Shown: piece after piece, positions 1 to 64,000 of the stretch
Position numbering within the stretch: position 1 is the stretch's first letter
How the letters are laid out: each line of letters begins with the position of its first letter
Source of the DNA: Pseudomonadota bacterium
Lineage (GTDB): Bacteria > Pseudomonadota > Alphaproteobacteria > Rhodobacterales > Rhodobacteraceae
DNA: 64,000 bases
Assembly: GCA_039821125.1 (NCBI GenBank)
Contig: JBCBOR010000018.1
Span: forward strand, 1,160 to 65,159
Direction: 5' to 3'
Position numbers and translations under genes: made by a program
Notes under the pieces: generated by a model
Databases searched by the model: none
What the model was told of the DNA's origin: nothing
What the model saw: only the letters and a program-made list of their open reading frames with translations

Positions 1-1869
1 TTCATGTTTGGCATGGATCCGGTGCTGGGTCTCGCTTTGATGATCGGCATGGTCGCGGTCGTGCCGACCTCGGACACGTTCGCGTCCGTTCTGATGGGCA
101 TTCCAGGATCATCCGCCTCACAGGCAACGGTTCTGGATGGTTTCCCCATGGCCAAGAACGGCGAAGCCGCTCGGGCTTTGTCCGCCGCATTCGCCTCGTC
201 GCTGTTCGGCGGATTGGTCGGGGCTTGCTTCCTGACGGTCTTCATCCTTGTCGCCCGTCCGATCGTGCTCGAGTTCCGCACGCCCGAGATGCTGATGATC
301 GCGATCTTCGGCCTTTCCATGGTGGCAATCCTGGCGGGCCGTGTGCCGCTGAAGGGGTTGGCGGCCGCCGGGCTTGGCATGCTGATCGGCACGATCGGTG
401 AAGGCGACAGCGCTGGTGCCCTGCGCATGGCGACCTACGACATGCCGTATCTGGTCGACGGGCTGAAGTTGGTCATTGTCGGTCTCGGCATCTTCGCGAT
501 CCCCGAGATCGTCTCGCTGCTGCGTCAGGACAAGTCGATCTCGAAGACCGCGACGCTGGGCGCAGGCTGGCTGACCGGCGTGCGCGACTGGTTCGCGAAC
601 ATCTGGCTGTCGATGCGCTGCTCGCTGATCGGTGTTGTGGTCGGCGTGATCCCCGGCCTCGGCGGCTCGGTGGTCGACTGGATCGCCTATGGTCACTCGG
701 TCCAGTCCACCAAGGATCGCTCGAAGTTCGGCAAGGGCGAGGTGCGCGGTGTCATCGGCCCCGAATCCTCGAACAATGCGAAAGAGGGCGGCGGGCTGGT
801 CCCGACCCTGCTCTTCGGCATTCCCGGCTCCGGCTCGATGGCGATCTTCATCGGCGCAATCGCGCTCTTGGGCTCAGGCGATATCGAGGTCGGCCCGGCC
901 ATGCTGCGCGACAACCTGGACATCACCTACTCCATCGTCTGGCTGCTGGCGCTGGCGAACGTGGTTGGCACGCTGCTCTGCATCGCGGCCTCGGGCGGGA
1001 TTGCCAAGCTGACAACGATCCGCTTTGCGCTGCTGGCGCCGTTCCTCTTCATGCTGATCTCGTTCGCGGCGTTCCAGTCAGGCCAGAACCTGATGGATCT
1101 GGTTGCGCTTTTCGCGATCGGCCTGATCGGTATCTTGCTGCGCCGGTTTGACTGGTCACGCCCGGCCTTCCTGATCGGCTTTGTCCTCGCGGATCCGGCC
1201 GAGACCTTCGCCAATCAGGCGGTACAGATCGCGACCTTCCGCTTCAAGAAGGGTATGGCCGAGGGGTTGGAGTTTATCTTTTCGCCCATCGTCATCGTGC
1301 TGATCATCATCACCATCATCTCGGTCGTGATCGGTCTGCGGCAGGCCAAGAACATCATGGCCGAGGGCGATGTGAAATCCGGCTCGAAGCGCGCGCCGAT
1401 GATCTTTGCTGGAGCGATCCTGGTCTATGTGCTGGTCGCCTTCACCGATGCCTGGATGATCCCGGCCAGCCAGCACGCCGACCGCGTGTTCCCGATGTTC
1501 GTCGGTGCGGTGACCATCGTCGCCCTGCTTCTGCTGATGATCCAGATGATGCGACGGCCGGAGACGGATTCCATCTTCGCCGACAAGGAAGTCTCCGGCG
1601 ATGATGCCGAGGCTCCACATGGCCTTTGGCAAACGCTCGCCTGGTTCGTCGGATTGCTGGTCCTGACCTCGCTTGTCGGGTTCATCCTGGCGCTGGCGGT
1701 GTTCCTGATTGCGTTCTTCCGGATCCGCGCGGGCGAGAACTGGCCGCGCACACTGCTTCTCTCCGGCGCCGGGATCGCGTTCATGTGCTTGATGGCCTAT
1801 GCGTTGAACCGCGACTTTCCGCCGGGCCTGTTGCAGTCCTTTGTGACGCTGCCCTGGCCGTTGACCTGA
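1..1869 (+). CDS. tctA: TTT-family tricarboxylate transporter large permease (TctA), 5' end cut by the window edge, with a C-terminal TctB-like four-helix extension
   Basis: The frame is open from base 1 (track ORF 4..1869). Polytopic membrane protein with TctA-type stretches GIPGSSASQATVLDGFPMAKNGEA, VIPGLGGSVVDWIAYG and LLFGIPGSGSMAIF. The last ~170 aa add four more hydrophobic helices resembling the small TctB subunit. Confidence 0.85.
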   Translation, partial: FMFGMDPVLGLALMIGMVAVVPTSDTFASVLMGIPGSSASQATVLDGFPMAKNGEAARALSAAFASSLFGGLVGACFLTVFILVARPIVLEFRTPEMLMIAIFGLSMVAILAGRVPLKGLAAAGLGMLIGTIGEGDSAGALRMATYDMPYLVDGLKLVIVGLGIFAIPEIVSLLRQDKSISKTATLGAGWLTGVRDWFANIWLSMRCSLIGVVVGVIPGLGGSVVDWIAYGHSVQSTKDRSKFGKGEVRGVIGPESSNNAKEGGGLVPTLLFGIPGSGSMAIFIGAIALLGSGDIEVGPAMLRDNLDITYSIVWLLALANVVGTLLCIAASGGIAKLTTIRFALLAPFLFMLISFAAFQSGQNLMDLVALFAIGLIGILLRRFDWSRPAFLIGFVLADPAETFANQAVQIATFRFKKGMAEGLEFIFSPIVIVLIIITIISVVIGLRQAKNIMAEGDVKSGSKRAPMIFAGAILVYVLVAFTDAWMIPASQHADRVFPMFVGAVTIVALLLLMIQMMRRPETDSIFADKEVSGDDAEAPHGLWQTLAWFVGLLVLTSLVGFILALAVFLIAFFRIRAGENWPRTLLLSGAGIAFMCLMAYALNRDFPPGLLQSFVTLPWPLT

Positions 1870-1881
1870 GGAGGGTGCGCC

Positions 1882-2955
1882 ATGCCCCAACGCGCCATCC
1901 CGTTCCTGTTCATGCGCGGCGGCACCTCGCGCGGGCCGGTCTTCAACCGCGCCGACCTGCCGGAGGATCTCGATGAGTTGGCCGAGGTGCTAATCGCCGC
2001 TGTCGGCTCGGGCCACCCGCTGAACATCGACGGTATCGGCGGCGGGGCTGCGGTGACAACCAAGGTCGTGATGGTCTCGCCCTCGCAAGATTCGTGGGCC
2101 GAGATCGACTATTTCTTCGCTCAGGTCTCGGTCGAGGACCGGTTGGTGGACTACAAACCCACCTGCGGCAACATGCTGACCACCGTTGGCCCTGCGGCCA
2201 TCGAGATGGGCCTGATCGCCCCCAAGGGCGATGAGACCGAGGTCCGCATCCGCGCGGTCAACACAGGCGCCGAGGTTGCGGCCTTGGTCCAGACCCCGGG
2301 CGGTACGGTCGAATATCAGGGCGATGCCGCCATCGACGGTGTGCCCGGCACCGCCGCGCCGGTCGGACTGAACTTTCGCAAGGTGGCGGGGTCTGCGACG
2401 GGCAAGCTGCTGCCGACCGGCAATCTACGCGACGAGATCGATGGCATAGAAGTCACCTGCATGGACGTCGCGATGCCCGTCGTGATCGCCCGCGCTGATG
2501 CGTTCGGCCTGACCGGATACGAGACCCGAGAGGACCTCGACGCCAATCGTGATTTCTTTGCCCGGATGGAGGCCGTGCGCCTGAAGGCGGCGGAACTTAT
2601 GGGCATGGGCGATGTCGCCAAATCCGTGACGCCCAAGTTCGCGATCCTCGCCCATGCACGGAACGGCGGATCCATTGCCGCGCGCTATTTCATGCCGTGG
2701 CAGACTCACCCTTCTCTGGCCGTCACAGGCGGACAATGCATCGCGACCTGCACGCTGGCGCCGGGCTCGGTCGCCGACGGCCTCTGGCCCGGTACGAACC
2801 AATCCCCCGCCGATCTGGTGATCGAGCATCCCAGCGGCGGGCTTGATGTCATCGTCGATTTCGAGAACGGTACGGATGGTTTCGCCGTCAATTCCGCGGG
2901 CCTCACTCGCACCGCACGCAAACTTGCGGCGGGCGAGGTGTTTGTACCGGCTTGA
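1882..2955 (+). CDS. PrpF-family isomerase (methylaconitate isomerase / 4-oxalomesaconate tautomerase-like)
   Basis: N-terminal IPFLFMRGGTSRGPVF signature of the PrpF fold. 357 aa, starting 12 nt after the tctA stop. Confidence 0.8.
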   Translation: MPQRAIPFLFMRGGTSRGPVFNRADLPEDLDELAEVLIAAVGSGHPLNIDGIGGGAAVTTKVVMVSPSQDSWAEIDYFFAQVSVEDRLVDYKPTCGNMLTTVGPAAIEMGLIAPKGDETEVRIRAVNTGAEVAALVQTPGGTVEYQGDAAIDGVPGTAAPVGLNFRKVAGSATGKLLPTGNLRDEIDGIEVTCMDVAMPVVIARADAFGLTGYETREDLDANRDFFARMEAVRLKAAELMGMGDVAKSVTPKFAILAHARNGGSIAARYFMPWQTHPSLAVTGGQCIATCTLAPGSVADGLWPGTNQSPADLVIEHPSGGLDVIVDFENGTDGFAVNSAGLTRTARKLAAGEVFVPA

Positions 2956-2980
2956 GGCCCGGGCCACCAGGGAGGGGCAC

Positions 2981-3841
2981 GTGGCAGAGACACGCGCAAA
3001 GCTGACCATTCCCGACCTCGCCGCGAAGAAGGCGGCGGGGGAGCGGTTGGTCATGGTCGCGGTGGGCGAGGTGCTGACGGCGACCTGGGCCGAGCGTGCC
3101 GCGGTCGACATCATCGGTGTGGGCGACAGCCTGGGCATGACCCTGCACGGGCATGAGAACACGCTGGCGATGACCGTCGATCAGATGATCATGCACACCC
3201 AAGCCGTGCGGCGGGGCGCGCCGAACACGATGACGCTGGTCTCGATGCCCTATGGTTCCTATGCGACGCCAGACATGGCGGTGACCAACGCTGTGCGCAT
3301 GATGAAAGAGAGCGTCGCCGATGCGCTGAAACTGCAACTCGGTCGCGAGGGCGCACATATCATCAAGGCCGTCGCCGATGCGGGCGTGCCGATCATGAGC
3401 CATGTCGGTCTGCTGCCGCATCGCGTCCACATGCTGGGCGGGTTCAAGATGCAGGGCCGTACTGCCGAGGCCGCGATGGAGATCATCGACAACGCCCGCG
3501 CCATCGAGGAGGCAGGCGCCATCGGCCTCGAGATCGAAGCCATGCCCTACGAGGTCGGCAAGGCGGTGGACGAGGCCGTGTCGATCTTCACGTTCTCGAT
3601 CGGGGCCGGGGCGGCAGGGACCTGCCAGCTCCTGAACGGCTACGATCTGCTTGGCGCGTTCGATACGTTCAAGCCAAAGTTCGCCAAACGCTATGCGGAT
3701 CTCGCGGGCATCGCCACCGAGGCCTTCGCCGCTTACGCCGCCGATGTGCGCGCCGGAACGTTCCCAGATGAGGACCACACCTACGCCATGAAGCCGGAGG
3801 AGGTCGCGCGCCTCGCCGACTTGCTCGCCAAGGGAGGATGA
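2981..3841 (+). CDS. 3-methyl-2-oxobutanoate hydroxymethyltransferase (PanB)-family protein, probably a catabolic paralogue
   Basis: IIGVGDSLGMTLHGHENTLAMTVDQMIMHTQAVRRG matches the PanB VGDSLGM...H..AV.RG block. I moved the start to GTG 2981, preceded by GGAGGGG (2971-2977). The track ATG at 2843 would overlap the upstream gene by 113 nt. Confidence 0.75.
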   Translation: MAETRAKLTIPDLAAKKAAGERLVMVAVGEVLTATWAERAAVDIIGVGDSLGMTLHGHENTLAMTVDQMIMHTQAVRRGAPNTMTLVSMPYGSYATPDMAVTNAVRMMKESVADALKLQLGREGAHIIKAVADAGVPIMSHVGLLPHRVHMLGGFKMQGRTAEAAMEIIDNARAIEEAGAIGLEIEAMPYEVGKAVDEAVSIFTFSIGAGAAGTCQLLNGYDLLGAFDTFKPKFAKRYADLAGIATEAFAAYAADVRAGTFPDEDHTYAMKPEEVARLADLLAKGG

Positions 3842-3842
3842 C

Positions 3843-4934
3843 ATGAACAAGGAAGCCGATATTCCGCGCTCGGGCCAGCGGATCCCGAACGGCATGCTTC
3901 AGGACAACTACCCCCGCAACATGTGGTGGGTGGCGGCGCATGCGCGAGAGGTGACGACGAAGCCTCTGGCGCGCTGGCTGCTGGAGACCCCGGTCGTGCT
4001 TTACCGGCTGGAGGATGGCACGCCCGCCGCTTTGTATGATCGCTGCCCGCACCGCTGGGCGCCGCTGTCAGAAGGCCATGTCGATGGCGACAAGATCGTC
4101 TGTCCGTACCATGGCATGGAGTTCAACACCGGCGGGCTCTGCACCAAGGCGCCGACCCAGCACATGAAGCCCAAGACCGCAACGATCCCGTCCTTTGCGG
4201 TGCGCGAGGCAGGCGCCTTCATATGGATCTGGTTGGGGGATCAGGACGCGATCGACTGCGATCCGCCCGAGGTCGGCTATCAGACAGATCCCGGCTGGTC
4301 GTTCATCGACGGGTATTACGAGGTCTCGGCGAACTGGGTGTTGATCCGCGAGAACGTCATGGATCTGACCCACATCGCGTTCCTCCACAAGAACACGTTC
4401 AAGCAGAACGACTGGATCACGCCGCCCGATCACTACATGGAGGACGGCGTCGTCTGTTATGAGCAGGAGTTCGATCTCGCGCCGTTGTCTCCGCTGTTTT
4501 GTGCGGGGATGGGTCTGCCCGAGGACAAGCCGATCAAACGCACGCAGAAGGGGCGGATGCCCTCGCTGGCGATCTCCTTCAGCGATTGGAACGTGCACGA
4601 TCCGGCGCCGGAGGAAGGTCGCCGGTCCGATTTCATCATGCGTGGCTGTCATATCGTGACGCCCTCGCAGCGTGGGCGCACGCACTACTTCTGGGGCGCG
4701 GCCTTCGATGTGCCGACAATCTCGGACGAGGTGGCCGAGAAAACCAAGGCCAGCATTGTTGCGGCCTTTGACGAGGACAAGCACCTGCTCGAGATCATGC
4801 AGCGTCAGATTGGTGACGATCCGCGCGGCACAGACTATCTGGAAGTTACCCTCGGCGCCGATGGTGCGGGCATCTTCGTGCGCCAGATCCTGAACAAGAA
4901 ACTCGCGGCAGAAGGACGCTCGCTGCAACAGTAG
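3843..4934 (+). CDS. Rieske [2Fe-2S] aromatic-ring oxygenase alpha subunit, VanA-like (O-demethylase/monooxygenase class)
   Basis: Rieske motif CPHRWAPLSEGHV...CPYHGMEF. 363 aa, the size typical of single-component-type oxygenase subunits. The start lies 1 nt after the upstream stop. Confidence 0.85.
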   Translation: MNKEADIPRSGQRIPNGMLQDNYPRNMWWVAAHAREVTTKPLARWLLETPVVLYRLEDGTPAALYDRCPHRWAPLSEGHVDGDKIVCPYHGMEFNTGGLCTKAPTQHMKPKTATIPSFAVREAGAFIWIWLGDQDAIDCDPPEVGYQTDPGWSFIDGYYEVSANWVLIRENVMDLTHIAFLHKNTFKQNDWITPPDHYMEDGVVCYEQEFDLAPLSPLFCAGMGLPEDKPIKRTQKGRMPSLAISFSDWNVHDPAPEEGRRSDFIMRGCHIVTPSQRGRTHYFWGAAFDVPTISDEVAEKTKASIVAAFDEDKHLLEIMQRQIGDDPRGTDYLEVTLGADGAGIFVRQILNKKLAAEGRSLQQ

Positions 4935-5062
4935 ACCTGCCGGACGGTCGCAAAGTTGACTGTTGTTTGTCGCGGCGGCTCTGGTCTGCAGTGCCGCATT
5001 TCGCTCCGCCGTGTGTCTATGCTATCTTGAAATTCGGCGAAAGATTAACCACTTAATAAACT

Positions 5063-5506
5063 ATGCTGATTGCAAGACGCTATCTTATCGGGGCCGTTCT
5101 CTCGTCCCTGGCCATCGGCGGTGCGCTGGCGCTCGACTACATCGGACCTGCGGGCAATCCCGCTCCGCTGGTGGTGCAGTTCACCCGCGGCACTGCCCTG
5201 GCACAAGGCGAGGCCGCGCGGGTTTCGGCCTTTGTCGGGGAGCATGTCGCCGAGCCGTCTTTGCGCTTTCATGTGCTTGGTCATACCGGAGACCGCGGCG
5301 ATGCGGATGCCAACCTGGCGCTCTCGCAGGACCGCGCGCAGGCCGTGGCCGATCTTCTCAAAGAGGCGGGTCTGGATGAGGCACAGCTTCTCTCTGTCCA
5401 AGGCATCGGTTCGGCGAGGCCGCTAGCAGCAGGGCCGGAAGAAAGCGATGGAGCCTTGCAACGCCGGATGGCGCGCGTTGTCGTAACCCCCGTGGTTCGC
5501 AAATGA
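5063..5506 (+). CDS. Small membrane-anchored OmpA/MotB-type peptidoglycan-binding protein
   Basis: N-terminal hydrophobic helix followed by the OmpA-like block LGHTGDRGDADANLALSQDRAQAVADLL...GIGSARP...RRMARVVV. Confidence 0.8.
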   Translation: MLIARRYLIGAVLSSLAIGGALALDYIGPAGNPAPLVVQFTRGTALAQGEAARVSAFVGEHVAEPSLRFHVLGHTGDRGDADANLALSQDRAQAVADLLKEAGLDEAQLLSVQGIGSARPLAAGPEESDGALQRRMARVVVTPVVRK

Positions 5507-6162
5507 GGTCGGCTCGTCTGATCGGTCCGGCCTTGGCCGCGATTGTGGCGAGCGCCCTTGCTGCGGCGTTCTTCGAAGTGGCCCGGATGCCGATCCTGTT
5601 TCCGTGGTCGACCGTCATTCTTCCTGCGCTGCTGACAGGGCTGCTGGCTCTTGGTCTTTCACTCATGTTGCCCCCTGGTCTGTTCTTCACGCGGGCTGAG
5701 CGGATGCGCGTCGATCTCTACACGGCAACAGGGCTGTCGGGGGCAAACTCGGAACGCCTTATCTCGACTGTCCAGCAGGCCGAGGGTTTTGCGCGGCGAT
5801 TGCGAGAGGCTTCCCCCGAAATGCGCGAGGATGCGGCGGGTGTAGCCATCGCTGCGGCGGAAGACCTTGAGGAGCTTGCGGCGCGCGTCACGGCAGAGCC
5901 GGCGACCGTTGGCTCGGCCAGTGCACTGATCACGAGGGCGCGGCTCGTGGTCGAGGCGGTCGAGAACTTCGTTGAATACAAACAGGATACCGGCGCGCGG
6001 GAGACCGAAGTCGATCAGGCCCGTGCACGCATCATGGACAGCCTGGCACAAATGTCCGAGGCGACCGATGCCGTCCATGTCCGGCAGGCTCAGCGCCGAC
6101 TTACCGATCTTGAAGTGGCAACCGATGTTGCCGACGATCTTTTTGGGAGACCCCAGCAATGA
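5503..6162 (+). CDS. Hypothetical inner-membrane protein with two N-terminal TM helices and an all-helical tail (XpaC/TelA-like architecture)
   Basis: ATGA overlap with the upstream gene. Two hydrophobic helices followed by a ~150-aa Ala/Glu/Arg-rich helical region. Collinear with the 50158..50754 protein (for example FVEYKQDTGARETEVDQ...LTDLEVATDV versus YVDLDKRASGENRDRVDA...FMALEVQVEV). Confidence 0.6.
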   Translation: MRSARLIGPALAAIVASALAAAFFEVARMPILFPWSTVILPALLTGLLALGLSLMLPPGLFFTRAERMRVDLYTATGLSGANSERLISTVQQAEGFARRLREASPEMREDAAGVAIAAAEDLEELAARVTAEPATVGSASALITRARLVVEAVENFVEYKQDTGARETEVDQARARIMDSLAQMSEATDAVHVRQAQRRLTDLEVATDVADDLFGRPQQ

Positions 6163-7835
6163 TTGCACGCATGGCTCTTGCTCTTTCGATTTCCTTTGCC
6201 GTGGGCAGTCCCGTCATGGCCCAGGCCCCCGGGGCTCCCATGGCGGAAATCGTGACCGAAGGCGTGCGCGATTGCTCGCCCGCAGACGTGCTTGAAATGC
6301 CACTGATCGCTTGGGGTGCCGATGCGGTCACGATCCACGCCAACGGCGGCGGCCTCGAGCCTAGTGGGGGCGAACTGAGCGATCGGGGCGCCTCGCTGTC
6401 GCTGTCTGTCGTCGACGATTTCGCCCAACAGGTGCGCAGCTATCTGACTTGCGAAAGTCCGTTCCTGCGGGGAACGCTGGGGATGCTCACCGCCGCCGCA
6501 CCGGTGACCGAGGCTGACCCGCGTACAGAGCAGGTGGTGATCTACAAGCACAGCTGGTCTGCGGGCGATGGCATTGTCGGCGGTCCGGACGTAAAATCGG
6601 TGAAGGATCTTGCCGGGCGCAAGATCGCGATCCAGGCCTATGGTCCGCACGTCGATTTCGTAGGCAGGGTGCTGGCGGACAGCGGTGTCTCGATGCGCGA
6701 TGTCGAGATTGTCTGGGCCGGTTCGCTGACCGGCGATGGTGACGATACGCCCGCCGCGATCCTGGCGCGCGGAGAAGCCGATGCCGCCGCAGTAATCCTG
6801 CCAGACGCGCGCCTCTTGACCAATGGCGGCACTGTGGGAACAGGTGCGGAGGGATCGGTCAAGGGCGCCGAGATCATCTTCTCGACCATGGAGGCAACCG
6901 CTGTGATCGGCGACTACATCGCCGTGCGAGCCGATGTCTTCGAGGCCGATGAGGAGCGTGTCCGATCGATCGTCGCGGCTCTGTTCGCAGCAGAGGAGAA
7001 GGTTCGCCGCTTTATGGCGGAGGATGGCTCGCCAGAGCAGCAGAAACTCGCGGCGACCATGGCCGATGTTCTGCTTGGCGGGCTTCCGGCGGAGGAGGGC
7101 GTGTTCCTCTGGCGTGATGCCATCACCGATGGCTGGTCGGGCAACGCGACCCATTTTTCGGACCCGAAGGATCCGCGCCGGTTTGAGATCCTGCTTGAGG
7201 AGGTCTCCGGCGCGTTGATTGGCGCGCGTATGATCGAACGGCCCTACAAGCTGGCTCATGCGGAATGGGACTATACCGCGCTGGCAGAGGGGTTGAGCGA
7301 TGTGTCGGACCGGGCCATCGCGGCATTCGATCCAAAGGCGGCCGCTGCGGCGGTGAACCGTTTGCGCCGCACCGGGCGCCTTGATGCGAATACAAAGATC
7401 GACTTCAAGGTCTATTTCGAGCCTGACACCACCGATTTCCCGGCAGCGCTTTATGCTGAGGATTTTGACGAGATCGTCCGCCTCGCGGCGACCTATGGCG
7501 GGGCGATCATCACGGTCGAAGGGCACGCAGACCCGCTGCACTATCTGCGGCGCGAGAAGGATGGCGCGCCCTCGAAGGAACTGCGGGCGATCCGGACATC
7601 GGCTCGAAATCTCTCGTTCAGCCGGGCACAATCCGTTCTTTCCGCGCTCAGCGACTATGCAGGTGGGCAGGGTATTGCGATCAACACCGACCAGTTCACT
7701 CTGGATGGGGTCGGGATCGATCAGCCGGCGTTCAACCCGCCGAAAACCGCCGAGGAGTGGCGCCAGAACATGCGCGTTGTCTTCCGCATCCTGACCACGC
7801 AGGCCGAGGCTACCACCTTCGCACCGCTGGATTGA
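6159..7835 (+). CDS. Exported periplasmic-binding-protein-fold domain fused to a C-terminal OmpA-type peptidoglycan-binding domain
   Basis: Signal peptide MIARMALALSISFAVGSPVMAQA. ~400 aa with SBP-like alternation. C-terminal ITVEGHADPL...ARNLSFSRAQSVLSAL...GVGIDQPA...NMRVVFRI is OmpA-like. ATGA overlap with the upstream gene. Confidence 0.75.
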   Translation: MIARMALALSISFAVGSPVMAQAPGAPMAEIVTEGVRDCSPADVLEMPLIAWGADAVTIHANGGGLEPSGGELSDRGASLSLSVVDDFAQQVRSYLTCESPFLRGTLGMLTAAAPVTEADPRTEQVVIYKHSWSAGDGIVGGPDVKSVKDLAGRKIAIQAYGPHVDFVGRVLADSGVSMRDVEIVWAGSLTGDGDDTPAAILARGEADAAAVILPDARLLTNGGTVGTGAEGSVKGAEIIFSTMEATAVIGDYIAVRADVFEADEERVRSIVAALFAAEEKVRRFMAEDGSPEQQKLAATMADVLLGGLPAEEGVFLWRDAITDGWSGNATHFSDPKDPRRFEILLEEVSGALIGARMIERPYKLAHAEWDYTALAEGLSDVSDRAIAAFDPKAAAAAVNRLRRTGRLDANTKIDFKVYFEPDTTDFPAALYAEDFDEIVRLAATYGGAIITVEGHADPLHYLRREKDGAPSKELRAIRTSARNLSFSRAQSVLSALSDYAGGQGIAINTDQFTLDGVGIDQPAFNPPKTAEEWRQNMRVVFRILTTQAEATTFAPLD

Positions 7836-7845
7836 GGAGGGGACG

Positions 7846-8607
7846 ATGAAACGCATGCTCGTTCCCGTGCTGACGATTGTGATCATCGCCGCAGCCATTT
7901 ACTGGGATCAAGCGACGTACACACCGCCCGGTGATGACGTCACTGCGATCGACACGGCAACACTCGCGCCGGATTGGGGTGCGATCTCTTCGTGGCCACC
8001 TGTCGATGGAATCGGGGTGGAGCCTGCGAGCGCCGAGGAAAATCCCGATCCTTGGCAACTGACAACGCTGATCCTGCTCGATGACAGTGCATCCATGAAC
8101 ACCCGGATGGAGGCCGCCAAACAGGCGGTGATCGAAGCGGTTGGACAACTCGCCCCCGAGAGCCGGGTCGGCATCGTTGCGCTCAATGCCGGGATTGTAT
8201 TGCCGGTCACGCGCGCCGGTGATGCGGCGCGCAGCCTTCCGGCGCAACTCGCGCCGATTAAACCTTCAGGCGCCACACCGTTGGGCGCGCGGCTGTCCGA
8301 GGCGATGGGCATCCTGGCGGCGGAGGCACGCCAGAGCCGCGGCTTCGGCGTCTACCGCATTCTGGTTACGACTGATGGCGCCGCCAGTGACGGAAACCGG
8401 ATGAACAATGCGGTGGCGGAAATCCTGTCGACCACACCGATCGAACTCGCAACCATCGGGGTCGGTATTGGCGAGGGCCACGCACTCAACGTGCCAGGAT
8501 ACACCAGCTATGTCAGCGTCAGCAGTGTCGATGATCTGGCCAGTGCGCTAACGGCAGCGGCGGCTGAGCAGACCGTGTTCCAACCCATCACGCAGTTCGA
8601 GGAATAG
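7846..8607 (+). CDS. Membrane-anchored von Willebrand factor A (vWA) domain protein
   Basis: N-terminal TM helix. MIDAS elements LLDDSASM, GATPLG and LVTTDGAASDG. Confidence 0.85.
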   Translation: MKRMLVPVLTIVIIAAAIYWDQATYTPPGDDVTAIDTATLAPDWGAISSWPPVDGIGVEPASAEENPDPWQLTTLILLDDSASMNTRMEAAKQAVIEAVGQLAPESRVGIVALNAGIVLPVTRAGDAARSLPAQLAPIKPSGATPLGARLSEAMGILAAEARQSRGFGVYRILVTTDGAASDGNRMNNAVAEILSTTPIELATIGVGIGEGHALNVPGYTSYVSVSSVDDLASALTAAAAEQTVFQPITQFEE

Positions 8608-8611
8608 GCGC

Positions 8612-9214
8612 ATGGGCCGCGAACTGTTGAAGTGGTCGGAGTGGTCACCGGGTCTCGACACTGACGGGATGACCTTGCGCGACGCGATGGCGACCATGCC
8701 GCGCTCGGATCCCGACGATGTGCCGGAAATTGTGCGCAAGTACGAGAACCCGGAGAGCCCGGATCGATTGCCGGGCGCGATTTCCCTCGACCGTCACGAC
8801 TGTCTGCACACCATTCTCGGCCGCGGCCTTCATGTGCAGGACGAGGCCTTCATCATCGGCGTGACCATGGGCTCGGCCAGTGACATCACCTCTGACATCG
8901 TCGAGGAGTTCATCCGCATCTCGACGACAGATTACCCGGAGGCGTGGCGGTTCCAGCCTGAGCACATCGCGTCCTACCGACTTGGGGTCGGGTTTGCCGA
9001 AGACATGCTGGCGAACACGGACCTGCATTTCACGCCGTGGGAGGAGCCGCCGCTGTTCGATACAACGGTCGGTGAGATACGCCGTGACCTCGGATTGGTG
9101 AAGGCAGAGATGCGTGCCTACTTCCGTGCAGAGGAGATCCTCGTCCCCGGCACCCGCGCCACCCGTCGGCTGGACAACAGCGCTCGCCGCCCGGATCAGG
9201 CGATGAAGCCGTAG
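8612..9214 (+). CDS. Hypothetical soluble protein with a Coq4-like HDxxH-x11-E metal-binding motif
   Basis: RHDCLHTILGRGLHVQDEAF has the spacing H-D-x2-H-x3-G-x7-E that I recall for the Coq4 family. Starts 4 nt after the vWA gene stop. Confidence 0.55.
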   Translation: MGRELLKWSEWSPGLDTDGMTLRDAMATMPRSDPDDVPEIVRKYENPESPDRLPGAISLDRHDCLHTILGRGLHVQDEAFIIGVTMGSASDITSDIVEEFIRISTTDYPEAWRFQPEHIASYRLGVGFAEDMLANTDLHFTPWEEPPLFDTTVGEIRRDLGLVKAEMRAYFRAEEILVPGTRATRRLDNSARRPDQAMKP

Positions 9215-9238
9215 GCGGGTCCCGCGGCTCCGTTTGCG

Positions 9239-10021
9239 TCAGCCTACGAAGGCTTTCTCGACCGCGTAGTCACCGGGGGCAGAGTTCGATCCTTCGCTGA
9301 ACCCGCGCGCGTCCAGAAGGGCCTTCATGTCCATGTTGAGACCGATTGAACCACAGATCATCAGACGATCGGTCTCCGGCGACAGCGGCCGGGTGTCGAA
9401 GTGTGCTGTCACACGATCTGCTTCAAACCACTCGGTAATCCTGCCGGTGTGCGGGCTGTCGTCACGTGTGGTTGTGGGCAGATACCGTAACCGCGCTGCG
9501 TGCTCGCCGACCAGCGGATCATCCGGAAGCGCCGCGACAAGCTGCGCGCCATAGGTCAACTCTTCCCGTTTTCTGGACGTGTGACTGAGATAGATTTCAT
9601 CATAGCGCTCGAACGTCTCCGGATCGCGGATGAGCGACGCGAAGGGCGCGATCCCCGTACCTGTCGCGACAAGAAACAGCCGTTTGCCCGGTCGAAGCGC
9701 ATCGTGCACCAGAGTGCCGACAGGTTTCGGCCGCAGGATCACCTGATCGCCGGGCTGTATGTGCTGAAGCCGCGAAGTGAGCGGGCCGTCAGGGACTTTG
9801 ATCGAATAGAACTCGAGTTCGTCATCCCAGGACGGTGAGGCGATCGAGTAGGCCCGCAGCAATGGCCTCCCGTTCTCGCCCATCAAGCCGATCATCACGA
9901 ACTCGCCCGAGCGGAACCTCAGCGACCTCGGCCGCGTCAGCCGGAACGAAAACAGCCGATCGGTATAGTGCGTGACCGAGGAGACTGTTTGTGTGTCGGG
10001 CAGGGTGACGGGCGCGTTCAT
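9239..10021 (-). CDS. fpr: Ferredoxin-NADP+ reductase (bacterial Fpr type)
   Basis: HYTDRLFSFRLTRP..RFRSGEFVMIGL (FAD domain) and LVATGTGIAPFASL (NAD(P) domain). Start set at ATG 10021 (MNAPV), which forms an ATGA overlap with the DUF934 stop. Confidence 0.9.
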   Translation of the reverse strand: MNAPVTLPDTQTVSSVTHYTDRLFSFRLTRPRSLRFRSGEFVMIGLMGENGRPLLRAYSIASPSWDDELEFYSIKVPDGPLTSRLQHIQPGDQVILRPKPVGTLVHDALRPGKRLFLVATGTGIAPFASLIRDPETFERYDEIYLSHTSRKREELTYGAQLVAALPDDPLVGEHAARLRYLPTTTRDDSPHTGRITEWFEADRVTAHFDTRPLSPETDRLMICGSIGLNMDMKALLDARGFSEGSNSAPGDYAVEKAFVG

Positions 10022-10434
10022 GGCCGCACCTCGCCACCGAAGACGCGCGACTGGTAGCCGGCGGCCATCGGAACCGACACCCACTGATGCTCGGGGTTGC
10101 GGGCGGCCTGCTCATCAGTGATCTCGATGTCGGTGAAGCCCGACCGCAGGGCGGCACGGAACTGATCGACCAACACGTGGCCGCGCGCCCGGATGTGCCC
10201 GGTGAAGCCCAGCCCGCGCAACTGCGCCGCTTGCGAGAACCCGCGCCCATCGGCGCTGGACCCGAACGGCACCACGATCAGCTTCAGTGTGTCGAAATGC
10301 GGCAAAGCAGCTTCGGGCGCGGCATCGACCGGCAGCAGGACTCCAGCGCCGCCCTCGTACTCGTCGATGGTCGGCAGGGCTATGTCGGCCCATGCATCCT
10401 TGGCGAAGCCTGTCGGTGTAATGACCTGGCTCAT
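10018..10434 (-). CDS. DUF934-family protein associated with sulfite reductase
   Basis: ~138 aa starting MSQVITPTGF, with FSSADGRGFSQA..LR..GFTG.IRA.G motifs typical of DUF934 next to cysI/cysH. ATGA overlaps at both ends. Confidence 0.75.
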   Translation of the reverse strand: MSQVITPTGFAKDAWADIALPTIDEYEGGAGVLLPVDAAPEAALPHFDTLKLIVVPFGSSADGRGFSQAAQLRGLGFTGHIRARGHVLVDQFRAALRSGFTDIEITDEQAARNPEHQWVSVPMAAGYQSRVFGGEVRP

Positions 10435-11144
10435 CCGGCGATCCTTTCGATTGTTCCGTCTTCTCGGATGTGAATGCCGCACTCGTCGCGTGCCTCGCCG
10501 CGCCAGCGCCCGGCGCGCGCGTCCTCTCCGGTAGCAACCCGCGTCGTGCAGGGCGCGCACCCGATCGAGGGATAGCCCTGTGCGACCAGTGGGTGCCGCG
10601 GCAGATCGTGGGCGTCGAAATAGGCGATGGTGTCGGCGCTGCTCCACCCGGCGAGCGGGCTGATCTTCAGTCGTTCGGCATCATCGGTCTCGAACGCCTG
10701 GATACGGGCGCGGGCACGGGTCTGATAGCGTTTGCGTCCGGTCAGGACTGCATCGAACCCGGCCAGTGCTTTTTCCAGCGGCGCAACCTTGCGCAGCGCA
10801 CAGCACGCCTCGGTGTCGCGTTGGTGCAGTGTCCGGTCGGGGTCAGCGGCCTCGTCCGGACGCAGGATCCGCACATCCCGAAGGCCCAGATGCGCGCTTA
10901 GGTCCCGCTGATACTCCAGCGTCTCCCGAAACAAGAGCGCCGTGTCCAGCATCAGTACAGGCACCGAAGGGTCGGTCACCGACAGCATGTGCAGCAGCAC
11001 CGCCGCATCCGCGCCGAAAGATGACGTCATCGCAATCCGCCCCTCGTAACGATCCAGGGCGACGCCCAGGATCGCTTCAGCCGGAGCTGACCCGAACCGG
11101 GCCTCCAGCCGCCGGGCCGTGATCGACTCAGGCTGCGGCGACAT
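10431..11144 (-). CDS. cysH: Phosphoadenylyl-/adenylyl-sulfate reductase (thioredoxin-dependent; Fe-S type with CC...CxxC)
   Basis: SSFGADAAVLLHM, CC pair (EACCALRKV), CAPCT and C-terminal ECGIH. The start is ATG 11144 or 11156, and either overlaps the cysI 3' end. Confidence 0.9.
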   Translation of the reverse strand: MSPQPESITARRLEARFGSAPAEAILGVALDRYEGRIAMTSSFGADAAVLLHMLSVTDPSVPVLMLDTALLFRETLEYQRDLSAHLGLRDVRILRPDEAADPDRTLHQRDTEACCALRKVAPLEKALAGFDAVLTGRKRYQTRARARIQAFETDDAERLKISPLAGWSSADTIAYFDAHDLPRHPLVAQGYPSIGCAPCTTRVATGEDARAGRWRGEARDECGIHIREDGTIERIAG

Positions 11145-12780
11145 CGAGAGCTCCATAAAGCGCGTCCTTGAACGGTGCAGCACCCAGACGGCGATAGGTC
11201 TCGAGGAATGTCTCATCCCCGTGCATCCGCGTTGCCAGATAGGTATCGATGATCCGCTCGACGGCCGGCACGATCTCGTCATAGGCAAAGCCCGGCCCGG
11301 TACGCTCGCCCAGGGTCGCGGCCTCGGTCCCGTCGCCGCCCAGCGTGATCTGGTAGCTCTCTACCCCCGCCTTATCGAGGCCAAGGATACCGATATGCCC
11401 CACGTGGTGGTGACCACAGGCATTGATGCAGCCGCTGATCTTGATCTTCAGCGGGCCGATGTCGTGCTGGGCGTCGATGTCGGCGAACGTCTCCGAGATC
11501 TGCTGGGCAATCGGGATCGACCGGGCCGTGGCCAGTGCGCAGTAATCCATGCCGGGGCAGGCGATGATGTCCGAGATCAGCCCGGCATTCGCCGTCGCCA
11601 GCCCCGCATCGCGCAGCGCGGCATAGACCGCGGGCAGATCGGCCTGCGGCACATGCGGCAGGATCACGTTCTGCTCGTGGCTGATGCGCAGTTCGTCATA
11701 GCTGTAGCGCTCGGCCAGATCCGCCAGCACCCGCATCTGATCTGACGAGGCATCGCCGGGCGTCGCCCCGATGGCCTTAAGCGAAACCGTCACGATCACG
11801 TGGCCGTCGCGCTTGTGCGGCGCGGTGTTGGTGTCGGCGAACGCGCGCAATGCGGCAGGCAGGACCCGGTCCTTTAAGCGTGTTTTCCTGTACGTGGGTT
11901 CCGCGAAGCTTGCGGTGATCCGCGCGACCACATCCTTGGCCACATCCGGCAGCCGGCGCTGTTGCAGGGCGAAGTTCTCCTCGATCCGCGCCTTCAGCTC
12001 CTCAAGCCCGGTCTCGTGCACCAGGATCTTGATCCGCGCCTTGTATTTGTTGTCGCGCCGGCCCGAGAGATTGTACGTGCGCATGATCGCCTCGAGATAC
12101 GCCAGCAGATCGCGCTTCGGCAGGAACTCACGCACCACCTTGCCGATCATCGGGGTCCGGCCGAGCCCGCCACCGATCACGACCTGATAGCCGACCTCGC
12201 CGTCCTGCTCGCGCACGCGCAGGCCGATGTCGTGGAAACGGATGACCGCGCGGTCTTCCTCAGACGCCGTCACCGCCACCTTGAACTTGCGCGGCAGGTA
12301 GGCGAACTCCGGGTGATCGGTCGACCACTGCCGGATTAGCTCGGCGGTGATGCGCGGGTCCTCGACCTCGCCCGCCGCTGCGCCTGCAAAGTGATCCGCC
12401 GTCACGTTGCGGATGCAGTTGCCCGAGGTCTGGATCGCGTGCATCTCGACATCCGCCAGCGCGTCCAGCATGTCCGGCACATCAGCGAGCTTGGGCCAGT
12501 TGAACTGGATGTTCTGCCGCGTTGTGAAGTGGCCATAGCCTTTGTCCCACCGGTCGGCGATGTAGGCGAGCTGGCGCATCTGTGCCGAGTTCAGCGTGCC
12601 ATAGGGGATGGCGACCCGCAGCATGTAGGCGTGCAGTTGCAAGTACAGCCCGTTCATCAGGCGGATCGGCTTGAACTCGTCCTCGGTCAGCGAGCCATCG
12701 AGACGGCGTGCCACCTGGCCGCGGAACTCTTCAACGCGCGATCGGACAAAGGCTTCGTCGAAATCGCTGTATTTATACAT
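11128..12780 (-). CDS. cysI: Assimilatory sulfite reductase hemoprotein (siroheme/4Fe-4S)
   Basis: 550 aa. Cluster-binding cysteines ACPGMDYCALA and SGCINACGHHHVG. Duplicated nitrite/sulfite reductase ferredoxin-like halves. Confidence 0.92.
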   Translation of the reverse strand: MYKYSDFDEAFVRSRVEEFRGQVARRLDGSLTEDEFKPIRLMNGLYLQLHAYMLRVAIPYGTLNSAQMRQLAYIADRWDKGYGHFTTRQNIQFNWPKLADVPDMLDALADVEMHAIQTSGNCIRNVTADHFAGAAAGEVEDPRITAELIRQWSTDHPEFAYLPRKFKVAVTASEEDRAVIRFHDIGLRVREQDGEVGYQVVIGGGLGRTPMIGKVVREFLPKRDLLAYLEAIMRTYNLSGRRDNKYKARIKILVHETGLEELKARIEENFALQQRRLPDVAKDVVARITASFAEPTYRKTRLKDRVLPAALRAFADTNTAPHKRDGHVIVTVSLKAIGATPGDASSDQMRVLADLAERYSYDELRISHEQNVILPHVPQADLPAVYAALRDAGLATANAGLISDIIACPGMDYCALATARSIPIAQQISETFADIDAQHDIGPLKIKISGCINACGHHHVGHIGILGLDKAGVESYQITLGGDGTEAATLGERTGPGFAYDEIVPAVERIIDTYLATRMHGDETFLETYRRLGAAPFKDALYGALDVAAA

Positions 12781-13072
12781 TTTCTGCCTGTTTTCCGTGG
12801 AAGTAGTTGGAAGGGCCGCGCGTGCGGAACGTCTCGCGGAAATGGGTCGGGGCGGGGACGCCGGTGCTCAGATCCACGTCGATCAGGTGGATGTTCACTG
12901 TCTCGTGCGGATACTGCCTGGCCTCGTGCAGCAGAGCGTCCGCCTCCTCCGCCGTTTCGGCCACGGCGGCCTCGGCCAACTCGCGCGTCCAGCCCGGCCG
13001 GGTGAAGTAGATCACGTCGCCTTCTAGCAGGTGGTTGGTCGTGGCGACCTTCGGGGTAAAGGGTTTGGGCAT
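12773..13072 (-). CDS. DUF2849-family small protein (sulfite-reductase operon associated)
   Basis: ~100 aa sitting between cysG and cysI, as is typical in alphaproteobacteria. ATG 13072 shares its A with the cysG TGA. Its 3' end overlaps the cysI start by 8 nt. Confidence 0.7.
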   Translation of the reverse strand: MPKPFTPKVATTNHLLEGDVIYFTRPGWTRELAEAAVAETAEEADALLHEARQYPHETVNIHLIDVDLSTGVPAPTHFRETFRTRGPSNYFHGKQAENV

Positions 13073-14472
13073 CACGTCGCCTTTCTGAGAACAGGTTGGG
13101 CAGCAATGGTGGTGGGTGCGGCGAGCGCAGCTTCGTGAGGGCTGAGGCCGAGCATCAGGACAGCGGGACCGTCCATGACCTCGAGATGGACAGTCAGGGT
13201 CAGCAGGGTCGAGGCAATGATCCGTTGATCCGGGCGCGAGACATTCTCGACAATCGTCACAGGCGTCTCGGCATCGGCCCCATGCATCAGCAGGCGCCCG
13301 GTCAGGAACTTGGACGCGGCCTTGCCCATGTAGATCGCCGCGACCGCGCCGGGGCGGGCCAGCGCGCGCCAGTCGTGATCGGCAAAGCCCTCGGCCTCGT
13401 GTCCTGTGATGATCCTGAGATCCGAGTTACGCCCACGCCGGGTCATGCTGACGCCCAGCGCTGCCGCCGCCGCTGCCGCGGATGTGATCCCCGGCGTCAC
13501 GGTGAAGTCGATCCCGGCCGCGCCGAGCGCCTCGGTCTCCTCATCCAGCCGCCCGAACACACCGCTGTCGCCGGATTTCAGGCGCACGACCTGATGGGTG
13601 CGGCCATGCTCGACCAGCAGGGCGTTGATATCGGCCTGCTTCCACGAGGGGCCGAAGGGGATCTTGCCAACCTCGATGATCTTGGCCTCGCGCCGGGCGA
13701 GTTCCAGGATTGGCGCGGGAACGAGACGGTCATGGATCACCACGTCGGCCTCGTGTAGCAGCTTGCGGGCCTTCATGGTCAGAAGATCCGGGTCGCCCGG
13801 ACCCGCGCCGACGAAGTGGACATGACCCTCGCGGTCGGCTTCGGTCTGCGTCTCGTTGAAAAGCGCGCGCAGGTCACGGCGCGTTGCCTTCTCGCCTCCA
13901 GCCAGCACGCGGGGCCCGCGCTCGAAGTAGAACCGCGACCAGAAGTCCCGGCGCACCCGGCCCTTGGGAAGGTGGGACGCGATGGGCCGGAAGGCTTGCC
14001 CGATCCTGGTGAGCACGCCAAGAGTCTGAGGCAGCATCGCCTCGATATCCGACTTGATCTTGCGGGCCAGCACGGGCGCCGCGCCCTCGGTCCCGATCGC
14101 GACCGTCACCGGATCGCGGTCCACGATAGCTGGCGTGATGAAATCGCTGGCGTCGAGATTGTCGACCACCAGCGTCTTGACGCTTGCGGCCTGCCCGAGT
14201 GCTGCAATGGCGAGGTCGATCTCAGGTGCATCGTTGGCCGCGTAGAGCAAGATGGCTCCGGGCAGATCCTCGGCGGTAACGGCGCGGTCATGGTGGATCA
14301 GACGACCCTCACGCGCCCATTTCTCGACCTGCGGCTCTGCATCTGTCCCAAATACATGGATCTCCGCCTCGGTCTTCAGCAACAGGCGCAGCTTTGCGAC
14401 CGCGCACTCTCTGGCACCGGACACGACGATGCGCCGTCCCTGGGTGTCGAGGTAGATCGGAAAGTGCCGCAT
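13072..14472 (-). CDS. cysG: Siroheme synthase (precorrin-2 dehydrogenase/ferrochelatase domain plus uroporphyrinogen-III C-methyltransferase domain)
   Basis: C-terminal SUMT motif VHFVGAGPGDPDLLT. N-terminal Rossmann-like module. Start set at ATG 14472 (MRHFPIYL), preceded by AGGAGG. Confidence 0.9.
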   Translation of the reverse strand: MRHFPIYLDTQGRRIVVSGARECAVAKLRLLLKTEAEIHVFGTDAEPQVEKWAREGRLIHHDRAVTAEDLPGAILLYAANDAPEIDLAIAALGQAASVKTLVVDNLDASDFITPAIVDRDPVTVAIGTEGAAPVLARKIKSDIEAMLPQTLGVLTRIGQAFRPIASHLPKGRVRRDFWSRFYFERGPRVLAGGEKATRRDLRALFNETQTEADREGHVHFVGAGPGDPDLLTMKARKLLHEADVVIHDRLVPAPILELARREAKIIEVGKIPFGPSWKQADINALLVEHGRTHQVVRLKSGDSGVFGRLDEETEALGAAGIDFTVTPGITSAAAAAAALGVSMTRRGRNSDLRIITGHEAEGFADHDWRALARPGAVAAIYMGKAASKFLTGRLLMHGADAETPVTIVENVSRPDQRIIASTLLTLTVHLEVMDGPAVLMLGLSPHEAALAAPTTIAAQPVLRKAT

Positions 14473-14622
14473 CGGGGCCTCCTGACGCATTGCCGGATGA
14501 ACGAAATCAATCTGTGAGGGAAGAAATTGACCAATGTCCCGAAATCTACAAGCTTGCCTCTGCGACAGCGGAACAGTATTCCAACGTGGCCCCAGCTAGC
14601 GGAAAGACGGCCAGAGCGCCCC

Positions 14623-15123
14623 ATGACCGACCGAACGCCTGACCTTGACCAAGATGACCGCCGCATCCTGCGTGAGGTCCAGACAGACACCACCCGCTCC
14701 TTGCAGCGCATTGCGGACCGAGTCGGTCTGGCCAAGACCACTGTCTGGAACAGGGTTCAGCGGATGACACAGAACGGCACGATCCTGCGTCAGGCAGCAA
14801 TTCTGGATGCTCGCAAGGTTGGGTTGAACGAGACGTTCTTTGTCTCGATCCGAACCTCACAGCATGACGGCGCGTGGCTCGACAAGTTCAAGGCGGTGAT
14901 CGAGGACATGCCCCAGATCACCGAGGCGCACCGGTTGGCAGGCACGCTCGACTACCTGCTCAAGGTGCAGGTGTCCTCGACCGATGCGTTCGATGACTTC
15001 TACAAGGATCTGGTGTCGCGTATCCCGATCTATGACGTCTCGTCGAGCCTGTCGATGGAGCAGATGAAGCGCTCGCTCGAACTGCCGTTTCTCGATGCAA
15101 ACGAGGATCGCCGGAAGGACTAG
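14623..15123 (+). CDS. Lrp/AsnC-family transcriptional regulator
   Basis: LDQDDRRILREVQTDTTRSLQRIADRVGLAKTTVWNRVQRM HTH region plus a C-terminal RAM-like domain. Divergent from cysG. Start moved to the internal ATG (MTDRTPDL). Confidence 0.85.
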   Translation: MTDRTPDLDQDDRRILREVQTDTTRSLQRIADRVGLAKTTVWNRVQRMTQNGTILRQAAILDARKVGLNETFFVSIRTSQHDGAWLDKFKAVIEDMPQITEAHRLAGTLDYLLKVQVSSTDAFDDFYKDLVSRIPIYDVSSSLSMEQMKRSLELPFLDANEDRRKD

Positions 15124-15144
15124 GGCGCTCCATACGAACCAGAC

Positions 15145-15205
15145 CTGATACATAAGTGCCGGAAATAATCATCATACCGACTTATAGTTGTAGTTTTTGT
15201 ATCAG
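15145..15205. promoter_or_regulatory. AT-rich promoter/operator region of the polyol operon with an 8-bp inverted repeat CTGATACA...TGTATCAG
   Basis: Arms at 15145-15152 and 15198-15205, within the only strongly AT-rich spacer of this part of the window (15124-15295). Confidence 0.3.
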
Positions 15206-15295
15206 ATGCCGGTGCATTCGTACTAGAACCTGCTAGAAAATGACCGCTGGATGAGATATGCGCGGGTCAACCCGCCAGTCATCTGGGAGGAAGCT

Positions 15296-16579
15296 ATGAA
15301 GAAACTGGGCGTCTCGACGCTCGCGCTTTTGGCCGTTGCTGGCCTGGCGACGAGCGCTGCCGCAACCGAGCTGACGATCGCGATCGTAAACAACGGTCAT
15401 ATGATCAACATGCAGAAGGTCGCGGAAGCCTATACCGCGAAAACCGGCGTCAAGCTGAACTGGGTCTCGCTGGAGGAAGGGGTTCTGCGCGAGCAGGTAA
15501 CCTCGGACACGGCAACCGGTGGTGGCCAGTACGATGTGATCAATATCGGTATGCAGGAAGCGCCGATCTGGGGCGCCGCCGGCTGGATCGAGCCGCTGAC
15601 CTTCGGACCGGAATACGACCTTGAGGACATGCTGCCGACGATCCGCAACGGCTTGTCGCATGAGGGTCAGCTCTACGCCGCGCCGTTCTACGGCGAATCC
15701 TCGATGGTCATGTACCGCAAGGACCTGACGGATGCGGCAGGGGTCTCGATCTCTGACAACGACAAATGGGAGAATATCAAGGCCGCAGCCGCCGCAATCC
15801 ACAATCCCGATGCCGGTGTTTATGGTGCCTGCCTGCGCGGAAAGCCGGGTTGGGGCGATAACATGGCTTTCATCACAACGGTTGTGAACTCGTTCGGTGG
15901 TGCTTGGTTCGACAAGGACTTCCGTCCGACGATCGACTCGGATGAGTGGCGCGCTGCCATCAACTTTTATGTCGATCTGCTCGGAAGCTACGGCCCTCCG
16001 GGCTCGGAAGGAAACTCGTTCAACGAAATCCTGGCGCTCTACAACGAGGGCAAGTGCGGCATGTGGATTGACGCCACGATCGCCGCTTCGTTCCTGACGG
16101 TCGACGGGGTTGCCTATGCGCAGTCACCGAATGCCGGGAACCCGGTCGGGGCCAACTGGCTCTGGGCGTGGGCGATGGCGGTGCCTGCTGGCTCGCCGAA
16201 CGCAGACGCTGCGAAGGACTTCATCGAGTGGGCGACGTCGAAGGAGTACATCAAGGCCGTGGCCGAACATCCCGATTTTGGCTGGGGCAAGGTTCCAACG
16301 GGGACTCGTGCCTCGACCTATGCCTATCCGGAGTTCCAGGCAGCAGCTGATTTCGCCGCAGCTGAGATGGCCGCAATCGAGTCCGCCGCTCCGGAAGCGA
16401 CGGATCTGAAGCCCTATGTGGGTGTTCAGTTCGCGGCCATTCCGGAGTTTCCGGAGGTCGGCATCGCGGTTGCTCAGGAGATGGCAGCCGCCCTGTCCGG
16501 CGCGAAATCGGTGGATGAAGCTCTGGCCGCATCGCAAGCGGCGGCGGATGCCATCATGTCCGAGGCAGGGTACTACTGA
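15296..16579 (+). CDS. Polyol (sorbitol/mannitol-type) ABC transporter substrate-binding protein, SmoE-like
   Basis: Signal peptide MKKLGVSTLALLAVAGLATSAAA. TIAIVNNGHMINMQKV...LNWVSLEEGVLREQVTSD resembles the Rhodobacter SmoE family. RBS GGGAGGAAG before ATG 15296. Confidence 0.85.
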   Translation: MKKLGVSTLALLAVAGLATSAAATELTIAIVNNGHMINMQKVAEAYTAKTGVKLNWVSLEEGVLREQVTSDTATGGGQYDVINIGMQEAPIWGAAGWIEPLTFGPEYDLEDMLPTIRNGLSHEGQLYAAPFYGESSMVMYRKDLTDAAGVSISDNDKWENIKAAAAAIHNPDAGVYGACLRGKPGWGDNMAFITTVVNSFGGAWFDKDFRPTIDSDEWRAAINFYVDLLGSYGPPGSEGNSFNEILALYNEGKCGMWIDATIAASFLTVDGVAYAQSPNAGNPVGANWLWAWAMAVPAGSPNADAAKDFIEWATSKEYIKAVAEHPDFGWGKVPTGTRASTYAYPEFQAAADFAAAEMAAIESAAPEATDLKPYVGVQFAAIPEFPEVGIAVAQEMAAALSGAKSVDEALAASQAAADAIMSEAGYY

Positions 16580-16601
16580 CCCCTAAGGCCGCGGACCGGG
16601 G

Positions 16602-16625
16602 AGCCTGACGGACGCCCGTCAGGCT
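16602..16625 (+). other. Intercistronic stem-loop 1 after the polyol SBP gene (10-bp perfect stem, 4-nt loop)
   Basis: agcctgacgg-acgc-ccgtcaggct, 23 nt after the SBP stop codon. Confidence 0.75.
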
Positions 16626-16657
16626 TCGTTGGGCCGCCGATTGTGCGAGAGGGGCTG

Positions 16658-16687
16658 ACGGTGCGCCCATCCATCTTGGCGCACCGT
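16658..16687 (+). other. Intercistronic stem-loop 2 (10-bp perfect stem, 10-nt loop)
   Basis: acggtgcgcc-cattccatctt-type loop-ggcgcaccgt. Shares the CTGACGG core with stem-loop 1. Confidence 0.7.
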
Positions 16688-16730
16688 TCTACTCGCCACA
16701 CAACAGAGCCCCCACCAGGGACGCCAGATC

Positions 16731-17672
16731 ATGTCCAAGAGAACGCTGCCACGTTTGCTGCAAGCCCCAGCGGTGATCCTGCTGCTGGTGTGGATGCTCG
16801 TTCCGCTCTCTATGACGCTATACTTTTCGTTCATTCGGTATGTGCTGAACAATCTGCGCAGGCCGGAATGGACCGAGCCAAGTCTGAGCAACTGGCGCGG
16901 TTTCGGCAATTACGAGTACGTGCTCTACAAAGCCAAGGATTTCTGGCTCGCGGTTTCGAACAGCCTGTTCGTCGTCGGATCGGTGATTGCACTGACAGTC
17001 ATTCTGGGGCTTGCGATTGCTGTGCTCGTCAACCGGTCTTTTCCCGGGCGCGGGATCGTACGGGTGCTTCTGATTTCTCCGTTCTTCGTGATGCCCGCGG
17101 TGAACGCTGTCCTCTGGATCAACATGATTTTGGATCCGGTTCTGGGTCTGCAGGGACTGGCCATCGCAGGTGTCAACGAGACAGTCGCGGGAATGAGGGG
17201 ATTGCCTGTCCTTGGCGCCTTCTTCTCGCTGTGGCCTGAGATCGAGCCGATCTCGTTTCGCGCGACGCAGACGTCTGCCTATGCGGTGATCATCATGGTC
17301 ACCTGGCAGTGGACGCCGTTCGCGGCTCTCATTTTCATGACATCGCTGCAATCCGAGGATCAGCAGCAAAAGGAGGCGGCGATCCTGGACGGCGCCAGCG
17401 CCTGGTCGCAGTTTCGAAATCTAACACTGCCGCACCTGGCGCGGCCGATCGCGATTGTCGTTATGCTTCAGGCGATCTTTCACCTGTCGCTGTATGCCGA
17501 GATCGAGATCGTCAGCCGCGGCAATGGCAACAAGAACCTCCCTTACCTGATCGGCGAGTTCGCTTCGAACAATATCGGTGCTGCCAGTGCGACCGGGATT
17601 TTTGCCGTGATCCTCGCCAACATCGTTGCGATCTTTCTGCTAAGGATGATCGGCAAGAGCCTGATGGATTGA
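16731..17672 (+). CDS. CUT1 sugar/polyol ABC transporter permease (SmoF-like)
   Basis: Six TM segments and an EAA-type loop region. Operon position after the SBP gene. Confidence 0.88.
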   Translation: MSKRTLPRLLQAPAVILLLVWMLVPLSMTLYFSFIRYVLNNLRRPEWTEPSLSNWRGFGNYEYVLYKAKDFWLAVSNSLFVVGSVIALTVILGLAIAVLVNRSFPGRGIVRVLLISPFFVMPAVNAVLWINMILDPVLGLQGLAIAGVNETVAGMRGLPVLGAFFSLWPEIEPISFRATQTSAYAVIIMVTWQWTPFAALIFMTSLQSEDQQQKEAAILDGASAWSQFRNLTLPHLARPIAIVVMLQAIFHLSLYAEIEIVSRGNGNKNLPYLIGEFASNNIGAASATGIFAVILANIVAIFLLRMIGKSLMD

Positions 17673-17676
17673 GAAC

Positions 17677-18513
17677 ATGGCCGCGGTCGCACAAACGTCG
17701 AGACTTGGCAGAATCCTCTGGCCTGTGCTGGCTTGGGTCATCGCGCTGCTCGTGTTCTTTCCGATCTTCTGGATGGTCTTCACAAGCTTCAAGACCGATG
17801 CTGATGCGGTGAAGCCCGAGCATTTGTTCCTGTTCGAGCCAACGCTCGACAACTATCTGAACATGACCGAGAACTACGACTACTGGCGCTTTGCGGCCAA
17901 CTCGGTCATCACGGCAACCTTCGCGACGCTGTTCACGCTGTTTGTCGGGGTCCCCGCCGCCTATGCAATGGCCTTCAATCCCAGTCGGCGCACCAAAGAC
18001 ATTCTGGTCTGGATGCTGTCCACGAAGATGCTGCCTGCTGCTGCGGTGCTGTACCCAATGACGTTCCTGACCAAGCAGGCTCTGAATATCTACGACACGC
18101 ATGTCCTTGTCGTGATCGTGCTGAGCCTTATCAACCTGCCGGTCGTGATCTGGATGCTGTTCACGTACTTCAAGGAGATCCCGAAAGAGATCATCGAAGC
18201 GGGCAAAATGGACGGGGTTTCGATCTGGGGCGAGATCCGCGAGATTGTCCTGCCTCTGGCCTGGGGCGGTCTCGCGTCGACCGCGCTGCTTTGTTTCATA
18301 TTCTGCTGGAACGAGGCGTACTGGACCGTTCGTCTGACGACCACCGAAGCGGCGACGCTGTCAAAACTGATCGAGGGCAATCGCGCACCTGAGGGGTTGT
18401 TCTTCGGACGCCTCTCTGCCGTCTCCACCGCCGCAGTCGGCCCGATCATCGTGCTCGGTTGGTTCTGTCAAAAGCAGCTCGTCCAAGGCCTGACCTTCGG
18501 GGCGGTTAAATGA
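17677..18513 (+). CDS. CUT1 sugar/polyol ABC transporter permease (SmoG-like)
   Basis: Membrane protein with an EAGKMDGVSIWGEIREIVLPL EAA loop. Starts 4 nt after the previous gene. Confidence 0.88.
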   Translation: MAAVAQTSRLGRILWPVLAWVIALLVFFPIFWMVFTSFKTDADAVKPEHLFLFEPTLDNYLNMTENYDYWRFAANSVITATFATLFTLFVGVPAAYAMAFNPSRRTKDILVWMLSTKMLPAAAVLYPMTFLTKQALNIYDTHVLVVIVLSLINLPVVIWMLFTYFKEIPKEIIEAGKMDGVSIWGEIREIVLPLAWGGLASTALLCFIFCWNEAYWTVRLTTTEAATLSKLIEGNRAPEGLFFGRLSAVSTAAVGPIIVLGWFCQKQLVQGLTFGAVK

Positions 18514-18547
18514 GCCTGTTGTTTGGCCCAGCGATCAGGGAACGCCT

Positions 18548-19447
18548 ATGTCGACCCTGACCCCGGAGATCGAGTTTGTTGACCGAGCGGCGGAGACCAT
18601 CCGGTATCTCGAGCACGGCTGGCCGACCAGCCTTTGCCGTTGGCACAGCCACGAGGACTATGAACTGCACTTGATTGTCGGAACCCGCGGCAAGGCATTC
18701 GTGGGCAACTACATCGGCGCATTCGGTCCGGGTGCCTTGTTTCTGATCGGACCCAATCTGCCGCACAACTGGATCACCGATCAGATCGGCGAGGCGAACC
18801 CGGTCCCGCTGCGCGACATGTTGGTCCAGTTCAATCAGGAGAACATCGATCGTCTCAAAACTGCGTTTCCCGAGTTCAGAGAGTTGGATGGTCTGTTGCA
18901 AAAATCCGTCGGCGGGATCGAGTTTGTGGGGTTTGATCCTCAACTTGCTCGACTGCATTTTGAAGCCATCCGCGACTCCTTCGGCGCAGAACGAATTCTC
19001 AGGTTTCTCAATCTCCTGCTGCTTGTGAGCGCGCATCCCGAACAGCGGCGATTGTCTGTCGAGACACATGCTTTCCCGACGGTTGCCCAGCGCAAGTCGG
19101 GGATCGCTGACGTAGTCGATCACATCGCGCTGAACTTCGCCGAGGAACTCTCGCTGGAGCAGGCCGCGTCAATCGCCCACATGAGCCCGACCGCGTTCTC
19201 GCGGAACTTTCAGAAGGTGACAGGCAGCCGCTTTACCGAGTTCGTCACCAAGGTACGGATCGGGCAGGCCTGCTCCATGCTCACGGCGACAGATCAAAAG
19301 ATCGCGACGATTTGCCATGAGGTTGGCTTCCGGAACCTTGCCAATTTCAATCGCCATTTCCTTAAGCTCAAGGATATGACGCCGTCTGCGTATCGTGACC
19401 TAACACGGTCAAAGCTTAGCCCTTCGAATGTGCATCAGTATGGGTGA
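18548..19447 (+). CDS. AraC-family transcriptional regulator (cupin sensor plus HTH)
   Basis: C-terminal AraC HTH (LSLEQAASIAHMSPTAFSRNFQKVTG...IATICHEVGFRNLANFNRHFLK). Embedded inside the polyol operon. Confidence 0.88.
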   Translation: MSTLTPEIEFVDRAAETIRYLEHGWPTSLCRWHSHEDYELHLIVGTRGKAFVGNYIGAFGPGALFLIGPNLPHNWITDQIGEANPVPLRDMLVQFNQENIDRLKTAFPEFRELDGLLQKSVGGIEFVGFDPQLARLHFEAIRDSFGAERILRFLNLLLLVSAHPEQRRLSVETHAFPTVAQRKSGIADVVDHIALNFAEELSLEQAASIAHMSPTAFSRNFQKVTGSRFTEFVTKVRIGQACSMLTATDQKIATICHEVGFRNLANFNRHFLKLKDMTPSAYRDLTRSKLSPSNVHQYG

Positions 19448-20849
19448 CGAGTTGCTTTTCCGGACTGCCTACGACCGCAACGGCTGCCAGATCGGGTGGG
19501 TTCATATCGGCTATGGCGCGTTTCACCGGGCCCATCAGGCCGTCTATCTCGATGACTACATGCAGAAGACCGGCGACCTTGGCTGGGGTGTTGCTGCTGT
19601 CAATCTGCGAGCGTCCGAATCCGATGTGTTTCAGACGGCGCAGACCGAAGAGGGCTATGTTCTGAAGTCCATCGCGCCGTCTGGTGACGAAGCGTATCGC
19701 CTGGTTCGATCGCATCTGATGTTTGTCGACGCGGCGCAGGATCTCGAGACTGCGCTGGCCCTGTTTGCCTGTCCATCCGTGCATGTCGTGTCCATGACGA
19801 TCACGGAAAGCGGCTATGCGTTTACGGATGACTGGCGGCTCGATCTGACCGCCGAAGCTGTTCAAGCCGATCGGGCACTACAGGCTCCCCGGACGATTTA
19901 CGGGTTTCTGGCCGCGGCGTTCGACCGCCGTGCGCGTGGATCTGGCGCGCCGCTAACGGTGCTCTGTTGCGACAACATCCGAAACAACGGACGATTGGTT
20001 GAAGAGGCGGTGCACGACTTCCTGCAGGCGGCGGGGCACACAGAGCTTGCGGGTTGGGTCCGGCAAAATGTGACGTTTCCCTGCTCGATGGTCGACCGGA
20101 TCACACCGCGCAGCAGCGACGCGCTGGTCTCGGAAGTTGCCGACAGGTTCCCGGATCATGCAGTAGCGCCGGTTCATGCCGAGGACTTTTCGCAATGGGT
20201 TCTGCAAGATCGCTTCGCAGGCCCGATGCCGGATCTCGCCAGGGTTGGCGTTCAGGTCGTGCCGAATGTAGAACCGTTCGAGGAAGCGAAGATCCGGATT
20301 CTGAACGGCGGTCACACCGCGCTCGCCTATTTCGCCGCACTGGCCGGTCACAAGACCTTCGATCAGGCGATGCACGACCCGCGGATCCGAACCCATTTCG
20401 ACCGCTGGGAGATGGCGGAAGTTCTGCCCGGCCTCAACGGGATCGTCCCGTTTGACACTGCCGATTACCTCTCGCAGATCGCTTGTCGGTTCGAGAACGC
20501 GGGGATCGCTGACCAGGTCGAGCGAATTTGCACCGACGGTTACGCGAAGATGGCGATCTACATCAGGCCTACCATGTCAGCCTGCCTGGATCAGGGGATC
20601 ACCCCCCGGGCCGGGTATGACTCTATAGCGGCCTGGGTCGTCTACGCGCGTAAGCACAAGGCCGGGAAGGCGCAGATTCCGTATCACGAACCTCTTTGGG
20701 ACAAGTTGAGTCCGCTGATCGAAAAGGGGCGTGAGCACGATCTCGCCGCGGACCGCCACCTTTGGGGCGATCTGCCCGTGCGCCATGACGGCTTCGTTCC
20801 GGGCGTTGTTGCGGCAATTCAGCAAATGGAAGATCAATGGCAGGGGTGA
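19440..20849 (+). CDS. Mannitol-dehydrogenase-family polyol dehydrogenase (D-arabinitol 4-dehydrogenase-like)
   Basis: N-terminal [20 protein letters not shown] long-chain mannitol DH signature. Start ATG 19440 overlaps the AraC gene end by 8 nt. Confidence 0.85.
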
Positions 20850-21868
20850 AGCTTGAAAGCGTTGGCAAGTCCTATGGCACGACGCAGGTGATCGAGAGCA
20901 TCGATCTCGATATCACAGATGGCGAGTTCGTCGTCTTCGTTGGTCCCTCGGGCTGTGGCAAGTCCACGCTTCTGCGAATGATCGCTGGGCTCGAGGAGAT
21001 CTCAAGCGGCACGATCAGCATCGGTGGGCAGGTCGTGAACGAAGTTGCTCCTGCGAAGCGGGGCGTTGCGATGGTCTTCCAGACCTACGCGCTCTACCCG
21101 CACATGACGGTCTACAACAACATGGCGTTCGGCCTGAAACAGGCTCGGCTGCCGAAAGACGACATCGACCGGCGGGTCAAGGCGGCGGCCCAGAGCCTCG
21201 AGATCACCTCGTTTCTCGACCGGACGCCGCGCGCGCTGTCTGGCGGACAACGCCAGCGTGTCGCGATCGGGCGCGCCATCGTCCGCGAGCCTGAAGTGTT
21301 CTTGTTCGACGAGCCGCTGTCGAACCTCGACGCTGCACTACGGGTCCAGACACGGATCGAGATCGCACGCCTGCACGAACGGTTGGGCACGACGATGATC
21401 TATGTGACCCATGATCAGGTCGAGGCAATGACGCTGGCCGACAAGATCGTCGTGCTGAACGGCGGTGATGTCGAACAGGTCGGCTCGCCGGTGGAACTGT
21501 ACGAGACCCCCCGCAACATGTTCGTCGCTCAGTTCATTGGCAGCCCGAAGATGAACTTCTTTGGCCAACAGGACCTCACGGAACGGGGTGCTGAGGTGCT
21601 GACGGCGCCCACGCATGTCGTCGGTATCCGGCCGGAACACTTGCTGCCGGCTGATCCGAGCGACGTGTTGCTGACGGCAACACCTGATCTGATCGAAAAC
21701 CTTGGCGAGTACGCGCTGATTCATTGCAAGACGGACGCAGGCACTGAGTTCATTGCAAAATCCTCGGATCCGTCTCTGTTCAGCAAGGGCGAGATGATTG
21801 GCCTCTCTGCGCCATCCACCCGGTTGTGCTGCTTCAACCCAGAAACCGGGCTCCGGCTTGGGCGTTAG
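20837..21868 (+). CDS. Sugar/polyol ABC transporter ATP-binding protein (MalK/UgpC/SmoK type)
   Basis: Walker [10 protein letters not shown], signature [14 protein letters not shown], Walker [12 protein letters not shown], and a C-terminal TOBE-like domain. Confidence 0.92.
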
Positions 21869-21912
21869 GGCTTTTGGGAAGTACGATTGTTGCCGCGCCG
21901 GAGCGGCGTACC

Positions 21913-23238
21913 TTACCGGATCCAGTGTTCGATCAACGTCCGAAGAGGGACCTTGGCGCGTAACCTGTCAGCCAGCAGGAACATCCCGCCGAACTTGCGT
22001 TGCAGGAACAGGGCGTCCATCGGCACCGGGGGCGGTACGAAATTGTCCCGCGCAAGTTCTGCCCCTGCCCGGTTCAGCTTCTCTGTGAGAGTACGATCAC
22101 TGAAGTCGAAATCCTGTCCGGTGCGTGCCGCAGCAAAGACCGTCTCGATCATCTCCAGAACCGCGTCGCGATGGCGAGGCAAAGTGTCTGGCGCGATAAA
22201 ACCAATCTCGAGCACAACATCCAGCAATTCGGTACGATCCGCGGACAATCCTGCCCGGAACAGGCGGCGGTACTGGTCGCAGATCTGCGGCGGCAACCTG
22301 CGCGTTGCGCCGAAATCCAGCAGGACAATGCTACCGGTCTCGGGATCGAAACGATAGTTTGCGAAGTTCGGATCCGTCTGCATGAGCCCGAACTCAAAGA
22401 GCTCACGAAACAACAGATTAAGCATCCGGTCGGCGATCTGGTTGCGATGCGTCTGGTCCAGATCCGCCGCCTCCTCGATCGGGCGCGAGGGCACATAGGA
22501 CATCGCCAGAACATGCGGTGTCGTGAAATCCTCGTAGAGTTCGGGAAGCGTGAAGCCGTCCTGGCCCGCCAAAAGCTGTCCGAACTCGGCAAGGCAAGCG
22601 CCCTCGCGCTGATAATTGGCCTCATCGTGAAGCTGTCGGCAGGCTTCCTCGAGGTATGGATCTAGATCGAAGCCGCGCGGCACGAGGCCCGAAACCTTGA
22701 TCAGTGCCCCGACATTCGCAACATCGCTGTCAATGCTGCGGGCAACGCCAGGATATTGGACTTTGATGGCCATGTCCCGCCCGTCGCGGGTCTCGGCCCG
22801 ATGCACCTGACCGATCGAGGCCGCAGCGATGGGTGTGACATCGAACGCTTTGAAACGGCGGAGCCAGTCGTTGCCCCACTCGCGGTTCAGCACCGTCTTC
22901 AGCTGTTTCGGTGGCATGTGGTCTGCATCGGCCCGCAACCGGGACATGATCTCGCTCAGCTCCGGCGGCAGTACATCACCGGTGTCCATCGAGATCAGCT
23001 GGCCCAGCTTCATCGCCGCCCCGCGCATGCGCGCGAGTTCATCGGTGATCCTGCGCACATTCCCCGGAGTAAGGAGCAGGTCCTGGAACCCGACCCGGCG
23101 CCCCTGCGCCAGCTCACGCAGTCCGTTCACAGCCATGTTGCCAGCAACACCCGAGGCCATCGACCCAAGGGTGGTCAAACGGGCCATCCGCCCGGATGGG
23201 ATACGCCGGGCTCGAGAACGGGAACTGAAATCGGTCAC
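21913..23238 (-). CDS. ABC1/UbiB(AarF)-family atypical protein kinase
   Basis: FDVTPIAAASIGQVHRA and the ABC1-family kinase core. 441 aa. Confidence 0.85.
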   Translation of the reverse strand: MTDFSSRSRARRIPSGRMARLTTLGSMASGVAGNMAVNGLRELAQGRRVGFQDLLLTPGNVRRITDELARMRGAAMKLGQLISMDTGDVLPPELSEIMSRLRADADHMPPKQLKTVLNREWGNDWLRRFKAFDVTPIAAASIGQVHRAETRDGRDMAIKVQYPGVARSIDSDVANVGALIKVSGLVPRGFDLDPYLEEACRQLHDEANYQREGACLAEFGQLLAGQDGFTLPELYEDFTTPHVLAMSYVPSRPIEEAADLDQTHRNQIADRMLNLLFRELFEFGLMQTDPNFANYRFDPETGSIVLLDFGATRRLPPQICDQYRRLFRAGLSADRTELLDVVLEIGFIAPDTLPRHRDAVLEMIETVFAAARTGQDFDFSDRTLTEKLNRAGAELARDNFVPPPVPMDALFLQRKFGGMFLLADRLRAKVPLRTLIEHWIR

Positions 23239-23353
23239 GATATTTGCGTTTCTTTGCGCGGATTTAAGAGCAGTTGCACGATCCGATCACCCGAAACGAG
23301 GGTCGGTATGGGCTCACTGATTGGATAACGAGATGTAGTGTTTTTTTGGTGTA

Positions 23354-24964
23354 TCAAGCTCGCGCCGCGTTGAAATGCTTTACGCGGGGCGCCGTGTCCG
23401 CAGCCAGGGACTTCGCGATTTCTGACTGTAAAGTTTGATCGGCGTGGCTGACGCGGCTGTGTTGCCGCAGGTGATCGAGCCACGACGCCTCCCACCACGT
23501 CTCGATAAACTCGTTTGGATCTGCAGCATCGCGCATCAGCGACCAACGGTATCCTCCGCCGCGCCGCCTGCTGGTGGAAAGGTGCTGCATGAGAAGCAAG
23601 AATTGCTCGGCTTTGGATGGCTCGACTGTATAGGCAATCTGGATCATCACCGGGCCATCCGGCATGTGGTCGTTTGCAACCACCGGTTCGGGCCAGTGCA
23701 TCGACGGTGTGAGGTCCAGTTTGGCACCTTGTTGCAGATGAGCTTTGCGGACCAAAGGGATGGCGCTGACCGCGCCGATCCCCGCCACCAACAGAGCCAT
23801 GGGGATACCCCAGAGCGATGCCACCTGACCCCATGCAAGGCTGCCCAGTGACATTGCTCCGAAGAACACCGTCAGAAAAACCGATAGTCCGCGCGCTCGC
23901 ACCCAATCTGGCAAGGCCGTCTGCGCGGAGACATTCAGACTGGACAGAACCGCGATCCACGACAGACCCGCCAGCGCCGAGGCAGCGATTGCGATGCCTT
24001 GGCTTGGGACCGTGGCCATCAGAACCATCACCAGCGCGGTCCCGACGGTGCCTGCTGCAACGATTCCGTCGGCGTTCAGCCTTGCCTTGATCCTGGGCAA
24101 CAGCAAGGCCCCGCCCACGGCCCCCGCACCGACGGCGCCCATCAACAGGCCATAAAGGGTTGGGCCACCCGCGAGCACCTGGCGCGCGATCAGCGGCAAC
24201 ATCGCCCAGAACGCACTGGCGAAGACGAAGAATGCCGCGGCACGAACAAGGGTCGCCTTCAGTGCCGGACTGTTCCACGCATAGCGCAGTCCAGCCCGGA
24301 TCGCGCCGCCGACATGTTCGGGGGGCAAGCCGGTCGGCACTTTGGCCTCAGGGCGCCACCACCAGAGCGCGGCGACGATCCCAATCACGCTGAGCGCATT
24401 CACGAGAAACGGCGCGGCCAGTCCGACCGCCACGATCAGCATACCGGCCAGCGCCGGTCCAATCGCTCGGCTGACATTGATGCCCATCGAGTTGAGTGCA
24501 ATGGCTGAGGATAGCTCGGCCCGCGGCACCAGTTTGGGTACGATGGCCTGCCAGGTCGGTGCGATGAATGCCGCCCCGGTGCCGAAGAGGAAGGTGAACA
24601 ACAGCAGCACCCAGGGCGTCAGCAGATCGAGATGCACCAGTGCTGCCATCGCCAGCGCTGCCAGCCCCATCCCGGCATTCACCCAGATTAGCAGACGGCG
24701 CCGGTCGACGATATCCGCAACTGCGCCTGCCAGCAGGGCGAACAGGAAGATCGGCAGAGTTGTTGCCGCCTGAACCGCTGCCACCATGATGGGTGAGGGT
24801 GCCAGTTCGGTCATCAGCCAGCCGGCACCGACATCGTGCATCCAGGTTCCGATGTTCGATGCGACCGTCGCGACCCACAGGATTGCAAAGGCCCGGTGCT
24901 GGAACGGAGCCATCGGGCCCACTGGTGCGGGCGCAGTTTCAACAGATGTTGCAGCGTCTTTCAT
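23354..24964 (-). CDS. MFS transporter (EntS/MFS_3-like, 12 TM) with a ~130-aa C-terminal soluble extension
   Basis: N-terminal FQHRAFAILWVATVASNIGTWMHDVGAGWLM and AGAVADIVDRRRLL. Start set at ATG 24964 (MKDAATS). The C-terminal tail VMIQIAYTVEPSKAEQF...FIETWWEASWLDHLRQH looks like a ferredoxin-like (ABM/Dabb-type) fold, which is a guess. Confidence 0.8.
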   Translation of the reverse strand: MKDAATSVETAPAPVGPMAPFQHRAFAILWVATVASNIGTWMHDVGAGWLMTELAPSPIMVAAVQAATTLPIFLFALLAGAVADIVDRRRLLIWVNAGMGLAALAMAALVHLDLLTPWVLLLFTFLFGTGAAFIAPTWQAIVPKLVPRAELSSAIALNSMGINVSRAIGPALAGMLIVAVGLAAPFLVNALSVIGIVAALWWWRPEAKVPTGLPPEHVGGAIRAGLRYAWNSPALKATLVRAAAFFVFASAFWAMLPLIARQVLAGGPTLYGLLMGAVGAGAVGGALLLPRIKARLNADGIVAAGTVGTALVMVLMATVPSQGIAIAASALAGLSWIAVLSSLNVSAQTALPDWVRARGLSVFLTVFFGAMSLGSLAWGQVASLWGIPMALLVAGIGAVSAIPLVRKAHLQQGAKLDLTPSMHWPEPVVANDHMPDGPVMIQIAYTVEPSKAEQFLLLMQHLSTSRRRGGGYRWSLMRDAADPNEFIETWWEASWLDHLRQHSRVSHADQTLQSEIAKSLAADTAPRVKHFNAARA

Positions 24965-24995
24965 CTGGCTCACTCCGGGATGACGTCGACCTGGA

Positions 24996-25856
24996 TCAGT
25001 TTTCTGAGGGGTGTGTGGTGACGGGTGCGATCCGTGACGCAACAGTGATCGCCATACCTGGGCGCAGGACTGCACCCGGGTTTTTGATTGGCGTGCGCAC
25101 GGTGATTGTGCCGTCGGTGGGATCAACCTCGGCCGAGGTGTGATCAGGCTTTGCGCGATAGGGATACGGTGCGCCTCCGGGCAAGGTCAACGTGATCTCG
25201 ATCCTGTCGAAAAGCGCATCCACAGTGTCTGCTCCGCGGGCAGACATGGTCGCAAGACGCGTCCCATACGGCACTTTGTAGGCGACCATCACGGGATCGA
25301 GCGCCACGATCCTGGCCAACGCCGCCCCGGACTCTGCTTCTAGAAATGCGCCCACGGCGGTAAGCGGAGGACCGACATACCCCGCAATCGGCGCGCGGAT
25401 GGTCGTGCGTTCGAGCGCGAGGAGTGCGATGCGCCGTTCGGCCTCCGCCAGCGCGACCGCGGCCTCGGCGGCAGCCTTGGCAGTTCGGACAGGGCCGACC
25501 ACAGCATCGGGCGAAAAGCCTCGTGCAGCGAGCCGTTCCTGCCTTGCGGCCTCCCGAGTCGCGCCTTCGAGTTCTGCCTGTGCGGCAGCCAGATTTGCGT
25601 CCGCCACGGCCAATGCAAGCTCTTGGTCGGCACGATCAAGCAGGATCATCGGCTGACCCGCGCTGACCTGATCCCCTGAAGTGAACAGGATCTCTGCGAC
25701 CACACCGTCGAGGCGGCTCGAGAGCTCCGCCCTCTGGAGCGCCTCGACCCGGCCTTCAAAGATCAGTGTCTCGCCGACCGGCGCCTCAGCCTGCGCTGTC
25801 CGGGACACTGCTGCGGCACATATCAGGAAGACGGTGACAAGGAGGCGTGGTCTCAT
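24996..25856 (-). CDS. HlyD/RND-adaptor-family periplasmic membrane-fusion protein (short form)
   Basis: Signal/anchor MRPRLLVTVFLICAAAVS. Lipoyl-like segment GRVEALQRAELSSRLDGVV, a coiled-coil Ala/Glu-rich hairpin, then TTIRAPIAGYVG. Start moved to ATG 25856. Confidence 0.8.
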   Translation of the reverse strand: MRPRLLVTVFLICAAAVSRTAQAEAPVGETLIFEGRVEALQRAELSSRLDGVVAEILFTSGDQVSAGQPMILLDRADQELALAVADANLAAAQAELEGATREAARQERLAARGFSPDAVVGPVRTAKAAAEAAVALAEAERRIALLALERTTIRAPIAGYVGPPLTAVGAFLEAESGAALARIVALDPVMVAYKVPYGTRLATMSARGADTVDALFDRIEITLTLPGGAPYPYRAKPDHTSAEVDPTDGTITVRTPIKNPGAVLRPGMAITVASRIAPVTTHPSEN

Positions 25857-26101
25857 CCGTCCCGCTCCTTTGGTTCGCTCGCCGCGGTGGCAAACGCCTT
25901 GCCGTCCAGGCAATGAGAGGCAACGTCCCGCAAGGTCATCTGACTTTTGGCCCAGGACATCAGGCTCTCGCCCGCAAGCATGCCCAACAGGCCAAGCAGC
26001 GCGATGATCGGCGGCGCGGGCGAGCGTGTATTGAGCAGTGCATAGATCCCGCCGACCACCAGACCGATCGCAAGCGAGAGAGCACAAGGTTTCCAGTCCA
26101 A
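25853..26101 (-). CDS. XapX-domain (DUF1427) small membrane protein
   Basis: LSLAIGLVVGGIYALLNTRSPAPPIIALLGLLGMLAGE matches the conserved XapX core. ATGA overlap with the adaptor gene. Confidence 0.7.
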   Translation of the reverse strand: MDWKPCALSLAIGLVVGGIYALLNTRSPAPPIIALLGLLGMLAGESLMSWAKSQMTLRDVASHCLDGKAFATAASEPKERDG

Positions 26102-26112
26102 CGGATCCTCCC

Positions 26113-27834
26113 TCAGGCAGCGGTTGCAGTGTGCTGGTGGGGCATTGCCCCCGGTGCACCAAAAATCGGGATAGGCGACCAGTCCGGCAATTCGGGCAGT
26201 GGCGCGGGGGCGTACGGAGCAAAGGGGCCCTTGGCGTGGACGACCTTGCCGCCCGAGAGCGTCAGGTCTGATGTGATCTCGGTGATCTCATCCTCGGGCA
26301 CCGCGAAGTAATCGCGGTCGAGAACTGCAAGATCGGCAAACTGACCTGGTGTGAGCTGGCCCTTGACGCCTTGCTCTCGGCTGAACCACGCCCCTGCGGC
26401 AGTCCAATGGCGCAGTGCATCGTCGCGATCCAGCCGGTTCGCGGCCGACCAGATCTGATCGCCGCCGCGCCCTTTGCCGGAAACCGCCCAGTGGACCGCG
26501 AGCCAGGGGTTGTAGGAAGACACCCGGGTCGCATCGGTTCCGGCGGCCAGCGGCATGCCCGAAGCCATCATCTTCTTGACCGGCATCACTTCGCGCAGTG
26601 CCGCCTCGCCATAGCGATCCCGGTAAGCCGCGGTCTGAAATGCGATGCGGTTCTGGTAGGAGATCCCGCCGCCAAGACGCGCGACCCGCTCCATCGTGGC
26701 CTCGCTGATCGTCTCGCCATGATCGAAGATCCAGTTCAGCTCCTCCAGCCCCTTGTCGTGCCCGACATCTTCCAGCACGCGGAGCAACCGGTGGGCGCTT
26801 TCCTCATAGGTGCAGTGGAAACGGATCGGCCAGCGGTTTTCGAGCAGGAACGCGAGCACCGGCTTGAGATCGCCTTCCATTCGCTTCGGTAGGTCGGGCC
26901 GGGGGTAGGAGAAGTCCTCGAAATCATAGGCCGAGGCGACCAGCATCTCGCCCGCGCCAATGCATTTGAGATAGTCGTTCCCCTGATCCGGTTTGACGAT
27001 GTCATGCCAGTGTTTGAAATCATCCAGTTCGAACAGGGGCCGCTGTGCGAACAGTTGATAGCCGATGCGCACGGTCTGCTCGCCGCGTCGGTTCAGCTCG
27101 GTGATCACGCCGTAGTCGTCCGGGTAGTTCAGGAACCCGCCCGCGCAGTCCAAGGCCGAGGTCAAACCCAGCCCGTTCAGCGCCCGGAAATAGTGCTTGG
27201 TCGACAGGATCTGCTGTTCGAAGTCCAGCTTCGGCGCCATGTCCAGCAGCGCGTAGAGCGGCTGCGCATTGGGTCGTGCCAGCGCCAGGCCGGTCGGGTT
27301 GCCCTGATGGTCACGCTCCAGACGACCGGAGACAAAGGGCTCGTAGAAATGCTTGTCGATCCCCAGCGCGCGCAGCGCCGCCTTGTTCAGCCAGCACCGG
27401 TCATAGAGGTGCAGCACATAGACCGGCACATCAGGGGCAACGGCGTTGATTTCGTCAATCGTTGGCAGGCGCTTTTCGGCAAACTGATCCACTGACCAGC
27501 CGCCAACCACCCGGATCCACTGGCCCGCAGGGGTGCGCTGCGCTTGAGCCTTCAACATCGCCAAACCGTCGGCCAGCGAAGGCACGTGATCCCAGCGCAG
27601 TTCCATGGCGAAATTGTTGCCCTGCCGGATGATGTGGGTGTGGCTGTCGATCAGGCCGGGGATCACCCGGGCGCCGCCAAGATCGACGGTCTTGGCCGAT
27701 CCGGCCTCCGACATCAGATCAGCGGTACGACCGATCGCGCTGATCACACCATCGGTGATCGCAACCGCTTCAACCTCGGGCTGGTCCTGATCGAAGGTTG
27801 TGATCTTGCCGTTGTAGAGAATTTTGTCTGGCAT
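26113..27834 (-). CDS. Amidohydrolase-3-family metal-dependent hydrolase (cytoplasmic paralogue)
   Basis: VIPGLIDSHTHII metal-binding HxH and C-terminal GTDATRVSSYNPW. No signal peptide. Confidence 0.85.
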   Translation of the reverse strand: MPDKILYNGKITTFDQDQPEVEAVAITDGVISAIGRTADLMSEAGSAKTVDLGGARVIPGLIDSHTHIIRQGNNFAMELRWDHVPSLADGLAMLKAQAQRTPAGQWIRVVGGWSVDQFAEKRLPTIDEINAVAPDVPVYVLHLYDRCWLNKAALRALGIDKHFYEPFVSGRLERDHQGNPTGLALARPNAQPLYALLDMAPKLDFEQQILSTKHYFRALNGLGLTSALDCAGGFLNYPDDYGVITELNRRGEQTVRIGYQLFAQRPLFELDDFKHWHDIVKPDQGNDYLKCIGAGEMLVASAYDFEDFSYPRPDLPKRMEGDLKPVLAFLLENRWPIRFHCTYEESAHRLLRVLEDVGHDKGLEELNWIFDHGETISEATMERVARLGGGISYQNRIAFQTAAYRDRYGEAALREVMPVKKMMASGMPLAAGTDATRVSSYNPWLAVHWAVSGKGRGGDQIWSAANRLDRDDALRHWTAAGAWFSREQGVKGQLTPGQFADLAVLDRDYFAVPEDEITEITSDLTLSGGKVVHAKGPFAPYAPAPLPELPDWSPIPIFGAPGAMPHQHTATAA

Positions 27835-27893
27835 CGGATGATCCTCTCTGTCGGGGAGAGGCGATCGAGCGCCCCTCTTTTCAGGTCAGCGGC

Positions 27894-29684
27894 TCAGATA
27901 TCGCGCCCTTGCAGGATGACCGGTGACCAGTTCGGGCTAACCGGCGGAACATGACTGAGGTCCTTGATTGCGAAGGATCCGGCACCGGAGACCACCTTTC
28001 CGCCCACAACGGTGAGGTCGGATTTCAGCTTGGCGATTTCGGCATCGGTAACAGCGAAGTAATCCCGGTCGAGCACCGCGAAGTCGGCCAATTGTCCCGG
28101 GGTGATCGCGCCCTTGGTGCCTGCATCGCCGGTGAACCAGGCCGAGCCGGTGGTCCAGAGGCGCAGCGCCTCCTCCCGGCTCAGCAGGTTCTTGTCGTGG
28201 TACATCCGCATCCCGCCGCGCGAGAGGCCGGTGGCCATCCACTGGATCGAGAACCACGGGTTGAACGAGGTCACCCGCGTCGCATCGGTCCCGCCGCCGA
28301 CCGGCACGCCGAGATCCATGATCGCGCGGAAGTTCGGTGTCTGGCGCAGGGCATCTGCGCCGTAGTTCGCGACGAAATCCTCGGCCTGGAATTGCAGCCG
28401 GTTCTGAAGTGCGATCCCGCCGCCCAGCTTGGCGATCCGCTCGAGGTTCTGTGGCGTGAAGGTCTCGACATGGTCGACGAACCAGCCGGGCACGAGGCCC
28501 GCACCCTTGGCGACCTCCTCATAGACCGGCAGCAGGCGATCGCCCGTCTCGTTATAGGTGATGTGCTGGCGGAAGGGCCATCCGCCCTCACCGAGCACGG
28601 TCATGACTTTGGTCTGATACTCCTCGGCATCCCGGTCGATATCGGGGCGGGCGTCAGCGAAGATCTCGTAATCATAGGACGCCCAGCCCAGGTTCTCGCC
28701 CGCGCCGACGAACTTCAGGATATCGTCGCCTTGGCCCGCACGGATCTCGGCGGTCCATTTCTGGTAATCCGCCAGTTCCTGGCCTTTGTGTTGCGGGAAC
28801 GAGTGATAGCCGATACGGGTGGTCAGCATGTCGCGCCCGTGCAGCCAGCGGATAACCTTGTAGGGGTCGGCATCCGGGAACTCCATCCCGCCGCCGCCCG
28901 CATCCGAAACAGAAGTGATGCCCAGCCCGTTCAGCACGTCAAAGTATTGCAGCGATGAGTTGATCTGGTCCTGGATCGACAGCTTTGGTGCGGCGTCCAG
29001 GGTCTTGTACATCACCAGTCCAGAGGGGGCGGCCAGGACCCGGCCGGTGGCGTTGCCGCCTGCGTCTTTCTCAATGATGCCGCCGGGATAGGTTGGATGG
29101 CCGGGCTGATCGTAACCGAGATACTCGACTGCCTTGGTGTTGAGCAGCGTCAGTTTATAGAGGTGATGGATAAGCACCGGGTGGTTCGGCGCAACCGCGT
29201 CGAGTTCCGCCACTGTCGGCAGCCTTTTTTCCTTGAACTGGAACTCGGAGAACCCGCCCGCGACACGGATGAACTGGCCCGCCGGGGTGCGGTCGGCCTG
29301 AACGCGCAACAGGTGCAGCGCTTCTTCAAGACTGTCCACACCGTCCCAACGGACTTCGAGATTGTAATTCACCGCCCCGCGGATCGCATGGGTATGGCTG
29401 TCGTTGAGGCCGGGGATCACGCGCTGACCCATCGCGTCGATCACTTGCGTGAATGGCCCGATCAGGCCCTGCATCTCGGCATCGGAACCCACGGCGACAA
29501 ACCGGCCATCGCGCGCGGCAAGCGCCGAGGCCTCGGGCCGCGCCGGGTCCATAGTGGTGATCCGTCCATTCAAGAGCACCAGATCCGCCGAACCGGACTG
29601 AGCAAAGGCTGCCCCGCCAGCGTTGGCGGCAATCAGGGCGGTTGATCCGGCGAGAACCTGCCGGCGGTCGAGCAGCGTGGGCAT
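27894..29684 (-). CDS. Amidohydrolase-3-family metal-dependent hydrolase with a Tat signal (periplasmic paralogue)
   Basis: Start at ATG 29684 gives MPTLLDRRQVLAGSTALIAANAGGAAFAQ (twin-arginine motif). VIPGLNDSHTHAI and GTDATRVTSFNPW. Long identical runs shared with the 26113..27834 product. Confidence 0.85.
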   Translation of the reverse strand: MPTLLDRRQVLAGSTALIAANAGGAAFAQSGSADLVLLNGRITTMDPARPEASALAARDGRFVAVGSDAEMQGLIGPFTQVIDAMGQRVIPGLNDSHTHAIRGAVNYNLEVRWDGVDSLEEALHLLRVQADRTPAGQFIRVAGGFSEFQFKEKRLPTVAELDAVAPNHPVLIHHLYKLTLLNTKAVEYLGYDQPGHPTYPGGIIEKDAGGNATGRVLAAPSGLVMYKTLDAAPKLSIQDQINSSLQYFDVLNGLGITSVSDAGGGGMEFPDADPYKVIRWLHGRDMLTTRIGYHSFPQHKGQELADYQKWTAEIRAGQGDDILKFVGAGENLGWASYDYEIFADARPDIDRDAEEYQTKVMTVLGEGGWPFRQHITYNETGDRLLPVYEEVAKGAGLVPGWFVDHVETFTPQNLERIAKLGGGIALQNRLQFQAEDFVANYGADALRQTPNFRAIMDLGVPVGGGTDATRVTSFNPWFSIQWMATGLSRGGMRMYHDKNLLSREEALRLWTTGSAWFTGDAGTKGAITPGQLADFAVLDRDYFAVTDAEIAKLKSDLTVVGGKVVSGAGSFAIKDLSHVPPVSPNWSPVILQGRDI

Positions 29685-29781
29685 AGCAGAACTCCATTCA
29701 TCAGGCCGCACGGCACCATCCGCACGGCGGAAGGCCGCGCGCCGGGACAGGCGGGTCTTGGTTCGGTTGGTCGTTTCGGTA

Positions 29782-29802
29782 GGGTGGGAGTGGCCCCCAC
29801 CC
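29782..29802 (-). other. Related GGGTGGG-N7-CCCACCC stem-loop downstream of the isochorismatase gene
   Basis: cggtaGGGTGGGagtggccCCCACCCcac. Shares the GTAGGGTGGG left arm with the 38765 element. No U-tract. Confidence 0.5.
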
Positions 29803-29814
29803 CACGGTTGTCGC

Positions 29815-30513
29815 TTACTCAGCGGCGATGGCCGGCGCTGCGACCGGGTCAATGCGTGGCCCATGCTCGACACGCTCGGGCGCTTTGTGGACCATGGTGT
29901 AGGCGTAATCGACGCCCATGCCGTAGGCACCGGAATGCTCTTTCACCAGGTCCATGACCGCGTCATAGCTGTCGCGCCTGGCCCAATCGCGCTGCCACTC
30001 CAGCAGCACCTGTTGCCATGTCACCGGCACGACCCCGGCCTGCACCATACGGTCCATCGAGTATTTGTGCGCGTCCATTGACGTGCCGCCCGAGGCATCT
30101 GCGACCATGTAGATCTCGTAGCCACCTTCCAGCATCGCGCTGAGCGCGAAGGTGGTGTTGCAGACCTCGGTCCAGAGGCCCGAAACGATGACCTTCTTGC
30201 GGTCATTCTCGGCCAGGGCATCGCGTACTTTCTGATCATCCCACGAGTTCATCGAGGTCCGCTCAAGGATCGGGTGCTCGGGAAACACGCCCAGCAATTC
30301 GGGATAGGTGTGGCCCGAGAACGCCTCGGTCTCGACCGTCGTGATCGTGGTCGGGATGCCGAAGATCTTCGCGGCCTTGGCCAGCGCGACCGTATTGTTC
30401 TTCAGGGTTTGGCGATCGATCGAAGCGACACCGAATGCCATTTGCGGCTGGTGGTCGATAAAGATCAGCTGGCTGTTCTCGGGCGTCAGGACTTCAAGTT
30501 TCTCGATGCTCAT
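29815..30513 (-). CDS. Isochorismatase-family cysteine hydrolase (YcaC-like)
   Basis: LIFIDHQPQM and VSGLWTEVCNTF (catalytic Cys context). 232 aa. Confidence 0.8.
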   Translation of the reverse strand: MSIEKLEVLTPENSQLIFIDHQPQMAFGVASIDRQTLKNNTVALAKAAKIFGIPTTITTVETEAFSGHTYPELLGVFPEHPILERTSMNSWDDQKVRDALAENDRKKVIVSGLWTEVCNTTFALSAMLEGGYEIYMVADASGGTSMDAHKYSMDRMVQAGVVPVTWQQVLLEWQRDWARRDSYDAVMDLVKEHSGAYGMGVDYAYTMVHKAPERVEHGPRIDPVAAPAIAAE

Positions 30514-30741
30514 CTCAGGGCTCCTTCACGATATGGCGCGGCCAGCCCGGCCGCTGGGATCCGAGTGCCGGGGGCGACCAACACAGCAGAGAGGTGGGAA
30601 GCCCGGACACTGCGCTCTTCCAGATTTCAGACTTTCTTTTCTGGATTTCTGCGATTCAGGGATGACGCCGCCTGAAGTTGCCCCATCCCATTTGAGAGCT
30701 ACTTCCATCATGTGGAAGCTGAGGCTGCCGGGGAGGGCGGC

Positions 30742-31614
30742 ATGTTCGCATTCGCCGACTACATGCAGATCCCGCGCTATCGATCGGCCATGAAATGGCA
30801 AGCAAACGCTGGATCTGCACGCATCGGGGTCAGGCACAGCGTGTTCGAACCCGGGCGTATCGAGGTGCCGCCGGCGAACTACTCTGCCCTTGTTCTCTAC
30901 CGCAAGCCGGCTGTGATCAGTCAGGAAGTCGGTGGCGAACAGCGACCGGCGCGCAAGTTTGTTGAGGGCGATCTTGTGCTGCGACCGCGTGGCCTTGGCT
31001 ACTCTGCCAACTATGATGATCCGGTCGAGGTGACCGTGTTCGGCCTTGACGACCAATTGGTTCAAAGCGCAACGACCGAGTTCAGCGCCGATGTCGGCCG
31101 GGCCTTTGAGCGGTTCGAAGCCAGGGCCTTTCGTGCACCGTTGATCGAGGGGCTGGCGACCCGCCTCGCCGAAAGTGCGACGGATGAGGCCCAACGGCTC
31201 TACAGCGACACCCTGATCCAGACGATCATTCATGAACTTTGGCGGATAACCAATGGTGCTTTGCACCCGTCCGAGACCTCGCCGAAGGCTTTGCCGCCGA
31301 CGCTTGTCAGTCGCATTGACGATCTGATCGCCAGCGTTCCAGGCAGCCAGATCACGTTGGAACAGCTGGCAGGTACGGTTGGAATGTCCGTGACTGCGTT
31401 TTCTGCTGCGATCAAGGCAACGACGGGGATGACGCCCTATCAGTACGTTCTGTCCCAAAGGCTGAAGGCCGCGCGCGACATGGTCGAGACGACGCCGCTT
31501 TCGCTGGCCGAGGTCGCCTATCGCTGTGGGTTCTCCTCGCAGAGCCACATGACGGATGTGTTCCGTGCAAAACTGGGCACCACACCGGGTCGCCTGCGGT
31601 CGGGTCGGGTCTGA
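30742..31614 (+). CDS. AraC-family transcriptional regulator
   Basis: C-terminal HTH LEQLAGTVGMSVTAFSAAIKATTGMTPYQYVL...VAYRCGFSSQSHMTDVFR. Start chosen at ATG 30742, preceded by GGGGAGGG. Divergent from the isochorismatase gene. Confidence 0.8.
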   Translation: MFAFADYMQIPRYRSAMKWQANAGSARIGVRHSVFEPGRIEVPPANYSALVLYRKPAVISQEVGGEQRPARKFVEGDLVLRPRGLGYSANYDDPVEVTVFGLDDQLVQSATTEFSADVGRAFERFEARAFRAPLIEGLATRLAESATDEAQRLYSDTLIQTIIHELWRITNGALHPSETSPKALPPTLVSRIDDLIASVPGSQITLEQLAGTVGMSVTAFSAAIKATTGMTPYQYVLSQRLKAARDMVETTPLSLAEVAYRCGFSSQSHMTDVFRAKLGTTPGRLRSGRV

Positions 31615-31676
31615 GCGGGTCATTGAACGTCCCTGCTGAGGGTTGAATGGCGGCGCGGACGCCGCCATCCGAAGCC

Positions 31677-32390
31677 TCAGATCGCCATATCGAAGAGTAG
31701 GAACTCGGCCTCTTTGCCGGCCTCAATCCGGACCTCTGGCTCGTTCACCAATGCGACCCCGTCGCCTGCCGTGAGTGTCTCGCCATTTGTCGCGATCTCG
31801 CCTCGGACCAACTGGATCCAGACCCCGCGGCCTGCCGCGATCTGATGGGTCAGGCTGTCGCCACCCGACAGAACCGACCCGTAGAGGTCGATGTTCTGAT
31901 GGATCGTGATCGAGCCGTCGCGGCCATCCCGTGAGCCGAGAAGCCGCAGGCTGCCTGCCCGTTCGGTCAGCGGGATTGTCTTCTGCTCATAGCTTGGCGC
32001 CAATCCATTGCTCTGGGGTATCACCCAGATCTGCAAGAAGTGCACAGGCTCAGTCTTGGAGGTGTTGTATTCGGAATGGCGCACCCCTGTGCCTGCGGTC
32101 ATGCGCTGGACATCGCCCGGCCGGATGATCGCGCTCTCGCCCATTGAGTCTTTGTGCTCGAGCGCACCGTCCAGAACGATCGACAGGATTTCGATGTCAG
32201 CATGAGGGTGCGTCCCGAACCCTGCGCCCGGCGCGACCTTGTCTTCGTTGATCACGCGCAATGGCCCGAAGCCCATGTGATCCGGGTCGAGATACTGGCC
32301 AAACGAGAATGTGTGCCGCGACTCGAGCCAGCAAAAATTGGCTTTGCCGCGTGCATCCGAAGGTCTGATGATCTGCATCGTGATCTCCAT
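31677..32390 (-). CDS. Pirin-family protein (bicupin)
   Basis: SRHTFSFGQY...GFGTHPHADIEILSIVLDGALEHKDSMG. The start is ATG 32390 or 32378. Confidence 0.88.
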   Translation of the reverse strand: MEITMQIIRPSDARGKANFCWLESRHTFSFGQYLDPDHMGFGPLRVINEDKVAPGAGFGTHPHADIEILSIVLDGALEHKDSMGESAIIRPGDVQRMTAGTGVRHSEYNTSKTEPVHFLQIWVIPQSNGLAPSYEQKTIPLTERAGSLRLLGSRDGRDGSITIHQNIDLYGSVLSGGDSLTHQIAAGRGVWIQLVRGEIATNGETLTAGDGVALVNEPEVRIEAGKEAEFLLFDMAI

Positions 32391-32486
32391 CGCTGAAGTT
32401 TTCCTGCGGGAGATCTGGCCTGCGCCATAACGGGAGACAATTGCCGAAAAAATTGACAGACTGTCCCTGAATTCGGACAAGTGAAT

Positions 32487-33371
32487 ATGAACAGGTTTTC
32501 GGAGCTCAATGCGTTAACCGCTGTGGTCGAGGCGGGCGGTTTCTCCGCTGCGGCGCGTGTCACCGGGCAATCCCGTTCGGCTCTCAACCGGCTCGTGATC
32601 AATTTGGAAGAACGGCTCGGCATTCAGTTGCTGAATCGGACAACGCGGTCGGTTTCGTTGACGAGCAGCGGGCGGGTGCTCTACGAGCGCGCCCGTCAGG
32701 TTCTGGATGATCTGGATGAGATCGAGAGCGCCGTGAGTTCGGCCCGATCGGAGCCTGTCGGCAAGCTCAGGATCAACGCGCCGCCCTCCTTCGGCGATCT
32801 CGATGTCTCGCGATTGGTCACAGCGTTTCTTCAGCAGCACCCGCGCGTCGAGATCGAACTGACCTTCGAGAACCGTCTGGTCGATCCCATCGCCGAGGGC
32901 TACGATCTGGTAATCCGCATTGCCGAACCGGACGAGACGACGACACTCGTCGATCATCGCATTCTGGTTCTCGACTACGTGATCTGTGCAGCACCGGAGT
33001 ATCTGGACCGGCTGGGCACACCCCAAACAGCGTCCGATCTGGCAGCGCATGCCACCTTGGCCCAACGGCACGGCGCGGCCTCAACGGTCTGGACGATGCA
33101 GGGGCCCGGAGGCCCGGTTTCGGTTCGGCTGTCACCGGTACTTATATCGAACAGTCTGGAGCCGCTTCTCACCGCCGCCTGCGCCGGCTTGGGTATTGCG
33201 ACCTTGCCAGCCTACGCGGTCCAATCCGATCTGTCATCCGGGCGCTTGCGCCAGATCCTCGCCGATCATGTACTGCCGCCACGCATGCTGCAGGTGATCT
33301 ATCCCCCGGCTCGGCACCTGTCGGCGAAGGTTCAGGTCTTCACGGAATTCGTTCGCAACTGGTGCACCTGA
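32487..33371 (+). CDS. LysR-family transcriptional regulator
   Basis: N-terminal wHTH FSELNALTAVVEAGGFSAAARVTGQSRSALNRLVINLEERLG. Divergent from the pirin gene, which is the classic LysR arrangement. Confidence 0.9.
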   Translation: MNRFSELNALTAVVEAGGFSAAARVTGQSRSALNRLVINLEERLGIQLLNRTTRSVSLTSSGRVLYERARQVLDDLDEIESAVSSARSEPVGKLRINAPPSFGDLDVSRLVTAFLQQHPRVEIELTFENRLVDPIAEGYDLVIRIAEPDETTTLVDHRILVLDYVICAAPEYLDRLGTPQTASDLAAHATLAQRHGAASTVWTMQGPGGPVSVRLSPVLISNSLEPLLTAACAGLGIATLPAYAVQSDLSSGRLRQILADHVLPPRMLQVIYPPARHLSAKVQVFTEFVRNWCT

Positions 33372-33508
33372 CCTGCTGTGTCACTGATGCACCGTTCACT
33401 TTCAGGTCCTTTCGCTGAATGGCGTCGACACCTCGATGCTCAGGACGCCTCTGGCAAACGGATCGCGCAACGGATCAGAAGTCGCGCTCCGGCAGCAGAT
33501 CCCGTGGC

Positions 33509-34402
33509 TCAAGACAAAATGATCTCGAGGCCGATGACCAGCGTCACAAGGAAGGCAAGATACGCCAACAGGCGGCTATGATCTTCTCCGTCGATGACGA
33601 CCTTGCGCAATAGCGTGCTCAGAACGTCCAGCAACGAGACCGTCACCAGTATGATCAGCAGGATCGCAGCGCCCGAAGCGTATTCGAAGCCACGCAGTGC
33701 CTCGGACAGCGACATGCCGATCCCGCCCGCACCGACAATTCCAAGCACGGTGGCGGATCGGACATTCGATTCGAACCGGTAGAGCACAAGCGAGATCCAG
33801 AGCGGAAGAACCTGCGGAAGGACGGCGTAGACGATTTCCTGCAAGCGGCTTGCGCCGGTGGCCTTGATGCCCTCGACAGGGCGAGGGTCGATCGCTTCAA
33901 CCGCTTCTGAGAACAGTTTCGCGAGCACGCCTGTGGTGTGAATGGCCAGCGCCAGCACCCCGGCGAGCGGGCCGAGACCGACAGCGGCCACGAAGATCAG
34001 GGCAAAGACCAGTTCGTTGATGGCTCGGAACGCGTCCATCAGGCGGCGCACGGGAAAGACCACCCAGGCCGGAGCGATGTTTGTCGACGACAGCAACCCA
34101 AACGGCACGCCCAGCACGACAGAAAGAACCGTTCCCCAGACTGCCATCTGAACCGATTCCAGCATCAGATCGAGATAGCTGCGCCAGTACCGGAAATTTG
34201 GCTCGAGGAAGTCTTTTACCATCAAGGCGATGTTGTCGCCCTGGAACAGCAGCTCCCAAGTCCGGTGCATGCCCGAGGGCACAAAGCTCCAGATCAGCAA
34301 GACAAGGAACGTTCCCCACAACAGCAGATCGAAGGTCTTTTCCTTCGCCGTGCGGCCCGGGACTTCGATATCGTCAAGAGTTCGCACAGTGGTGTCGGTC
34401 AT
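33509..34402 (-). CDS. phnE: Phosphonate ABC transporter permease
   Basis: PhnE-type membrane protein ([35 protein letters not shown]). Last gene of phnCDE. Confidence 0.88.
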
Positions 34403-34411
34403 GGCGTCGGT

Positions 34412-34449
34412 CCAGAAAAAGAAAAGACCCCCCGCAGTGGCGGAGGGTC
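34412..34449 (-). terminator. Intrinsic-terminator-like hairpin plus U-tract between phnD and phnE
   Basis: The minus strand reads GACCCUCCGC-CACU-GCGGGGGGUC followed by UUUUCUUUUUCUGG. It lies in the 63-nt phnD-phnE spacer. Confidence 0.6.
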
Positions 34450-34465
34450 GTTGAGGTACGAAGGC

Positions 34466-35476
34466 TTACTTGCGCGGGCGCGCAGCGGCAGCGGCGCGGA
34501 TCTCTTCGATCTTTGCGTCGATTTCCGCGATTTTTGCAGTCTTCTCTTCAGCCGAGTAAGTCTCGTCGCCTTCGATCGACATCCGCATGCGGATCTGGTC
34601 CATCTCGTAGAACGGCCAGAGCTGAGCGTTCGAGGACGGGATGAACGGGCCCATGGCAATGATCGCCAGGTTCTCGCGGGCCTGCTTGACTTCCTCGTCG
34701 GTGCCGAGACGGCCATAGGTCATGAAGAAGTGCATGATCTTGGCTTTCAGGGCTTCGTCCAGTTCCGGACGCCAGGCCATCGGGTCCGACGCGATCAGCG
34801 GCGAGCGCCAGATTTCCTTGATGTTCGCGAACATCTCGGGCTTGGCCTTTTTCAGACGGTGATAGAGGCCGCCCGACGAGGCAACAGCCGCGTCAACACG
34901 CTTGGTCGCGACCGAGATCAGGTTGGTCTCGTGGTTGGCGTTACGCACGGTCTTGAAGCAATCGCGCGGGTTGATGCCGTTCTGGGCGAAGACGAAGGTC
35001 GAGGGGACCAGGAAGCCCGAGGTCGAGTTCGGATCACCGATGCCGAAATCGATCTTCTTGCCGCACGAAATTACGTCCTCGTAGGTCAGGTCGCTGTCCT
35101 TATGCGTGACCATCACCGACCAGTAGCCTTGGTCGCCGTTCGCCTCGGTGGTCTGGGCGAAGATCTCGGCGCCAGCGCGGTCGACAGCGACCATGCCCGA
35201 TTTGTTGCCGTACCAGACGACGTCGACCTTGTCGAAGCGCATGCCCTCGATCACACCGGCATAGTCGGCGGCGAAGAACGGCTCGACGGGCATGCCGAGA
35301 CCCTTGGACAGATCTTCCAGGAACGGTCCCCATTTCTCGCGTTGAGCGGTGGAGTTCTCGGTGGCCAGGATGCCAAAAAACAATGTGTCTGGGTTGGTGC
35401 GTTCGTCAGCCACAACGGGGGCGGTCAGTCCGAACATCACCGCGGTGGCGACTGCCAGGCGGGTCACGAGTTTCAT
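34466..35476 (-). CDS. phnD: Phosphonate/phosphite ABC transporter substrate-binding protein with a C-terminal charged helical tail
   Basis: Signal peptide, then LFFGILATENSTAQREKWGPFLEDL...DVVWYGNKSG (PhnD family). The last ~40 aa are Glu/Lys/Ala-rich. Confidence 0.88.
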   Translation of the reverse strand: MKLVTRLAVATAVMFGLTAPVVADERTNPDTLFFGILATENSTAQREKWGPFLEDLSKGLGMPVEPFFAADYAGVIEGMRFDKVDVVWYGNKSGMVAVDRAGAEIFAQTTEANGDQGYWSVMVTHKDSDLTYEDVISCGKKIDFGIGDPNSTSGFLVPSTFVFAQNGINPRDCFKTVRNANHETNLISVATKRVDAAVASSGGLYHRLKKAKPEMFANIKEIWRSPLIASDPMAWRPELDEALKAKIMHFFMTYGRLGTDEEVKQARENLAIIAMGPFIPSSNAQLWPFYEMDQIRMRMSIEGDETYSAEEKTAKIAEIDAKIEEIRAAAAARPRK

Positions 35477-35503
35477 GGATCTCTCCTCTGTCAGGGTGGT
35501 GTT

Positions 35504-36328
35504 TCAGGCGGGAACAGCGACGCGGGCCGGTTCGAAATCGTCCGCATCCGGCAGCACCAGTTCTTCGCTGGCCTCACCGTAAATCTCGCGCAGGAAGGCG
35601 GTTGTCAGATCGCGGCTCGGGCCGTCAAAGACGACCTGTCCGTCACGCATCGCAATGGTTCGGGGACAGTAGCGGCGTGCATACTCGACCTGATGCAGTG
35701 AGACGAGCACCGTGATGCCGTCTTGCGCGTTGATCTCGGACAGGATGCTCATGACGCGCTTGGCCGAGGCCGGATCGAGAGAGGCAATCGGCTCGTCGGC
35801 CAGAATGATCTTCGCACCCTGCACCAGCGTTCGCGCAATCGCGGCCCGTTGCTGCTGTCCGCCCGACAGGGTCGCGGCGCGCTGGCGGGCGCGAGCTTCG
35901 ATCCCGACCCGGTGAAGCGCCTGCATCGCCAGCTGTTTTTCGGAATGGGTGAACATGCCAAGCGTCGCGCGCAGCCGCGGGGCACGGCCCAGCAACCCGG
36001 CGAGCACGTTTGTCAGAACCGAAAGACGTGGGACTAGGTTGAACTGTTGAAAGATCACGCCGATCTCTGTCCGGGTCCGCGTGATGTCTTTGGCAACCCG
36101 GCCCTTCGTCTGGATCGTGCGCCCGAGCACGCTGATCTCGCCGCCCGGTACGCCCTTATCTGCGCTGAGCAAACCCGAGATGTGACGGATAAGCGTGGAC
36201 TTGCCGGAACCGGATGCCCCGATCAGCGCCACCATCTCACCTTGCTGGATGTCGAGGGACACCTGATCCAGCGCGACGGTGCCACCCGCAAAGGACTTTG
36301 TCACCGTGCTGACGGATACTGTAGTCAT
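35504..36328 (-). CDS. phnC: Phosphonate ABC transporter ATP-binding protein
   Basis: Walker A GASGSGKSTL, LSGGQQQRAAIAR and ILADEPIASLD. Start set at ATG 36328 (MTTVSVS). Confidence 0.9.
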   Translation of the reverse strand: MTTVSVSTVTKSFAGGTVALDQVSLDIQQGEMVALIGASGSGKSTLIRHISGLLSADKGVPGGEISVLGRTIQTKGRVAKDITRTRTEIGVIFQQFNLVPRLSVLTNVLAGLLGRAPRLRATLGMFTHSEKQLAMQALHRVGIEARARQRAATLSGGQQQRAAIARTLVQGAKIILADEPIASLDPASAKRVMSILSEINAQDGITVLVSLHQVEYARRYCPRTIAMRDGQVVFDGPSRDLTTAFLREIYGEASEELVLPDADDFEPARVAVPA

Positions 36329-36512
36329 GTGTTCTCCCTGCGCATTGCGAGGGACACTGGCTGGAAACAGAAACAACGCTGTGAACCTGATGCTTCGGTT
36401 CTGCGACAGTTGTGTGCAGAATCTGTCACACAATCTTAGCGTGCAGAGCTGACCTTGCGCACCACGCTCGCGAAACCGCGCGGCAGGGCAGACGGCAAGG
36501 CCGCAAGGGCAG

Positions 36513-37337
36513 CTATCGAGCCATGGTCTCTTTCGTCCAGGCGCTGTAGTCCGGTGTCCCCTCCACCCGGATCTCGCCGGTGTAGCCATACTCAACCATA
36601 TGCACTGTGACGCTGGCGCCTGAGGTGAGGATCACCGCATAGGCTTCGGGCAGATCCGAAGCACTCAGCATGGTGGCTTCCGGAAAGTTTGCCCAACCCG
36701 CGTGGTTGGTGCCGCGCGGCGCACTGACAGGAACGCCGTGGAGCGAGCCGTTGAGCGGCATATGACAGTGCCCGAAGAAGATATGCCGGATCTTGCCGCG
36801 ATGCCGTGCCACCACACCACCGAACCGGTCGGCGTCGAGCAGCATGATCTGATCCATGGGGCCCAGATGCGTCGGCACCGGATTGTGATGCAGGAAGAGC
36901 CAGAAGGGGCCATCTCCCTCCGACAGTCTGGCATCCAGCCACGCCGCACGCGTCTCGCAAAAGTGCCCGGCATGGGTCTCTGGCCCCCAGGTATCCAGCA
37001 GTATCGCAGTGCCTTCCGACAGGGCGACGGTCTTTTGAACGAAACCGTTCTGATCGGTCAGATCGGGAAACACATCGACAAAGGTTGGACGGTCATCATG
37101 ATTGCCAATGCACAGATGCACCGGGATATCGACGTCGTTCAACTTGGCCTTCAATCGCATGTAATCGTCGCGCTCGCCCCAATCGGACAAGTCGCCCGTG
37201 ATGATGATCGCCTCGGTGTCCGGGTGGTTCGTCAGCGCATGGCTCAGCGCGCGATCGAAGTTGGCGTTCGGATCGCGACCGCCGATCGTCTGCCCCGGTG
37301 TTGTCAGATGGATGTCCGTCAGTTGGATCAGCTTCAT
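36513..37337 (-). CDS. Metallophosphoesterase (class III phosphodiesterase; GpdQ/CpdA-like)
   Basis: Motifs QLTDIHL, ITGDLSDWG, GNHD and FGHCH. Start at ATG 37337 (MKLIQLTD). Confidence 0.85.
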   Translation of the reverse strand: MKLIQLTDIHLTTPGQTIGGRDPNANFDRALSHALTNHPDTEAIIITGDLSDWGERDDYMRLKAKLNDVDIPVHLCIGNHDDRPTFVDVFPDLTDQNGFVQKTVALSEGTAILLDTWGPETHAGHFCETRAAWLDARLSEGDGPFWLFLHHNPVPTHLGPMDQIMLLDADRFGGVVARHRGKIRHIFFGHCHMPLNGSLHGVPVSAPRGTNHAGWANFPEATMLSASDLPEAYAVILTSGASVTVHMVEYGYTGEIRVEGTPDYSAWTKETMAR

Positions 37338-37397
37338 CGCGCCCTCGCACAGGTCATGCAGGGCGCGGCGCACCGCACCCTGCTGGTTCAGCGTTGA

Positions 37398-38663
37398 TCA
37401 GCTGTCAGGGAGCAGGTCGCTGACCTCTTCGGACAGCTCTTCCTGCAGTTCTTTCATGTCGTCGTACTCGCCCGTGACGATGCCCTCGATCCCGTCATAG
37501 ATGACCTGGGTGATCGCGAGGCCATTGTCGCCCGGATAGGCCTGCCAGTCGCGCAGCAGCGGAAGCTGGCGGACAGCCGTCTCCTTGTTCGGGTTCTCGG
37601 TATAGAAATCCGCGAGGATGATCTCGTTGGCGGCCTTGTTCGGCGGCATGTAGCCGGTGGTGCGCGCCACGTCTGCGGCCCCCTCACCCGAGGTGATGAA
37701 CTTCAGCCACTTCCAAGCTGCTTCCAGCTCTTTGGGATCTTCCGAGGTCGACACCAGCATGGCCGAGTTGCCGCCCGCCGGCAGACCAAGCGGTCCCGAT
37801 GACGCGAGGCCCGGGAACTCGTTGGTCATCAGCGTGAACTCACCCTGGGACCGCTCGACCGCGCCAAGCGCCGAGGTCGACCAGAACATCATGGCGATCT
37901 CACCGGCCGAGAACGAGGCGAGCGCGCCCTTCCATTCCAGGTTCTGCATATCGCAGCCGCGGAAGATGCCCTTCATTGTGTCCAGTGCGGTCAACGCTTC
38001 CGGGCTGTCGATGGTCACTTTGCTCGAGGCATCGACAATCGCGCTGTCCTGGCTCCAGAGCAGGGCTTGCAGGAACCAGTTGCCGGTGATGTTCCAGCCC
38101 CAGAAGATCGGGTTCTTCACACCGGCTTCCCGCAGCTTCCCGCAGGTCTCTACAACCTCTTCCCATGTTTTGGGCAGTTGGTCCTGGCTGGTGATGCCGG
38201 CCTTGGCCATCAGGTCCATGTTGTAGTACCCGACAGGCAGCGAGACCGAGAACGGCAGGCCGTGCACTTCCTCGTTGAAGGTGCCCAGATCCAGCATCGC
38301 CTTGTGATAGCCGTCTTTCGCAAAGTCGGCTTCCTTGGCAATGAACGGTTCGAGCGACTTGGCGATGCCCTTTTCGACCAGCGGCTGCTGGCGGTTCAGA
38401 CCCTGCATCGTGACATCGGGCAGGGTGCCCGCGACGGACTCGCGCAGGATCGTGTTGGTGCCATCCTCATAGCTTTCGTAGGCGGCCCGCATCTTGATCT
38501 CGATGCCCGGGTTTTCGGCGTAGAACTTGGGCAGGATCTTCTCGTAGGTCACGTCAAAAAGGTGACTGTAGGGATAGGCGAACTCGACGACGATCTTGTC
38601 CTCGGCGGCTGCCTGTCCGGTCAGCGCTGCCAGCACTGCGGCAGTGGCCAACATGCGTTTCAT
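37398..38663 (-). CDS. CUT1-family ABC transporter substrate-binding protein (UgpB-like)
   Basis: Signal peptide MKRMLATAAVLAALTGQAAA. 421-aa SBP. Sits next to the phosphodiesterase and the permease genes. Confidence 0.85.
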   Translation of the reverse strand: MKRMLATAAVLAALTGQAAAEDKIVVEFAYPYSHLFDVTYEKILPKFYAENPGIEIKMRAAYESYEDGTNTILRESVAGTLPDVTMQGLNRQQPLVEKGIAKSLEPFIAKEADFAKDGYHKAMLDLGTFNEEVHGLPFSVSLPVGYYNMDLMAKAGITSQDQLPKTWEEVVETCGKLREAGVKNPIFWGWNITGNWFLQALLWSQDSAIVDASSKVTIDSPEALTALDTMKGIFRGCDMQNLEWKGALASFSAGEIAMMFWSTSALGAVERSQGEFTLMTNEFPGLASSGPLGLPAGGNSAMLVSTSEDPKELEAAWKWLKFITSGEGAADVARTTGYMPPNKAANEIILADFYTENPNKETAVRQLPLLRDWQAYPGDNGLAITQVIYDGIEGIVTGEYDDMKELQEELSEEVSDLLPDS

Positions 38664-38764
38664 GGGATACTCCTCTTCCCTGTCAGAAGGCGGTCAGGGG
38701 TGGACGCCAATCCTGAGCCCCTGCTCGCCAGTTGTGTCCCGCTTCATCTGCGGGCGCTCTGTCA

Positions 38765-38791
38765 GTAGGGTGGGGTTGAACCCCACCCTAC
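38765..38791 (-). repeat. 11-bp perfect palindromic stem-loop GTAGGGTGGGG-TTGAA-CCCCACCCTAC overlapping the permease stop codon
   Basis: Read directly. The TAG stop of the 38788..39861 gene (38790-38788) lies inside the right arm. Confidence 0.8.
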
Positions 38792-39861
38792 TTCATTCCA
38801 GTCAGTGTAATCCCCTCGATGAAGCGGCGCTGGGCCAGCAGGAACGCGACGATCAGCGGGGTCACGATCACGGTGGCCGTTGCCATCATCGGGCCGAAGA
38901 ACGAGCCGTCCGCATCGCCCTTGAACTCGCGCAGGCCCAGCGGCGGGGTGAAGAGATCACGCGTTCCCGTCACCACGATGCGCGGCCAGAAATAGTCGTT
39001 CCAGTGCGCCACGACCGAAAAGATCGCAAAGGCCAGCAGCGCCGGGATCGCCGTTGGCAGCATGACCTTCCAGATGATCCCGAACTCGGTCATCCCGTCC
39101 ATGCGGGCGGCATCGATCAGGTCATCGGGCACCGTCATGAAGAACTGGCGCATCAGAAAGATCCCGAAGACCGAGATCGTCCACGGGATGATCAACGCCG
39201 CGTAACTGTTCGTCAGGCCAAGATGAGAGAGGCCGAGATAGAGCGGCAGGGCAATCGCGTGGACCGGAATAAGCAGGCAAAACAACACCATAGAGAAGAC
39301 AAAGTCCCGCCCGCGCCAGCGCAGCTTGGCCAGCGCATAGGCGCAGGGCAGCGCGACGATCACCTGGATCAGAAAGATCGAGGCGGTCACGATCACACCG
39401 TTCAGAAGGTAGCGCAGCAGCGGTGCTTCCTGGAACGCCATGGAGTAGTTGAAAACAACCGGAAGGCTGGAACAGTCGGCCTCGATCCGCTCCATCATGG
39501 CGGTCTTGATCTCGCGGTCGGTCTTGCCCGGAAAGTCCGGGCGTGCGGCCTCGATGGTGGTGCGATCCGGCTCGGCGCGCTTGGCACAGCGCTCGTTCAC
39601 CATCAATTCCTGAGCGCCGAAAAAGCCGCCGACATTGCGCTCGATCTCGTGTGGGGCCTTCAGCGAATAGCTGAGCATCACGTAGAACGGCAGCAGAACG
39701 ATCAGTGCGCCGACGATCAGAACGGCGTGCTTGATTGCCTCCCCGGTTGACCACCCCAGCCGGGATGCCGGGCGTATGGCAGCCGTATGGCTTGCGTCTG
39801 GCACGGGTATGGCAGGCGTATGGCTCACGTCTGGCACCTGTATGGACAGAATGTCGGCCAT
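38788..39861 (-). CDS. CUT1 ABC transporter permease (UgpE-like) with an unusual repeat-encoded N-terminus
   Basis: EAA loop DAARMDGMTEFGIIWKVMLP. The only ATG upstream of TM1 is at 39861, which puts the 11-nt repeat array (39774-39850) inside the first 30 codons. The true start is uncertain. Confidence 0.8.
   Translation of the reverse strand: MADILSIQVPDVSHTPAIPVPDASHTAAIRPASRLGWSTGEAIKHAVLIVGALIVLLPFYVMLSYSLKAPHEIERNVGGFFGAQELMVNERCAKRAEPDRTTIEAARPDFPGKTDREIKTAMMERIEADCSSLPVVFNYSMAFQEAPLLRYLLNGVIVTASIFLIQVIVALPCAYALAKLRWRGRDFVFSMVLFCLLIPVHAIALPLYLGLSHLGLTNSYAALIIPWTISVFGIFLMRQFFMTVPDDLIDAARMDGMTEFGIIWKVMLPTAIPALLAFAIFSVVAHWNDYFWPRIVVTGTRDLFTPPLGLREFKGDADGSFFGPMMATATVIVTPLIVAFLLAQRRFIEGITLTGMK
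39774..39850 (-). repeat. Seven tandem 11-nt units (plus strand GT[A/C]TGGC plus 4 variable nt) with a 33-nt super-period
   Basis: Read directly: gtatggcagcc gtatggcttgc gtctggcacgg gtatggcaggc gtatggctcac gtctggcacct gtatggacaga. On the coding strand each unit is nnnnGCCA[T/G]AC. Confidence 0.9.
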
Positions 39862-39946
39862 TTCGCCGCGACCACGCGCTTTGCAAAGCGCGTGGTGAAA
39901 GGCGCGTCGACGCGCCTTCTGCCGCGCTTGGGGCTGGCGTTGCAGG

Positions 39947-40867
39947 TCATGAATAGTGCACCCGCCGCTCGACCAGCCACCGCTGGATCAGGGTGAGGCC
40001 CAGCACAAAGATCAGGAAGATCATCGTGATCGCCGAGCCCAGCCCGATCAGGTTCTGCTGGATGCCCTTTTCGAAGATCGCGAACATCATCACGTAGACG
40101 GATTTCGACGGCCCACCGCCTTGCGGGTAGAACGCCTCGACCGTGTCGAAGACCTGAAAGGACCGGATGCAGGTGATGGTCACAACGAAGACGGTCGTCG
40201 GCCCCAGCATCGGCCACGTGACCAGACGGAAACGCTCCCACCCTGACTTGGCGCCGTCCATCTCGGCCGCGTGGTAAAGCTCACGCGGGATCGATGTCAG
40301 CCCCGCCAGATAGAGCACCATGTTGAAGCCGAACCCCTGCCAGACGCCGATAAAGCTGACAGTCCAGATCGCGTAGTCCCTGTCGCCAAGCCACAGCGGG
40401 AACGTCCGCTCGCAGCCCTGCCGGAAGAAGGCAAACCACTCCAGCCAGGTGCCGCAGCCCCGGGCCAGCGTCTGGTTGATCAGCCCGACCGACGGGTGCA
40501 GCGTGAATTCCCAGACGATCGCCATCGCCAGCAGCGCGGCCATGACCGGCAGAAAGTAGATCGTCTTGTAGACATCGCCGAACCGGCTGACCGAGTTGAT
40601 CAACAGCGCGGCCCCCAGCCCTAACCCGACAGCAAGCGGGACGACGACCAGCACATAGGTCAACGTCGCGGTGAACATCTTCTGGAATGAGGACCGGCTG
40701 ACGATGCGGTCATAATTCTTCCACGCAACCCAATTGAAGCTGTCATTTCCGAGCGAATAGTCGGTGAACGAGAGCGTCGCCGCCACGATGATCGGCAGGA
40801 TCAAAATGGCGATCATCAAGAAGATGGCAGGGGCCACGAACAGGATATGGGCGCGAGAGCGGGGCAT
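39947..40867 (-). CDS. CUT1 ABC transporter permease (UgpA-like)
   Basis: Six TM segments and an EAA loop HAAEMDGAKSGWERFRLVTWPML. The start abuts the stop of the ATPase gene. Confidence 0.88.
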   Translation of the reverse strand: MPRSRAHILFVAPAIFLMIAILILPIIVAATLSFTDYSLGNDSFNWVAWKNYDRIVSRSSFQKMFTATLTYVLVVVPLAVGLGLGAALLINSVSRFGDVYKTIYFLPVMAALLAMAIVWEFTLHPSVGLINQTLARGCGTWLEWFAFFRQGCERTFPLWLGDRDYAIWTVSFIGVWQGFGFNMVLYLAGLTSIPRELYHAAEMDGAKSGWERFRLVTWPMLGPTTVFVVTITCIRSFQVFDTVEAFYPQGGGPSKSVYVMMFAIFEKGIQQNLIGLGSAITMIFLIFVLGLTLIQRWLVERRVHYS

Positions 40868-42019
40868 TTAGGCGACGACGGCCTGACGTGTCTCGACCGG
40901 CTCTTGCAGGTGCAGCCGCGCACCGTCCGCTCCGAACGCCATGGCCCGCCCGGGCAGCGGGATCGCATGCACGGTGTCACCGGTCCTGAGCGTTGACGCG
41001 GCGAGCGGGTCGGCGCGCACGACCATACGCTGGGATCCGATATCGACATGCAGGAAGAGATCCGAGCCGAGGTTCTCCCGGTGGACGACATTGCCCGAGA
41101 TGGTGCCCTCGCCGAACTCGGGCACCAGTTGCAGGTGCTCTGGCCGCAAGCCCACCGTGATCCGCCCTGCATGGGCGGGATCGACCCGGCGAGTCAGCGT
41201 CGCGCCGCTGACATGGATCGTGCCGTCGCTCGCGGCCTCGGCCTCCAGCGCGTTGATCTTGGGCGAGCCGATGAACTGTGCCACCTGCAGATCCTTGGGA
41301 TCGTCGTAGACTTTGGCCGGGGGCGCCAGTTGCAGGATCTCGCCGCCCATCATGACCGCCATGCGGTCGGACATGGTCAGCGCCTCGGCCTGATCGTGGG
41401 TCACGTAGATGAAGGTCACACCGAGGTCGCGGTGCAACTCGGCCAATTCGGCCCGCATGTGAACCCGCAGGGCGGCATCCAGGTTGGACAGCGGCTCGTC
41501 CATCAGGAAGGCGACGGGTTTGCGGACCATGGCGCGGCCAAGAGCGGCCCGCTGTCGCTGGCCACCTGAAAGCTGCCCCGGCTTGCGGTCGAGCAGGGGG
41601 CCGATCTGCAGCACATCCGCGGTTTCCTTGATGTGCCGGGCAATCTCTGCGTGCTTGGCGCCGGCGATCATCCGGCCAATCAGCGGAAACCGCTCGAAGA
41701 ACCCAAGCTCGCGCAGGCGCAGGGGCACCGCCATGTTCTGGGCCACGGTCAGGTGCGGATAGAGCGCGTAGGACTGGAACACCATCGCCAGATTGCGCTC
41801 GGCGGCGCGAACGCCGTTGACCGGTCGGTCCTCGATGTGCACGTCTCCGCCGCCCTGGTGTTCAAGCCCTGCAATGATGCGCAGCAGGGTGGACTTGCCG
41901 CAGCCGGACGGCCCGACGAGCGTCAGGAACTCGCCATCGCGAATATCGAGGTCTATGCCCTTCAGAACGGAGACGTCGCCGAAGGACTTGGTGATTTTGT
42001 TCAGGCGTATTCCGGCCAT
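40868..42019 (-). CDS. CUT1 ABC transporter ATP-binding protein (UgpC/MalK-like)
   Basis: Walker [25 protein letters not shown] and [11 protein letters not shown]. First gene of the operon. Confidence 0.92.
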   Translation of the reverse strand: MAGIRLNKITKSFGDVSVLKGIDLDIRDGEFLTLVGPSGCGKSTLLRIIAGLEHQGGGDVHIEDRPVNGVRAAERNLAMVFQSYALYPHLTVAQNMAVPLRLRELGFFERFPLIGRMIAGAKHAEIARHIKETADVLQIGPLLDRKPGQLSGGQRQRAALGRAMVRKPVAFLMDEPLSNLDAALRVHMRAELAELHRDLGVTFIYVTHDQAEALTMSDRMAVMMGGEILQLAPPAKVYDDPKDLQVAQFIGSPKINALEAEAASDGTIHVSGATLTRRVDPAHAGRITVGLRPEHLQLVPEFGEGTISGNVVHRENLGSDLFLHVDIGSQRMVVRADPLAASTLRTGDTVHAIPLPGRAMAFGADGARLHLQEPVETRQAVVA

Positions 42020-42067
42020 GCCTGTTGCACTCGCAAGAATCTGATCTCATGTGCGTAGCAAGTTTCC

Positions 42068-42085
42068 GCGACCGTTCAGTGACAT
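42068..42085 (-). promoter_or_regulatory. Candidate Pho box upstream of the UgpC-like operon
   Basis: The minus strand reads ATGTCAC-TGAA-CGGTCGC (7+4+7), compared with the CTGTCAT-N4-CTGTCAT consensus. It lies 49-66 nt upstream of ATG 42019. Only a partial match. Confidence 0.2.
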
Positions 42086-42225
42086 GTGGGCGGACGCCGC
42101 CGGTGGATCGAGCGCGGTCGGTCGAGCAGCCTGCCGGGGACGTGGCTGTTCGCCCTCGGTTTCCCGGTCTCAAAGGTCAAAAAAAAATCAATCCGGGGAG
42201 CCTTGCGTCGACAAAGACGGGAAGA

Positions 42226-43140
42226 TCAATCCGCGTGCGCCAGCGCGATCGCGATTTCGGATGCCAAGGCTGCGTTGTTCTTGATCAAGGCGACGTTTGC
42301 CTCAAGCGAAAGGCCATCCGTCAGATCAAGAACCTGATCGAGCAGGTACGGTGTTACGGCCTTGCCGGTAATCCCGCGATCATCTGCTGTCCTCAGTGCT
42401 GTCTCGATATGCGGTCCGAGGACGTCCGAGGAGATTTCATCCTGCGCCGGTATCGGGTTCCCGACGAGTTGGCCGCCAGCAAGCGTCATGGCCGCGCGCA
42501 ACCGGTGCGACCGAGCGATCTTGTCGGCGCTGTCGACGCTGATCGGAACAGGGATGCCGCTGCTTCTTGACCAGAAGGCCGGGAACATCGTCGTCCTGTA
42601 GCCGATCACCGGCACGCCGAGCGTCTCCAGCACTTCCAGCGTTTTGGGGATGTCCAGGATTGCCTTCGCTCCGGAGGCAACGACGGTGACGGGCGTCCGG
42701 GCGAGTTCCTGCAGGTCGGCGGATATGTCGAAGGATGTCTCTGCACCGCGGTGCACGCCGCCGATGCCGCCCGTTGCAAAGACCTCGATCCCAGCCAGAT
42801 GCGCGGCGATCATCGTGGCGGCAACCGTGGTTGATCCCGTTGCTCCGTCCACAAGCGCAGCCGCCATGTCGGCGCGCGAGAGTTTGCGCACATTGGAGGC
42901 CGTGGAGAGCATCTGAAGGTCTTTGTGATCGAGACCGACCCGAAGGGTGCCGTCGATCACCGCAATCGTGGCCGGGGTTGCGCCCCGGTCCCGCACGACG
43001 GCCTCGACGGCCAGAGCGGTCTCGAGATTCTGCGGGCTCGGCAATCCATGTGTGATGATCGTCGACTCGAGCGCCACGACCGGATCGTTGCGCCGGAGGG
43101 CGTCTGCGACAGTCTGGGACAGGATAAGGGGTGGTTTCAT
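42226..43140 (-). CDS. psuG: Pseudouridine-5'-phosphate glycosidase (YeiN/PsuG)
   Basis: Near-collinear with the E. coli YeiN sequence as I remember it: PVVALESTIITHG, FATGGIGGVHRGAETSFDISADLQELA and GNPIP. Start at ATG 43140, in an ATGA overlap with psuK. Confidence 0.92.
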   Translation of the reverse strand: MKPPLILSQTVADALRRNDPVVALESTIITHGLPSPQNLETALAVEAVVRDRGATPATIAVIDGTLRVGLDHKDLQMLSTASNVRKLSRADMAAALVDGATGSTTVAATMIAAHLAGIEVFATGGIGGVHRGAETSFDISADLQELARTPVTVVASGAKAILDIPKTLEVLETLGVPVIGYRTTMFPAFWSRSSGIPVPISVDSADKIARSHRLRAAMTLAGGQLVGNPIPAQDEISSDVLGPHIETALRTADDRGITGKAVTPYLLDQVLDLTDGLSLEANVALIKNNAALASEIAIALAHAD

Positions 43141-44021
43141 GCGGCCTCGCCGTTCTGCATATGCGCCGCTGCAGCGCTCAACGCAAATCTCAAGCTGTCG
43201 CCCGGCGCGTCTTGGCGGTCCTGTGATGCCAGGAAGGCTGACATGAGCGCATCGCCCGCACCGGTGATCGAAGCCGCCCCTGGCGTTTGCGGCGGGTTGG
43301 CCGTGACGACCTCGTCCGGTGTTGCCAACGCTGCCGGCCGCGGTCCATCGGTCACCAGGGCTGTCGCTGTGCACCTCGCCTGCAATGCTCGCGCGGCGTC
43401 GATACTGGTGTTGAAGGATCGCTCCAAAAGAACGCAGGCCTCCGCAAGGTTCACAACCAGCGTGGGAGCAACGTCACCGGACAGCAAAACACCGAGCCGG
43501 TGTGCCTTGGCCGGGCTGACCGGGTTCGCAATGATCCTCGCGCCCGCCTTTGCGCCATGGTGCGCGATCTTCTGCAAGGCTGTGGCTGCAAGGTTGGCCT
43601 CCAGCACAACAGTCGACACCGACGCAAGCGCCGATATCGCCTGCTCGACCACCGTATCGGCGCTGTTGTCGAGAAGCGCTGTGTCGGCGATCGCGGCAAA
43701 CAGGGCCTTTCGGTCATCTTCGATCGCGATGTAGTGACCGGTCGCAGCCCCCTCGATCCTGGCCATATAGGTGGACGCCACACCTGAATTTTCGAGGTGA
43801 TTGATCAGCGCGCTCCCCTCCGCATCATCGCCGACGGCTGAACAGAGACTGACGCGAATGCCGTGACGCGCCAGCCCGAGTGCCAGGTTCAGCGCCACAC
43901 CGCCGGGGCGACGCTCGACCCGGCCCGTCACATCATCACCCATGGCGAGCTTTGTGCTGGTCCTGCCGATGATGTCCCAATGCGCGGCGCCCACGCAGAG
44001 CATGAAGGATGGGTTCTGCAT
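43137..44021 (-). CDS. psuK: PfkB-family carbohydrate kinase (pseudouridine kinase-like)
   Basis: GGVALNLALGLARHG and C-terminal TGAGDALMSAF (PfkB anion-hole motif). ATG 44021 shares one base with the P450 stop (TGATG). Confidence 0.8.
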   Translation of the reverse strand: MQNPSFMLCVGAAHWDIIGRTSTKLAMGDDVTGRVERRPGGVALNLALGLARHGIRVSLCSAVGDDAEGSALINHLENSGVASTYMARIEGAATGHYIAIEDDRKALFAAIADTALLDNSADTVVEQAISALASVSTVVLEANLAATALQKIAHHGAKAGARIIANPVSPAKAHRLGVLLSGDVAPTLVVNLAEACVLLERSFNTSIDAARALQARCTATALVTDGPRPAALATPDEVVTANPPQTPGAASITGAGDALMSAFLASQDRQDAPGDSLRFALSAAAAHMQNGEAA

Positions 44022-45235
44022 CAATGGGCCGCCTGTGCGCGTGGTCTTTCGGCAAGGTGCAACGCGGTCAGACCGCGAAAGTGATAGGCATTGCGGTATG
44101 GACCTGGCTGAACGCGAAACTCTGACCCCAGCACATCAAACAAGGTGCTGAGCGCGATCTGCATCTCGATCCTTGCGAGCGGTGCGCCGACGCAAAAGTG
44201 CACGCCGCCGCCCAGCGATACGTGTCGGGGACGAACCCGCGCTGGATCGAAAATCTCAGGCAAGCGGTTCGCGCGTTCATCGTGATTGGCCGAGCCAATG
44301 AGCAGGCCCACCTGCGCGCCTTTCTTCAGGGCAACACCGTTCCAGTCGAGATCGTTCAGCACATAGCGCGTGAACATGTGAAGGGGCGGGTCGAACCGCA
44401 GCAGTTCTTCGACGACATTCCCCGAGATCTCATCACGCAGAGGCACGTCATGGCCGAGCAAGGTCCGGATCGAATTGCCGAGTGCATGCACAGTCGCTTC
44501 ATGCCCCGCGTTCAACAACAGGATCGCGGTGGCCACGACCTCATCGACGGACAGCCGGTCGCCAGCTTCTTCCGTCGCGATGAGAACGCTCAGAAGATCC
44601 TCGGCAGGATCTTGCCTGCGGCGCCGGATCAGATCGCGTATATAGGTCGAGAACGCCTGCGTCGCGGCTGAGGCACTGTCCTCGATCTCGCGGTCCCGCC
44701 GGGCCTGATACAGTGCGACCATTCGATGGGACCAGTCCAGAAGTTGAGGGGCCATGTCGAGCGGGACACCAAGCAGTTCTGCGATGATCGTGATGGGAAT
44801 GGGCGTGCAGTAGCGCTCGATTAGATCATCGCCCTCTTTCAGCCCTTGCGCCAGCTCAAACGCCAGCGTTTGAATGCGCGGGCGCAGGCCCTCGATGCTG
44901 GCCGATACGAAGGCCCGATTGATCAGGGATCGAAGACGGGTGTGTTTGGGCGGCTCTTTTTCGAGCAGCGAGTGCGCCTCGAACGCATAAAACGCCTCGA
45001 GATGCTCGGGTATCGGATCCCATCCCAGTTCCTCGCGCGTCGCGAGGTGCAGAATCTCACGACCGAACCGGCGATCGCGAAAAATCGCGTTCACGTCCTC
45101 GAACCGGGGGAAAACCCACATGTCGTACTCGTCCCACCAGAACACCTCGTGTTGCCGGAAGGATCGATAGACCGGGTAGGGGTTCTGCACGAACGTCGGA
45201 CAGGTCGGTGACTGGCAGATGGTGGGACGGGACAT
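44021..45235 (-). CDS. Cytochrome P450
   Basis: Heme-binding loop SLGGGVHFCVGAPLAR, ExxR (EELLRF) and I-helix LLNAGHEAT. Confidence 0.92.
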   Translation of the reverse strand: MSRPTICQSPTCPTFVQNPYPVYRSFRQHEVFWWDEYDMWVFPRFEDVNAIFRDRRFGREILHLATREELGWDPIPEHLEAFYAFEAHSLLEKEPPKHTRLRSLINRAFVSASIEGLRPRIQTLAFELAQGLKEGDDLIERYCTPIPITIIAELLGVPLDMAPQLLDWSHRMVALYQARRDREIEDSASAATQAFSTYIRDLIRRRRQDPAEDLLSVLIATEEAGDRLSVDEVVATAILLLNAGHEATVHALGNSIRTLLGHDVPLRDEISGNVVEELLRFDPPLHMFTRYVLNDLDWNGVALKKGAQVGLLIGSANHDERANRLPEIFDPARVRPRHVSLGGGVHFCVGAPLARIEMQIALSTLFDVLGSEFRVQPGPYRNAYHFRGLTALHLAERPRAQAAH

Positions 45236-45320
45236 CCCACAAGTGTCGCCTGACCGTTCAGCCGGCGCAACGGATCATTGAAGATCGGTGCGCATCACCG
45301 CTTCCGGACCCCTGCGGCGC

Positions 45321-46508
45321 TTAAGACAAGGCGACCGGCACGGACAGTGGACCCCGAAAGGCCCAGCCGCCGAACGCGACGTCATCGACCAGCCGCAGGT
45401 TCGGGAAGCGCTGAAACAGCTTTGGAAGTGCGACATCCGCGATGAGCGTCTTCGATGCAGCGGCACCGGCGCAGAAGTGCGGCCCGGCGCCGAACGGGAT
45501 CGCCTGACGATTGTCGCGCGAGATGTCAAACAGCTCCGGATCGTCAAAGACTCGCGGGTCGCGGTTGGCGGCGCCGAACATCAGGAACACGCGCTGGCCT
45601 GGTTCAAAGGCGTACTCCAGCACGGTCTCGGCACGCGCGATCTCGCGTGGCGACATTCCGATCGGGGAGACCCAGCGGGCATATTCTTCGAACGCGTCGG
45701 CATAGCTCGCCTGTCCCGCTGCGAGCTTTTCGAATTGGCCCGGGTGCGCAAGCAGCGCCCACGCCGTTCCCGCAATCGCGTCACGTGGTTCGTTCTGTCC
45801 CCCCGAGATCGTCAGTTTCACATTCGCCCGGGTCGAGGCCATTTTCAGACCCGCCGCGAGTTGCACCGATAACAATGACGTGTCCGGCTCTGCCTTGAGC
45901 GCCGGCACCATGCGATCAATGTGCTCGTCGATATAGGCGGTCGCGGCATGGCACCGTTCCTCGACCTCAGGATCGCCAATGTAGTTCGCACAGCCGTCCA
46001 GCATGTGCTGGCTGACGCGATCCATCTCATGGGTCGGCATCTCGGTGAGGCCCGTGATCACCTTCAGCGCCTCGCCACAGACCGGCATGGCGTAGTCGCG
46101 CACCAGATCGCAGGTGGCGGCGGTTTCAAGCCCATCCAGTATCCGATCCGCGGCGTCATGAAACTTCTGTGCCCAAACCTGCCGAACCGTTCTGGGGCTC
46201 AGCGCGGGAAAGGCGATCTTGCGCTCGACCAGATGATCGTCACCATCCTTGCGCATCATGTTCTCGCCCATCAGAATCGTCATCAGACCGTCCGGCTGCC
46301 GGGACGAGAACACGTCGATGCGTTTCTCCTGCTCGAAGATATCATTGCGCCGCGTGATCAGGACGGCGTTCAATTCCGGCACCTCAACCGCAGGCGCCAT
46401 GGCCTGAATGCGTTTCAGATCCGGATACGGATCCTGCCAGAACGCTTTGGGATCAATGGAATATGTTGGAGGCAACGTCCTTCCTCCCCCCGCGACGAGA
46501 TCATGCAT
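45321..46508 (-). CDS. Cytochrome P450 (second, divergent copy)
   Basis: Heme-binding loop PFGAGPHFCAGAAASK. 395 aa. Confidence 0.9.
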   Translation of the reverse strand: MHDLVAGGGRTLPPTYSIDPKAFWQDPYPDLKRIQAMAPAVEVPELNAVLITRRNDIFEQEKRIDVFSSRQPDGLMTILMGENMMRKDGDDHLVERKIAFPALSPRTVRQVWAQKFHDAADRILDGLETAATCDLVRDYAMPVCGEALKVITGLTEMPTHEMDRVSQHMLDGCANYIGDPEVEERCHAATAYIDEHIDRMVPALKAEPDTSLLSVQLAAGLKMASTRANVKLTISGGQNEPRDAIAGTAWALLAHPGQFEKLAAGQASYADAFEEYARWVSPIGMSPREIARAETVLEYAFEPGQRVFLMFGAANRDPRVFDDPELFDISRDNRQAIPFGAGPHFCAGAAASKTLIADVALPKLFQRFPNLRLVDDVAFGGWAFRGPLSVPVALS

Positions 46509-46513
46509 TCACG

Positions 46514-47179
46514 CTAGGACGTGCCGTCCTGAACTTTTTCGAGGTATTCTTCCTCGGAGAGTGTCCCACCTTCCTGCTCGGCCCGCCCCTGATCGTCCGG
46601 GTGCAGGAACGGTTGCAGCGGTTCGATCCGTTTCCAGGCCGGGAAGGGCTGGTTGCCCTCCGCATCCGGGACGTAGGGAGACGTCTCGACGCGCGTGTGT
46701 TTGTGAATATAGCGCGCGCAGTTCTGGAACACGACCGTCACCGCGACATCCACGACCATGTTGCAGCCGGGGAAGTCAGCCATCAGGGCAGGGTCCTTGC
46801 ACAGTTTGGCTTTGCCTTGCACCCGGATGCGCCACGGGGTGACCATGTCCATGAACAGCATCCCGACATTGGCGGCGTCGCTGATGTTCCCCATCGACAA
46901 CCACATGCCATTGCCGTCGTAGTTCGGAAAGATCAGGCGGTTTGGCCCAAGCACTTTGACGAACCCGACATCGCCGCCCTTGTACGAGACTGTCGGCATC
47001 CCCTCGCCATCCACCGTGGACAGGAAAAAGTAATCCCGGCTGGTGATGTAATCCGTGTGGATCTCCTCAAGCTCGTCCCGGACAATCGCGTGCACGACCA
47101 CCTCTGAAAGCTTGTCATGTTGCGCGTCGCTCTGCAGAGCCCGCTGCGCCTTGGTGTAGAACTCGTCCGGTGTCGGCAT
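46514..47179 (-). CDS. Pyridoxamine-5'-phosphate-oxidase-like FMN-binding split-barrel protein
   Basis: FFLSTVDGEGMPTVSYKGG..GFVKV and RIRVQGKA, typical of the PNPOx-like family. Its stop lies 5 nt upstream of the P450 start. Confidence 0.7.
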   Translation of the reverse strand: MPTPDEFYTKAQRALQSDAQHDKLSEVVVHAIVRDELEEIHTDYITSRDYFFLSTVDGEGMPTVSYKGGDVGFVKVLGPNRLIFPNYDGNGMWLSMGNISDAANVGMLFMDMVTPWRIRVQGKAKLCKDPALMADFPGCNMVVDVAVTVVFQNCARYIHKHTRVETSPYVPDAEGNQPFPAWKRIEPLQPFLHPDDQGRAEQEGGTLSEEEYLEKVQDGTS

Positions 47180-47206
47180 CTTGCCCTCTGTCAGGTTGGG
47201 TCCCGA

Positions 47207-48229
47207 TCAACTCGCATCGGCCTCTTCTGCGGCTGGTGCCGGTGCGCTGAGATTTGGAGCGTCCTCGAACTCCATCACCCTCGGCTGCGGTTTCTTGTTG
47301 ATCAGCAGACGGGTCACGTCGGGCCGCGAATAGTGCCCAGACGGGTCCGCCGCCGCCTTTGCCACGGAAATCATCGGCAGATTGATCTCGGCAATGATCA
47401 GACCCTCCTGGTCCTCTGGCAGGTGTTCGGCCATCGGCTGGCCGTCGGGTCCGAAGATCATCGAAAAGCCGCCGCCGGGCTTGCCGGTTGCCGGGTTCAG
47501 CAGATGCGCTTTGTCCTCGGTGTCGCAGAGCTTGTCGAACATGTCCTGCCCGGTGATGGCAGTCGATGCCAGCACATAGCACTGCCCCTCGAGCGCGTAG
47601 ACCTGGCTGGCCGCGAGGTTTGCTTCGGGTCCCAAAGCGTAGGCCATGCCGCGATAGAGCGTGAACGAGGGCCACGACGCGCAATGGACCTGCTCGCCCA
47701 TCGCGTACATCGCGTATTTCGAAAGAGGCTGAAGATGCTCCCAGCAGCACAGCGCGCCCACACGGCCGCATTCGGTCTCAACCACGTTGAAATGCGAACC
47801 ATCGCCCTCGCCAAACAGCGTTCGCTCCACATGGGTGGGCTTCAGCTTCCGGCGATGGAACCCGACGCCGCCATCGGAGCCGATCAGGACCTGCGCCATG
47901 TAGATCGAGCCGCCGTCGATCTCCGAGTAGCCCATCATGACGTTGATGTCGTTGGCCTTGGCCGCGGCGCGTAGCCGGTCCATCTCCGGTCCGTCCCGGC
48001 GCATGCAGCTTGCGTGATAGCCCGGGACGAATTGCAACCCCCAGGCGGGCGCAGCGAGCCACAAGAACCACGGATAGCCGGGGATCCAAGTCTCCGGGAA
48101 CGCAATCAGTTTCACATCCTGTTTTGCAGCGTCCTCGATCAGTGAAATCGCTTTGTCGACGCAACCCTGAAGATCCATGAACACGGGCGCGGCCTGCACA
48201 GCCGCTGCCTTGAAAGTCTGTAACGTCAT
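47207..48229 (-). CDS. Nitrilase (carbon-nitrogen hydrolase branch 1)
   Basis: Catalytic triad contexts [12 protein letters not shown] (Glu), HRRKLKPT (Lys) and GALCCWEH (Cys). Start at ATG 48229, preceded by GGAGAA. Confidence 0.9.
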
Positions 48230-48547
48230 TGGCTTTCTCCCTGCGAGAGCAGATGCGTTGAACACCGCCGAGCGTGTGGGCCCAGCGTGACAGTGTCAAC
48301 TCAACACAGGGGATCCGGGGCATTTGACGGGGATCGGTGTGCGAAAGTGTCCGCCGAGTTTGGATACGATTGTCTCCGGCGCACAGTCATGGAACCGCTC
48401 ACACAGGCCAATGAACCATCGCGTGCGAACCGCGTGCCGATATTGCCTTTAATCCGCCGCATCGAGACGCTTTGACGTAGCGCGAGCGGACGGGTGTGTG
48501 GCAGGATCGGCAGCCAGCAAGACCGTCGCAGAACAGGGGTTGAGCAG

Positions 48548-50158
48548 TTGAAGACGTTCCTTTTCGGCCTCGCCATCGTCGGCGCGCTTGTTGTCGGCGC
48601 GATCGCGATCCTTGGGAGCCAGGGCATCGGCGCGCGCACGCATCTCTCAATCGTCTCAGGCTCGGAGAACAAGGCTCTGGAACCGATTGTTCGGGATTGG
48701 GCAGACGCGAACAACATCGATGTCGCCATGACATATCTCGGGTCGGTCGATATCAGCCGGGAACTCGGGCTTGGCACCGAGACAGTCTACGATGCGGTCT
48801 GGCCCGCGCACTCGCTTTGGATCGAACTGGGCGATACGCAGAAGGTCGCCAAGCACCGCGAGTCGATCCTGCGGTCTCCCGTCGTACTGGGCCTGCGCAA
48901 ATCGATAGCCGAACGTCTCGGATGGGTCGGGCGCAACGATGTGACGCTGGAGGAGATCCAGTCGGCTGCAAAGGCCGGGGAGTTCCGCCTCTCAATGACC
49001 TCCGCCACCCAGTCCAATTCCGGGGCGTCGGCATTCTTCGGGTTTCTCTACGCGCTTGCAGGCGAGCCGGACGTGCTGACCTCGGCCCATCTCGGCGATG
49101 CCGCTGTGCGGGCCTCGGTTTCCGAACTGCTTGGCCTTGTCGACCGGTCCTCCGGATCCTCGGGTTGGCTCAAGGACTCGGTGGTCGAGAACCCTGTCGC
49201 CTTCGATGCGATGATGAACTACGAGGCACTGATCATCGAGGGCAATCAGGACCTCGTCCGCGTCGGGCAGGAACCGCTCTACGTGATCTACCCCGCCTCG
49301 GGCATGGCGGTGGCGGACAGCCCGCTCGCATATGTGTCCAAGGGCGATGTGGCGAAGGAGGAGGCGTTCCTGGCCCTTCAGACGCATCTGCTGTCCGATC
49401 CGGTCCAGCAGCAGCTGTTGGCGCTTGGTCGGCGGGCCGGGCTGATCGGCCTGGCAGGCGGGGGCTCGCGCGATGTCTGGAACCCCGACTGGGGCATCGA
49501 TCTCGACCGTCAGATCGCACCGATCCCGACCCCGGCCAGCGAGGTGATCCGCGAGGCGCTGACGCTCTACCAGACCGATCTGCGCAAGCCGTCACTGACC
49601 GTCTGGGTCCTGGACGTGTCCGGATCGATGGAGGGCGAGCCGCTCGACCAGCTCAAACAGGCCATGCGCCTGCTGCTCGACCCGGAAAGCGCTACACTGA
49701 ACCTGTTGCAACCCTCGTCACGCGACGTGACCATCGTGATCCCGTTCAACGGCAGGGTCGAGGACATCTGGAAGCTGGAGGGCAACGATCCCGCCAGACT
49801 GGCTGACCTCGACCGCAAGGTGCAGCGGTTGCAGGCGGGTGGCGGCACCGATCTTTACTATGCGCTGGGACAGGCGCTGGAGCAGCTGGAGGTCTACGCC
49901 AAGGCCGGCACGCTCTTTGATCACCTGCCCGCAATCATTGCGATGACCGATGGCGCATCGGACGAGGGCAACAAGGCGGCTCTGAGTTCGTACATCGAAA
50001 CCCTCAGCTTTGGACGCGACATCCCGATCCACTCGATCGCCTTCGGAAAAGCGGATGAAAAACAGCTGAAGGACCTGAGCGAGGCTTCGATCGGGCGACT
50101 TTTCAAGGCCAAAGACAATCTTGCAGGCGCGCTGCGCAAGGCCAAAGGCTACAACTGA
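48548..50158 (+). CDS. Membrane-anchored periplasmic-binding-protein-fold domain fused to a C-terminal vWA domain
   Basis: Track ORF is 48494..50158. I favour the TTG at 48548 (MKTFLFGLAIVGALVVG), preceded by AGGGG. The N-terminal half is SBP-like (LSMTSATQSNSGASAFFGF). The C-terminal half has MIDAS VLDVSGSM, GGGTDLY and AMTDGASDEG. Confidence 0.8.
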   Translation: MKTFLFGLAIVGALVVGAIAILGSQGIGARTHLSIVSGSENKALEPIVRDWADANNIDVAMTYLGSVDISRELGLGTETVYDAVWPAHSLWIELGDTQKVAKHRESILRSPVVLGLRKSIAERLGWVGRNDVTLEEIQSAAKAGEFRLSMTSATQSNSGASAFFGFLYALAGEPDVLTSAHLGDAAVRASVSELLGLVDRSSGSSGWLKDSVVENPVAFDAMMNYEALIIEGNQDLVRVGQEPLYVIYPASGMAVADSPLAYVSKGDVAKEEAFLALQTHLLSDPVQQQLLALGRRAGLIGLAGGGSRDVWNPDWGIDLDRQIAPIPTPASEVIREALTLYQTDLRKPSLTVWVLDVSGSMEGEPLDQLKQAMRLLLDPESATLNLLQPSSRDVTIVIPFNGRVEDIWKLEGNDPARLADLDRKVQRLQAGGGTDLYYALGQALEQLEVYAKAGTLFDHLPAIIAMTDGASDEGNKAALSSYIETLSFGRDIPIHSIAFGKADEKQLKDLSEASIGRLFKAKDNLAGALRKAKGYN

Positions 50159-50754
50159 TGCACCTGCCTGACGGTCAGCGCCAGATCGTGGCCGGGCTCG
50201 GCGCATCTGTGGCGTTTCTGTCGATATTCTTCGGGCTTGGGCTGGTCTGGTGGGCCGCGCTGATCGCAGGGTTCGCGGTTTATCTCGCGATCCTGCTGAT
50301 CGTCGAGCGCAAGACGCCTGAGACCGAGGAGATGGTTGCCGATGGGATCTCGCGGGCCGAATTGACGGGGGCGATCAACGCGATCACGGCCGCATCTTCA
50401 AAGATGCGCCAGTTGGCGACCGCGGCACGGGGCGACGATCGCGGCGAATTCCAGAAGATGGCGAAGCTGTTCGAGGCGATCCGCGCCCATCACATCAAGG
50501 ACCCGCGTGACTATCATCACACCCGCACCTTCATTCGCCACGATCTGCCTCGCATCGTCGACACGGCCGAGCGCTATGTCGATCTCGACAAAAGGGCGTC
50601 GGGCGAGAACCGTGACCGTGTGGATGCCCTGGGAGAACAGATACGCAGTTTCACCCCCGTGTTGGAGAAGATCGACCAGGCCTGCCTCGAGAACGATTTC
50701 ATGGCCCTGGAAGTTCAGGTCGAGGTGCTGGGCGAGCAACTGGGCAAACGGTGA
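50158..50754 (+). CDS. Two-TM helical protein, XpaC-like (5-bromo-4-chloroindolyl phosphate hydrolysis protein family architecture)
   Basis: TGATG overlap with the upstream gene. Two N-terminal TM helices followed by a ~140-aa helical domain. The family label rests on remembered architecture and is not verified. Confidence 0.65.
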   Translation: MHLPDGQRQIVAGLGASVAFLSIFFGLGLVWWAALIAGFAVYLAILLIVERKTPETEEMVADGISRAELTGAINAITAASSKMRQLATAARGDDRGEFQKMAKLFEAIRAHHIKDPRDYHHTRTFIRHDLPRIVDTAERYVDLDKRASGENRDRVDALGEQIRSFTPVLEKIDQACLENDFMALEVQVEVLGEQLGKR

Positions 50755-50787
50755 GCACGCAGCCTACGGAATGCTGAGGAGACCATC

Positions 50788-51879
50788 ATGAAGAAATCCG
50801 TCATCGGCCTTCTGATCCTGGGCGTCGTGGCCGCAGCTGCGGTGGCCGGCAGCATGGTCGACTGGTCTGGTCTGCAGCGGGCGGTGCCTGTCTCCCGCGA
50901 TCCGATCAATCTCTCGATTTTCTACGGCGGAGAGAAGCGTGCCCTGCTCGGCAACCCGAGGATCCAGGAGATCATCAAGGGCCGCTACAAGATCACGCTG
51001 GATGCGGTCAAGGCGGGCTCGGTCGAGATGGCGACGACCCTGGATACTACCGGCAAGGCGTGCATCTGGCCCTCGAACATGGTGGCTGTCGAACTGGCCC
51101 GCCAGTCGGGAAAACCGGTCAAGGGCGATGAGACAATCTTCAACTCGCCCATTGTGTTCTACGCCTGGGCCGATGTCGCCGACGCCTTGGCCACCAGGGA
51201 CGTGGTGCGGGAGGGGACGAACGGTCAGTTGACCGCAGATGTCTCGAAGATCGGTGCCCTGATCCGCGACGGCACGCGCTGGAAGGAGGATCTTGGTCTT
51301 AACGTCTACGGTCCCTTCAAGGTGTTCTCGACGCATCCGGCGAAGTCGAACTCGGGCAACATCTGGTCCGGCCTGCTGGCAACGGTGCTGAACGGCGGAA
51401 CCACACCGACCGAGGATGACCTGCCGGGCCTGTTGCCGAAGATCGAGGCCTATTTCGATGCGATGGGGCACATGGAGGCGTCCTCGGGCGATATCTTCGA
51501 GAATTTCCTGAAACAGGGCATGGGCGCCCGTCCGATCATCGTGGGCTATGAGAACCAGTTGATCGAGTTCCTGATCGAGAACGCGCAATACGCAGATCTG
51601 ATCCGCGACAAGATCCGGGTGATCTATCCCGAGCCGACGATCTTTGCCTCGCATCCCCTGATCTCGCTGACCGATGGATGCAAGCGGCTGGCCGAAGCCC
51701 TGCAGGATCCTGACGTACAGGAAATCGCATGGTCCCAGCACGGGTTCCGCACGGGCCTGCTGGGTGTTGAAAACGATCCCGCCGCGATCACCGTGGCGAC
51801 GCTTCCCGATCGCGTCGATCTGGTCATCCCAATGCCATCGGCGGCTGTGGTCGATGCGGTGATCGACACCGTGCGCTAA
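50788..51879 (+). CDS. Membrane-anchored/exported binding-protein-fold protein, paralogue of the N-terminal half of the 48548..50158 product
   Basis: Anchor MKKSVIGLLILGVVAAAAVAG. FSTHPAKSNSGNIWSGLLATVLNGG parallels LSMTSATQSNSGASAFFGFLYALAG in the upstream fusion protein. Confidence 0.7.
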   Translation: MKKSVIGLLILGVVAAAAVAGSMVDWSGLQRAVPVSRDPINLSIFYGGEKRALLGNPRIQEIIKGRYKITLDAVKAGSVEMATTLDTTGKACIWPSNMVAVELARQSGKPVKGDETIFNSPIVFYAWADVADALATRDVVREGTNGQLTADVSKIGALIRDGTRWKEDLGLNVYGPFKVFSTHPAKSNSGNIWSGLLATVLNGGTTPTEDDLPGLLPKIEAYFDAMGHMEASSGDIFENFLKQGMGARPIIVGYENQLIEFLIENAQYADLIRDKIRVIYPEPTIFASHPLISLTDGCKRLAEALQDPDVQEIAWSQHGFRTGLLGVENDPAAITVATLPDRVDLVIPMPSAAVVDAVIDTVR

Positions 51880-52037
51880 AACGTGCCGGATGATCTGTGT
51901 CGGGGCCTTTGAGAAGGACTTCGTATCCAACTCACGCGCATTTCAGAAGTGATCCGGTGCGCTTGTTCTGCGGCTCGCAAGTGTGCAGATTGAGGGCGTT
52001 TTTGCTCAGCCACGATCTGCCAGCATGTTGATTTATC

Positions 52038-52114
52038 TGGTCGGAGTGGCAGGATTTGAACCTGCGGCCCCTGCCTCCCGAAGACAGTGCTCTACCAAGC
52101 TGAGCTACACTCCG
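52038..52114 (-). tRNA. tRNA-Pro (anticodon CGG)
   Basis: The reverse complement folds as a 77-nt cloverleaf: acceptor CGGAGTG/CACTCCG, D arm GCTC-AGCTTGGTA-GAGC, anticodon arm CTGTC-TTCGGGA-GGCAG, T arm GCAGG-TTCAAAT-CCTGC, and an encoded CCA. Confidence 0.92.
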
Positions 52115-52211
52115 CCGACAAGACGCGTCGTATACTGCCGCCGGTCAGAATCCGCAAGGCAGATTTCCGGGCTTGATGGCGCGGCGCGGGCTGACTATGG
52201 TCCGCCGCGAT

Positions 52212-52287
52212 TGGGACGTAGCTCAATTGGTAGAGCACCGGTTTTTGGTACCGTAGGTTGGAGGTTCGAGTCCTCCCGTCCCAGCCA
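52212..52287 (+). tRNA. tRNA-Gln (anticodon UUG)
   Basis: Acceptor TGGGACG/CGTCCCA (U1-A72), D arm GCTC-AATTGGTA-GAGC, anticodon loop TTTTGGT, T arm GGAGG-TTCGAGT-CCTCC, and an encoded CCA. Confidence 0.88.
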
Positions 52288-52311
52288 AGCGCAAGACACC
52301 GCCAGCGACGA

Positions 52312-53253
52312 TCAAAATACCGCGTGGTCACCGCGATCCGGGGCCGTTTCGCCTGCGGCGAGCCGAGCGTAGAAGGCGGGCAGGGTGTCCTGACCATGCT
52401 CGGGCGTCGCCCTGGCATCGTAGCGACCCGTAGCTGGATCGAGCACCAGCATGGATTCCGTCGCATAGTACCGCCCGATGCGGGCCAGGTCGGCCTTTGC
52501 GCGCAGCGCGGGCGAGAGATAGCCGACCACGGACAGGATGCCAATGATCGCGGACAAGAGTGCGACGGGCACATGGCGATACCGCGGCGCGACCCCCAAC
52601 GCTTTTGCCAAGGCTGCGCCCTGCTCTTGCGGGGTAAGGGCAGGGCCTGGGCCGCCGATTGGCAGAACCCGGTTCCAGCGGGCCGGTTGCTCGAGGCAGC
52701 CCGCGATGTAATCTGCCAGATCGCCGTCCGAGATCGGTTTGCACGCCGTCAGACGTCCATCGCCGAACACCAGGAAGGATTTGCCCGCGCGAACCCGCTC
52801 GACCTGGCCTGACAAGGATTTGAAGAAGGCCGTCGGCCGCACGATTGAGTACCGCAGGCCAGAGGCGATCAGCGCGTCCTCGAAGGCGAGTTTGGCCCGT
52901 TGGAAGGCGAGCAATGGTTTCTGCACACAGATCGCCGAGAGCAGAACGATGTGCCCGACCGCCGCCGCTTTGGCTGCCGCGAGGATTTGCAGATGAGCAT
53001 CGTGGTCGATGGCCCAGGCGTCATCCGGCGCACCGGTACGGGAGGCGAGACAGGAGATGACGGCACCGTACGCGGCATCGCGAAAGACTGCATCGAGATC
53101 GGCGGTCTCGGTGACATCGCCTTGACGCACAGACGCGCCGGGGATCTGCGCCGGTCGGCGAGTGAAGCAGGTGGTCACGTGCCCCCGTGCCACCAACTCC
53201 GCAACCACGGCCCGGCCTATTGTGCCCGTCCCACCGAAGACGAGGACGCGCAT
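52312..53253 (-). CDS. NAD(P)H-binding NmrA/atypical-SDR-family protein
   Basis: N-terminal MRVLVFGGTGTIGRAVV Rossmann motif. 313 aa. Confidence 0.8.
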   Translation of the reverse strand: MRVLVFGGTGTIGRAVVAELVARGHVTTCFTRRPAQIPGASVRQGDVTETADLDAVFRDAAYGAVISCLASRTGAPDDAWAIDHDAHLQILAAAKAAAVGHIVLLSAICVQKPLLAFQRAKLAFEDALIASGLRYSIVRPTAFFKSLSGQVERVRAGKSFLVFGDGRLTACKPISDGDLADYIAGCLEQPARWNRVLPIGGPGPALTPQEQGAALAKALGVAPRYRHVPVALLSAIIGILSVVGYLSPALRAKADLARIGRYYATESMLVLDPATGRYDARATPEHGQDTLPAFYARLAAGETAPDRGDHAVF

Positions 53254-53274
53254 GCTTGGGCGGCGCGGTGAAAA

Positions 53275-54432
53275 TCAGGCCGCGAGGCGCGCGATCAGAC
53301 GGTCCATGAAGGCGTCACCGGCGTCAAGCTGGCTGATCTCGATGAACTCGTCCGGCTGGTGCGCCTGTTCGATGCTGCCCGGCCCGCAGATGCACGCGGA
53401 ATAGCCTGCGTCCTGGAAGATCCCGGCCTCGGTCCCGTAGGAGACCACATGTTCCGCGTTGTCGCCGGTCAACTGGCGGCAGAGCGCTTCGGCTTCGGTG
53501 GCCTGTTCGGGGCGGCAGCCCGGCACATCGCCCCGGACTTCGACCGTGATGCCGGTGTCAGGGTGGATCTTCTGCATCTCGGCCACGACCTCATCGACAT
53601 GGGCCCGGTACTTGGCGATCCAGTCCGTCGAGCGCTCGCCCGGGATGACGCGGACATCGGTTGAGAAGCTGCAATCCTTGGCCACGATGTTGCGGGCCGT
53701 GCCGCCGTTGATCATGCCCACATGCAGTGTCGTATAGGGCGGTACGAACAGGCTGTTCGGATCAGCGGCGGCCTTGTTGGCGGCCATCTGGTCCTCGAGC
53801 CACCCGATGAGGCGCGCGGCGGTCATCACGGCGGAGACCCCGGTATGCACGATCGAGGAGTGCACCTCGTAGCCATGCACATGGGTCTGCAACATCAGCC
53901 CGCCCTTGTGGCCGGTGACAACCTGCATCTCGCTCGGCTCGCCCACGATCATGGCGCTGGCCTTGGGCATTGTCTCCGCGATCTCCGGCGCAAGGCGATA
54001 GGCCCCGTCCATGCCGGTTTCCTCGTCATAGGTCAGCGCCAGCTGGATCGGGCGTTTCAGGCCGGCCTCCAGCGCCTTTGGCACGGCGCAGAGGGCCAAT
54101 GCACCGAACCCCTTCATGTCGCAGGACCCGCGGCCATAGAGCCGGCCGTCCTTCTCGGTCAGCGTCCAGGGATCGGTGGTCCAGTTCTGCCCGTCCACCG
54201 GCACGACATCCGTGTGTCCGTTCAGAACGACGCCGCCTTCGACCTCGGGCCCGACGAGGGCGTAGAGGTTACACTTCGTGCCGCAGGCCGAGTAGACCCG
54301 GTTGCTCTGGACCCCGTGGCCGTTGAGGTAGTCCTCGACGAAATCCATCAGCGGCAGGTTGGTCTCCCGCGAGACCGTGGGGAACGCAACCAGGCGTTCC
54401 AGCATTTCGCGCGGTGTGTAGGTATCTGGCAT
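53275..54432 (-). CDS. M20-family peptidase, acetylornithine deacetylase (ArgE)-like
   Basis: LERLVAFPTVSRETNLPLMDFVEDYL, LNGHTDVVP and GRGSCDMKG. Confidence 0.8.
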   Translation of the reverse strand: MPDTYTPREMLERLVAFPTVSRETNLPLMDFVEDYLNGHGVQSNRVYSACGTKCNLYALVGPEVEGGVVLNGHTDVVPVDGQNWTTDPWTLTEKDGRLYGRGSCDMKGFGALALCAVPKALEAGLKRPIQLALTYDEETGMDGAYRLAPEIAETMPKASAMIVGEPSEMQVVTGHKGGLMLQTHVHGYEVHSSIVHTGVSAVMTAARLIGWLEDQMAANKAAADPNSLFVPPYTTLHVGMINGGTARNIVAKDCSFSTDVRVIPGERSTDWIAKYRAHVDEVVAEMQKIHPDTGITVEVRGDVPGCRPEQATEAEALCRQLTGDNAEHVVSYGTEAGIFQDAGYSACICGPGSIEQAHQPDEFIEISQLDAGDAFMDRLIARLAA

Positions 54433-54631
54433 CGGGACCTCGGGGCTAGGGTTCGATGTCGAACATCTAACGCGACATGCCTGCGGTCAAGGCGGCTGTC
54501 GGCCCCACCCGTGCGCTATCCGACCAGAACGCAGCCCACCCGCCCGCCCCTGCGCTCTGCTCGGACAGCGCACGGGTGGGGCTGGACCTTGCACGCAGGA
54601 TCGGCTCTCATCGGGCAAACGGGGGACACGT

Positions 54632-55801
54632 ATGGACTATCGCGCACCGAAGAACTGGACGTATCCGGTCCCCATCGCCTATGGGCCGGGGCGTCTGGCC
54701 GAGATTGCCGTGCTCTGTCACCGGGCGGGAATGACACGCCCGCTGATTGTGACGGACCGGGGGAGTGCCGCTCTGCCGTTTATCGCTGCGCTGTGCGAGC
54801 GGCTGGCCGATGCGGGGCTGGTCTCCGGGATCTACAGCGGCATCTCGCCAAACCCGCGGGATGACGAGATCGCGGCGGGATGCGAGGCCTTCGGCGGCAA
54901 CGGCCATGACGGGATCATCGCCATCGGCGGGGGCAGCGGTATGGACGGGGCCAAGGCCATCGGCCTGACCGTCAAAAGCGGTGTGCCGCTTTGGGAGTTC
55001 GACTACGAGCGCCCGGCGCTCGATGTCTCTGCCGAGGTTTTCCCGCCACTGATCACCATCCCGACGACCGCGGGCACGGGCGCCGAGACCGAGAGCACGG
55101 CGATGATCACCGACACGGGCCAAGGTATGAAATTCTGTGTCTGGCATCCAGCCTACAAGCCCGCCAGCACGCTGCTGGACCCCGACCTGACGGTAGGCCT
55201 GCCGCCGGATCTGACCGCGTGGACCGGCTGTGATGCGCTGGTCCATGCGATCGAGGCGTATTGCGTGCCCGGCTTCCACCCCCTGTGCGACGGGGCGGCG
55301 CTGGAGGGGATGCGGCTGATCTGGCGCTGGCTTGAGGTGGCGGTCGACGCGCCCGGCAATCTCGATGCCCGCGGCGGGATGCTGGTGGGATCGTGTCTTG
55401 CGGGGATTGCGTTTCTCAAGGGCCTCGGGATGGTCCACGCGATCTCGCACATGATCGGGGCCGAGTACGACACTCAGCACGGTCTGACCAATGCGGTGCT
55501 GTTGCCTGCGGTGCTGAGGTTCAATGCCCCGGCCATCGCGGACCGGATCGAACCGATGGCGCAGGCCATGGGCCTCCGCGACACGGGGTTCGATGCGGTC
55601 TATGCCGAGATTTGCGGAAGGCTCGACCGCTTGCAGATCCCGCGCGGGTTGGCCGGGATCGGCGTGACCGCGACCGATGCGGATATCGCCCGTCTCGCCG
55701 CCAAAGCGCTCCGGGACAGTGCCGCGGGCACCAACCCGAGGCAGGCGACCGAGGCGGAGGTGCGGGCGCTCCTGAGCGCGGCGATGACCGACGCGCGTTG
55801 A
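54632..55801 (+). CDS. Iron-containing (group III) alcohol dehydrogenase
   Basis: AIGGGSGMDGAK dinucleotide motif and metal-binding histidines (HAIEAY, HAISHMIGAEYDTQHG). Confidence 0.88.
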   Translation: MDYRAPKNWTYPVPIAYGPGRLAEIAVLCHRAGMTRPLIVTDRGSAALPFIAALCERLADAGLVSGIYSGISPNPRDDEIAAGCEAFGGNGHDGIIAIGGGSGMDGAKAIGLTVKSGVPLWEFDYERPALDVSAEVFPPLITIPTTAGTGAETESTAMITDTGQGMKFCVWHPAYKPASTLLDPDLTVGLPPDLTAWTGCDALVHAIEAYCVPGFHPLCDGAALEGMRLIWRWLEVAVDAPGNLDARGGMLVGSCLAGIAFLKGLGMVHAISHMIGAEYDTQHGLTNAVLLPAVLRFNAPAIADRIEPMAQAMGLRDTGFDAVYAEICGRLDRLQIPRGLAGIGVTATDADIARLAAKALRDSAAGTNPRQATEAEVRALLSAAMTDAR

Positions 55802-55930
55802 TCCGAGGCCACGCGGCGGAAATCCGGTATTTCGCACGCGCAGCATTTTTATCCCCGCAAGCGAACGCGAACGGTTGATCTTTCGTAAAACGCGTCTAAC
55901 GATGCGTCGGACTTTTTGATGTGGGGACGA

Positions 55931-56938
55931 ATGTCGCTGGATTCCATTGGATCAGACCCGGTGCTTGCGGTCGAGGACCTGCGCACGGTTTTCCATACGG
56001 GCGAGGGCACGGTCCACGCGGTCAACGGCGTCAGCTTTTCGGTCCGCGAAGGTGAGCTTCTGGGGGTCGTGGGCGAGTCCGGCTCGGGCAAGTCCGTGAC
56101 CATGATGTCGCTGATGAAGCTGTTGCCGATGCCGCCAGGCGAGATCGTCTCGGGCTCGGTCCGGTTCGATGGGCGCGATCTGACCAAGATCCCCGACAAG
56201 GAACTGCGCGACATTCGCGGCGGCCAGATCGGCTTCGTGTTCCAGGACCCGATGACGTCGCTGAACCCTGTGTTCAATGTCGGCTTTCAGATCATGGAGC
56301 CGCTGCGCATCCATCTCGGCCTGTCGAAACGCGAGGCGCGCGACCGGGCGGTCGAACTGCTGGAACTGGTCGGTATCCCCGACGCGCGCAAGCGCCTCAG
56401 CGATTATCCGCACCAGTTTTCGGGCGGGATGCGCCAGCGGGTGATGATCGCGATTGCGCTGGCCTGCGATCCCAAGGTGCTTATCGCGGACGAGCCGACC
56501 ACCGCGCTCGACGTGACGATCCAGGCGCAGATCCTCGAGCTGATCAAGAAGCTGCGCCAGGAACTGGGCATGGCGATCATCTGGATCACCCACGATCTGG
56601 GGGTGGTCGCGGGCATCGCCGACCGGGTGCTTGTGATGTATGGCGGGCAGATCGTCGAGCACGCGCCGGTGAGCGAGCTCTATGCCAATCCGCAGCATCC
56701 CTACACCCGTGCGCTGCTCGAGACGCTGCCAAGCATGGACGAAGACCGGACCGAGCGGCTCGCCTCGATCTCGGGCCAGCCGCCCAGCCTCACGAAACCG
56801 CTGACCTCGTGCCCGTTTGCGCCGCGCTGTGCCCATGCGATGGCCGGATGCCTTGTCGAGAACCCCGCTCTGGTCTCCGTTGGCGAGAACCACGATGTCG
56901 CCTGTCTGTGGGATCCGGCGACCGGAGGCGTGCGATGA
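55931..56938 (+). CDS. Peptide/nickel-family ABC transporter ATP-binding protein (DppD/OppD-like)
   Basis: Walker [24 protein letters not shown] and [11 protein letters not shown]. Start at the internal ATG (MSLDSIG). Confidence 0.9.
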
Positions 56939-57909
56939 CCGAGACGTTGCTGAAGGTCGAGAACCTGACGAAGCACTTCCCGATCTACTCCGGGATCTTT
57001 CGCCGCCAGAGCGGCACGGTCAAGGCGGTCGACGGCATCAGCTTCGAGATCCAACGCGGCGAGACCCTGGGTCTGGTTGGCGAATCAGGCTGTGGCAAAT
57101 CCACCGCCGGGCGGACAATCCTGCGGCTTTATGATGCCACGGCAGGGCGGATCCTGTTCGATGGACAGGACATCGCCGCGCTGAGCGGGGACGAGTTGCG
57201 CAATGCTCGCCCGCGCATGCAGATGATCTTTCAGGACCCGCAGGCATGCCTCAATCCGCGCATGACCGTCGGGTCAATCATTGCCGAGCCGTTGACGGAG
57301 CATGGCAACCTCAGAGCCGCAGACCGACAGACGAAGGTGCGCGAGTTGCTCGACGCCGTCGGGCTGAACCCGAACTTCGCCAACCGCTATCCGCACGAGT
57401 TCTCGGGCGGGCAGCGCCAGCGCATCGGGATCGCCCGTGCGCTTGCGCTCGAGCCCGACTTCATCGTCTGCGATGAACCGATTGCAGCCCTCGATGTCTC
57501 GATCCAGGCCCAGGTTGTGAACCTGTTGGAAGATCTGCAGGAAAAGCTTGGGCTGACCTATCTCTTTATCTCCCATGACCTCAGTATGGTCCGGCATATC
57601 TGCGACCGGGTCGCAGTGATGTATCTCGGTCGCGTGATGGAATTGGCGCCGCGTGAGTTGCTCTACAACACGCCAAAACACCCCTACACCCAGGCCCTGC
57701 TGAGCGCGGTCCCGATCCCGAAACCCGAGATCGAGGCAAGCCGCCAGCGCATCATCCTGACCGGCGATGTGCCAAGCCCGGCGAACCCGCCATCGGGCTG
57801 CGTTTTCCGCACGCGCTGTTCCAAAGCGACGGAGATTTGCGCCAGCGCAGTGCCTGAACCACGGGATCTTGGTGGCGGGCAGATCACCGCCTGCCACCAT
57901 GCCGAATAG
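56935..57909 (+). CDS. Peptide/nickel-family ABC transporter ATP-binding protein (DppF/OppF-like)
   Basis: Walker [24 protein letters not shown] and [15 protein letters not shown] overlap with the upstream ATPase gene. Confidence 0.9.
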
Positions 57910-58015
57910 AAGGGAAGGGGACGAGACGACCGAGACCGCCTGTGCGAAAGATGTTTACAAAATGACCGCGCGGGCAAATCGTTGACAAAGAGCTCAAATT
58001 ATCAGGGAGACTGAC

Positions 58016-59716
58016 ATGAAAAAGCTCACAACCATTCTGGCATCGACCGCCGCGGCGGCGCTGCTGGTCTCGCCGGCGATGGCCGAGCGGGGCGAAGACG
58101 GCCAGCTCAACATCCTTTACTGGCAGGCGCCGTCGACGCAGAACCCGTATTTGTCGGGCGGCACGAAGGACATCGAGTCCTCGTCGCTGGTGCTCGAGCC
58201 GCTGGCCAACTACGACCCTGAAGGCAACATGCTGCCGACGCTGGCCGCCGAGATCCCGACGCTGGGCAATGGCGGGATTTCCGAGGATCTGACCTCGATC
58301 ACGTGGAAGCTCAAGCAGGGTGTGACCTGGTCGGACGGCACGCCGTTCACCGCGGCAGACGTGGTGTTCTCGGGCGAGTACTGCCTGCACCCCGAAGGCG
58401 GCTGCAACGCGGCCTCGAAATTCAACGATGTCGAGAAGATCGAAGCGCTGGATGACCACACGGTCAAGATCACCTTCGGTGTCGCCAAGCCCTTCCCTTA
58501 TGGCCCGTTCGTGGGCGGCGACAGTCCGATCATCCAGAAGGCCCAGTTCCAGGACTGCATGGGCGCCAAGGCCCCTGAGTGTACCGACGCGAACTTTGGC
58601 CCGATCGGGACCGGCCCCTTCAAGGTCACCGAGTTCAAGGCCAATGACGTCGTGCTCTACCACATGAACGAGAGCTATCGCGAAGAGGGCAAGCCGAAAT
58701 TCTCGAACATCCTGTTCAAGGGTGGCGGCGATGCAGCGTCGGCAGCCCGTTCGGTGCTCGAGACCGGCGAGTTCGATTACGCCTGGAACCTGCAGGTCGA
58801 GCCCGAGATCCTGACCCAGATGGAAGCCAAGGGCAAAGGCAAGATCATCGCGGCCTTCGGCCCATCGGTTGAGCGCATCATGGTGAACTTCACCAACCCC
58901 GACCCGGCGCTGGGTGACGAGCGCGGCACGGTCAAGCACCCGCACCCGTTCCTGAAGGACACGGCTGTGACCAAGGCGATGAGCATGGCGATTGACCGGC
59001 AGATCCTCGTCGACGCGGGCTATGGCGCGGCCGGCAAGGTCACCTGCAACGTCCTTCCGGCACCGCCCGCCTACAACTCGACCGCCAATGACTGGTGCAA
59101 GACACCGGATCCCGAAGGCGCGAAAAAGCTGCTGGACGAGGCGGGCTGGGTCCCGGGCTCGGACGGCGTCCGCGAGAAGGACGGGGTTCGTCTCTCGGTG
59201 CTCTACCAGACGTCCACCAATGGGGTGCGCCAGGCAACCCAGGCGTTCATCAAACAGATGTGGGCCGAGATCGGAATCGAGACCGAACTGAAGAACATCT
59301 CCGCTTCGGTCTTCTTCGGCGGCGACCAGTCGAGCCCCGATACGTTCCAGAAGTTCTTCTCGGACGTCGAGATGTACACCAACAACTTCCCGGGCACCGA
59401 TCCGGAGGCGTACATGGGGTCGTGGACCTGCAAAGAGATCCCCTCACCCGAGAACCAGTGGGTCGCCAACAACATGCCGCGCTACTGCACCGAAGAGTAT
59501 GACGCGCTGGTCGCCAAGTACGGCGTCACCGCCGAGCCGGCCGAGCGTCAGAAAATCGCCAAGCAGCTGAACGACATGCTGATCCAGGCAGGCGCCATCA
59601 TCCCGCTGATCCACCGGGGCCGCGTGGCTGCACACTCGCTGACCCTGGGCGGTGTCAACATGACCGCGTGGGACAGCGAGATCCACAACGCCGAAGACTG
59701 GTACCGCATCAAGTAA
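58016..59716 (+). CDS. Family-5 (peptide/opine/nickel) ABC transporter substrate-binding protein
   Basis: Signal peptide MKKLTTILASTAAAALLVSPAMA. 566-aa SBP_bac_5-like protein. Confidence 0.88.
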   Translation: MKKLTTILASTAAAALLVSPAMAERGEDGQLNILYWQAPSTQNPYLSGGTKDIESSSLVLEPLANYDPEGNMLPTLAAEIPTLGNGGISEDLTSITWKLKQGVTWSDGTPFTAADVVFSGEYCLHPEGGCNAASKFNDVEKIEALDDHTVKITFGVAKPFPYGPFVGGDSPIIQKAQFQDCMGAKAPECTDANFGPIGTGPFKVTEFKANDVVLYHMNESYREEGKPKFSNILFKGGGDAASAARSVLETGEFDYAWNLQVEPEILTQMEAKGKGKIIAAFGPSVERIMVNFTNPDPALGDERGTVKHPHPFLKDTAVTKAMSMAIDRQILVDAGYGAAGKVTCNVLPAPPAYNSTANDWCKTPDPEGAKKLLDEAGWVPGSDGVREKDGVRLSVLYQTSTNGVRQATQAFIKQMWAEIGIETELKNISASVFFGGDQSSPDTFQKFFSDVEMYTNNFPGTDPEAYMGSWTCKEIPSPENQWVANNMPRYCTEEYDALVAKYGVTAEPAERQKIAKQLNDMLIQAGAIIPLIHRGRVAAHSLTLGGVNMTAWDSEIHNAEDWYRIK

Positions 59717-59740
59717 GCGGCACCGTCCCAAACGCCAACC

Positions 59741-59768
59741 GGCACGGCCCCAACGGCGGGGCCGTGCC
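59741..59768 (+). other. Stem-loop after the peptide SBP gene (11-bp perfect stem)
   Basis: ggcacggcccc-aacggc-ggggccgtgcc, 25 nt after the SBP stop. No U-tract. Confidence 0.7.
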
Positions 59769-59813
59769 CTCCCCAGCAAGCGCTGGCTCGCTGGCTGACC
59801 CGGAGGACACTCC

Positions 59814-60095
59814 TTGCTCGGCTACATAGTCAAAAGACTGCTCTTCGCCGTCCCGGTTCTGATCGGTGTGTCGTTCGTGAACCACACGATCCTGTGCCAC
59901 GCGCCCGGTGATCCGACCGCACAGTTGCCGCTGTCGATACCGGCGGAGGATCGCGCGAGGATCATCGATGACCTTGGTCTGAACCAGCCCTGCCATATCC
60001 GTTATCTGAACTGGGCGCGGCACATGTTCATCAACGAGCCGGCCTGTCTGGCGGAACAATGGGCCCTGCAGCCCATGTCATCGCGGGAAAGCTGA
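59814..60095 (+). pseudogene. Relic of a duplicated DppB-type permease N-terminus (TM1 plus first periplasmic loop only)
   Basis: The 93-aa product (MLGYIVKRLLFAVPVLIGVSFVNHTILCHAPGDPTAQLPLSIPAEDRARII...) is collinear with the first ~95 aa of the next gene (MLRYTIRRLLFMIPTLLVISFIIFAILDFAPGDPTAQLPLTIPAEVREQI...) and then stops. Its TGA directly abuts the ATG at 60096. Confidence 0.6.
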
Positions 60096-61109
60096 ATGCT
60101 CCGCTACACCATTCGTCGCCTGCTGTTCATGATCCCCACATTGCTGGTGATCTCGTTCATCATCTTCGCCATTCTGGATTTTGCTCCGGGCGATCCGACG
60201 GCGCAGCTCCCGCTGACCATCCCCGCCGAGGTGCGCGAGCAGATCCGCGAGGCGCTTGGTCTGGGCGAGCCGCTCTACGTGCGCTACGGCCTCTGGCTGC
60301 AACAGTTCTTCTGGAACGAGCCGCTGAACCTGATCGAGCAGTGGACCGGCGCCACGATCGGCGACTCGGAGAATCGGGTTCGCATAATCTCGTGGTCAAC
60401 ACGCTCGCCCGTCGTTGATCTGATCGTCGAGCGGATGCCGCAGACGCTCTGGGTCGTCGGCACCGCCTATCTCGTCGCCATCCTGATTGCGATCCCGATC
60501 GGCGTGATCTCAGCCTACAAACAGTACTCGTGGTTTGACAACACCGGGACATTCGTCTCGATGATCGGCTTCTCGATCCCGCCGTTCTTCTCGGGCCTCG
60601 TGCTGATCGTGATCTTCTCGGTCTCGCTGGGCTGGTTCCCGTCGATCTACGACACCACGCACCGGGTCACCGGCTGGGACAGCTTTGTCGTGCAGGTCAA
60701 CCAGATGTTCCTGCCGGTCATGGTGCTGGCCCTGCAGATCACGGCGCAGCTGTCGCGCTTCATGCGCTCGTCCATGCTCGACAATCTCAACCTCGACTAT
60801 GTCCGCACGGCGCGGGCCAAGGGCGTGAAGGAGCGCACGGTGGTCCTGCTGCACGTGCTCAGGAACTCGATGATCCCGGTGGTGACCGTCATCGCGCTCG
60901 GCGTGCCGCAGATCTTCGGCGGCGCCATCATCACCGAGCAGATCTTCAAGGTGAACGGTCTTGGCGCGCTGCTGATCGGCGGCATCGAGGCGGCGGACAT
61001 TCCGCTGGTCCAGACCCTGACCTTCATCTTCGCCGTGCTGATCGTTCTGTTCAACCTGATCGCCGATATCCTCTACGGCATTCTTGACCCGAGGATCCGC
61101 TATGACTGA
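60096..61109 (+). CDS. Peptide-family ABC transporter permease (DppB/OppB-like)
   Basis: 337 aa with six TM segments. YVRTARAKGVKERTVVLLHVLRNSMIPVVT EAA-region motif. Confidence 0.9.
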   Translation: MLRYTIRRLLFMIPTLLVISFIIFAILDFAPGDPTAQLPLTIPAEVREQIREALGLGEPLYVRYGLWLQQFFWNEPLNLIEQWTGATIGDSENRVRIISWSTRSPVVDLIVERMPQTLWVVGTAYLVAILIAIPIGVISAYKQYSWFDNTGTFVSMIGFSIPPFFSGLVLIVIFSVSLGWFPSIYDTTHRVTGWDSFVVQVNQMFLPVMVLALQITAQLSRFMRSSMLDNLNLDYVRTARAKGVKERTVVLLHVLRNSMIPVVTVIALGVPQIFGGAIITEQIFKVNGLGALLIGGIEAADIPLVQTLTFIFAVLIVLFNLIADILYGILDPRIRYD

Positions 61110-61117
61110 GGTCCGAC

Positions 61118-62044
61118 ATGGCTGAGCAAACAGCAGATCCCGGCCAGGGCGCCATGGAGCCGATCAAGGCGCACCGCTCGCTCTGGGCCGATGTCTGGTT
61201 GCAATACCGCAATCACACCGGGGCGCTTGTCGGTACAGCCGTCTTCGGCTTCATCGTGCTCGCGGTCCTGATCGGGCCGTTCATTCACACGATCGATCCC
61301 GGGTATCTGGATTTCCGGGCGCGCAACCTGAACCCGACCTGGGAGCATCCGATGGGCACCGACAATGTCGGGCGCGACATGCTGGCCCAGGTGCTGGCGG
61401 GCGGACGTGTCAGCCTCGCGGTCGGTGTGACAGCGATGCTGCTCTCGCTGCTCTTCGGTGCCGTGATCGGTGTTCTGGCCGGATATTTCAAAAGCCTCGA
61501 CGGCCCGTTGATGCGGCTGACGGATCTCTTTCTGGCGCTGCCGCTTCTGCCGCTGCTGCTGGTCATCATCATGCTGTTCCGCGATACGCTCCGGAATGCG
61601 TTCGGGCCCGAGAGCGGGATCTTCCTGCTGATCGTCTTCGTGATCGGCCTGACCTCGTGGATGCAGACCGCCCGGATCGTGCGCGGTGATGTGCTGGCGA
61701 TCAAGGAGCGCGAGTTCGTGCTGGCCGCCAAATCCATCGGCACGCGTGAGGGGCGGATCATCACCCGCCATATCTTTCCCAATGTGCTCAGCCCGATCAT
61801 GGTCTCGGCGACGCTGGGCTTGGCGAACGCGATCATCACCGAGTCAGCGCTCTCGTTCCTCGGCCTCGGCTTCCCGTCGGATTTCCCGACCTGGGGGCGG
61901 CTGTTGTTCGACGGCAAGGACTTCCTGACCCTGACGCCCGACCGGGTGATCTGGCCCGGCCTCGCGATCTCGCTGACGGTGCTGTCGGTCAACTACATGG
62001 GCGATGGCCTGCGCGACGCGCTCGACCCACGCCTCAGAACCTGA
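61118..62044 (+). CDS. Peptide-family ABC transporter permease (DppC/OppC-like)
   Basis: HPMGTDNVGRDMLAQVL N-terminal motif and EFVLAAKSIGTREGRIITRHIFPNVLSPIMV EAA region. Confidence 0.9.
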   Translation: MAEQTADPGQGAMEPIKAHRSLWADVWLQYRNHTGALVGTAVFGFIVLAVLIGPFIHTIDPGYLDFRARNLNPTWEHPMGTDNVGRDMLAQVLAGGRVSLAVGVTAMLLSLLFGAVIGVLAGYFKSLDGPLMRLTDLFLALPLLPLLLVIIMLFRDTLRNAFGPESGIFLLIVFVIGLTSWMQTARIVRGDVLAIKEREFVLAAKSIGTREGRIITRHIFPNVLSPIMVSATLGLANAIITESALSFLGLGFPSDFPTWGRLLFDGKDFLTLTPDRVIWPGLAISLTVLSVNYMGDGLRDALDPRLRT

Positions 62045-62058
62045 CGGGCAAGAAGGTC

Positions 62059-62313
62059 GTGAGAGCTTTCAGCGTCGGTTGCATGCTCGTGGCCGCGCTG
62101 TTCTCCATGCAGGCATCGCGACCGGCGCAGGCGACATCAGACGACCTGCCGCTTTGCGAGACATCGACGGGCAGCCCCGGGCGGGTCTTCGTCAGATCCT
62201 GGTCCGGCATCGCTGCGCCGGAGAACGTAGATCGCGTCGAGACATCGCGGGACAGCGTGAGGGTGGTTCTCGGAGCCAACACGCCGATTGGCCCATTACT
62301 GAACGCCAAATAG
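62059..62313 (+). CDS. Small secreted hypothetical protein, or the N-terminal part of an interrupted ~300-aa secreted protein
   Basis: Signal peptide MRAFSVGCMLVAALFSMQASRPAQA. Ends at TAG 62311-62313, in the same frame as the next ORF. Confidence 0.5.
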   Translation: MRAFSVGCMLVAALFSMQASRPAQATSDDLPLCETSTGSPGRVFVRSWSGIAAPENVDRVETSRDSVRVVLGANTPIGPLLNAK

Positions 62314-62328
62314 ACTGGCCCCGCGGCC

Positions 62329-62964
62329 TTGACCTTCTACGAAGGCGAGATCGTGCGGCTCACCTGCAAGATCAATGTCATCACGTTCGATCCCGCGCGC
62401 CATGACCTGAGTGATCTTGGCGACGAAGGTTGCGATGTGCTTCCAGGACCAAGTCGTCCGCTGTTGTCAGGAACGACGACCGCCGTGGAGTTTTCGAGGC
62501 CGTATCTCGAGATCGGTGCCGGCGATGAGTCGATTGTTGGCGTCACGCCGATTAACAGTTATGCGGCCTATTTCACTGGCGTCAAACCGGGTGCGACGAA
62601 TATCGCGGTAGCTTTCAGAGGAGACTACGAAGCCACTGGATCGAAGCGGGCACCGTTCCGGTTGTGTCCTGTCATGGTCGAGGACGCCGACGCGTTTTTT
62701 GAAGAGAACCCGATCGATGATGATGAGCTATGTATCGGGGCAAGTCGAACGTCTGCACGCCTCCGCCTGGGCGAGGACTTGCTCCTTGAAACCGCAGTTG
62801 ACGACTTTGAGTTTAGATGGATTTGGCACCCCTCCAAGATTCTGAAGATGAAGAGGATTGATAGCGAAATCACAAAGGTCACTGCACTGGCAAAAGGCAC
62901 GACCAATGTTCATTATCACGCGCCGGACGACGGTGTGATCGAATGCTGGGTCATCGTCGAGTAG
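62329..62964 (+). CDS. Hypothetical protein with two beta-rich repeats (Big_2 / pilus-N-like by eye); TTG start, or a continuation of the upstream ORF
   Basis: Same reading frame as 62059..62313, only 5 codons after its TAG. No ATG start and no signal peptide of its own. GC content looks lower than in the neighbouring genes. Confidence 0.5.
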   Translation: MTFYEGEIVRLTCKINVITFDPARHDLSDLGDEGCDVLPGPSRPLLSGTTTAVEFSRPYLEIGAGDESIVGVTPINSYAAYFTGVKPGATNIAVAFRGDYEATGSKRAPFRLCPVMVEDADAFFEENPIDDDELCIGASRTSARLRLGEDLLLETAVDDFEFRWIWHPSKILKMKRIDSEITKVTALAKGTTNVHYHAPDDGVIECWVIVE

Positions 62965-63061
62965 CCGGGCGCTTACCCGTCCCCTTCATCTTGCTAAAAA
63001 TACCTTTGATACCAACAGGCAACGCCAGAAATCGGTCAGTCAACGCCGCTCTCAGCCGTCA

Positions 63062-63142
63062 CCGGTCCTGCCCCGCGGGTGGGTGGGCTCTTGGTCCACT
63101 GACCACAAGCGAAACCTTGACAGGGGAGCGGGGCAGGACCGG
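63062..63142. repeat. 15-bp perfect inverted repeat (CCGGTCCTGCCCCGC / GCGGGGCAGGACCGG) enclosing 51 nt
   Basis: Read directly, between convergent gene ends 62964 and 63151. The loop holds a small GGTC-cact-GACC hairpin and a GGGTGGGTGGG run. Confidence 0.8.
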
Positions 63143-63150
63143 CGCAACAC

Positions 63151-64000
63151 TCAAGATGCCGGCAGCGCCGTCTCGACCAGCCGGGCCCAGTAGGACGCCC
63201 CCATCGGAATGATCTCGTCGTTGAAATCATACTCCGGGTGGTGGCAGATCGGCCCGTCGCCCTGGCCGATCATAATGAACGCCCCGGGCCGCGCCTCGAG
63301 CATGTAGGAGAAATCCTCGGCTCCCAGCACCGGCGGCATGTTCGCATCGACATTGCCCGCACCTGCGATTTCCTCGGCCACACCCACGGCAAACGCGGTC
63401 TGCTGCTCGTGGTTGACCGTCACGGGATAGCCGCGCTCATACGCCAGATCGATCTCGGCGCCGAAGACACCGCCCATGTTCGCGCAGATCTCGCGGATGC
63501 GCCGCTCGGCCATATCCCGCACCTTGGGCGCCAGCGAGCGCACGGTCCCTGCCATGGTCACCACGCCGGGAATGATGTTGGTCGCATCGCTGCCCTGGAT
63601 CATCGTGGTCGAGATGACCAGCGACTCGACCGGGTCGGTGTTGCGAGAGACGATGGATTGGAAGGCCATCACAAGCTGCGCCGCGATGATCATTGGATCG
63701 ACGCAGTCTTGCGGGTGCGCGGCGTGTCCGCCGATCCCCTTGATGCGCATCTCGAACTCGTCCGCCGCCGCCATGATCCCGCCGGGCCTGATCGAGAAAG
63801 AGCCGACCGGCGCGTTCGGCATGTTGTGCATGCCGTACACCTCGTCGATCCCGAACCGCTCCATCATGCCGTCCTTGACCATGGCCTCGCCGCCCGCTCC
63901 GCCTTCCTCGGCGGGCTGGAAGATCACCACGGCGGTGCCGTCGAAGTTCCGCGTCTCGGCCAGATACTTCGCCGCGCCCAGCAGCATCGCCGTGTGCCCG
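63151..64000 (-). CDS. M20D-family amidohydrolase (hippurate hydrolase / N-acyl-amino-acid amidohydrolase-like), 5' end beyond the window
   Basis: The frame stays open to the window edge and reads ...GHTAMLLGAAKYLAE, followed by VVIFQPAEEGGAGG and GIGGHAAHP. Confidence 0.85.
   Translation of the reverse strand, partial: GHTAMLLGAAKYLAETRNFDGTAVVIFQPAEEGGAGGEAMVKDGMMERFGIDEVYGMHNMPNAPVGSFSIRPGGIMAAADEFEMRIKGIGGHAAHPQDCVDPMIIAAQLVMAFQSIVSRNTDPVESLVISTTMIQGSDATNIIPGVVTMAGTVRSLAPKVRDMAERRIREICANMGGVFGAEIDLAYERGYPVTVNHEQQTAFAVGVAEEIAGAGNVDANMPPVLGAEDFSYMLEARPGAFIMIGQGDGPICHHPEYDFNDEIIPMGASYWARLVETALPAS

Follow-up and report, generated by a model that had tools for sequence, protein, structure and literature searches.

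For some 25 years, TelA and XpaC have been associated with tolerance of tellurite, nisin, daptomycin and further agents that act on the envelope. Pairs of the two proteins, such as xpaC-yaaN of B. subtilis, lmo1966-lmo1967 of L. monocytogenes and xpaC-telA of E. faecium (YaaN being a TelA protein), constitute envelope-stress modules. XpaC/TelA belong to the Sigma-W regulon (PMC3498285), lmo1966-67 of Listeria is induced by bacteriocin and a telA mutant is sensitive to both nisin and tellurite (PMC12791056), and the daptomycin phenotype of an E. faecium delta-xpaC mutant needs an intact telA (PMC6811118). The mechanism of TelA/XpaC was still termed unknown in 2026 (PMC12791056).

Organization of the locus

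Three co-directional genes on the plus strand, termed A, B and C, form a cassette at positions 48548–51879 of the window, i.e. the whole 64-kb stretch of DNA that was analysed, and their ORFs were confirmed. Gene A (48548–50158; ORF, Pfam, ribosome-binding site and database gene call) encodes an anchored SBP::vWA fusion, gene B (50158–50754; PF10112 match and family alignment) an XpaC-family protein and gene C (50788–51879; hhalign, AF2, Foldseek and ribosome-binding site) a predicted stand-alone exported SBP-fold protein. The initial annotation had described three plus-strand genes joined by a TGATG overlap and a 33-nt gap, and all of this could be read directly in the sequence: base 50158 is common to the stop codon of A and the start codon of B, and the gap lies between B and C. 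TTG at 48548 was considered a more likely start for gene A than GTG at 48494, which would lengthen the protein by 18 aa, because GGGG, a probable ribosome-binding site, is located 8 nt upstream of the TTG and because the database gene call is of 536 aa.

The flanks of the cassette in the window encode P450s, a PNPOx-like protein, a nitrilase, a NAD-binding protein, an M20 peptidase and Fe-ADH. A full Opp/Dpp-type ABC operon (55916–62044) with its own family-5 SBP lies approximately 4 kb downstream and is unrelated to the cassette. The tRNA-Pro gene that had been reported beside the locus is indeed its neighbour (52038–52114, 159 nt past the stop codon of C), but it is on the minus strand and convergent with the cassette, 3' end to 3' end; no significance could be attached to the adjacency, as the 3'-end sequence of the tRNA occurs once, with no second copy in the whole 64-kb window. 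A tRNA-integrated genomic island was considered and rejected: there was no att-like repeat, no integrase among the flanking genes in a Pfam scan and no compositional shift, the GC content being 0.61–0.63 throughout.

The first gene of the other vWA locus of the window is distantly XpaC-like (hhalign 94.4 %) and lies beside a vWA protein and a PBP-II of another kind; in that locus a PBP-II is paired with a peptidoglycan-binding OmpA domain. Profile comparison indicates that the gene at 5503–6162 in that locus encodes a cryptic XpaC-like protein.

Predicted features of the three proteins

Gene A had been read as a TM-anchored binding protein joined to a vWA domain whose MIDAS (metal-ion-dependent adhesion site) is complete, and Pfam matches, the AF2 model (pLDDT 93.6, pTM 0.89) and invariant residues all agree with that reading. 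The protein matched SBP_bac_11 (E 5.6e-9) and VWA (E 4e-10) above the gathering cut-offs, and VWA_2 and VWA_3 likewise exceeded theirs. Its N-terminal hydrophobic helix (residues 2–23, 48551–48616, plus strand), recognized from the AF2 model and from the N-termini of homologues, is predicted to be a signal anchor or an export signal; a lipobox Cys occurs at this position in 65 of 104 diverse A homologues, and nearly all A and C proteins have a hydrophobic N-terminus. The SBP (PBP type II) domain (approximately residues 30–300, 48635–49447, plus strand), delimited by Pfam, conservation and Foldseek, carries the conserved motifs SGSEN, GS, WPA, SATQSNSG, RSSGSSG, NYE and GRR at helix N-termini, and its best Foldseek matches were FbpA, AfuA, Sbp and 6lkg.

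The vWA domain (approximately residues 349–536, 49592–50155, plus strand; Pfam VWA, VWA_2 and VWA_3) ends in a conserved KGYN. Its MIDAS is complete, comprising D356, S358 and S360 in the DxSxS motif (49613–49627), T434 (49847–49849) and D468 (49949–49951), all on the plus strand and in 536-aa numbering. These residues, which are those of the previously noted VLDVSGSM, GGGTDLY and MTDGASDEG, were invariant in 31 diverse homologues. In the PDB, both sequence and fold matches of the domain were to the vWA domains of ITIH1, CLCA1 and the anthrax-toxin receptor.

The product of gene B, initially described as an XpaC-like helical protein with two TM segments, matched PF10112 (Halogen_Hydrol, the XpaC family) over its full length (profile positions 5–191 of 191; E 8.2e-14, 52.5 bits against a cut-off of 29.8). 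Two hydrophobic helices at the N-terminus (approximately residues 10–29 and 34–51, nt 50185–50310) are followed in the family alignment by a helical domain of about 150 aa with no detectable homology to TelA. Charge analysis revealed an uncharged loop between TM1 and TM2 and K/R on both flanks, and the helical domain is predicted to be cytoplasmic.

No Pfam or NCBIfam match was obtained for gene C, and a PDB profile search also gave none. Comparison with the N-terminal half of A, of which it had been proposed to be a paralogue, gave 24 % identity over 343 aa by BLASTP (E 6e-5), and profile–profile alignment with the A family (hhalign) gave 99.3 % (E 1.6e-20); judged on these two agreeing sequence comparisons, C is a true paralogue of this half. 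Relative to the SBP domain of A it contains an insertion at approximately residues 135–170, and its conserved motifs are GGEK, AGS, WPS, SNSG, SSG, GYE and HGFR. The gene is preceded by a ribosome-binding site (GAGGAG, 7 nt upstream). The AF2 model (pLDDT 93.0) confidently predicts an SBP fold, with sulfate-binding protein (1sbp/5um2), ModA and FbpA as top Foldseek matches; for A and C together, the Foldseek matches to Sbp, ModA and FbpA had a probability of 1.0, and TM reached 0.74 on the target. For annotation of the window there is a practical gain, in that gene C can be named an SBP paralogue instead of a ‘hypothetical protein’, and the gene at 5503–6162 can likewise be better annotated.

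The cleft-lining motifs of both SBP modules were invariant across phyla. As the fold class and the Ser/Gly/Asn motifs of A and C resemble those of sulfate, molybdate, phosphate, iron and sugar-phosphate binders, we infer that the clefts bind a small anionic ligand, which by analogy may resemble an oxyanion, iron or a phospho-compound; the pockets were assigned from conservation mapped on to predicted secondary structure and from fold neighbours of 8–16 % identity. The first pocket motif also contains an invariant Glu (E40 in A, E49 in C), a residue not typical of a bare oxyanion site, which weighs against that ligand model.

Conservation of the cassette and linkage to telA

The survey of the cassette covered 80 genomes and more than 12 phyla, and 72 loci were informative for gene order. 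Synteny of the three genes in relatives, set as a test beforehand, was observed in many phyla: the order A-B-C was kept in 62 of the 72 informative loci, and A-C in seven more. The A-B-C loci were from Desulfobacterota, Chloroflexota, Acidobacteriota, Melainabacteria, Armatimonadota, Spirochaetota, Planctomycetota, Firmicutes, Patescibacteria, Bacteroidota, Verrucomicrobiota and Alphaproteobacteria. Even to its closest relatives, the window locus showed homology only between about 48620 and about 51888.

A telA gene (PF05816) was present on the same strand and no more than 110 nt away in 32 of the 62 A-B-C loci, as exemplified by the neighbour of the Anaerococcus cassette (PF05816, E 1e-110), and the linkage was recovered again when C homologues were taken as the starting point. 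About half of the relatives thus have this cytoplasmic protein encoded within the operon of the cassette. On a Variovorax replicon the order was permuted, with a C-like gene, TelA and A followed by a possible XpaC-like gene (weak match). No telA was detected in the 64-kb window by hmmsearch (E ≤ 1), and the cassette studied here is the telA-less, three-gene form.

The nearest flanking genes in the 80 loci (n=122) were heterogeneous and housekeeping-like, comprising 134 Pfam families, none of which was recurrent. A histidine kinase lay beside the cassette in about 10 of the 80 loci, with no consistent linkage. On the sequence evidence, the best reading is that the locus is one example of an envelope module that centres on XpaC, is complete in itself and is widely conserved.

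Proposed function and alternatives

Whilst the identity of the parts of the cassette is solid, their mechanism is something that we infer. The reading preferred here, with a probability of roughly 0.5, is that the cassette senses or captures a ligand outside the cytoplasm, as the front end of an XpaC/TelA envelope-stress module, and that it relays its liganded state to XpaC. XpaC would form a two-TM hairpin in the inner membrane with its helical domain in the cytoplasm, and A and C would sense or capture ligand outside the cytoplasm, in a non-transporter role. A divalent cation bound at the MIDAS of A would clamp a partner, which may be C, a second A molecule or some component of the envelope. 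The membrane anchor and the XpaC hairpin would pass the liganded state on to the cytoplasmic helical domain, which would control TelA, or another partner where telA is unlinked as here, and the output would tune the tolerance of membrane or envelope stress that is tied to XpaC/TelA in Firmicutes (nisin, daptomycin and tellurite). Against such a relay, the predicted XpaC hairpin would leave almost nothing in the periplasm, and the putative lipoprotein forms of A would have no TM–TM contact with it. The window locus is without telA and seven loci are without B, and the relay in its full form is therefore not obligatory.

More tentatively, the SBP::vWA/XpaC/SBP2 (± TelA) assembly might be a distinct pan-bacterial transmembrane sensor, in which two orphan SBPs detect a specific extracellular anion or metal-anion complex and, by way of the XpaC hairpin and a clamp formed at the MIDAS, switch the cytoplasmic XpaC/TelA machinery. 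Were this true, the input signal that TelA-type ‘toxic anion resistance’ and tolerance of lipopeptides and lantibiotics have long lacked would be identified, and a mechanism with it.

Periplasmic sequestration or detoxification, with A and C holding a toxic anion or metal, the MIDAS binding cations and XpaC anchoring or organizing the others without signalling, is unlikely, even though two binding modules of a high-copy type and a metal site are all exported, TelA/XpaC have a historical link to tellurite tolerance and half of the loci do without telA. Stoichiometric binding would protect only poorly, genes for reductases, efflux or methyltransferases are not linked to the cassette, and the strict keeping of XpaC with its predicted cytoplasmic domain, together with the frequent presence of TelA, favours a transmembrane function.

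It also seems improbable that A and C are ordinary receptors for a distant ABC or other importer of an oxyanion, iron or a phospho-compound, to which vWA and XpaC would be accessory. An SBP with a lipid or TM anchor is nothing unusual in an ABC importer, orphan SBPs that work with distal transporters exist, and the nearest folds are indeed the transporter SBPs Sbp, ModA, FbpA and AfuA. The locus had, however, been noted for its lack of transporter genes, which was confirmed, no ABC permease or ATPase being encoded inside the cassette. When the neighbourhoods of the 80 loci were checked, an ABC ATPase was found within 2.5 kb (≤2.5 kb) in one locus, no permease was found near the cassette and no transporter family recurred among the 122 nearest flanking genes; cognate ABC genes, looked for in the other genomes, were not conserved beside it. 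The conserved partners are instead XpaC (62/72) and TelA (32/62), and the sole ABC system near the window locus is the complete Opp/Dpp operon with an SBP of its own.

A role as an envelope structural or assembly factor, modelled on vWA adhesins or MoxR-vWA metal-insertion chaperones, would have the MIDAS tether an envelope protein or polymer and the SBP-like domains lose small-ligand binding. The similarity of the vWA domain of A to protein-binding extracellular MIDAS domains (ITIH1, anthrax toxin receptor) speaks for this role, as does the PBP-II/OmpA pairing in the first vWA locus of the window, but no MoxR/AAA+ partner is conserved, and the invariance of the cleft motifs of both SBP modules across phyla suggests that a ligand site has been kept, which makes the role quite improbable.

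Least probable is a Ter-like anti-phage or conflict system: one distant cassette copy adjoins a Wadjet gene on the Variovorax replicon, and Anantharaman, Iyer and Aravind reportedly connected some TelA and Ter clusters in 2012 with resistance to phage and colicins, but A, B, C and the linked TelA had no matches in PADLOC-DB 2.0 (E ≤ 0.01), TerB/C/D/Z, Ser/Thr kinase and PP2C genes were found neither in the window flanks nor among recurrent neighbours in the 80 loci, the flanking genes are of the heterogeneous, housekeeping kind (TIR in 2 of the 122 nearest), a relative is carried by only 5 of 72,556 plasmids, the window locus has no GC anomaly or att-like repeat, and the effector-like parts are all predicted extracytoplasmic binders, with no nucleases or toxins. 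Of the connection with TelA, XpaC and Ter-type conflict systems suggested in the initial annotation, the link to TelA/XpaC proved stronger than had been apparent, telA being the immediate neighbour in 32 of 62 relatives, whilst the Ter-type or conflict part was not supported, Ter genes and defence matches being absent. The view that the cassette is not characterized held in so far as no experimental study of it was found in the literature, but the PBP-II/TelA association had probably been noted computationally in the same 2012 work, which is said to mention sensory complexes of TelA/TerB in which PBP-II and OmpA domains occur.

The finding that XpaC, in many cases together with TelA, is hard-wired in more than 12 phyla to two exported, predicted ligand-binding proteins and a MIDAS domain turns the question of the XpaC/TelA stimulus into tractable biochemistry, namely the ligand of two soluble, well-folding domains. 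A further prediction from the cassette is that binding proteins of the oxyanion/iron class are used independently of transporters.

Comparison with known systems

In the SBPs of oxyanion and iron ABC importers, the helix N-termini of the cleft provide an anion-binding geometry. The ABC SBPs Sbp, ModA, PstS, FbpA and AfuA are the nearest solved folds for the N-terminal domain of A and for C, and share with them the Ser/Gly/Asn motifs at the N-termini of cleft helices, which are conserved in both proteins. Identity is, however, only 8–16 %, transporter genes are absent here and one copy is fused to vWA. The sensor PBPs (LuxP-LuxQ, TorT-TorS, ChvE-VirA and PDB 6lkg) similarly combine a type-II SBP that has no cognate transporter with a membrane-protein neighbour, and A has one of its best fold matches in 6lkg, a ‘two-component system’ SBP; here the partner is instead XpaC, which has no kinase or recognizable output domain and, as predicted, almost no periplasmic surface. 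The Ter cluster and TerY-P (TerY vWA, PP2C and Ser/Thr kinase) have in common with the cassette a MIDAS-type vWA and membership of the tellurite-resistance gene network of the 2012 computational work, but TerY is cytoplasmic, whereas the vWA of the cassette is predicted to be exported with an SBP and is closest in sequence to extracellular domains of the ITIH/CLCA type. Firmicutes XpaC and gene B share PF10112 and the arrangement of a two-TM hairpin and a helical domain. Compared with the XpaC-TelA module, the window cassette lacks the adjacent telA that is present in 32 of 62 cassettes elsewhere; to the classical pair, which is without SBP or vWA genes, the cassette adds two predicted exported SBP modules and a vWA domain.

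Gene structure and predicted location

Three plus-strand ORFs, gene A (48548..50158), gene B (50158..50754) and gene C (50788..51879), were supported as real genes by ORF reading of the window. Translation of A probably starts at the TTG at 48548 and not at the GTG at 48494 chosen in the initial annotation, because GGGG is found 8 nt upstream of the TTG and the public gene call for the exact protein is 536 aa. The A product is a solute-binding protein (SBP)–vWA fusion, with Pfam matches to SBP_bac_11 (residues 54–308 of the long ORF, E 5.6e-9, above cut-off) and to VWA, VWA_2 and VWA_3 (E about 1e-10, all above cut-offs). The B product, originally described as XpaC-like, is a bona fide XpaC-family member that matched the whole PF10112 model (52.5 bits, cut-off 29.8). 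No match to C was found in Pfam or NCBIfam. The reported junctions were read directly from the sequence: A and B are joined by TGATG, in which stop and start share one base, and B and C are separated by a 33 nt spacer that holds a GAGGAG ribosome-binding site. Promoter and terminator scans gave signals no better than in shuffled sequence, and an Rfam scan detected only two tRNAs and no riboswitch. The tRNA-Pro noted near the cassette is present at 52038–52114, but it is encoded on the minus strand and is convergent with the cassette.

Nearly every A and C homologue possessed an N-terminal hydrophobic segment, and 65 of 104 diverse A proteins carried a lipobox cysteine, so that both proteins are predicted from these N-terminal signals to be extracytoplasmic; the A protein of the window has a TM or signal-anchor helix in place of the lipobox. 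XpaC-family proteins possess two TM helices connected by an uncharged loop of 3–4 residues. As K/R residues flank this hairpin on both sides (means 1.7 and 2.3), the helical domain is predicted to be cytoplasmic under the positive-inside rule. Conservation in the B family is low (mean column identity 25 %, zero invariant residues), and a scaffold or switch role would therefore fit it better than that of an enzyme. Homology of the XpaC helical domain to TelA was rejected (hhalign probability 1.3 %).

Gene order in relatives and association with telA

The A family is very large, with >3000 word-index matches and 328 clusters at 50 % identity (E ≤ 1e-30). Its members are labelled ‘substrate-binding and VWA domain-containing protein’ by NCBI; the C homologues, which occur on the same contigs, are labelled ‘hypothetical protein’. 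Gene order was surveyed by ORF calling and phmmer/jackhmmer in one genome per species, which gave 80 loci from >12 phyla. The order A-B-C was kept in 62 of these, confirming synteny of the three genes in relatives; seven had A and C without B (mostly Chloroflexota, with one Patescibacteria), three had A alone and eight were cut off by a contig end.

The sole other recurrent neighbour in the 80 loci was TelA (PF05816, E 1e-110), and 32 of the 62 A-B-C loci had its gene on the same strand and ≤110 nt away. In Desulfobacterota, Firmicutes, Spirochaetes, Acidobacteriota and Bacteroidales telA follows C, and in Rhizobium it precedes A. Searches begun from two C homologues recovered the identical four-gene operon with telA. 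Rhodobacterales relatives were without an adjacent telA, as is the cassette studied here, and TelA is not encoded anywhere in the 64 kb window. A distant copy (29 % identity) on Variovorax sp. SRS16 plasmid 2 (NZ_LR594667.1, locus L086) had a permuted gene order, namely a C-like gene (hhalign 99.8 %), TelA, A and lastly a protein that may be XpaC-like (weak match, 55.9 %); a Wadjet JetA gene is found ~3 kb downstream of this copy.

Further variation was seen in individual lineages. Cable bacteria (Electrothrix/Electronema and relatives; loci L009, L016, L033 and L060) had ~400–950 nt extra between A and B, the insert in L009 containing a second XpaC-like paralogue. A second, longer A-like paralogue (855–927 aa) was found in a Paracoccaceae MAG (L048:7044–9611) and in Antarctobacter heliothermus (L074:6828–9611); in these ORFs Pfam detected SBP_bac_11 but not vWA, and neither B nor C follows them.

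Paralogy, fold and conserved residues of A and C

The proposed paralogy of C with the N-terminal half of A was upheld by BLASTP (24 % identity over 343 residues, E 6e-5) and by comparison of family profiles built from 31 diverse members each (99.3 % probability, E 1.6e-20). In the profile alignment residues 38–366 of C correspond to residues 35–351 of A, so that C ends where the vWA domain of A begins. A DNA-level trace of this paralogy is a 26 nt stretch, 77 % identical between A (49202–49227) and C (51454–51479), which codes for FDAMMNYEA and FDAMGHMEA, respectively.

AlphaFold2 models of C (pLDDT 93.0) and A (pLDDT 93.6, pTM 0.89) were confident. The nearest folds of C by Foldseek were sulfate-binding protein (1sbp, 5um2), ModA and ferric-binding proteins; a PDB search with the C-family profile gave no match even at E ≤ 10, and this placement is by fold comparison. 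The N-terminal domain of A was nearest to FbpA, AfuA, Sbp and the signalling SBP 6lkg, and its C-terminal domain to an ITIH1-type vWA. The complete metal-ion-dependent adhesion site (MIDAS) read earlier in A was corroborated, D356, S358, S360, T434 and D468 being invariant across 31 diverse homologues.

Invariant motifs were SGSEN, GS, WPA, SATQSNSG, RSSGSSG and NYE in the SBP module of A, and GGEK, AGS, WPS, SNSG, SSG and GYE in C. When conservation was mapped onto predicted secondary structure, rather than placed by superposition, the invariant residues of both modules appeared to fall at strand-to-helix junctions and are candidate cleft motifs. Oxyanion SBPs put their ligand contacts at such junctions. 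The A family also ends in a conserved (K/R)GYN (window 50144–50155), of which Y535 and N536 did not vary among 120 close homologues; across the 31 diverse homologues, conservation of G534 and Y535 was ≥90 %. This free C-terminus beside the MIDAS domain could be a metal or partner ligand.

The other vWA locus in the window

The window contains another vWA locus at 5503–9214, with all four genes on the plus strand. It encodes a two-TM helical protein of 219 aa (5503–6162), an NMT1-type SBP fused to OmpA (6159–7835), a stand-alone vWA protein (7846–8607) and a protein of 200 aa (8612–9214). The first of these had no Pfam match and was XpaC-like when compared with the XpaC-family profile by hhalign (94.4 %, E 8.7e-8, 192 columns), the relationship being distant; the 200 aa protein was rejected as XpaC-like on comparison. 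On comparison the NMT1-type SBP proved homologous to neither A nor C, and homology of the SBPs in the two loci was rejected. XpaC, type II periplasmic-binding protein (PBP-II) and vWA domains have thus been assembled twice in one genome from different parts, which provides independent support for a functional link of the three domain types.

Genomic surroundings

Homology of relatives to the window extended from ~48620 to ~51888, and the flanks differed even among close relatives. The 122 nearest flanking genes represented 134 Pfam families, the most frequent being EipB-like with six members, which were lineage-specific. Upstream of the cassette (44021–48265, minus strand) are two cytochrome P450 genes, a PNPOx-like flavoprotein gene and a nitrilase/CN-hydrolase gene; the PNPOx-like gene (46514–47179) was the only flank common to the window and its closest relatives, L004 and L005. 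No mobile-element genes were found near the cassette and no GC shift was seen at it. A tRNA-linked island was rejected, as a search for att-like repeats found none. Among 72,556 plasmids only five relatives were found, all of them distant.

Possible function of the cassette

In Firmicutes the sigma-W regulon includes an xpaC-telA pair (PMC3498285), Listeria lmo1966-67 responds to bacteriocin and telA affects sensitivity to nisin and tellurite (PMC12791056), and in E. faecium the daptomycin MIC fell 8-fold when only xpaC was lost, a drop that was not seen in the double xpaC telA deletion (PMC6811118). These independent genetic data link the function of XpaC with TelA and with envelope stress.

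With its components, export or anchor signals and genetic linkage documented here, the cassette has in our estimate about an even chance (roughly 0.5) of being a ligand-sensing or ligand-capturing front end that relays to XpaC, and to TelA where present. A and C would form the extracytoplasmic ligand-binding part, with a small anion, iron or a phospho-compound as the putative ligand; the MIDAS-bound cation of A would clamp a partner, the liganded state would be passed across the membrane to the cytoplasmic domain of XpaC, and this domain would regulate TelA where TelA occurs. The weak points of the relay are that XpaC, as predicted, is almost without periplasmic surface, and that telA is missing from half of the cassettes and B from seven. 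Passive sequestration by A and C is an improbable reading of a cassette that so commonly retains XpaC.

Slightly less probable still is that A and C are receptors for a distal transporter, as their folds might suggest. The absence of transporter genes from the locus extended to relatives: one of the 80 loci had an ABC ATPase within 2.5 kb, and a permease was detected in none. The nearest ABC system in the window (55916–62044, plus strand) is a complete Opp/Dpp-type importer, with two ATPases bearing oligo_HPY tails, a family-5 SBP and two BPD_transp_1 permeases, and has no relationship to the cassette. That the cassette serves as an envelope tether or assembly factor is quite unlikely. A defence system is hardly credible: the suggested Ter-type conflict link was not borne out, with no PADLOC match and no Ter, kinase or PP2C genes near the cassette.

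Comparison with known systems

When compared with Ter clusters, the TerY-P triad, PADLOC defence systems and tRNA islands, the locus belongs to none of them. Although A and C adopt the fold of SBPs, functionally they do not qualify as transporter SBPs because there is no cognate transporter. A full-text literature search returned Firmicute xpaC/telA stress papers alone, with none on an SBP-vWA operon and no experimental work. A membrane-associated TelA/XpaC module with added PBP-II domains was reportedly noted by comparative genomics by Anantharaman, Iyer and Aravind in 2012. On this basis, and as no experimental work was found, the locus in the window is a telA-less form of that already noted but uncharacterised TelA/XpaC and PBP-II module.
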